Assembly: GCA_021498095.1 (NCBI GenBank)
Contig: JAIZWK010000001.1
Location: forward strand, 3,450,001-3,482,000
DNA from: Candidatus Harpocratesius repetitus
GTDB lineage: Archaea; Asgardarchaeota; Lokiarchaeia; Sigyniarchaeales; Promethearchaeaceae
Direction: 5' to 3'
DNA: 32,000 nucleotides
The position numbers and the translations under genes were made by a program. The stretch's first letter is position 1. Every line of letters starts with the position of its first letter. The notes under the pieces were generated by a model. The model ran no database searches and was not told where the DNA came from. It saw only the letters and a list, made by a program, of their open reading frames with translations. Positions 1-32,000 of the stretch are shown piece by piece.

Positions 1-730
1 TCGAAAGAAGTGTTTTTCCAATTGAAGCATTACTAGAAAATTTAGCCCCAGCATCAGCTACTACTTTTCCTCCAGCACTGAAATTACTAGAAGCATGGAG
101 ATAACCGCTGACTAAAACATTTTCATTAATTGTAGCAGAACTACTAAACTTAGCATCTTCATCAACTTGAACTGAACCGCGGCAATTAAAGGAACTTGAA
201 GCTTTTAATCCGCCGCCAATAACGCAATCTCCTTCAATATGAGCCGAACTACTAAATTTAGCATCTCCATCTGAAGTAAGTAATCCTCCTGTTAAGAAGG
301 TGGAGCTGACATGAAGTTCTCCAACAATTACTTCTTCACCGATTTTTGCGGAACTGGAGAAATGCGCTTCTTCTTCAACTGACAATCGCCCTTTGCACTG
401 AAAAGAGCTTGAAGATTTTAAATTTTCTCCAACAATCACATTTCCACCAACTTTTACACTGGATGAAAATTTGGCATCTTCTTCACTTTGAACTGTTCCA
501 TCAACTTTAAAAGAACCAGAAGAAGAAATACCTTCTAATGCAATCAGATTCCCACCGATATGCACACTTCCACTGGCTTTAAAGAAATGACATTCGATAT
601 CACCATCTGAACGGCAGCTGCCGCTCACTTTAATATCCCTATTATATCGTCCAGGAGGGATATTAACACCTCCACTAATTTTCATAGGAGGCTCTTTTTG
701 ATTTAATTCTTCATTATATTCATCATGCAT
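1..730 (-). CDS. Polymer-forming cytoskeletal (bactofilin/CcmA-like) beta-solenoid repeat protein, 3' end truncated by window edge; not in supplied ORF track
   Basis: Manual translation from ATG at 730: MHDEYNEELNQKEPPMKISGGVNIPPG...; open for 243 codons to the window edge. ~36-aa repeats of the form (E/G)DAKFSSSAxIxxxVxVxxxLxASSSFxxxGxVxxD; G-x-V/I pattern typical of bactofilin-like beta-helices. Confidence 0.7.
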   Translation of the reverse strand, partial: MHDEYNEELNQKEPPMKISGGVNIPPGRYNRDIKVSGSCRSDGDIECHFFKASGSVHIGGNLIALEGISSSGSFKVDGTVQSEEDAKFSSSVKVGGNVIVGENLKSSSSFQCKGRLSVEEEAHFSSSAKIGEEVIVGELHVSSTFLTGGLLTSDGDAKFSSSAHIEGDCVIGGGLKASSSFNCRGSVQVDEDAKFSSSATINENVLVSGYLHASSNFSAGGKVVADAGAKFSSNASIGKTLLS

Positions 731-735
731 GATTA

Positions 736-1809
736 TCACATCCGATCAATTAACCGATGAAATGTTTCAATCACTTCTTCGGGTTTACTTTTGTATTTAA
801 AAACATCTGATTCTAGTTTTCCATCAATTCCTTCTGCTACAAGTTCATATATTAAATTTTCTGCGTCTTCTGGAGTCTGTTTAAGTGCTTGAGCCAATTT
901 ATCAATGGGAATACCATTTTGAATTCGAATTAATCCTGTAATACGTTTTTTCAAGCGTTCTTTTTCTTGAATTGAAAGTCTTCCACCAGAATAGGATTTT
1001 TCAGCGGAAGAACGAATAGGTTGCGTGGAGGATGATATGTTAGCATTAAAATTAGAAGACTTTGAATTACGGCTCGGAATACCTGATTCAGAATTTGTAG
1101 ATGAAGGGGAAAATGGATATGAATTTTGAATTTGGGTTTCAACAAATTTTGACATTTTTTTCCCAAATTTGCCTATTTTTTTACCCACTGTTCCCAAATC
1201 TTTATCTAATCCTTCTAAAGATTTCATACCTTGTTTAAATTCTTCCATGGCATCTCGTATCATTTCAGAAACAGAGATTCCTAATTCATCAGCTAATTGC
1301 TTCCAATCATCTTTCATATTTTCTGGAAGAGTGAAATTTATACGAACTTTTTTATTTCTTTCTCTTTCTTGTTGCGTGCGGGCTTTGATTTGGGCAATAT
1401 TTAATCGAGTAGTTGTTTTTTCTACTGCAATCTTCAATTTTCCCATCATTGAGGCCATTTTATCTAATTTATTATCCAATTTTTTTCTAGCATTTTCAGC
1501 AATTGAACGAGCTCGTAAGGCTTCTTTCTGGATGGCAGGATCTTGAGTTGCCGTAGCTTTATCATATAGATTAGCTGCAATAGCGGCTTTATCTAAAAAC
1601 TTAGCAAGAAATTCACGAACTTCATCTTGAAATTCAATAGTTTCTTCATGAAGGTCCATGGCATCAACTAATTTATCTATTACATCTTCAGCAGCATCAG
1701 GTGCGATTTTTTCTATTTCTTTTGAATCTTCTTTAATAGAGTATAATAAGTCTTCTAACTGAGCAAGTTCTGCTGAAAATTGTTCAAACAAGGATTCTTC
1801 TTCAAACAT
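736..1809 (-). CDS. Coiled-coil + ribbon-helix-helix (CopG-like) + C-terminal winged-helix/PCI-like protein
   Basis: RHH-like segment KVRINFTLPENMKDDWKQLADELGISVSEMIRDAMEEF; helical N-terminus; S/P-rich linker; C-terminal IPIDKLAQALKQTPEDAENLIYELVAEGIDGKL resembling wH/PCI; stop 5 bp upstream of the next ATG. Confidence 0.65.
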   Translation of the reverse strand: MFEEESLFEQFSAELAQLEDLLYSIKEDSKEIEKIAPDAAEDVIDKLVDAMDLHEETIEFQDEVREFLAKFLDKAAIAANLYDKATATQDPAIQKEALRARSIAENARKKLDNKLDKMASMMGKLKIAVEKTTTRLNIAQIKARTQQERERNKKVRINFTLPENMKDDWKQLADELGISVSEMIRDAMEEFKQGMKSLEGLDKDLGTVGKKIGKFGKKMSKFVETQIQNSYPFSPSSTNSESGIPSRNSKSSNFNANISSSTQPIRSSAEKSYSGGRLSIQEKERLKKRITGLIRIQNGIPIDKLAQALKQTPEDAENLIYELVAEGIDGKLESDVFKYKSKPEEVIETFHRLIDRM

Positions 1810-2463
1810 AAGACATCACAAATGGTTTTATTAGGGGAAATAGAAAATGCGATTATTTTAGAAGTGTTATGATAGGAATATTTCATTGGAAATTTGGTAA
1901 TAATTATTTGAGATTTTACCTGTAAAGGATCAGTATGTAATTAATTAAAGTATTAATAACTCAAATCTGTTTGAAAACAATCGTGTCCATAATAGTATTT
2001 TTCATTGGGATACTTCTTTATTTTTTTAAACATAATAATCACATTTTCAGTGTGTATTAATTAATATATAGTGTGTATCAATATTTAAATCTTTGGTAGT
2101 ATGTATTTTATGGTGATGTTTTTGTCGGGTATTTTTTGATTTTTCTACAATAACTGAATTTCTCGATGTGTATCGATTTGATGTAAATAAAAAGATCTAA
2201 ACTTTGCATTGAATTACGTTAATTTTAGACAGAATTTTCAATATTAATTGCTAATTGATTATCAGAATTAGCCAGGATTGACCGATTAACCAATATCTTC
2301 ACCCAAGCAATTCCAAATCAGTGCAAAATTATACATAAGGACCTTTGAGTAATGTTGGATTATAAGTGGTTCAAAAGTGGTCTTTCATATCTTCTGAAAA
2401 GTATACAAAAGCAGTCTTCCATAGAAGGATAAATTTAATAATTTGAAATCTAATATTCTTGTG

Positions 2464-3741
2464 ATGGAAAAAGAAACTGCATTTAAATATATTATATTAG
2501 AATTCCAAAATCAAAAACTTCCCAGAATATATAAAAGAGATTATGATCTTCCAACTACAGATAAAATAATAACAATTATTGGTATTCGGCGTTCAGGAAA
2601 AACCTTTTTCCTTTACCAACAAATAAAAAAATTACTTGATCAAGGAATATCTAAAGATAGAATCGTTTATATCAATTTTGAAGACGATAGATTATTTCCA
2701 ATTAAAATAGACGATATGAACTCATTTTTAGAGGCTTATTTTAAACTTTATCCCGAAAATAAGAATATAAAGAAATATTTCTTTTTTGATGAAATACAAG
2801 TTGTTCCTCATTGGGAGTTATTTATACGAAGATTATATGATAAAGAAAAAGTAAATATTTTCATAACAGGATCTACTTCAAAGATTTCATTAAAAGAAAT
2901 TTCAACAGAACTTCGCGGTAGAACAATCCCTATTACATTCTATCCTTTAAATTTTAAAGAATTTCTTCATTTTCATAATGTAATTCTAAAAAATAATTTA
3001 AAATATAACGATCAGAGATATCAAGTTAAAAAACACTTTGAAGAATATCTTTTTGAAGGGGGGTTTCCAGAAGTTGTTCTTTCAAACGAATTAAAATCAG
3101 AAATATTGCACACATATTATGAAATGATAGTGTATAGAGACATAGTTGAGCAATATTCAATCAGAAACACTTTAGCACTAAAATACTTAATTAAGTACCT
3201 CCTAACCAATATTGGGAATATCTTTAGTATAAATAAATATTATAATATTTTACATCAACAAATAAAAATCAGCAAGGAAACCTTAATTGAATATACAAAT
3301 TATCTAATTGAAACAAATTTCATCTTTTTATTACGTTTTTTCAGTTATTCTATAAAACAACAGCAAGTAAATTCGCCCAAAGTGTACTGTATTGATAATG
3401 GTTTGCGTAATAACATTGCATTCACTTTTTCAAATGATGAAGGAAGATTGGCGGAAAATTTAGTTTTTCTTTATCTTTCTAAAAAATACAGAGATATTTT
3501 CTATTGGAAAGGGAAAAATGAAGTTGATTTTGTTGTTTTATTACCTGAAAATAAGATTATGCTAATAAATGTCTTTTATTCAGATGAAGAATTTGCTGAG
3601 CGGGAATTTAAAGGTTTTGAAGAATTTATAAAGAAATTTCCAGAAAAAAAATGTAAAACCCTGATCATAACAAAGAATCAAACAGGTTACAAAAATCAAG
3701 TTAAATTTAAACCATTATGGGAATGGGTGCTTGAAATTTAA
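2464..3741 (+). CDS. AAA+ superfamily ATPase, COG1373 type (AAA_14 + DUF4143)
   Basis: Walker A GIRRSGKT, Walker B FFFDEIQ, ITGST, LRGR, GGFPEV, KVYCIDNGL, ENLVF, EVDFV; ATG at 2464 preferred over the TTG start at 2443. Confidence 0.9.
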   Translation: MEKETAFKYIILEFQNQKLPRIYKRDYDLPTTDKIITIIGIRRSGKTFFLYQQIKKLLDQGISKDRIVYINFEDDRLFPIKIDDMNSFLEAYFKLYPENKNIKKYFFFDEIQVVPHWELFIRRLYDKEKVNIFITGSTSKISLKEISTELRGRTIPITFYPLNFKEFLHFHNVILKNNLKYNDQRYQVKKHFEEYLFEGGFPEVVLSNELKSEILHTYYEMIVYRDIVEQYSIRNTLALKYLIKYLLTNIGNIFSINKYYNILHQQIKISKETLIEYTNYLIETNFIFLLRFFSYSIKQQQVNSPKVYCIDNGLRNNIAFTFSNDEGRLAENLVFLYLSKKYRDIFYWKGKNEVDFVVLLPENKIMLINVFYSDEEFAEREFKGFEEFIKKFPEKKCKTLIITKNQTGYKNQVKFKPLWEWVLEI

Positions 3742-3806
3742 AAAAAAAAATAATATAATATTTATGATAAAGTTTTTAGTCGAAAATTTAGTGCAACAAC
3801 TTAATT

Positions 3807-6800
3807 TCATTTCAACTCCTTTGATCTACGGTTAACTTTAAGAGCCACAACCAAAAGACCAAAGCTTAAAAGCCAGTAAGTGGTATATCCTGGAATAAAA
3901 TCAGGAAGCTCAAATGGATTATAATCCGATTTAATATGTATTGCTTTTGATAATATCGCTTCTCCTTGATCATATCCATCAAAAGCAATAACTTTCACCA
4001 AATATTCACCTTCAGGAATATTGGTGGTGTTCCATTTATATACTTCTACACTCAGACCTTGCACAATTGATATCCAATTTTGCCCATTATCTGGACTATA
4101 ATAAAGATCGTATGTCAAAGGATCATTGTCTACATCTGTTCCATGCCACGATATTGTAAATTCTCCAGAGATTTCTTCTCCTCCGACAGGATAAATAAGT
4201 TCCACAACGGGAGGATCATTTAAGTTAACTTCCCAGCGAAATTGAGCAGAACTCCAACTTCCATGAATATTTTGGGCATATACTGTTAATATATAAACAC
4301 CTTCTATTCCTGGAATTGGTAATAAAGTGGTTGTATTTTCTTCCCCATTCCAGCTATAAAGAACTATAACAGGATCTTCTGAGAAAACAATTACAACATT
4401 TGTTTCATCTTTTAAAATACTATTATTTTCGGGTGAAACAAGGTTAATTTCGATTAATGGATTAGATATAAAGAAAGTGAAACTTTGCTGTAGTTTATTA
4501 CCTAAGTTATCCACTAGAAAAACATTCAAAGTATGAACACCATCTAAAATTGGCGTTATAGGCATTTCAGATAAGGAAACAGTTTGATTTTCACCACCAT
4601 CCCAATTATATACATAAGTACCGTCTGTACCTAAAATTGTCATGTTAATTTGCATATTACTCCTTAATATTGATCCTTCAGTAGGAGAATTTAATATTAA
4701 TATCAAAGGATCATCTGTAACGAAATAATACCGTGTATGATTCCTATTAGGTACGAAATCTTCTACATATACATCAAGATAGTGAATTCCATCTCCAATC
4801 GGTAGATATGGATTAGTTGTAAAATTTTCTCTTCCATCCCAAGCATAAGAAATATATTGAACTGGTTCAGAAAAGGTAATATTTATGAAATACCCACTTT
4901 CATGAGTAGAGTTGTTTTCAGGATCAACCAAAATGATGTTGGGGGCAAAATCATCCACAATAAATGAAAACTGCTCATGATTCCAATTTCCCATGGAAGA
5001 ATTTGTCCAAATATCCAAAATATGTAAACCTTGCGTTGAAGGTAATGGTGGCAAAGTGGTTGAATTTGGTGATCCATCCCATGAAAAGAATAAATCACTA
5101 GGTGTATCACTAAATTCAATAACAATTTCTGTCCCACTATTAATGTAACTGTTATTCTCAGGGGACATAAGATATATTAAAACAACAGAATCATCAACAA
5201 TGAACGTGTATCGAGTATGATACCAATTTCCAATAGAATCACATGTATAAATATCAAGATAATGTAAACCATCTCCAATCGGAACATATTGCAAGATTGT
5301 TGTATTCAAACCACCATCCCATGCATAAAATACAAGTTGGGGTGGTTCTGAAAATTCAAACTCTAACAATATTCCGCTTGAAATTCTGCTGTTGTTTTCT
5401 ATATTATAAGGCCCAACAAGAATTGGATATACAGGTGTGTTATCAATACCGATGTTAAATCTAATTTCAGTCATTCTGTGGTGAATATCATAGCTCTGGA
5501 TTGATAAAGTATATTGACCATCAACATAATCTTCAGTGTTTAAATCTACTAAATTACTAATGTTTCCATTTAACCAAAAATTATCGCTATCAACTTCTTC
5601 AAAATAAATTTGTGAATCATTAAGAAATACCGTAACATAATCAATTCCTCGATTATCTTCTGTAGAAATATTAATTTGTAAATTCTCATGATATATTGAA
5701 TTATTTGTTATACCTAAAACAACTAAAGAAGGATTCTCCAAATCAGCGGGAAAATTTAATGGATCAGTTGGATCACCACCCCACCTAACTTCTTCTCCAT
5801 CTCCATATCCATCTCCATCACTATCAGGATTGTTTGGATCTGTGAGATATACTTGTGTTTCAACATCATCACTGAGTCCATCGAAATCCATATCATCTCC
5901 GACTAATTTTGAAGTTGCATCCAATTGAATTTCACCAAATTGGGCATTTTGATTGTGTATTATAGAATTTTCGAAAGCTTTCAAAATTTTAACAAAGATA
6001 AAAATAAAAGTGACATCTGATTGATAAAGAATGATTTCATCCGCAGTGTTATTATATTCAGTTGATCCGGATGGTTCTTTGGTTATTGTTGCATCAGTAG
6101 ATTGAAAAGTAACTTTAGGAGCCGCAGTCTGCCAATTTACTCGATAGATGTAGGTAGAACCTTGAAGATTACAAGAATTAAGCACGACTGAAACATTTTC
6201 AATAAAACGTGAAGAACCGTTCACAAGTAAATTCTCTGCATATAAAGAACTTTCTGAATAAGACATTTCATCTGAAGAAACATATAAATCTTTACAGGAA
6301 CTGTTAAATATACTTAGAGTTGCGGATGAATAAATACTTAAGGTGTTAATTATGATCATATTTTGCAAATTCTGGGGGATAGGGGATGAAACATGACAAT
6401 TATATACGGTTACATCATGAATATTAAAAGTTCTTCGAGAATAAAGGTTTAAACCATCCCCGCGGGAATATTCTAAATTTCCAGAGCTCCACTCATATAG
6501 AGTTAAATAACCAAAAGAAACATTAAAGAAAGTGAAGGTAGAATAATCGTTAAAATTAATATTATCATAAAAACTTGAATCGCTCACTTGTACACTAGCT
6601 CCATCGTAAAAATTATGATCATTCCACCCGATGGAATGTACATGCGAAATAATTAGAGTGCTGTTGTCATTACCGGTAATACTGTCTCCATGTGAAATCG
6701 CATTGAGGGTAACGGTTGAAAATTCGTTCAAGAATAATCGATTAAAAGATCCTTCATTTTGCATCAACAAAGTAGCTTCTCCATATATTTCAATATCTCC

Positions 6801-9205
6801 TGTCACAGTTACATTTGTGAGCGTAACCTGTGCTTGGTCAAAAATATAGATGTTTGAATAAACTTGAGATTCAAGAGAAATTATATCTGCACCACCAATA
6901 AAATAATTTCCATTGATCAGTTGGGTACCACCTTCTTGAATATTTCCTGTACCATCAACATCATTATAAACATCATAAGATGAAACAATTAATGTCACAG
7001 AAGAATATGAAGAGAGTTCCAGAATCTTAACATGCATAAAAATTAAAGTCACACTTGAACCAACAATTTTCAATTCATCTGCAGTGTTATTGTATTCAGT
7101 TGATCCGGATGGCTCTTTGGTGATGGTTGCATCAGTAGATTGAAAAGTAACTTTAGGAGCCGCAGTCTGCCAATTTACTCGATAGATGTAGGTAGAACCT
7201 TGAAGATTACAAGAATTAAGCACGACTGAAACATTTTCAATAAAACGTGAAGAACCGTTCACAAGTAAATTCTCTGCATATAAAGAACTTTCTGAATAAG
7301 ACATTTCATCTGAAGAAACATATAAATCTTTACAGGAACTGTTAAATATACTTAGAGTTGCGGATGAATAAATACTTAAGGTGTTAATTATGATCATATT
7401 TTGCAAATTCTGGGGGATAGGGGATGAAACATGACAATTATATACGGTTACATCATGAATATTAAAAGTTCTTCGAGAATAAAGGTTTAAACCATCCCCG
7501 CGGGAATATTCTAAATTTCCAGAGCTCCACTCATATAGAGTTAAATAACCAAAAGAAACATTAAAGAAAGTGAAGGTAGAATAATCGTTAAAATTAATAT
7601 TATCATAAAAACTTGAATCGCTCACTTGTACACTAGCTCCATCGTAAAAATTATGATCATTCCACCCGATGGAATGTACATGCGAAATAATTAGAGTGCT
7701 GTTGTCATTACCGGTAATACTGTCTCCATGTGAAATCGCATTGAGGGTAACGTTGAAAATTCGTTCAAGAATAATCGATTAAAAGATCCTTCATTTTGCA
7801 TCAACAAAGTAGCTTCTCCATATATTTCAATATCTCCTGTCACAGTTACATTTGTGAGCGTAACCTGTGCTTGGTCAAAAATATAGATGTTTGAATAAAC
7901 TTGAGATTCAAGAGAAATTATATCTGCACCACCAATAAAATAATTTCCATTGATCAGTTGGGTACCACCTTCTTGAATATTTCCTGTACCATCAATATTA
8001 TTATAAACATCATAAGATGAAACAATTAATGTCACAGAAGAATATGAAGAGAGTTCCAGAATCTTAACATGCATAAAAATTAAAGTCACACTTGAACCAA
8101 CAATTTTCAATTCATCTGCAGTGTTATTATAGCTGTTTGATCCAGATGGTTCTTTGGTTATTGTTGCATCAGTAGATTGAAAAGTAACTTTAGGAGCCGC
8201 AGTCTGCCAATTTACTCGATAAATATAGGTAGAACCTTGAAGATTACAAGAATTAAGCACGACTGAAACATTTTCAATAAAACGTGAAGAACCGTTCACA
8301 AGTAAATTCTCTGCATATAAAGAACTTTCTGAATAAGACATATCATCTGAAGAAACATATAAATCTTTACAGGAACTGTTAAATATACTTAGAGTTGCGG
8401 ATGAATAAATACTTAAGGTGTTAATTATGATCATATTTTGCAAATTCTGGGGGATAGGGGATGAAACATGACAATTATATACGGTTACATCATGAATATT
8501 AAAAGTTCTTCGAGAATAAAGGTTTAAACCATCCCCGCGGGAATATTCTAAATTTCCAGAGCTCCACTCATATAGAGTTAAATAACCAAAAGAAACATTA
8601 AAGAAAGTGAAGGTAGAATAATCGTTAAAATTAATATTATCATAAAAACTTGAATCGCTCACTTGTACACTAGCTCCATCGTAAAAATTATGATCATTCC
8701 ACCCGATGGAATGTACATGCGAAATAATTAGAGTGCTGTTGTCATTACCGGTAATACTGTCTCCATGTGAAATCGCATTGAGGGTAACGGTTGAAAATTC
8801 GTTCAAGAATAATCGATTAAAAGATCCTTCATTTTGCATCAACAAAGTAGCTTCTCCATATATTTCAATATCTCCTGTCACAGTTACATTTGTGAGCGTA
8901 ACCTGTGCTTGGTCAAAAATATAGATGTTTGAGTATGATGCATCAGAAATATCTACAATATCATCATTACTGATGAATAGATCGCCATCCATACTTCTAA
9001 TATCTTGATAATTTATTTTATCAATATTTTCTTGAGAAATATTATTTTCAATCCCACTTTTTGTATGTTCATTATTTTCATTATAATCTTTGAAATCGAC
9101 CGATGGAATATTTCCCTGCTGAATTATCCCAATAATGAAAATCCCTATTACAACGGAAATAAAAATATACCTAAACAATTTTTTTTTTATCATTTGAAAT
9201 CTCAT
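3807..9205 (-). CDS. Large secreted, membrane-anchored surface glycoprotein (~1,799 aa if repaired): beta-helix repeats, TSP3-like Ca-binding motif, Ig-like repeats, Loki-CTERM-like tail; frameshifted at 7752
   Basis: ORFs 7691-9205 and 3807-7625 join if one G is restored at 7752 (GTAACGTTG vs GTAACGGTTG in the two sister repeats); 5399+1 bp = 1800 codons. N-terminal hydrophobic signal, DMDFDGLSD..TDPNNPDSDGDGYGDGEE, five ~80-aa PENNS..WDG..DGxH repeats, IPGY+TM+RRSKELK end. Confidence 0.85.
6042..8932. repeat. Intragenic tandem repeat, unit 1,038 bp (346 aa), ~2.8 copies, nearly identical
   Basis: The anchor ATGGAATGTACATGCG occurs at 6631, 7669 and 8706 (spacing 1038 and 1037). Confidence 0.95.
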
Positions 9206-9619
9206 CTTTAAAGAAAATGTTATATTTGTTGTCTTAAATCATAAAATGTGATTTAATGCTTAACATTGATTATTTTTCTATTTAAACATTATTGATTGTG
9301 AGTTTTCTAAGATGTTTGAATTAATACGATTATGATTTCATATTTATTTCAAATAGTGTAATATTATTTACATTTTTTTCATCAAGAAAATAACTTTTCA
9401 ATTTTTCTTCTAATTTAATCAAGTAGAAGTTCAATTTTTCATTTAATTATAACTTTTGAGAATGAAATGAAATTATTGAAGAACATTAGTATTAATAGAA
9501 TAAATCGAAGTAAGATTTTTCTAAAATCAATAAAAATCGGATCGTTTTAATAACAAGCCAAAATATTGAATCTTTTTATCACATGATGTAATTTTATTTA
9601 CTACCTTGCACATTAATCC

Positions 9620-11017
9620 ATGACTTTTATGGCTCTTTACGACGCTGATCTACATCTTCATTCCCCTTATTCTATTGCAGTCTCCAAGAATATTTCATTG
9701 GAAACGTTAAATAAAACGGCTGAAATAAAAGGAATTGATATTTTAGGAACGGGAGATATCACGCAACCCAATTGGCGCAACTACATGCGCGAGAACTTGA
9801 AAAAATCAGATGGATCATGGAAATTTAAGAAGACTTCATTCATTCTTCAAACAGAATTAGAAGATAATGAATCAATTCATCAATTAATTTTGTTGCCGGA
9901 TTTCTCGTCTGTGGATGCATTGGTTGAAAAGATTAGACCATATGTAAAGAATATTGATGGAAGATGGTCAGGTCGACCGCATGTACACCGAACACCAGAA
10001 GAATTGGTTGAAATTGTTTCAGATGTAAACGGTCTAATTGGTCCTGCTCATGCTTTCACACCATTTAAATCGATTTTTCGACAAGGAAAATTTAATTTAT
10101 TACGAGAAGCTTATGGAACAGCTGTGAAAAAGTTAGCATTTTTAGAATTAGGTTTATCTGCTGACTCATACCTCGCCGATAGAATGGAAGAACTTCAAAA
10201 TATTACATTCCTCAGCAACAGTGATGCGCATTCTGAAGGACTAGATGCAGTAGGCAGAGAATTTAATAGATTTTTCATTGAAGAACCTACATTTAATGAA
10301 ATAGAAAAAGCACTTTTCCGAAAAGGAAATCGTAAAGTAAATTTAAATTTGGGTTTGGATCCTCGCTTAGGAAAATATTATCAGATGTTTTGCTCAAAAT
10401 GTCGTAGAAGAGTTTTAAGATCAATTCAGATTAAAAATCAAAACAAAGAAATGTCAGAGAAGAAAAAAGCAGTTTCAAATTATTTGAATATTTTTGGATT
10501 TCCTTTGAAATCTTGGGATGATACATTCTTATATTACGAATTTCCAACTAAACAAAGAGAACAACAATTTCTAAAGTTAGTAGCAAAGAAAAAAATTGAA
10601 TGTGAGGCTTGTCGAAAAACAATTTGCAATGACCCAAAACACAAGAAAAATAGTAAGATCCCACATCTTCAACTGGGAGTTAGTGAGCGTATCAATGATC
10701 TCGCAACTTGGGACAAACCTCATCACCCCAAACATCGACCTCCCTATCTTCGGATGATTCCCTTAATTGAAATACTTGCGAAAATTTTCAAAATTAAAAC
10801 ACTTAAATCAAAAACCCTCCTTCAACATTATCAAAATCTCATTTCTGAATACGGAAATGAATTTTATATAATTATTGATTTAGATTTAGAAAGTGCTAAA
10901 AAAAAGTTCAAAGCAAGCCCTTATGAGAAAGTATTCAGAACGATTCAAGCATTTAGAAATGATGAAATCACCATCACTCCAGGGGGAGGGGGGAAATTCG
11001 GGGAAATTAGTTTATAA
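9620..11017 (+). CDS. endoQ: Endonuclease Q family (PHP-domain, TIGR00375-like) DNA repair endonuclease
   Basis: DLHLHSPYS, GTGD, PAHAFTP, ELGLSAD, SNSDAHS, GREFN, LGKYY-CxxC...CxxC, LGVSERI, RPPY..IPL, PGGGGKFG. Confidence 0.85.
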   Translation: MTFMALYDADLHLHSPYSIAVSKNISLETLNKTAEIKGIDILGTGDITQPNWRNYMRENLKKSDGSWKFKKTSFILQTELEDNESIHQLILLPDFSSVDALVEKIRPYVKNIDGRWSGRPHVHRTPEELVEIVSDVNGLIGPAHAFTPFKSIFRQGKFNLLREAYGTAVKKLAFLELGLSADSYLADRMEELQNITFLSNSDAHSEGLDAVGREFNRFFIEEPTFNEIEKALFRKGNRKVNLNLGLDPRLGKYYQMFCSKCRRRVLRSIQIKNQNKEMSEKKKAVSNYLNIFGFPLKSWDDTFLYYEFPTKQREQQFLKLVAKKKIECEACRKTICNDPKHKKNSKIPHLQLGVSERINDLATWDKPHHPKHRPPYLRMIPLIEILAKIFKIKTLKSKTLLQHYQNLISEYGNEFYIIIDLDLESAKKKFKASPYEKVFRTIQAFRNDEITITPGGGGKFGEISL

Positions 11018-11064
11018 ATTATGAATAATAAAACTAATCAACACTAAGAATCAAAGGATTATTT

Positions 11065-12270
11065 TTAAATAGGAATAAGTAAATCCTTAGCATTATTTCC
11101 AACGACTATTTGAAGAAAAACATGAGTAGATGGAAAGGAGCCTATAACCAATTCAAGATTTCCACGAATTCGAACTTTTTCTAATAGCCTAACATTTTCT
11201 GTAAAACGCCCTCTAAGGGTAAAAACTTGCTGAATGTTTTCTAACTTAATCCCAAAGTTATCGAGAATTTGCTGCTTTTTAGAATTAATATTAGGCGGAT
11301 GAATAATTCGTACATTTCCTAATTCAACTTTACATGGTGTAATCCACCAGTACTCATCCCCTATTACTTGAGCCTGCACTTCAATTATTCCAAATGTTTG
11401 GATTTTCTGGGATTCAAATTGATTAATTTTTGCATACGATTCACGATTTTCAAATTCAAAGTAGCGAATAAAAAATTCTCGATTTCTAAAAAAACCTTGA
11501 TGTAATTTCCGTAATTCAATATGAACAAATGAATGAAAAGGAATATGATGCGCAGGAACCCTTAGATCATAAAGCTTCTCCAATTCTTTTATGGAATATC
11601 CTCTTAATCTTGAATTATACTTATCCTTCTCTTCTCGAAAAAGATTTGAAAGATAATTTCTCACCCGCAGGCCGGCATCGAAACCATAGATAATTAGATC
11701 AATATCTGAATCTTCATCATTCATCCCAATTAGACAAGATCCTGTAACTCCAAAATGATTCTGATTCAATCCGGTATTTTCACATAATTCATGGATAAAA
11801 TCGATTGCATCTTTAAGAACATCATTTGATTTAGCATTCTTTTTAGAATTAATATTCTTTTCATTTATTAATTGGTTAATTTCTTCAGATGTAAATTCTT
11901 TTGAATTTATTCGGAAATCATTTAATGCCATTGATTCAGGACGGTAATGTTTTCGAATTAAAGAATATGAAACTTGTGGAATCAGAAAATCACGATTCTG
12001 GTGAGAAAGTGGGATGTGTGGATATAATAATTGAAGAATTTCGAATTTTGCGGCTAAAGATTTCAACTTATAAAAAAAATTGGAATTAATTATTCGAAAT
12101 TTAGGATAAAAAAGCTTTTTAATTTTTGTTTTGTCGATATTTTTTATCTTAATTTGAGGAATATAACGGGGAAGTGCAACTACAGCACCTTTAGGATGTT
12201 GAAAACCTTTCACTTCAAAAAAACTTCCATCAATTAACTCAATAAAGTCTCCTTCCAGAAATATGCTCAT
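11065..12270 (-). CDS. Archaeal predicted nucleotidyltransferase (COG1665-like, Pol-beta fold)
   Basis: [19 protein letters not shown] (GS + DxD); N-terminal EGDFIE..F.VKG..HP; C-terminal [16 protein letters not shown]. Confidence 0.75.
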
Positions 12271-12313
12271 TTTTTTCCTTAATTTTATTTGGAATCAAAC
12301 ATTTATCAAAATA

Positions 12314-12862
12314 ATGAAAATGGAGAATCTTATCCGAGAGATGCTTATTGAATTAGGAGAAGATCCAGATAGAGAAGGATTACTGAAAACTCCAGAGCGA
12401 ACAGCGAAAGCTATGAAATTTTTGACCCAAGGATATACACAAGATATTAATGAAGTAATTAATGGTGCTCTTTTTGAAAGTGAATCTGATGAGATGATTA
12501 TTGTAAAAAATATTGAAGTTTATTCAATGTGCGAACACCATATGCTTCCATTTATTGGAAAATGTCATTTAGGATACATCCCAAATGGTAAAATTATTGG
12601 TTTATCAAAAATTGCTCGAATAGTTGATGTATTTGCTCGACGATTACAAATCCAGGAAAGGCTTACTAAGCAAATTGCAGATGCAGTTATGAAATACACA
12701 GGTGCAATGGGAGTAGGTGTTGTAATCGAAGCTCAACACTTGTGCATGATGATGCGAGGTGTTGAAAAACAGAATTCAGTAATGACCACTTCATCAATGA
12801 CAGGAGTTTTTCGAAAAGATCCAAAAACTCGAACAGAATTTCTAAGTTTAATTCAAAAATAA
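12314..12862 (+). CDS. folE: GTP cyclohydrolase I (FolE type)
   Basis: [35 protein letters not shown]...[21 protein letters not shown]; ATG at 12314 (or 12320) preferred. Confidence 0.97.
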
Positions 12863-12935
12863 ATAGAGAATAATTTAGCAACTAAGAAATACTTCACTTG
12901 TCATTCTCATATTTATCTAATTCTTCTTTCTTTTT

Positions 12936-13703
12936 TCATTTCTGATGATAGTTTTTTATCCATTTTAATGAATGATCAATAAATTCAGTTAAATGTTCGC
13001 CTTGAAACTCATGGGTAGCCCCTTTTACTTCGATATACTTCTGCTCAGTTTTATTAGGAAGAAGAGAATATGCTTTACGCGTCCATTTTGGTAACACACC
13101 ATTATCTGCATCTCCTTGTATGATTAAACAAGATTCAGTAAAATTCTGTAACCGTTTCTCAATATCTATTGCCCAAATGGTATCTAAAAAGGATTTTTCA
13201 AGTATTAATGGTTCATTATTAGCAGAAGGAATAGTTATTGGTTTTCGACTGAACATAGCTGCAATTCTCATGAAAAAACCTTTCTTTCCAATGATCTTTC
13301 TCATGTAAAAGGCAGGTGCCCAAAAGACGGTCGTAATTCGTTCAGGAATATTGGCTAACAAAGATGTTAGACCTCCAAAACTTAAACCAATAATGCTTAT
13401 TTTAGTAAAACCTTGACTCTTACTCCATGAAAATACAGATTCGAGATCTTTTACTTGCTGAGTAATTGTTATAGGTATTCTTGGGTTTTTTCCTGAACCT
13501 GAAAAATCAAAAGTAAGTGCAGCAAAACCTATTTCAGTAAATTTTTCTGCCGTGGCTGGAAAACGTCCCCATTCATTCTGATCACCGGTGAAACCATGGC
13601 AAAGTATTACAAGATCAGTTGGAGATGAGTCATCTTCTGGCAAATATAAAATTCCACCTAAAGTCTGCTGATTGGTAGGTAATTGAATTTTTCTTTGTTT
13701 CAT
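12936..13703 (-). CDS. Alpha/beta hydrolase
   Basis: Oxyanion HGFTG, nucleophile GLSFGG, IQGDAD acid, ATHEF histidine. Confidence 0.9.
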   Translation of the reverse strand: MKQRKIQLPTNQQTLGGILYLPEDDSSPTDLVILCHGFTGDQNEWGRFPATAEKFTEIGFAALTFDFSGSGKNPRIPITITQQVKDLESVFSWSKSQGFTKISIIGLSFGGLTSLLANIPERITTVFWAPAFYMRKIIGKKGFFMRIAAMFSRKPITIPSANNEPLILEKSFLDTIWAIDIEKRLQNFTESCLIIQGDADNGVLPKWTRKAYSLLPNKTEQKYIEVKGATHEFQGEHLTEFIDHSLKWIKNYHQK

Positions 13704-13803
13704 AAAATCATTTCCGTTAATTTACAATTGAATTAACTTATATTTGAAAATTATTTTTGTATCTTCGATCTATCAATTAATTCGATAAAAATGCATGAAA
13801 AGA

Positions 13804-15633
13804 CTAATTTTGCTCAAATGAAGTACCGAATTTTAAGGCTAACTCTGCTCGGTAAAGCTCTTTTCCCAAATAAGCCGCATGATCCAATCGACTAACAAGA
13901 TTTTTCTTTAAAATATTTTTATAGAGTGATTCAGCATTATTACCAATAAAAATTCGTGGTTTTTCATTATAATTAGTGTAATGTACAGCAACTATCTGAT
14001 TATTGTCAAGATCGACATATATTTTAAAAAATCCTGAGGGGTCCATCTTTGCATCTGTGATATTGGGTGAAATTGAGAAAATTTCAGCTTTTTGCTTATT
14101 TTTCCCCTCTTGATTTTGAAATAACATGGAAGGAACAGGAGTGTATTCCCTCTTGGATTTGAAAGAAAATGCATTAATTCCCAAATTTATTGGAGGTGCT
14201 TTATTTACTTTCGCTAAAAACATTAAGTTAGAACTTTTTTGAAATTCTGATATAACCAAATGGCATTTTTTGGAATATTCTGTTAAAAGAACGCCTGAAA
14301 TCTGCAGTTCTGTAAACAATGAAGAAAGCAAGGCAGTAATTCCCGGAGAATCTGCATCCATCAATTCGATTACATTACTTGCGCCTGCAAATAATTGGGG
14401 AATTGGAAAATTGTTAAGATGATAAAAACTTGATTTATTCTTTTCAATTTTTAATTGGATTGGATTTGATTTATTCAAATTTGAATTATTTTGTTGTATA
14501 TTATCTTGTTTTGAATGATTTTGATTTGAATCATTAAAATTTATTTGTTCTGAATTTGGATCATCTTGATTTTGAAGATTGTTAATTAAATACCGAAGAA
14601 CCCAATATCGTTGGAGTGAAATAACTAAACCTGGTCTAATTGGCGTGCTTAACAAAGGATCTAAAAGAATTTTCTTAAATCCATAAGAACTAACCTGAAT
14701 ATAAAAGGCTAATAACATTTTCAAATACGAGGATTCTAATGGGGCTAATTGCTTAAAATCAAATGGAAATTCTAAATCCAAATCACTATAATCGAATTTA
14801 TAATCAGAAGGAGAGAATTCTGGCGGAATAAGGCAAACTACAGTAATATCTTTAGGTATATCTTTCAATTGATCAAAATTATTCGGTGTTAAATTTAAAA
14901 CCATAGATGCCCCATATTTTACTGCAGTGCGTATTTCTGAGGCATTTCCACTGTCAATTGAAAAAGGAACGGCATATTTTTTTCTTAATTTGGGAAGAAT
15001 CTCTTGAATTCGCGCACAATGATCCTCATAAGGCACACAACCTAAATCAATTATATCAGCGCCATGTTCAATAAGTAATTCAATTTTTTTAAAGAGAAGG
15101 TCGTTTGAAAGAAGAGGAAAATCAACAATTTCACCTAAAACAACTGGTGGAAGATGGGGACTAAAAATAACATCAGGAAATTCAGATGAGAGTGAAAAGG
15201 AAGGACTAAGGGAGCCACTTTTTAGTGATTTGAGAACTTTTTTTATATGTTTATTAAAATTCTCTTGACCTAAGCTATAAGGTGTGAATTCTGCGAGTTT
15301 TAATGATTTTAGATCATTAATTGATGTCTGTTTTAATAATGCGGTAATTTGGGAAGCAAATTTTGGCCCTTTTATAATTGGAATGTGAATTGCTTCTTCT
15401 ATCTTATTTGGATTCCATGGTATCAGCCCTGAAATCATTATCAGATCATATTTTTCTAAAGATATTTTCTGCAAACAGTTCAGAACAGATTGCGGTGAAC
15501 TAAGCGAAATGACAGATACAGGACATTGATGGACAAAAAGTTGAAATCGATCATCCACGAATTGTTCATGTAAAGACTCTAATTGTGGAGCAGCTTCTTT
15601 TCCTGTTATTAAAAGAATCTTAGTAATACTCAT
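13804..15633 (-). CDS. Dihydropteroate synthase-related protein (archaeal DHPS-like family with C-terminal DUF4346-like domain)
   Basis: ILLITGKEA N-terminus, IIKGPK, VLGEIVD, GADIIDLG, PFSIDS, LLDP, NVIELMDADSPG, LLTEYS, MDPSGFFKI, LVSRLDHAAYLGKELYRAELAL. Confidence 0.85.
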   Translation of the reverse strand: MSITKILLITGKEAAPQLESLHEQFVDDRFQLFVHQCPVSVISLSSPQSVLNCLQKISLEKYDLIMISGLIPWNPNKIEEAIHIPIIKGPKFASQITALLKQTSINDLKSLKLAEFTPYSLGQENFNKHIKKVLKSLKSGSLSPSFSLSSEFPDVIFSPHLPPVVLGEIVDFPLLSNDLLFKKIELLIEHGADIIDLGCVPYEDHCARIQEILPKLRKKYAVPFSIDSGNASEIRTAVKYGASMVLNLTPNNFDQLKDIPKDITVVCLIPPEFSPSDYKFDYSDLDLEFPFDFKQLAPLESSYLKMLLAFYIQVSSYGFKKILLDPLLSTPIRPGLVISLQRYWVLRYLINNLQNQDDPNSEQINFNDSNQNHSKQDNIQQNNSNLNKSNPIQLKIEKNKSSFYHLNNFPIPQLFAGASNVIELMDADSPGITALLSSLFTELQISGVLLTEYSKKCHLVISEFQKSSNLMFLAKVNKAPPINLGINAFSFKSKREYTPVPSMLFQNQEGKNKQKAEIFSISPNITDAKMDPSGFFKIYVDLDNNQIVAVHYTNYNEKPRIFIGNNAESLYKNILKKNLVSRLDHAAYLGKELYRAELALKFGTSFEQN

Positions 15634-15642
15634 ATTAAAACC

Positions 15643-16221
15643 TTAATTTAATGGAAAATTTTCTTGAACTGCCTTACATAAATTTCGAGGGTTCTCAAAT
15701 AAAGAAACTGTGGGAAATTTCCTTAAAGAACGCGCATTTTGGCTGTTAAAATTGTCAACGGTAATTTGTATTGTTTTTCCATTTGGAGTAATGGTTGAGA
15801 TAATGCCAGGTATTAAATCACAAGGGACGGCATAAATTGGTCCATTTCCTTTAATCATTTGTGAAAAGATATTAGTTATTAATGAATCTGCTATTCCAAC
15901 ATTCATTTTCCCAACTGAATTAGCAGAAAGCGGACTTATTATTAATAAATCATAGGTATGAAGATTAAACTTAGCACAAATAGGAAATCCTGGTGGTTGA
16001 TCTTGTTCACGATATATATGTTTAATCTGCTGTGGATGCGAAGACTGCAAGTTTTTTAAACGCTCATATAATCTATAAGTGTTTAATACTGTTTCAGCAG
16101 CTGAAGATAGAAAAAGATCAACTCTCAATCCCTTTTCAACTAATTCTGCAAAACAGTCTATACTCTCTTTTAAAAGATGTCCAGAACCAGTAATACCCCA
16201 TGCTATTTTTTCATGTCCCAT
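15643..16221 (-). CDS. Archaeoflavoprotein (HFCD family; AfpA/dihydromethanopterin reductase-like)
   Basis: IAWGITGSGHLL, FLSSAA, YDLLIISPLSANSVGKMNVGIADSLITN, KG..PIYAVPCD; 9 bp upstream of the DHPS-like gene. Confidence 0.8.
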   Translation of the reverse strand: MGHEKIAWGITGSGHLLKESIDCFAELVEKGLRVDLFLSSAAETVLNTYRLYERLKNLQSSHPQQIKHIYREQDQPPGFPICAKFNLHTYDLLIISPLSANSVGKMNVGIADSLITNIFSQMIKGNGPIYAVPCDLIPGIISTITPNGKTIQITVDNFNSQNARSLRKFPTVSLFENPRNLCKAVQENFPLN

Positions 16222-16611
16222 GATGAAATTTCACTGTACATTGATTTAAATATTTAGCTTTTTTTGGATTTGTGTTAATTAAAAAGAGATAAAGTGATAA
16301 AAAAGAAATAAGATTTGCTAAAAAGACATGAAAGATTAATTAAAATATTCACGTGCTTTTTGTTGCTGCAGAATAAATTTTGTAAATTCACTGCAAGAAT
16401 ATTTTTCATAATAATAGCTTTCCACTTATTGATACTTACTGAAATAATAATGTCCATTTTTATATGTAAAAAATGCAGAATTTTTTTGAATCGCCATTAT
16501 ACTTTTCTTCAAATTTTGCGTTTAAAAGAATTTCCTTGACAGCAATCAAAAGGATTTTATTTTACCTTCGTCAAACAAATCTTTTTATTACGGCCGTCAA
16601 AGAAAAAATAT

Positions 16612-17400
16612 ATGACAGAAATTAAGTCAAATGCATTTGAAACGGGGCGAACTTATTCAGAACTTCAAAAAATCATTCTTAAAATTCTTCTTGAAGGACC
16701 TTATCGGCAAAATGAACTGCAAACTGAACTTCAGAAACGTATGAATCGAAAGATTACACCTCAAAATCTTTCTTATCATCTAAATGTGTTAGGAAAAAAG
16801 CAATTAATCGAAAAAAAAATCATAGTGCAAATTGGAAATGCGCGCATTGATGAAATAAGAATAAATACAGGACATTTGTAAGAAATAAGGAGAATTTTAG
16901 GAATTGATATTCCAAATTATACGCTAATTACTGGTTTTGGAAAAATGACGTTAGGTCACCGAATTCCTGATATTGTTTTCAATGCGCTCAGACGCTTGAA
17001 TTTTCCTATAACACGGATTGTATGCTTTACTACGCAAGATTCAAAAGTAATTCGTGATGCAAAAGAAAAGGAAGAAAAATTAATAAAAGTAGAAAAATAT
17101 CATTATCAATACAGATACAGGGAAGATTTCTGCAATTTAGATTCAAAATTATATCAACATGATTTAGATCATATATTACGGGAAGAATTAAAAAGCGCCA
17201 ACCTTATTCTGGATTTAACACCTATGTCAAAGCTTTTTTCCTTTTAAATGTTGGAACTCGCTAATCGATATCATTTACCCTGTTTTTTCTTAGGACAGGG
17301 AAAAAATGGCAAAGAATTGTTGATTTGGATGAGTGAAGTGAAGTTAGAAGGAACTATGAACACTGTGACAGTTCATTTAAATTCTTCAAAGGGAAAATAG
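16612..17400 (+). pseudogene. Winged-HTH + CARF/Rossmann-like transcriptional regulator interrupted by two in-frame TAA codons
   Basis: ORFs 16612-16881 and 16945-17247 are in the same frame, which continues to TAG at 17398-17400 (262 aa). TAA at 16879 (GHL*EIRR) and 17245 (LFSF*MLEL). ArsR-like NLSYHLNVL; CARF-like LITGFG and LILDLTPMSK...LPCFF. Confidence 0.7.
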
Positions 17401-18572
17401 ATATCGTCGAGAATTGTTCCTTTTGTTTCAAATAATCCCATATGATCTAGGAGGTCTTGAACTGGCCCTCCCAGAATTCCTTCTGCAATAAGACAAGCAC
17501 CTTGAGCCGCAGTTTTCGCTTGTTTTGAGTAAGATTTCAAGTAATCAAATTCAAATAAGGGGCTTTCACCTAATTTAAATAATTGAAGTCGTTTTTGAAG
17601 TTTCATTTTCAACCATTGAAGATCGACCCCTAAGCCAGTCAGTAGAACTAGAATTCGATAATTTGAAGAAGATCGATAAAAAGAAGAGATTTTTGTAAAG
17701 TGAAATGAGTCTGCAAGTTGGAGAAGTGCCTTCGCTATTTGTTCGATCAGTATTAATTTGATGGGAGAATTTTCTGCTAATTGCTTAAACATTTTATATC
17801 CAGGCAAATTAGCTTCTCTACTGCCATAATTAATCTTATCATCCTCATTCTTATTGTTTAAATATCCAAGAGCAAAAGATGATAACATTGAGTCAATTCC
17901 CCCCTGATAAATCGATTTTTTAGATTTGATATGATCTTTACCTAAGAATACCAGTTCAGAGTCCATTCTTCCCAAAGATTTAAATCCAATTAGATTGCTT
18001 CCACCAATACCATCAATAATTTTGCCATGTTCTACAGCAACAGCTGCAGAAAATCCACGTCCTATTTCTAGCATTATATAATTAATTTCTTGAAATTTAA
18101 GATCTTTTTCATTCGATATTTGGTGAATTCCCTGAACCACATTGCATACTTTATCTGCTGTTCCCATATCTATTATATTTATTTTTCGATAGCGCGGAAC
18201 GGTTGAAAAATGCTTCACTCCAGGGATAATATAAATTGGTATTGAAAGTTCAATAGACACTTCTTTCAAAAGATAAAGAACTTGGCTTAAACCCATTATT
18301 GCTTGTTCCTTAGATGAATGTAGAGTAATTAAAGAAATTTCATGTTGTGAAATATTGGAAATATCCCTAAGTGGCAGACCAAATCCACTAGGAGCGGCAA
18401 TTGCATCCAATGGAAGCTGTTCTTTAATTAAATTCACCACTAATTCAGGATTTGCTTTTATTGAAGAAGAAGAAAGAGTAAAATCGAAAAATACGACTCG
18501 TGAATCACCCTCAATCTCACATCCATAAAAATCCCATGAAACACTCCCTGGATCAACGCCCAACACACGCAT
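17373..18572 (-). CDS. DUF1464 family protein (ASKHA/butyrate-kinase-like fold)
   Basis: MRVLGVDPGSVSWD, PSGFGLPL, IPGVKH..TVP.YRKIN.IDMGTADK, EIGRGFSAAVAVEHGKIIDGIGG; ATG at 18572 preferred. Confidence 0.85.
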   Translation of the reverse strand: MRVLGVDPGSVSWDFYGCEIEGDSRVVFFDFTLSSSSIKANPELVVNLIKEQLPLDAIAAPSGFGLPLRDISNISQHEISLITLHSSKEQAIMGLSQVLYLLKEVSIELSIPIYIIPGVKHFSTVPRYRKINIIDMGTADKVCNVVQGIHQISNEKDLKFQEINYIMLEIGRGFSAAVAVEHGKIIDGIGGSNLIGFKSLGRMDSELVFLGKDHIKSKKSIYQGGIDSMLSSFALGYLNNKNEDDKINYGSREANLPGYKMFKQLAENSPIKLILIEQIAKALLQLADSFHFTKISSFYRSSSNYRILVLLTGLGVDLQWLKMKLQKRLQLFKLGESPLFEFDYLKSYSKQAKTAAQGACLIAEGILGGPVQDLLDHMGLFETKGTILDDIYFPFEEFK

Positions 18573-18653
18573 GAAAATCAAAATAACTAGGGTTTGGAGA
18601 TTTTTCAACTTTCCCGAAAATTCTTTTAGTTCAACAACATATATTAAATAAAC

Positions 18654-19367
18654 ATGAATGAACTCTCTTCATACAGAATACATGACGATTTACTCACTTT
18701 CAAGCCATTTATTAATTATGAATCAATTGTTTGTGTATATTTTCCCAATACAGAAAAAAAAATTAATGCCGCATGCATTGGTGTTCATTTTACCCCAACA
18801 AACGAAGTTTATATTCATGCATATGAAGATACACATACTAAAGAATTGTTAACTGTCGGAACTCGCTTTTCTATCAATTTTTCAGAAAATTTTTATGAAT
18901 ACGTTGTAGCTGCTTTAAGACGGAAAGATCATGATGAACCCATAGATGAACTACCAAGATCAGCCTTTTTAATAAGTGATTCTATACCTATTCTAAAAAG
19001 TGCATGGGCAGCGGTTGAATGTGAAGTATTGGCCCTGCCTTCATCTTTACTCGAAAAACCAGTATGCAAACGGAGAGAAATTCCAAATATTCGTGCTCGA
19101 ATTATTAAAAAAGAGGTTTTTCGACTACCTGTATTATTCAATAATAGATCTATGAATCTATCAATTGAAGCACTAATATTAGTTACCAGAATTCCTATTT
19201 ATGAAAAATATTCAAAAGAATTTAATGATACATTAAAAATATATAATATTATCAAACGAAAGATCATCAGTTGGCGGGACATGGAAAGATTTCATCAATC
19301 TTATGAGTTGATGGATAATTATTTGATTGAAAATGGTGTAAAACCACAAGAATTGTCTTTTTTTTAA
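18654..19367 (+). CDS. DUF447 family protein (split-barrel-like)
   Basis: YESIV, NAACIGV, THT.ELL..F.INF, LKSAWAAVECEV, NRS...IEALILVTRI. Confidence 0.75.
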   Translation: MNELSSYRIHDDLLTFKPFINYESIVCVYFPNTEKKINAACIGVHFTPTNEVYIHAYEDTHTKELLTVGTRFSINFSENFYEYVVAALRRKDHDEPIDELPRSAFLISDSIPILKSAWAAVECEVLALPSSLLEKPVCKRREIPNIRARIIKKEVFRLPVLFNNRSMNLSIEALILVTRIPIYEKYSKEFNDTLKIYNIIKRKIISWRDMERFHQSYELMDNYLIENGVKPQELSFF

Positions 19368-19431
19368 TTATTCGCTTGAAAAAAAAGAAGAATGAAGTGC
19401 TTATAATAAAAAGTAATTTAAAAAAAGATTT

Positions 19432-20496
19432 TCAAACAAGATCTAGCATATATTCGTCATATTCATCTCTATCACGCTTATTTGTATATATTTTAGCAGA
19501 AATTTTAGAATTGAGTTGAAAAACACTTGTATTAAATGTTATATGTGTTCCTTTTTTTGGAATGGGTGTTGGAGTGATGAATATCTGCTCATCCCATAAT
19601 ATGTTTAATGCACCATCAAGTGATTTCTCGGTATTTGGAAGCAGTACTTTGCTGCGATCCCAGCGTCTTTTAGTTGTTGAAACAGAACTGTCGGGAACGC
19701 GAATATCTGCAAATTTAGGAGCAATGTAATGATTAGGATGAAAAAAACGATCTTCAATTTCTGTTACCGCAAAATCATTACCTGTAATCTCAATATTTAC
19801 TGCTCGATGTTCCTTAAGACTGACAATGTTATAACTTACCCCCCCAGTTCGAGGAGAAAAACCATGAGCCCGTTCTACAGCCTGCTCAATTGATTTTGAT
19901 TCGAGCATCCACCTACCTAAAATAGTGCGAGGAATTCCCACAGCACCTACTGGATCGGGAACATAATTGCAGGTAATAATAATTCCATTGGAATTCATCC
20001 CATGCGAATAACCGGGAATGCAGCCAGGGTATGTATGGCAAAATATAGTCAAATCTTCACTTAGTTTCATCTGCAAATAATAAGAATTTTCACACATCAC
20101 CTTGTTATGATCTTCGTTATGTGCCAATAATATTTCACTTTGAATGCCCTTTGGAGTAATTTTTTTTGTATTAAAAATTACTGTGGAACAATTTTCATGC
20201 TCAAACAGGTGAAATAAATTAATTAGCAAAATTTTTTGATAATCAATACCTGAACCATCTGAAATTCCACGAATCTCCTCTAAATACTGCGGAAAATGAT
20301 TCTTGATTAATTCTTCTGCTGTTTTTACTTTTTGAGGGTTTCTATGATCAAACTTTTCTAAATTTTGTATTCGAATACTTTTTTGAAGCACATTATTTAT
20401 TTGATTTCGAAAATTCTGTCCCATTTTAAATCCAATTTCATAATTAGAACCTTCTACTGTAAGAAATGGAAAAAACTTGAAAGATTGCTCAGTCAT
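19432..20496 (-). CDS. Peptidase C45 family Ntn hydrolase / acyltransferase
   Basis: YLEEIRGISDGSG, autoprocessing ENCST, LAHNED, GMNSNGI, HPNHY; ATG at 20496 preferred. Confidence 0.85.
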   Translation of the reverse strand: MTEQSFKFFPFLTVEGSNYEIGFKMGQNFRNQINNVLQKSIRIQNLEKFDHRNPQKVKTAEELIKNHFPQYLEEIRGISDGSGIDYQKILLINLFHLFEHENCSTVIFNTKKITPKGIQSEILLAHNEDHNKVMCENSYYLQMKLSEDLTIFCHTYPGCIPGYSHGMNSNGIIITCNYVPDPVGAVGIPRTILGRWMLESKSIEQAVERAHGFSPRTGGVSYNIVSLKEHRAVNIEITGNDFAVTEIEDRFFHPNHYIAPKFADIRVPDSSVSTTKRRWDRSKVLLPNTEKSLDGALNILWDEQIFITPTPIPKKGTHITFNTSVFQLNSKISAKIYTNKRDRDEYDEYMLDLV

Positions 20497-20591
20497 TAAA
20501 TTAAATAACATAACTCTGAATTTGAAAGTTAACATTTAACATAATTTTCTCTCTAATAAATATAAATAGACAAAATAGTGAAGAGATACTA

Positions 20592-20993
20592 TCATAATTG
20601 CGTTATACTTTTAATAAACATCATAGGATAATTTAAATCTGACATCCACTGGACTCGCCCAACTGCTTTCCAATTTCTATAAACAATTTCTACTTCTGCT
20701 TGAAGATTTTTACCCGAAACGTATGTATAATCATACTCGTTGGATTTAGTATAATGATGGCTCATACCTTCTTTTAAATCAGTAATTTCTACTTTAACTG
20801 ATTTTACAAAAGGTTGACATTCAATTGAAGCTTTAATACCTTCAGCAATGCTTTTCTTTGTTTCTTCATCATTTTTTATAGGTGCACCGAAAACCAAATG
20901 AAAAAGTGCAGCTAATTTAATTCCCAACTCAAAGATTGCAATTTCTCTGTCTGTTACATCAGGAGAATGATAATCACGAGCTAATTCTTCCAT
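20592..20993 (-). CDS. mptD: Archaeal dihydroneopterin aldolase (MptD)
   Basis: TDREIAIFELGIKLAALFHL.FG.P, SIECQPFVKSV.V, Y...SG.NL, LNYPMMFI. Confidence 0.85.
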   Translation of the reverse strand: MEELARDYHSPDVTDREIAIFELGIKLAALFHLVFGAPIKNDEETKKSIAEGIKASIECQPFVKSVKVEITDLKEGMSHHYTKSNEYDYTYVSGKNLQAEVEIVYRNWKAVGRVQWMSDLNYPMMFIKSITQL

Positions 20994-21001
20994 AGTTAGT
21001 A

Positions 21002-22051
21002 TTATTTATAATGAGATATAAAAGCCCCGCGATTATCTGGTAATGTTTCAAAGATTTCAAATTTAGGAGCATTCTGAAAATCTTTTAGAAAAGATTGAAT
21101 GTGCTTCTTAAAACTCTCTAATTCAAATGATTTCTCTACAATTGTATAAAGAACCGGGCCAAAAGATGAAAGTCCTATTGGTATTTGATAAGAATTATAA
21201 ATATCTGTAAGTAAAGAAGGTATTATTGTATGTTGAAGAGATAATTCAATTTTCTTAAAACCCATATTATTAATCGCCCAAATTCCATCAGCTAATACTG
21301 TCAAATTTTGCTGTAAAATTCCAGGAATTACTTGAAATAAAAGTCGATGAGCAATTTTCTCAACATCAGATTGCAGTATTGGAGTATAAACAGAAAAGAT
21401 TGAAACTTCTTTTTTATTTGCGATTTCTTGAGATACTTTAGGAAGAAGTAAAATTATCTTCCACTTTTCTGGAAAATCAAGGTGGAAAAAAGGTAGAGCG
21501 GGAAATGTATTTGTGGCTGAAGAAGGTAAAAAATTCTGTTTTTCGGCTTGTGGTCCAAAAGTATGCCCCAAATCAAGGTGAAATCCTCCTTTTTCGAAAA
21601 CTTGATAACCAATTCCAGAAGTGCCACCGCGTTGAACTAATTTTGTCAATTTTGAAACTGAAAAAGAAAGCTTGTAAATTTCGCATATTCCACGCGCAAG
21701 AGAAAGAAGGATTTGAGTTTTAGAGCCAAAACCTTTATGACTAGGGATAACTTGATTGATTCTCACAAAAAATGAGCGCGGAGATAAGGAATATTCCTTC
21801 TCTAATTGCTTTAAGACAAAGAATAACAAATCTTTATGATCATCATTACCTAAAAAATTCACTTTACTGCCTTTAAATTCAATTAGTTTAAATTCGTTTA
21901 AAGCTGACTCTGGAAATTTATCCCAAAACTCAATTTCTAAGTGTGGGTTTTGAATTCCAAAACCAAATCCTCCATCAATCCGACCCAAACTTCCATTTAG
22001 GTCAATTAAGGACATATGAATACGAGCGGGAGCATGAATCAAAAAATGCAT
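21002..22051 (-). CDS. mptG: Beta-ribofuranosylaminobenzene 5'-phosphate (RFAP) synthase, GHMP family
   Basis: PARIHMSLIDLNG.LGRIDGGFG, HKGFGSKTQ, RGGTSGIG..F..GGF..D.GH, GFKKIE, GLSSFGP; ATG at 22051 preferred. Confidence 0.9.
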   Translation of the reverse strand: MHFLIHAPARIHMSLIDLNGSLGRIDGGFGFGIQNPHLEIEFWDKFPESALNEFKLIEFKGSKVNFLGNDDHKDLLFFVLKQLEKEYSLSPRSFFVRINQVIPSHKGFGSKTQILLSLARGICEIYKLSFSVSKLTKLVQRGGTSGIGYQVFEKGGFHLDLGHTFGPQAEKQNFLPSSATNTFPALPFFHLDFPEKWKIILLLPKVSQEIANKKEVSIFSVYTPILQSDVEKIAHRLLFQVIPGILQQNLTVLADGIWAINNMGFKKIELSLQHTIIPSLLTDIYNSYQIPIGLSSFGPVLYTIVEKSFELESFKKHIQSFLKDFQNAPKFEIFETLPDNRGAFISHYK

Positions 22052-22141
22052 TACACTGATTGTAATTAATGCAAAGTTTGATAAATTCATTTGCTTTTTT
22101 TTCAATAATTAGCTAAATTTATATGAAATAGTTGGCAAAAC

Positions 22142-23644
22142 ATGACCAATTTAGAGGGTATTGCGCGGAATTTACTTAGACAACAAAAATCACGTGAAGA
22201 TATAATCGATCATCTTATTTCAGAATATAAAATCTTTAAAAACACTTCTTCAGAATATTTACGTCAGTTTGCTGAAGCAATTGTTGATGAAGTCGAAATA
22301 TCTGAAAAAATTATCAAAGATGCAGAAAACAGAAAGAAAATCTCTCAACCAGAAATATTTGATGAAATAATCATTCCAATTCAAACTGAGGTTAGCATGG
22401 GCGAAGGAGGCGTAGGGTGTCGTGGAGAAGGTGATAATATTATTCATCACTATTTGTCAAAAATTAGTCGAACGGCAAACACCCCCTATATTTCCCCACT
22501 TTCTTTAGACGATGCAGGAGCAGTAAAAGTAAAAATTAATTTAACCAATTTTGAGGATTTAGATGATTCAGAAGGTTCTGATTTTTCAGAAATTTCAATA
22601 AATAAAGATATAGAAAAGAGAAAAAAAGCAAAGAAATTGCCTGAGCAATCTTCAAATAATACTTTAATTGTTGTTTCAAAAATGGAGGGAATGCATAGCC
22701 GTCTCAGTGATTTCCCGTTTTTAGCAGGATTTCATGTTACCCGCGCTATGCTTCGTGATCTTTATGTAAAAGGAGCCCAGCCGATTTCGATTATGGTTGA
22801 TGTTCATCTTGCTGATGATGGAGATATAGGAAAGCTTCTAGATTTTCAAGCAGGAATCGCCACTGTTGCTGAACTTGTAAATGTACCTATAACTGCGGGT
22901 TCAACTTTAAGAATTGGGGGAGATATGGTAATAGGAGATCGTCTTACAGGTGGAATCGCAGGTATTGGGATAATGAAATGCTCCTATTTTAGAAAAAATA
23001 TTCAAGCAGGAGACACTATGATAATGACTATGGGTTCAGGTGGTGGAACTGTATGTACTACAGCTTTATACCACGGACATCCTGAAATTGTCAAGGAAAC
23101 ATTAAATGTATCCTTCATTGAAGCAGTAAAGACGATCTATCAGAATCCTAAAATATGTAATCGTGTCCATGCCATGATAGATATAACTAATGGAGGCTTA
23201 CGAAACGATTTGTTAGAAATTCAAGCCGTAACTTCTCTGGGATTTGATGTAAATCTGGAAAATGTACGCCAAATGGTCAATCCTAAAATATTAACCTTAC
23301 TTGCAGATGCTTCTGTGGATTATTTAGGTGTTTCTTTAGATAGCTTGTTAATTTTCTGCGAAGATTCAGTTAAAATGACAATAATACAGAAACTTCATGA
23401 AAAAGGGATAGAAGCGAAAAAAATAGGCAGAGTCCAAGTCAATGATAAGATTATTTTTTATCAAGGGAATCAACAAGAGATAATTAAACCAAATTTTCGG
23501 GAGTCTGCATATACATCAGTAAAAAAAATAATAGAAAAGAACGAAATTCAGCCAAAAAATTATACTAATTTAGTTGAAAAGGCATATCGGCGTGCTCAAG
23601 AAAAAAAGAAGGCAGTAATTAATCATATACACAATAATATCTAA
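22142..23644 (+). CDS. AIR synthase-related protein (PurM/HypE/ThiL/SelD superfamily, archaeal subfamily)
   Basis: NLEGIAR, MGEGGVGCRGEGD, DDAG, GMHSRLSDFPFLAGFHVTRA.LRD, DVHLADDGD, AGSTLRIGGD, GSGGGT, DITNGG. Confidence 0.85.
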   Translation: MTNLEGIARNLLRQQKSREDIIDHLISEYKIFKNTSSEYLRQFAEAIVDEVEISEKIIKDAENRKKISQPEIFDEIIIPIQTEVSMGEGGVGCRGEGDNIIHHYLSKISRTANTPYISPLSLDDAGAVKVKINLTNFEDLDDSEGSDFSEISINKDIEKRKKAKKLPEQSSNNTLIVVSKMEGMHSRLSDFPFLAGFHVTRAMLRDLYVKGAQPISIMVDVHLADDGDIGKLLDFQAGIATVAELVNVPITAGSTLRIGGDMVIGDRLTGGIAGIGIMKCSYFRKNIQAGDTMIMTMGSGGGTVCTTALYHGHPEIVKETLNVSFIEAVKTIYQNPKICNRVHAMIDITNGGLRNDLLEIQAVTSLGFDVNLENVRQMVNPKILTLLADASVDYLGVSLDSLLIFCEDSVKMTIIQKLHEKGIEAKKIGRVQVNDKIIFYQGNQQEIIKPNFRESAYTSVKKIIEKNEIQPKNYTNLVEKAYRRAQEKKKAVINHIHNNI

Positions 23645-23647
23645 AAT

Positions 23648-23696
23648 AAATCAAGAACAATTAAAAAAAATCAAGAACAATTAAGAATGATCAAGA
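23648..23696. repeat. 20-bp-period direct repeat (AAATCAAGAACAATTAA x2 + partial) between convergent genes; possible terminator region
   Basis: TCAAGAACAATTAA at 23651 and 23671, TCAAGA again at 23691; T-rich on the minus strand. Confidence 0.6.
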
Positions 23697-24227
23697 TTTT
23701 ATATGAGTTTTTAGATTTTCTAATTTTTTTATCATGATAAGAAGATAATTGGCAATTTGATCCATTAAAGATTTGTAATCCTTATAACTATTATATAATG
23801 CCGGATCGGGCAGCTCAACCACTTTATTTTCTGCAGCTTCGGATAATAGAATGCACTTTTCCCTATATTTTGAAGGTAGTAGAACATCTCGATGATCTTT
23901 TGTCATAACAATCAACGCTGTTGCATTTCGCAAATCTTCTTTATTTTTTCTCATATGTCGAGGGATATGTTCTTTAATGCGTTCATCTGAAACATGATAA
24001 TCTAATAAAGCTTTTGCAGTAAATGGATGAATAATTACATCTTTTTGCAAAATAAATCCTCCACTTTGGATTTTAAAAGTAGAAACATCTAGAATAGGGC
24101 CTTCTTTAATCATTTTTTCAAATAATATTGCAGCAAATGGAGAACGGCATATATTACCAGCACAAAGAAAAATTAAATGAATTTTAGATAACTCCTGCAT
24201 CTTCTTCCAAAATGTCTCATAATTCAT
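23691..24227 (-). CDS. Low-molecular-weight protein-tyrosine phosphatase family
   Basis: P-loop FLCAGNICRSPFA (CX5R-S), ALIVMT..H, general acid PDP. Confidence 0.9.
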   Translation of the reverse strand: MNYETFWKKMQELSKIHLIFLCAGNICRSPFAAILFEKMIKEGPILDVSTFKIQSGGFILQKDVIIHPFTAKALLDYHVSDERIKEHIPRHMRKNKEDLRNATALIVMTKDHRDVLLPSKYREKCILLSEAAENKVVELPDPALYNSYKDYKSLMDQIANYLLIMIKKLENLKTHIKS

Positions 24228-24429
24228 AGATCTTTCAGCCGTATAATTTTGAAAATAATTGCTTGACGATATACTTAATCATTTCTCTATATTCATTTTT
24301 CTTTATCTAAAAATTTCGTTAAGCATTCATAAAAAATTTAAGATATTCAATAAAATAGCAGTAAAGAAAAAATAGGAATTTGATTTATGATTTACATCAT
24401 AATTACCTATAATAGGTAAAAGTCTTAAT

Positions 24430-25149
24430 TTACTCGGTAGAAGCAGGAATTCGGCTTATTTTTGATTCAAATTCTTCTGGAGTAATATCAATATCTTCAT
24501 CTTTCGCAATTTTACCACGTTCTCGCATAATTTGACGGGCTAATAACCATAACATTTTAGAAAGACTTTTTCGACCACGATTATTACTTGGAATGGCTAA
24601 ATCTATGTTATAAAGATAATCATCAGTATCAATAAATGAAACAACTGGAATTCGGGCAAGTTGGGCTTCAGCTAATGCTTGTTTGTCTGCGTGTGGATCA
24701 ATCATTAATAAAACATCGGCTTCTTTGAATTGATCAATCAAAGGATTCGTTAATGTTCCTGGAATGAAGCGATCTGCTAATGCTTTCGCACCTGTAACTT
24801 TACAAAAAGCCCGTACTGGAGCACGTCCATACCTACGAACAGAGCACACCATTATTTTTTCTGGATCAAAAGAAGCGAGAAATTTAGCAGCTACACGTAC
24901 TCGTTCATCTGTAGCGAGTAAATCAATTACATATAAGCCGTAAGAAGTTGTCCTGTAAATCCACTTTTCACTATGAATTGTTTTTAATTTAGTTCCAATA
25001 TGAACTCCAGAACTCAAATAGTCATTTCGGGGGATAAGTAAGTTATCTTCCTTTTCTTCTTGTAAAACTACTGTTTCATCATCGAGGACGATTTCTTCTA
25101 GTTCATCTTCGCCTTCATCGACTTTATCTTTCTTTTTTTTATCAACCAT
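24430..25149 (-). CDS. rps2: 30S ribosomal protein S2 (uS2), archaeal type
   Basis: YLSSGVHIGTK, RFIPGTLTNP, DP..D.QAL.EA, DTD, IPSNNRGRKSL...WLLAR. Confidence 0.97.
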   Translation of the reverse strand: MVDKKKKDKVDEGEDELEEIVLDDETVVLQEEKEDNLLIPRNDYLSSGVHIGTKLKTIHSEKWIYRTTSYGLYVIDLLATDERVRVAAKFLASFDPEKIMVCSVRRYGRAPVRAFCKVTGAKALADRFIPGTLTNPLIDQFKEADVLLMIDPHADKQALAEAQLARIPVVSFIDTDDYLYNIDLAIPSNNRGRKSLSKMLWLLARQIMRERGKIAKDEDIDITPEEFESKISRIPASTE

Positions 25150-25431
25150 GAATTTTCACCTATATATCGCATCATTGAAGGATTTCATCAATCAAGATTT
25201 ATCCTTCTCACGAACGCTCAGAAACTTTTTTTCCAATGATAGAATTCACTATCATCTGCTGAACGATTTAAGTAAAAAAGAGTTTTATTTAATATGAATT
25301 TTTTCGTTTTGGTGAAAAAAATAAAGATATCTTAATTTATTTGATGTAAATCAGAAATGAGAAAAGAGTGATAAAGTGATAAAGTTTACAAACAGAAAAT
25401 GTATAAATTATTTAGCGGGTAGGTTATTTCT

Positions 25432-25962
25432 ATGCCAATTAACAATATCAAAATTCGGTATACCATAGCGATCCTATGGAGTTTAGTGCTGGCAATTTTT
25501 GGAGTGTTCATATATAGTAATTTTGTATATCGTGGCATGCGCTTACAAAATGATATTTTCCCAAATTTCACAGCTGGTTCATTTAATAAATTTACTACCG
25601 GCTTATATCTTCTAGTTGGTTCTGGTTTTTCTGCCGATCTTTTTAATCTATTTTCTTTGCAAAACTTACAAACTTATGGATTTTTTGGAATTTTATTTGG
25701 TGAAACTTTATGGCCCGCAATTTTAACTTGGGGATCCATAGGAATAATAATCGGAATGTTCATAAAGGGGATAAAATATAGTGTTATAACTGCTCTTATA
25801 TTTTATTCAGGAATATGTGTTATTTATTTTGTAATTGCCCTTCTCGCTGGTGTAAATCTTGCTGGAGGAAATTTCTTAGCAACATTGGGAGAACTTTTAA
25901 CTGGTTTTATCTTTATATTCCTTTCAAGTATATTGGCAGGCTTCATTAATGGTCCTCACTGA
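25432..25962 (+). CDS. Hypothetical integral membrane protein (~4 TM helices)
   Basis: Several long hydrophobic Gly-rich segments; 14-bp overlap with the next gene. Confidence 0.65.
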   Translation: MPINNIKIRYTIAILWSLVLAIFGVFIYSNFVYRGMRLQNDIFPNFTAGSFNKFTTGLYLLVGSGFSADLFNLFSLQNLQTYGFFGILFGETLWPAILTWGSIGIIIGMFIKGIKYSVITALIFYSGICVIYFVIALLAGVNLAGGNFLATLGELLTGFIFIFLSSILAGFINGPH

Positions 25963-28063
25963 AATTCAAGTTAATCAAATTGAAATTTCTGATTATTTTT
26001 GGAACAAGGTGCTACATCAAAATCAAGAAATTGCAATTATTCATCAATGGAATATGCTGGAATTATTTGGTAGTATTGACAATTTTCGTATAGTTGCTGG
26101 GCTAAAACATAAATATGGGGAAGGATTTCGTAGAGGATATTTTTATACAGATTCTGATGTTTATAAATGGGCTGAAGCAGCATCTTGGTTGATACTCTCA
26201 TATCCCAGCAATTCTCGCTTAAAAGGACTTTTGAACGAATTGATTGAAATAATTGAGCAAACACAGGAAGAAGATGGATATTTATTTACTTACAATCAAT
26301 TCCATTTTTCTAATCAACGTTGGAAAAATTTATCCATTGAACACGAATTATACTGCTTGGGTCATTTGATTGAAGCAGGTATCGCACATTATCAAGTAGA
26401 TCGCCAATCCATTCTTTTTACTTGCGCTCAGAAAAGTGCAAATTTGTTGGTTCGTGATTTTCTTCATTCTTCTTTTTTTGGAACTCCTGGACATCCTGAA
26501 GTTGAATTTGCCCTTTTAAAGCTCTATGAAATTACCCAAAAACGTGATTATTTTTATTTAGCACAGAAATTTATCGAATATCGCGGAAAAAACCGAGTAT
26601 TTGGCATAAAACTACTAAGAGAAAACTTCAATCATATGAAGAGAGAAAAAATAATTAAGAAACAAAAAAAGAGATTTGAAAAAAATAATAATAATAATAA
26701 GGAAAGCTTAAAGAATTCTCAAATTGAAAAATTAATCCAAAATGATTTTGGATTCATGGAAACAATGATACCAGGCGAAAAAAGAAAATTTTTAATGCGT
26801 TCACTTTATCAATTTTTTTCAGGTATTTACTTTCAAGAGAATAAACCTTTTCGGCAAAGATCACATCCAGAAGGACATGCTGTCCGTTTTGGTTATTTTC
26901 AAGCAGCAGTTACACGGTATGCTCAAGAATTAGGTGAAAAGGAAATTCTATCCAACATAATAAAATGTTGGGAAAATATGGTAAAAAAATATATGTACAT
27001 TACAGGCGGATTGGGATCTTTACCAATTGTTGAAGGATTTGGCCGCCCTTATGAGTTACCTAATGAGACAGCTTATTGTGAAACTTGTGCGGCAATTGCT
27101 AGTATTTTATGGACATGGCAGCTGTTCTTGATTACAAAACATCCAGAAATGCTTGATATTATCGAATTACAGCTGCATAACGCAATGTTGGTTGGCATGG
27201 GAATTGAAGGTGATACATATCTTTATAGAAATATATTATCAAGCGAAGGAAATATCCAAAGGAGTAAGTGGTACCTCACACCTTGCTGCCCTTCAAATAT
27301 TTCACGAATATTGGGGCAATTGGGCAAATTTTGTTATGCAATTGAACCCAATAAATTATTTGTTAATCTATACATTGGAAATACGACAAATATTGACCTT
27401 CCTTTGGAAAATTCCATATCATTAGGTGAGAAAAGAATCATTTCAATTTCAATACAAATGGATGTAGATATGATACACAAAGGAACAGTAAAATTGAGTT
27501 TTAAAATCCAAAAGCCTTATAAATTCACAATCATGCTCCGCATCCCCTATTGGGTATCTAAATCTGAGGTAAAAGCCAATGGAATTACAATTAAAGAAGA
27601 AATATTAGAAAAGAAATTCTTACCTAACACTAAACCTAATTTTGATCAATTCTTTCAGAGTGAAAAATTTCAATCAAAATGGCTTCAAATAACTCGCCTC
27701 TGGAAGCAAAATAATGACATAACTATCCAATTTCCACTTTCTATTCGAAAATTACATTCACATCCAAAAGTGAAATCAAATAGAGGAAAAATAGCATTGG
27801 CAAGAGGCCCACTCATTTATTGCTCCGAATCAGTTGACAATCCTCAGATGAAAACAAGATCCCTAATTTTAGATGAAAATCCACAAATTAACTTTGAATA
27901 CAATTCGGTATTGCTAAAAGGAATTCCGACTCTTTTAACTTCTGATAATAATGAAGAAAAAGTCAGATTAATCCCATATTTTGCATGGGCCAACCGTGCA
28001 CCTTCAAAGATGATTGTTTGGATCCCTCAACAACAAAGCCATTCTTTGAAAGAGAAACCTTAA
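25949..28063 (+). CDS. Glycoside hydrolase family 127 (beta-L-arabinofuranosidase-like, DUF1680)
   Basis: DSDVYKWAEA, HELYCLGHLIEA, GHPEVE.AL.KLY, GHAVR, YITGG.GS..EGF, YCETCA, CCPSNISR, RGPLIYC, IPYFAWANR. Confidence 0.93.
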   Translation: MVLTEIQVNQIEISDYFWNKVLHQNQEIAIIHQWNMLELFGSIDNFRIVAGLKHKYGEGFRRGYFYTDSDVYKWAEAASWLILSYPSNSRLKGLLNELIEIIEQTQEEDGYLFTYNQFHFSNQRWKNLSIEHELYCLGHLIEAGIAHYQVDRQSILFTCAQKSANLLVRDFLHSSFFGTPGHPEVEFALLKLYEITQKRDYFYLAQKFIEYRGKNRVFGIKLLRENFNHMKREKIIKKQKKRFEKNNNNNKESLKNSQIEKLIQNDFGFMETMIPGEKRKFLMRSLYQFFSGIYFQENKPFRQRSHPEGHAVRFGYFQAAVTRYAQELGEKEILSNIIKCWENMVKKYMYITGGLGSLPIVEGFGRPYELPNETAYCETCAAIASILWTWQLFLITKHPEMLDIIELQLHNAMLVGMGIEGDTYLYRNILSSEGNIQRSKWYLTPCCPSNISRILGQLGKFCYAIEPNKLFVNLYIGNTTNIDLPLENSISLGEKRIISISIQMDVDMIHKGTVKLSFKIQKPYKFTIMLRIPYWVSKSEVKANGITIKEEILEKKFLPNTKPNFDQFFQSEKFQSKWLQITRLWKQNNDITIQFPLSIRKLHSHPKVKSNRGKIALARGPLIYCSESVDNPQMKTRSLILDENPQINFEYNSVLLKGIPTLLTSDNNEEKVRLIPYFAWANRAPSKMIVWIPQQQSHSLKEKP

Positions 28064-28099
28064 AATATTTAAATAATTACTCTCATTGGAGAGAATCTT

Positions 28100-28498
28100 A
28101 TGCGACGAAAGGGTTTAACTATTTTTTGGCCCCAATATTTTGATCTTAATCGATCGATTCGACTAGGGCGACGAGTTCCCAGAGAATTAGCAATATCACG
28201 CCCAACATCCTTAGATTTATATGAAGCAGCTCAACATTTGAAATATTATGTCGAACATGATAAGACAGCTCGATATCCTCGCACTTCTTCTGATCATCCA
28301 GGTCGTGTTTTAATCGATACAATGGGCCAAAAAAAAACATTCGTAATGCATAAATTGGCGCCTGAAATCAAAAAAGTTAAGCAAAAACGCAAGGATGCTG
28401 CCCAGTTAGCCAAAAGGAAGAAAAAGCATCGAACAAATAAAGAAATTCTTCAAGAAAAACTTCGCAAAAAGCAATATGCAAAGAAAAAAAAGAAATAA
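28100..28498 (+). CDS. srp19: Signal recognition particle protein SRP19
   Basis: IFWPQYFD..RS...GRRVP, YPR, GRVLID, KK..M..LA..IK. Confidence 0.9.
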   Translation: MRRKGLTIFWPQYFDLNRSIRLGRRVPRELAISRPTSLDLYEAAQHLKYYVEHDKTARYPRTSSDHPGRVLIDTMGQKKTFVMHKLAPEIKKVKQKRKDAAQLAKRKKKHRTNKEILQEKLRKKQYAKKKKK

Positions 28499-28592
28499 TT
28501 AAGGAAATATATTTTAAGAGAAATAAATTCAAAGAAATATCCTAATTGCTGTAATTTTGAAAACAAAAATCGGGAGAAAAAAGAGGATTTAA

Positions 28593-29684
28593 ATGATTGT
28601 TATATGTCCAATTGCTGGAGTCGGTTCTTACTTACAACCCTTTGTGGTTTCAAAACCAAAAGCGTTAATTAAAGTCGCAGGAAAACCCATTATTGCTCAT
28701 ACATTAGAAAGAATTCAACAAGTAGTTCCTAAAGGAACAACTATTGTTTTTATTGTGGGATATAAAAAGCGGTTATTAATTGAATATATAACCCATCTTA
28801 ATGAAAACATGGACAATTACTTTCAATTAGAATTTGTTGAGCAAGAATCATGTGGAATGCATAATGATAAACCATTTTTCTCAGGAATAGGAGATGCAAT
28901 TGCTTTAGCAAAACCATTCGCAGATAATAAAGATTGTTTTGTCTTTTTCAGCGATCGTCTTCCAGTAAACAACTATACTACTTTATTACAGCAATGTGAG
29001 AGTAATAACTATGATGGAATAATAAATGTGCAAGAAGTTGATGATCCCGAAAATTACGGAGTATGTGTGTTGGACGAACATCAAATCGTTCAAAAAATCT
29101 ATGAAAAGCCCACATCATTTATATCTAAACTCTCAATACAAGGTGCGTTTTTAATTAAAAAATCAATTTCAAAAAGATTTATGGATTATTTAGTAGAACA
29201 AGCGAACACTCCACTAATTCCAGGAGAAACACACAGTTACGTGCCAATTATTCAAAGACTGATAAATGAAGGTGCAAAAATCGGTATTCATCAAATGAAA
29301 CAGAAAATGCTTGATTTTGGATCTCTAGATAAATTTTTAGAAGGAAATCAAGAATTATTAGAATTTCATAAATCATCACTTGAAAAAATAAAAAAATTAA
29401 AACAAAAAGGCAAAATTATCAATTCTACAATTATATCACCTGTTTTTCTTGGAGATGATGTCTTTATTTCTTCTTCCGTAATTGGTCCAAACACATCTAT
29501 TGGAAATAAAAGCAAAATAAATCGATGCATCCTTTCTAATACTGTAATTGGGGACAATTGTGATTTAAGCAATTTTTGTACAGATTCCTCTATTATTGGT
29601 GATTTTGTTACCTTGGAAAATATGATAAAAAATCGACTCTCTATTGGGGACGATTCTTCAATTGTTTCATCAAAAAATATATAA
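28593..29684 (+). CDS. Sugar-phosphate nucleotidyltransferase family (long form with left-handed beta-helix)
   Basis: AGVGSYLQP..SKPKAL..VAGKP, EQ..G.G.AI, DPENYGV, EKP, LDFG, C-terminal hexapeptide repeats (IGPNTSIG). Confidence 0.85.
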   Translation: MIVICPIAGVGSYLQPFVVSKPKALIKVAGKPIIAHTLERIQQVVPKGTTIVFIVGYKKRLLIEYITHLNENMDNYFQLEFVEQESCGMHNDKPFFSGIGDAIALAKPFADNKDCFVFFSDRLPVNNYTTLLQQCESNNYDGIINVQEVDDPENYGVCVLDEHQIVQKIYEKPTSFISKLSIQGAFLIKKSISKRFMDYLVEQANTPLIPGETHSYVPIIQRLINEGAKIGIHQMKQKMLDFGSLDKFLEGNQELLEFHKSSLEKIKKLKQKGKIINSTIISPVFLGDDVFISSSVIGPNTSIGNKSKINRCILSNTVIGDNCDLSNFCTDSSIIGDFVTLENMIKNRLSIGDDSSIVSSKNI

Positions 29685-29855
29685 TAAATATCAAAGAATA
29701 AGATATTATGAAATATTGAAAAGATTTTGCTCCAAAAGATAAAGAAATCTGCTTTACTTCATCTTTACTTCATAATTATCTTATCTTAATGTATATCTCT
29801 ATAAAATGATAATTTATTTAAAATTTTAATAAAAATGCGATAAAAAAAAGGTAGA

Positions 29856-30242
29856 TTATTCTTCTTTCAACAAAATGCCGTTAATTTGCCCTGTTTGACC
29901 TGGACGGCTGGTAATTCTGACTTTTCCTAATTCTGTTTCAACAATTGCACCTTTAGTTATGATATTTCTACGCTGATAATCAACAGACGCCGTATTTTTT
30001 TCTAATCGGGTAATTTTTGCACGTGTTGTAGTTTTTGTATCAGGATCAGAAACATTTACGAGATTGGAAGAGTATGCTTTGATTTTAATATTTCCACCGC
30101 GGGTTCGGACAATTTTCTTACGCTCATCTGCAATATGAGTTTCAATTGGATTACGACCCATACGTGCTTTACGTTTTTTATGAGCAGTTTTAACCTTTGC
30201 GCCCGAAGGTTTTCGCCTGGATCTTTCTTGATAATTAACCAC
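29856..30242 (-). CDS. rps8e: 30S ribosomal protein S8e
   Basis: RS.RKPSG, RKARMGR, RTRGGN.K, RRNIITKGAIVETELG..RITSRPGQ.G.INGIL; GTG start. Confidence 0.97.
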   Translation of the reverse strand: MVNYQERSRRKPSGAKVKTAHKKRKARMGRNPIETHIADERKKIVRTRGGNIKIKAYSSNLVNVSDPDTKTTTRAKITRLEKNTASVDYQRRNIITKGAIVETELGKVRITSRPGQTGQINGILLKEE

Positions 30243-30432
30243 GATATATCACTAAGAACTTCAACGTAGGATTTAATTAAAATTTTTCTCTTTCCACACT
30301 TGATCGCAGAATCCTATAAAGTTAAGCCCGAGTTTTTATCTGCTTTAAACTTTATGCTCTAATTTTTATGAGTTATTATCAGATAATATAATAAGGGCAA
30401 TTAATCTGTTAAATTTTTAATACAATATTTTA

Positions 30433-31725
30433 TCAAAAATCAGGAGTGAAGGAATTTTCAAATTTTTTTTCAATAGTTTGAATAATTTCCAGAATAATTT
30501 TTTCTAATTGTTCACCTAATCTTATACATTCTTCCTTTTTTAAAGACAATTTACCCCATCTGTATTGTTCGAATTGATTTGTGAGTTGAATTAATTGTCC
30601 AGAGAAATGTGGCATATTTTTCAAAGATTTATGGAAAATCTTACTTAGAGAAAGATTATAATGAATTAAATAATGATAAAACAAATTAAATAAGTATTTT
30701 GGCTCTAATTGAGATGAATTCGATGTTTTGATATTACTAGATTTTCTTTTTAGAATATAACACTTTTTTTTCAAAGGAGAATATAAAAATGGTTTATCAG
30801 CACCAAGATCTAAAAAAATAAAGAATATTTCTTGATATTGAAGATAATCGTGAAATATATTTTGGAAAACAACAGTATTTTTCAGATCTTGGTGATCAAT
30901 ACCGGAGAGAACAACAAATTCAATATCGATCCAATCAAATGGGACATAAACTGTATTGATTTTATGAATAATCGATAATATCAATGAATTCTGAAATAAA
31001 TTAGCATTTTCTACCATTTCTTTTTGATGTAAAGTATTTCTTTTTAATGGAAATTGCATGAACAAATTACTTATGATTAATAATAAAGAACAGAAAAGAA
31101 AACACATTAAAGAAGGAAATTGAAGAAAATAAGATGAAAATATCGAAAAAAGGCGCAAAGTATAACCAACTATTAATAAGATTGTTAAAAAAACTGAAGA
31201 AAAAGGGATTATTCTAATTAAAAAGAATAATTTTAGAGATAGAAATTTTCTTGAATTTTGATCGAAAGGAGAAATGAAGAATACTTTTGCTAATTTCATG
31301 TCAAATTCTTTATGCTTATCTGAAATGAACTCAAAATTGAAACTTCTCCCAGTTTGAAGTTCAGATTTAGACAAGTGGAGGCGTTTCCAGAAATTAAATA
31401 CATGATTATTTATCAATAACAATAATAGTAAATTAATAGCAAAAATTGAAATAATCGATGAATTATTTAATGGGGCAAAAAGGAGAAAAGTAGAAGAAAA
31501 AACCCACCATATTAAAGAAATTAAATTATTAAAGAACGAATTTGATGAATAGGAAAAAGAATTAATCTTATATGAGTAATTATTTTTTTTACTCCATTCA
31601 AGAAAAAAAATTGGCCATTTATCTTTGTTATGCATATTTTTTTTTGAGAAATCTTGAAGTATGTGATAAATTTGTGAGAAAGAGCCATTATCTTGAATAG
31701 AATCTATTTTCTTCATCCCTAACAT
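30433..31725 (-). CDS. Multi-pass membrane protein, possibly a degenerate M28-peptidase-like fold
   Basis: Two pairs of hydrophobic segments; motif remnants SPFDQ, ENAN, SGID, FLDLG in M28 order. Confidence 0.5.
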   Translation of the reverse strand: MLGMKKIDSIQDNGSFSQIYHILQDFSKKNMHNKDKWPIFFLEWSKKNNYSYKINSFSYSSNSFFNNLISLIWWVFSSTFLLFAPLNNSSIISIFAINLLLLLLINNHVFNFWKRLHLSKSELQTGRSFNFEFISDKHKEFDMKLAKVFFISPFDQNSRKFLSLKLFFLIRIIPFSSVFLTILLIVGYTLRLFSIFSSYFLQFPSLMCFLFCSLLLIISNLFMQFPLKRNTLHQKEMVENANLFQNSLILSIIHKINTVYVPFDWIDIEFVVLSGIDHQDLKNTVVFQNIFHDYLQYQEIFFIFLDLGADKPFLYSPLKKKCYILKRKSSNIKTSNSSQLEPKYLFNLFYHYLIHYNLSLSKIFHKSLKNMPHFSGQLIQLTNQFEQYRWGKLSLKKEECIRLGEQLEKIILEIIQTIEKKFENSFTPDF

Positions 31726-31751
31726 TCATTTAGTATGGAATCTTTATAAGC

Positions 31752-32000
31752 ATGATCATGAAAACGTTATGGGGAATCGTTGGATTACCCGGAAGTGGGA
31801 AATCTCAAGCAATTTCTTTTGGTAAACAATTTGCACCAGTAATTGTTATGGGAGATGTAATTCGGGAGGAAACACTTCGAAGAGGATTGGAGATAAATCC
31901 TGAAAATTTAGGGAAAATTGCAAGAGAACTTAGAAAAAATGAAGGAAAAGCAGCAATTGCTCGTCGATGTGCGGAAAAAATCGAACAAATCCAGAGTCCG
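31752..32000 (+). CDS. P-loop nucleoside-monophosphate/dephospho-CoA kinase-like protein (COG0237 type), truncated by window edge; not in supplied ORF track
   Basis: Manual translation MIMKTLWGIVGLPGSGKS...VMGDVIREE...LRKNEG..AIA. Confidence 0.8.
   Translation, partial: MIMKTLWGIVGLPGSGKSQAISFGKQFAPVIVMGDVIREETLRRGLEINPENLGKIARELRKNEGKAAIARRCAEKIEQIQSP

Follow-up and report, generated by a model that had tools for sequence, protein, structure and literature searches.

Methanogens such as Methanocaldococcus jannaschii synthesize tetrahydromethanopterin (H4MPT) by a pathway that comprises MptA, MptB, MptD, MptE, MptG, MptH, DmrX, and MptN. The Sulfolobus-type modified folate (sulfopterin) is a folate analogue that contains an aminophenyl-pentitol arm, and bacteria make dephospho-H4MPT, which is devoid of the phosphate-hydroxyglutarate tail. 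In methylotrophs, "archaeal-like" H4MPT islands carry orf19-orf20-afpA, mptG, and a CitG-like orf7; the arrangement orf19-orf20-afpA-orf21-orf22 has been named as an H4MPT island (PMC3615186), and the bacterial Orf21, Orf22, and Orf9 proteins correspond to the methylofuran enzymes MfnE, MfnB, and MfnF (PMC8141765). Here, we analyzed a stretch of 32,000 nucleotides (the window) from Candidatus Harpocratesius repetitus, in which positions 11065-23644 hold a methanopterin-type pterin gene cluster of 12 ORFs with family assignments (Table 1). The genes of this region probably form a supercluster, passed down in the Asgard Loki lineage, that directs the synthesis of a methanopterin-type, RFAP-derived pterin C1 carrier.

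Domain and family matches confirmed the gene content that an earlier sequence-only reading of this DNA had described between these positions, and likewise its four divergent pairs (NTase/FolE, AfpA/wHTH, DUF1464/DUF447, and MptG/AIRS-like), with intergenic gaps of 36-45 bp in the DUF1464/DUF447 and MptG/AIRS-like pairs. As had also been stated, mptA, mptB, and mptE are absent from the window; mptE was located elsewhere in the genome.

Table 1. Features of the Harpocratesius pterin gene cluster and related genes of the same genome (positions are those of the window, except where contig C1 of genome G000 is given).
Feature	Position	Strand	Details
Pol-beta-type nucleotidyltransferase (NTase)	11065-12270	-	401 aa; weak NTP_transf_2 match, 20.6 bits (cut-off 21)
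FolE, GTP cyclohydrolase I	12263-12862	+	TIGR00063, 258 bits
Alpha/beta hydrolase	12936-13703	-	
DHPS-like pterin-binding protein, Orf19/TIGR00284 family	13804-15633	-	DUF6513 + Pterin_bind + DUF4346; TIGR00284 218 bits, below cut-off 256
AfpA/DmrX-like (AfpA/DmrB-like) FMN flavoprotein	15643-16221	-	No Fe-S domain; TIGR02700 129 bits and TIGR02699 116 bits, both below cut-off
wHTH ORF	16612-16881	+	89 aa
wHTH ORF and subsequent 100-aa ORF	16612-17247	+	Insert between AfpA and DUF1464
DUF1464	17373-18608	-	247 bits
DUF447, Orf20 family	18654-19367	+	Flavin-reductase-like split barrel
C45-family autoproteolytic hydrolase/acyltransferase (proenzyme)	19432-20535	-	NF040521, 164 bits
MptD, archaeal dihydroneopterin aldolase	20592-20993	-	PF04038, 93.6 bits
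MptG, beta-RFAP synthase family	21002-22105	-	TIGR00144 242 bits (cut-off 113.5); NF040726 272 bits, under NCBIfam equivalog cut-off 328
PurM-superfamily (AIR-synthase-like) enzyme	22142-23644	+	AIRS + AIRS_C; divergent from mptG
Low-molecular-weight phosphatase (LMWPc)	23691-24227	-	Flank of cluster
mptE	G000:C1:4353687-4354157		Outside window
Canonical full-length DHPS	C1:~3103376-3104107		Next to CofE-like gamma-glutamyl ligase
CitG-like gene	C1:2250-3155		Unlinked to cluster

Harpocratesius shares MptD, MptG, MptE, a pterin-binding protein of DHPS type, and a flavoprotein of the AfpA/DmrX family with the methanogen pathway. In contrast to that pathway, Harpocratesius has FolE in place of MptA, so that the MptB step is unneeded, its flavoprotein lacks the Fe-S domain, and it carries DUF1464. 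Moreover, Mch, Ftr, Mtd, and MtrH, which would use H4MPT, were not found in its closed genome (4.36 Mb), nor was MptA/FolE2 (PF02649) or DHFR. Among methylotrophs, the methylotrophy island of an Azospirillum plasmid has a DUF6513/DHPS-like (Orf19-type) gene of identical domain architecture directly upstream of DUF447 (Orf20-type), with mptG, mch, fhc, and a DHNA gene near this pair; however, counterparts of Orf21, Orf22, and Orf9 are absent from the Harpocratesius cluster, and a tblastn search of 72,556 plasmids, including methylotroph islands, gave no match to DUF1464, the PurM-type gene, or the NTase. Finally, compared by gene set, the Sulfolobus acidocaldarius control matches FolE, RFAP synthase, DUF447, DUF1464, MptE, and CitG, as Harpocratesius does, and both lack Mch, MptA, and Ftr; the two differ in that FTHFS, FolD, and MTHFR are all present in Harpocratesius and none was matched in Sulfolobus.

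To place the cluster in a wider context, we used a panel of 151 Asgard genomes, of which 65 are mptG-positive and 86 mptG-negative. In 21 mptG loci, which represent ten or more Asgard families, the same genes are grouped, as they are in Promethearchaeum syntrophicum MK-D1, a distribution that indicates clustering beyond chance. The most constant neighbor of mptG is DUF1464, which adjoins it in 17/21 loci; the AfpA/DmrX and DHPS-like genes are next in order in families f1, f2, f8, f9, and f19, MptD and DUF447 adjoin mptG in the f1 and f2 loci, and in f1, f2, and f9 the AIRS-like gene and mptG form a divergent pair. The cultured MK-D1, in which folate and H4MPT biosynthesis has been termed "incomplete" in published work, carries the same supercluster with the same flanks. 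FolE occurs in 16/151 genomes, within about 10 kb of mptG in f2. In other Asgard lineages, the operon still includes MptA and a full DmrX: mptG-DUF1464-DmrX-DHPS-like-MptA-NTase-NTase form a co-directional operon in the closed genome G038, where the DHPS-like gene has the same three-domain architecture as in Harpocratesius, a DmrX form with Fer4 holds the position of the AfpA-like flavoprotein, and MptA, between the DHPS-like gene and the NTase, occupies the slot filled by FolE in the Harpocratesius cluster. In family f7, the strong matches to mptG, DUF1464, and DUF447 all fall in one of 26 genomes (G146), with mptG and DUF447 side by side, followed by a DUF1464 piece; a second f7 genome (G093) gave a faint DUF447 match (23.5 bits).

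As members of characterized families, FolE would convert GTP into dihydroneopterin triphosphate, MptD would convert dihydroneopterin into 6-hydroxymethyl-dihydropterin, and MptE, encoded outside the cluster, would pyrophosphorylate the latter. From PRPP, MptG would form the ribofuranosyl-aminobenzene phosphate arm, which a DHPS-type enzyme would join to the pterin, and the AfpA/DmrB-like flavoprotein, a probable dihydropterin reductase, would take the dihydro to the tetrahydro form. The genome encodes the folate-type C1 enzymes FTHFS, FolD, MTHFR, MetH, and SHMT; together with the absence of Mch, Ftr, Mtd, MtrH, MptA, and DHFR, this suggests that the cofactor is likely an RFAP-derived "modified folate", Sulfolobus-like in gene set. 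MK-D1 likewise lacks every H4MPT-specific C1 enzyme and has a full folate-type set, and the product most likely serves as the "folate" of this genus and of MK-D1. Its side chain may differ from that of methanopterin. The sequence-only reading had inferred that the cluster may encode late side-chain steps or a new Asgard pterin variant; a variant would fit the absence of every H4MPT-dependent C1 enzyme from this genome.

It is quite improbable that the product is canonical tetrahydromethanopterin or sarcinapterin, with no new variant, and the cluster a leftover of an H4MPT Wood-Ljungdahl pathway recently lost by the genus. Such a loss would fit the presence of Mch in 57/65 mptG-positive Asgard genomes and the sister family f2, in which the same cluster is accompanied by Mch in 25/25 genomes. 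However, all genes of the cluster are intact, with 45-90% identity among Harpocratesius, G089, G094, and MK-D1, even though no Mch, Ftr, Mtd, or MtrH was found; such conservation argues for continued use, and the replacement of MptA by FolE and the absence of the DmrX Fe-S domain indicate that the cluster has been remodeled.

Slightly less remote, but still unlikely, is an ordinary pteroyl-glutamate folate made by an archaeal route, with the MptG-like and DUF447 proteins in other roles and the folate-type C1 enzymes using that folate or one supplied by a partner. Every C1 enzyme found in the genome is folate-type, the full-length DHPS lies beside a CofE-like gamma-glutamyl ligase, and folate cross-feeding has been proposed for MK-D1 (PMC9931769). 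In addition, Haloferax matches the RFAP-synthase family (TIGR00144), DUF447, and Mch although it is reported as a folate user (PMC8305020), and other roles for MptG-like and DUF447 proteins have been argued for haloarchaea; thus, those genes alone are no proof of a methanopterin-like product. Against an ordinary folate, one cluster here unites MptG, MptD, the Orf19-type DHPS-like protein, DUF447, and the Dmr-like flavoprotein, all of which belong to families that methanogens and methylotrophs link to H4MPT; the gene set equals that of Sulfolobus, whose folate analogue has the aminophenyl-pentitol arm, and DHFR was not found.

DUF1464, DUF447, and the PurM-type (AIR-synthase-like) gene are physically adjacent to mptG in most loci and track it across the panel, so that the absence of linkage and of shared distribution that would have spoken against the earlier reading is not seen for these three orphans. 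DUF447 and mptG occur together in 65 genomes (mptG only, 0; DUF447 only, 2), DUF1464 and mptG in 61 (mptG only, 4; DUF1464 only, 2), and the AIR-synthase-like gene and mptG in 41 (mptG only, 24; alone, 0, and thus 0/86 mptG-negative genomes); since the genomes of the panel are related and not independent, these counts overstate the number of events. A doubtful alternative, although one to be taken more seriously than either of the above, is that the orphans, in part or in whole, are bystanders retained through synteny. The NTase would then be a nucleic-acid enzyme partnered with the neighboring EndoQ, and unrelated roles would fall to the C45 hydrolase, alpha/beta hydrolase, low-molecular-weight phosphatase, and wHTH protein. 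The near-perfect co-occurrence of DUF1464, DUF447, and the PurM-type gene with mptG speaks against bystander status for these three, and linkage and co-occurrence lead us to predict that they encode pathway enzymes for steps without an assigned enzyme. Which steps these and the NTase would catalyze is a matter of guesses based on fold and context.

DUF447 is the best candidate for the reductive opening of the ribofuranosyl ring to ribitol. DUF1464, with the conserved motifs GIDPGT, DMGTADK, and DGIGGT, is a candidate ASKHA-type ATPase or kinase. S. acidocaldarius was the only control genome to match it; it was not found in either of two methanogen control genomes, whose owners make complete H4MPT, and so it cannot be a universal step of the H4MPT pathway. 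The C-terminal ~300 residues of the PurM-type protein share the AIRS and AIRS_C domains and the PurM fold with HypE, ThiL, SelD, and PurM (structure model pLDDT 83; Foldseek HypE 1e-19, ThiL 9e-16, SelD 9e-16). Unlike those proteins, it has a unique N-terminal part of ~170 residues, a conserved helical domain, with an invariant G-x-G-C-R-G-x-G-D...H motif, and it scores far below the equivalog cut-offs (ThiL 50 vs 184, HypE 32 vs 252, SelD 32 vs 125). Database names for Loki homologues, such as "thiamine-monophosphate kinase", are probably wrong. The PurM-type enzyme may act alongside MptG in an ATP-dependent O-phosphoryl activation; this could be the phenol-to-aniline conversion of hydroxybenzene ribotide that White's work reportedly describes.

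The NTase, also counted among the orphans, keeps company with H4MPT genes in a number of independent settings, but its distribution tracks Mch (86/92) and not mptG, and the family is also present in 34 mptG-less genomes. The protein has an N-terminal beta domain, an NTase core, and a C-terminal OB fold (model pLDDT 90), with a G-S...D-x-D motif (G177-S178, D189, D191) invariant in 41 homologues; structure comparison (VIA) gave Z 6.5 to Pol X/TUTase for residues 145-273 and Z ~8 to OB folds for residues 293-401. A Pol-beta core joined to an OB fold, a combination seen in proteins that bind ssDNA or RNA, would suit a nucleic-acid enzyme, as would the location of EndoQ, which is a neighbor of the NTase in Loki lineages and lies 0-2.5 kb from it in f1, f2, and locus L029. 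However, the NTase is a co-directional operon member with mptG...MptA in f8, f9, and f19, independent contexts without EndoQ, and, again without EndoQ, in f15 (between Ftr and ECF-S/PfkB/Mer/Mtd), f26, and Ignisphaera (between MtrH and PfkB/ECF) it is inserted among Ftr, Mer, Mtd, Mch, or MtrH genes. The Harpocratesius gene falls into orthogroup "b" of its family, members of which stand as tandem pairs in H4MPT operons of other Asgard archaea; operon membership was seen at loci L018-L023, L036, and L028.

In f8, f15, f19, and f26, a distance of 2-7 kb separates CitG-like genes from NTase pairs or Mch, so that Asgard H4MPT clusters co-localize a CitG-family gene with Pol-beta-type nucleotidyltransferases, reminiscent of the CitG/CitX (MdcB/MdcG) prosthetic-group system. 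In that system, ATP supplies a 5-triphospho-alpha-ribosyl group that CitG attaches, and CitX/MdcG next forms a phosphodiester to a hydroxyl; this chemistry would yield the ribose-phosphate-hydroxyacid tail of methanopterin, and the NTase and the CitG-like protein encoded elsewhere in Harpocratesius may build such a phosphodiester tail. The NTase differs from CitX/MdcG in its extra N-terminal and OB domains, and it gave no sequence match to the CitX or MdcG families.

The sequence-only reading had also included the C45 hydrolase, the alpha/beta hydrolase, and the regulator; the linkage data do not support them, and we regard all three as lineage-specific passengers, as bystander status would have it. 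The C45 gene is sporadic (16/151 genomes), also occurs in mptG-less families, lies in the cluster only in Harpocratesius and G089, and is absent from the MK-D1 cluster. Linkage of the alpha/beta hydrolase is confined to the MK-D1 family (loci L007, L008, and MK-D1, whose homologue is 45% identical); the 19 other mptG loci lack this gene. The wHTH regulator was found only in the Harpocratesius genome, and neither L007 nor L008 has a homologue; in G089 and MK-D1, AfpA is the immediate neighbor of DUF1464, and the wHTH and 100-aa ORFs are a genome-specific insert outside the conserved cluster. The low-molecular-weight phosphatase, confined to the MK-D1 family, is absent at the G089 locus and occurs at the same flank in MK-D1 only (55% identity); its membership in the pathway is possible.

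The cluster had been read from sequence as a methanopterin-type cofactor supercluster with several orphan enzymes. An ORF listing together with Pfam and NCBIfam scans bore out that gene list almost exactly, and the ORF listing shows the four proposed divergent gene pairs to be real; the interpretation placed on these observations is only partly supported. The cluster lies in a closed genome of one contig (4.36 Mb; completeness estimate 93.6%), of which the window spans C1:3450001-3482000. Its proteins are 89-92% identical to those of the nearest named relative, Candidatus Harpocratesius sp., and its genes are single-copy in this genome, although the C45, hydrolase and phosphatase genes have distant paralogues. 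We consider it likely that the cluster makes a pterin carrier derived from the product of RFAP synthase (MptG), with DUF447, DUF1464 and the AIRS-like, PurM-type protein as pathway enzymes; the specific step assigned to each of them is far less certain.

Features of the window and related loci elsewhere on the same contig (C1)
Feature	Position	Strand	Basis or remark
EndoQ (Endonuclease Q) homologue	9620-11017	+	E 3e-87 to PfuEndoQ structures 5zb8 and 7k30
Nucleotidyltransferase (NTase)	11065-12270	-	401 aa; borderline NTP_transf_2 match
FolE	12263-12862	+	Pfam/NCBIfam scan
Alpha/beta hydrolase	12936-13703	-	Pfam/NCBIfam scan
DHPS-like, three domains (DUF6513, Pterin_bind, DUF4346)	13804-15633	-	Pfam/NCBIfam scan
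AfpA/DmrX-like flavoprotein without Fe-S domain	15643-16221	-	Pfam/NCBIfam scan
Insert	16222-17372		1.15 kb; short wHTH ORF and a 100-aa ORF
wHTH ORF	16612-16881	+	89 aa; ORF listing and Pfam/NCBIfam scan
DUF1464	17373-18608	-	Pfam/NCBIfam scan
DUF447	18654-19367	+	Pfam/NCBIfam scan
C45 proenzyme	19432-20535	-	Pfam/NCBIfam scan
MptD	20592-20993	-	Pfam/NCBIfam scan
RFAP synthase (MptG)	21002-22105	-	Pfam/NCBIfam scan
AIRS/AIRS_C protein (PurM-type)	22142-23644	+	500 aa; Pfam/NCBIfam scan
LMWPc low-molecular-weight phosphatase	23691-24227	-	between PurM-type gene and uS2
Flank	24430-28063		uS2, 176-aa ORF, GH127 beta-L-arabinofuranosidase
CitG-like gene	C1:2250-3155
Second NTase paralogue	C1:209996-211282		428 aa; L038:7997-9283
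DHPS-domain protein and adjoining CofE-like ligase	C1:~3102000-3104200		DHPS-domain protein of 440 aa; locus L004
MetH	C1:~3197000-3199000
MptE	C1:4353687-4354157

Several family assignments are firm. FolE, a GTP cyclohydrolase I, exceeds its equivalog cut-off (TIGR00063, 257.9 bits against 181.6), MptD is a full-length match to PF04038 (93.6 bits against a gathering cut-off of 25; profile positions 1-107 of 108), and DUF1464 matches PF07318 over its full length, ASKHA motifs included (246.9 bits against 23.5). MptG, which has the GHMP N domain, lies above TIGR00144 (241.8 against 113.5) and below the equivalog NF040726 (272 against 328). The DUF447 protein (PF04289/PF20766, the Orf20 family) passes in its N domain (31.4 against 24), falls slightly short in its C domain (20.9 against 24.8), and weakly matches the MTH_863 structure 2ptf. 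The DHPS-like protein has all three domains and reaches 218 bits for TIGR00284 (cut-off 256), an architecture shared with the corresponding protein of the closed Asgard genome G038 and with an Azospirillum Orf19-type protein. The flavoprotein does not qualify as DmrX (TIGR02700, 129 bits against 251, covering only profile positions 1-142 of 234) and has no C-terminal 4Fe-4S (Fer4) domain, which is present in the G038 orthologue at the matching operon slot; it is AfpA/DmrB-like (TIGR02699, 116 bits against 192).

To compare gene neighbourhoods, 20 kb around mptG in 20 of the 65 mptG-positive genomes and one further contig (21 loci) were searched by tblastn with all window proteins. In 17 of the 21 loci mptG adjoins DUF1464, the distant families f8, f9, f12, f13 and f19 included. 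In f1, the sister family f2, f8, f9 and f19, mptG is followed by the AfpA/DmrX gene and the DHPS-like gene; mptG is flanked by MptD and DUF447 in f1 and f2; and f1, f2 and f9 have the AIRS-like gene in divergent orientation to mptG. Family f13 has the order DUF447, mptG, DUF1464. The AIRS-like gene of f8 and f19 is paired with DUF447 in a second, small module away from the mptG locus. G038 carries a co-directional operon of mptG, DUF1464, DmrX (with Fer4), the DHPS-like gene, MptA and two NTases, so that the slot beside the NTase is held by MptA there and by FolE in the window.

The cultured Promethearchaeum syntrophicum MK-D1 shares both the cluster and its flanks (CP042905.2, 1347169-1368536), in the order FolE, an inserted ABC transporter, alpha/beta hydrolase, DHPS-like, flavoprotein, DUF1464, DUF447, MptD, MptG, AIRS-like, LMW phosphatase, uS2 and GH127. 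The flank beyond the phosphatase is syntenic with MK-D1, and the whole region was therefore inherited vertically within the family and is no mobile island. The phosphatase between the PurM-type gene and uS2 recurs in MK-D1 (55% identity) and is absent from G089, one of two other sampled genomes of the genus; the proposed pathway still has dephosphorylation steps without an enzyme. The insert between the flavoprotein and DUF1464 is specific to the genome under study: its wHTH ORFs have no counterpart in G089, in the other congeneric genome (G094) or in MK-D1, where the flavoprotein gene abuts DUF1464. The C45 gene lies inside the cluster only in the genome under study and G089.

Each family was also searched in 151 genomes, an Asgard-only sample, with the contingency counts checked by script. 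RFAP synthase is present in 65 of them.

Co-occurrence of cluster families with mptG or Mch in 151 Asgard genomes
Pair	Both	Second family only	First family only
DUF447 / mptG	65	0	2
DUF1464 / mptG	61	4	2
AIRS-like / mptG	41	24	0
NTase / mptG	58	7	34
NTase / Mch	86	14	6
C45 / mptG	7	58	9

The proposal that the orphan genes belong with mptG is supported for DUF447, DUF1464 and the AIRS-like gene and unsupported for C45, the alpha/beta hydrolase and the wHTH ORF. The mptG genomes that lack the AIRS-like gene belong mainly to f12 and f13, whose MptG is only ~25% identical to that of the window. In f7, mptG occurs in 1 of 26 genomes (G146), where DUF447 adjoins it with a DUF1464 fragment beside; a second f7 member, G093, shows no more than a faint match to DUF447 (23.5 bits). 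Related genomes are not independent, though the pattern also holds at the family level, with DUF1464 in 10 of 12 mptG families and in 0 of 15 others.

The C-terminal 300 residues of the PurM-type protein adopt a PurM fold (Foldseek matches to HypE at 1e-19, then ThiL and SelD), and its helical N-terminal part has an invariant GxGCRGxGD..H motif; the protein lies far under every equivalog cut-off. The MK-D1 and L. ossiferum homologues carry the annotations 'AIR synthase-related' or 'thiamine-monophosphate kinase'. The latter name is unsupported: the window protein scores 50.2 bits against a cut-off of 184 for the ThiL equivalog TIGR01379, and its extra N-terminal domain and genomic context also oppose it. 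PurM-family enzymes use ATP-dependent phosphorylation to activate an oxygen. The strict limitation of the gene to mptG-positive genomes and the promoter divergent with mptG suggest that the protein acts on the product of MptG. According to White's work, methanogens reportedly turn the hydroxybenzene ribotide into the aniline using ATP and aspartate, and this conversion would be a chemically fitting candidate step for the PurM-type protein.

DUF1464 retains the motifs GIDPGT, DMGTADK and DGIGGT (ASKHA phosphate and adenosine) in 43 representatives and has no conserved cysteines. Among 14 control genomes, it was matched in Sulfolobus acidocaldarius only and not in methanogens, and it therefore serves a step that methanogens carry out in another way or can do without. 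One remote homologue shares a 61%-GC contig with Fae and an MtdB-like gene, and two contigs bearing distant DUF1464 genes offered too little sequence to be informative. An hhalign comparison of the DUF1464 profile with an Azospirillum hydantoinase-family protein (probability 0.6%) showed no homology.

The S. acidocaldarius control has the same biosynthetic set as the genome under study: FolE, RFAP synthase, DUF447, DUF1464, MptE and CitG are matched, and Mch, MptA and Ftr are not. Haloferax, which uses folate (PMC8305020), also matches the RFAP-synthase family and DUF447, which keeps alive the alternative that the cluster product is ordinary folate rather than the RFAP-derived carrier we favor. 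On an Azospirillum methylotrophy plasmid, a DUF6513/DHPS-like gene is followed by DUF447 inside an island with DHNA, mptG, mch, fhc, CitG-like, RimK and fae, matching the orf19-orf20-afpA island named previously (PMC3615186). Orf21, Orf22 and Orf9 of the methylotroph island, which are methylofuran enzymes (PMC8141765), have no counterpart in the window cluster; a supposed likeness of orf21 and orf22 to ASKHA and AIR-synthase proteins was rejected, as they are MfnE and MfnB (PMC8141765). DUF1464, the PurM-type gene and the NTase gave no tblastn match in 72,556 plasmids. Bacteria make tail-less dephospho-H4MPT, with which this null result appears weakly consistent.

The NTase belongs to the Pol-beta superfamily (Pfam score 20.6 against a cut-off of 21), and its catalytic G-S and D-x-D motifs (G177, S178, D189, D191) are invariant in 41 homologues. 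In its AlphaFold model (pLDDT 90), a beta domain at the N terminus precedes a Pol-beta NTase core, and an OB fold forms the C terminus. Foldseek against the PDB gave no match to the model below 1e-3, and the domain-level matches come from VIA-align only: the core (residues 145-273) to Pol X and TUTase cores (Z 6.5-6.6) and the OB fold to those of SSB, editosome and AsnRS proteins (Z ~8). PDB sequence searches with the NTase, DUF1464 and DUF447 returned nothing useful. The modeled OB fold suggests nucleic-acid binding, and an EndoQ homologue lies 0-2.5 kb from the NTase in f1, f2 and one more Asgard contig; both count against a role in building the cofactor tail. In the window, 48 bp separate the EndoQ gene from the 3' end of the NTase gene.

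Independent contexts tie the NTase to H4MPT genes. It occurs in the mptG...MptA operon of f8, f9 and f19; in an mptG-less f15 block (Fwd, CofE-like, Ftr, two NTases, ECF-S, PfkB, Mer, Mtd, Fwd, Mch, RimK); with MtrH, PfkB and an ECF transporter on an Ignisphaera contig; and 5 kb from MptA on another Asgard contig. CitG-family genes lie 2-7 kb from NTases or Mch in f8, f15, f19 and f26, which would fit CitG/CitX-like chemistry building the ribose-phosphate-hydroxyacid tail; in the genome under study, the CitG-like gene is 3.46 Mb from the NTase, so there is no adjacency. The family comprises two orthogroups that form tandem pairs, and the window copy is nearer type b. A second paralogue, nearer orthogroup a, has a neutral, uninformative context that includes DUF167 and a DHH phosphoesterase.

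Outside the window, the closed genome encodes MptE and MetH, together with FTHFS, FolD, SHMT and two MTHFR genes. Searches of it found neither MptA/FolE2 nor DHFR, and none of Mch, Ftr, Mtd and MtrH, the cofactor users of an H4MPT-dependent C1 pathway; Mch is also missing from G089 and G094. A methanopterin-type biosynthetic cluster thus stands in this genome beside a C1 set that is exclusively folate-type. The 440-aa protein at L004 joins a Pterin_bind (DHPS) domain of full length to a C-terminal extension of ~170 aa, and its gene adjoins a homologue of the CofE-like F420-0:gamma-glutamyl ligase; the two may carry out the pathway's coupling and glutamylation.

A 2011 inventory of methanopterin-type cofactor synthesis listed about seven unknown proteins (PMC3087415). 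Several of the steps have no enzyme, and the cluster and its relatives provide a short list of candidates: DUF447, DUF1464, the PurM-type protein and the three-domain NTase. We found no paper tying DUF1464, the PurM-type family or the NTase to pterin synthesis, although older subscription papers (Chistoserdova 2005, Kalyuzhnaya 2005, de Crecy-Lagard 2012) may mention some linkages, and nothing relating DUF1464, COG2441 or COG2144 to pterins. Folate and H4MPT biosynthesis have been described as seemingly incomplete in MK-D1, with folate cross-feeding suggested (Filee et al., PMC9931769, and its preprint), and its C1 reactions have been drawn with H4F (Imachi et al., PMC7015854); MK-D1 carries the whole cluster despite this published incompleteness. 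New here are the quantitative co-occurrence test of the cluster families, the distinction of conserved members from passengers, the replacement of MptA by FolE, the parallel with Sulfolobus, and the retention of the cluster by the MK-D1 family though it lacks every H4MPT-dependent enzyme.

Taken jointly, these data allow a broader reading, which we put forward tentatively and regard as rather doubtful in its entirety: Lokiarchaea of the MK-D1 family, cultured P. syntrophicum included, would make their own undescribed RFAP-derived 'folate' feeding a complete bacterial-type folate enzyme set, and DUF1464, DUF447, the PurM-type enzyme and the OB-fold NTase would be the long-missing enzymes that mature the arm and attach the tail of methanopterin-type cofactors, with the PurM-type enzyme performing an ATP-dependent phenol-to-aniline or similar O-activation beside MptG. 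Should the carrier prove to be an RFAP-derived pterin used by folate enzymes of bacterial type, C1 metabolism and vitamin dependence in Asgard archaea would have to be read differently. The finding is relevant to the physiology of those cultured archaea that are closest to eukaryotes, and the reading is testable in existing cultures.

Finally, Mch occurs without RFAP synthase, DUF447 or DUF1464 in 43 of the 151 Asgard genomes (f3, f7, f15, f16, f21 and f26; for example locus L036, G029:C6:121500-141499). In f15 the H4MPT C1 genes Ftr, Mer, Mtd, Mch and Fwd are grouped with two NTases, RimK, a PfkB kinase of 477 aa, an ECF S component, a CofE-like ligase and a CitG-like gene; such a set could serve to salvage an imported pterin precursor or to remodel its tail. 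NTase, PfkB and ECF also occur together on the Ignisphaera contig (L028).
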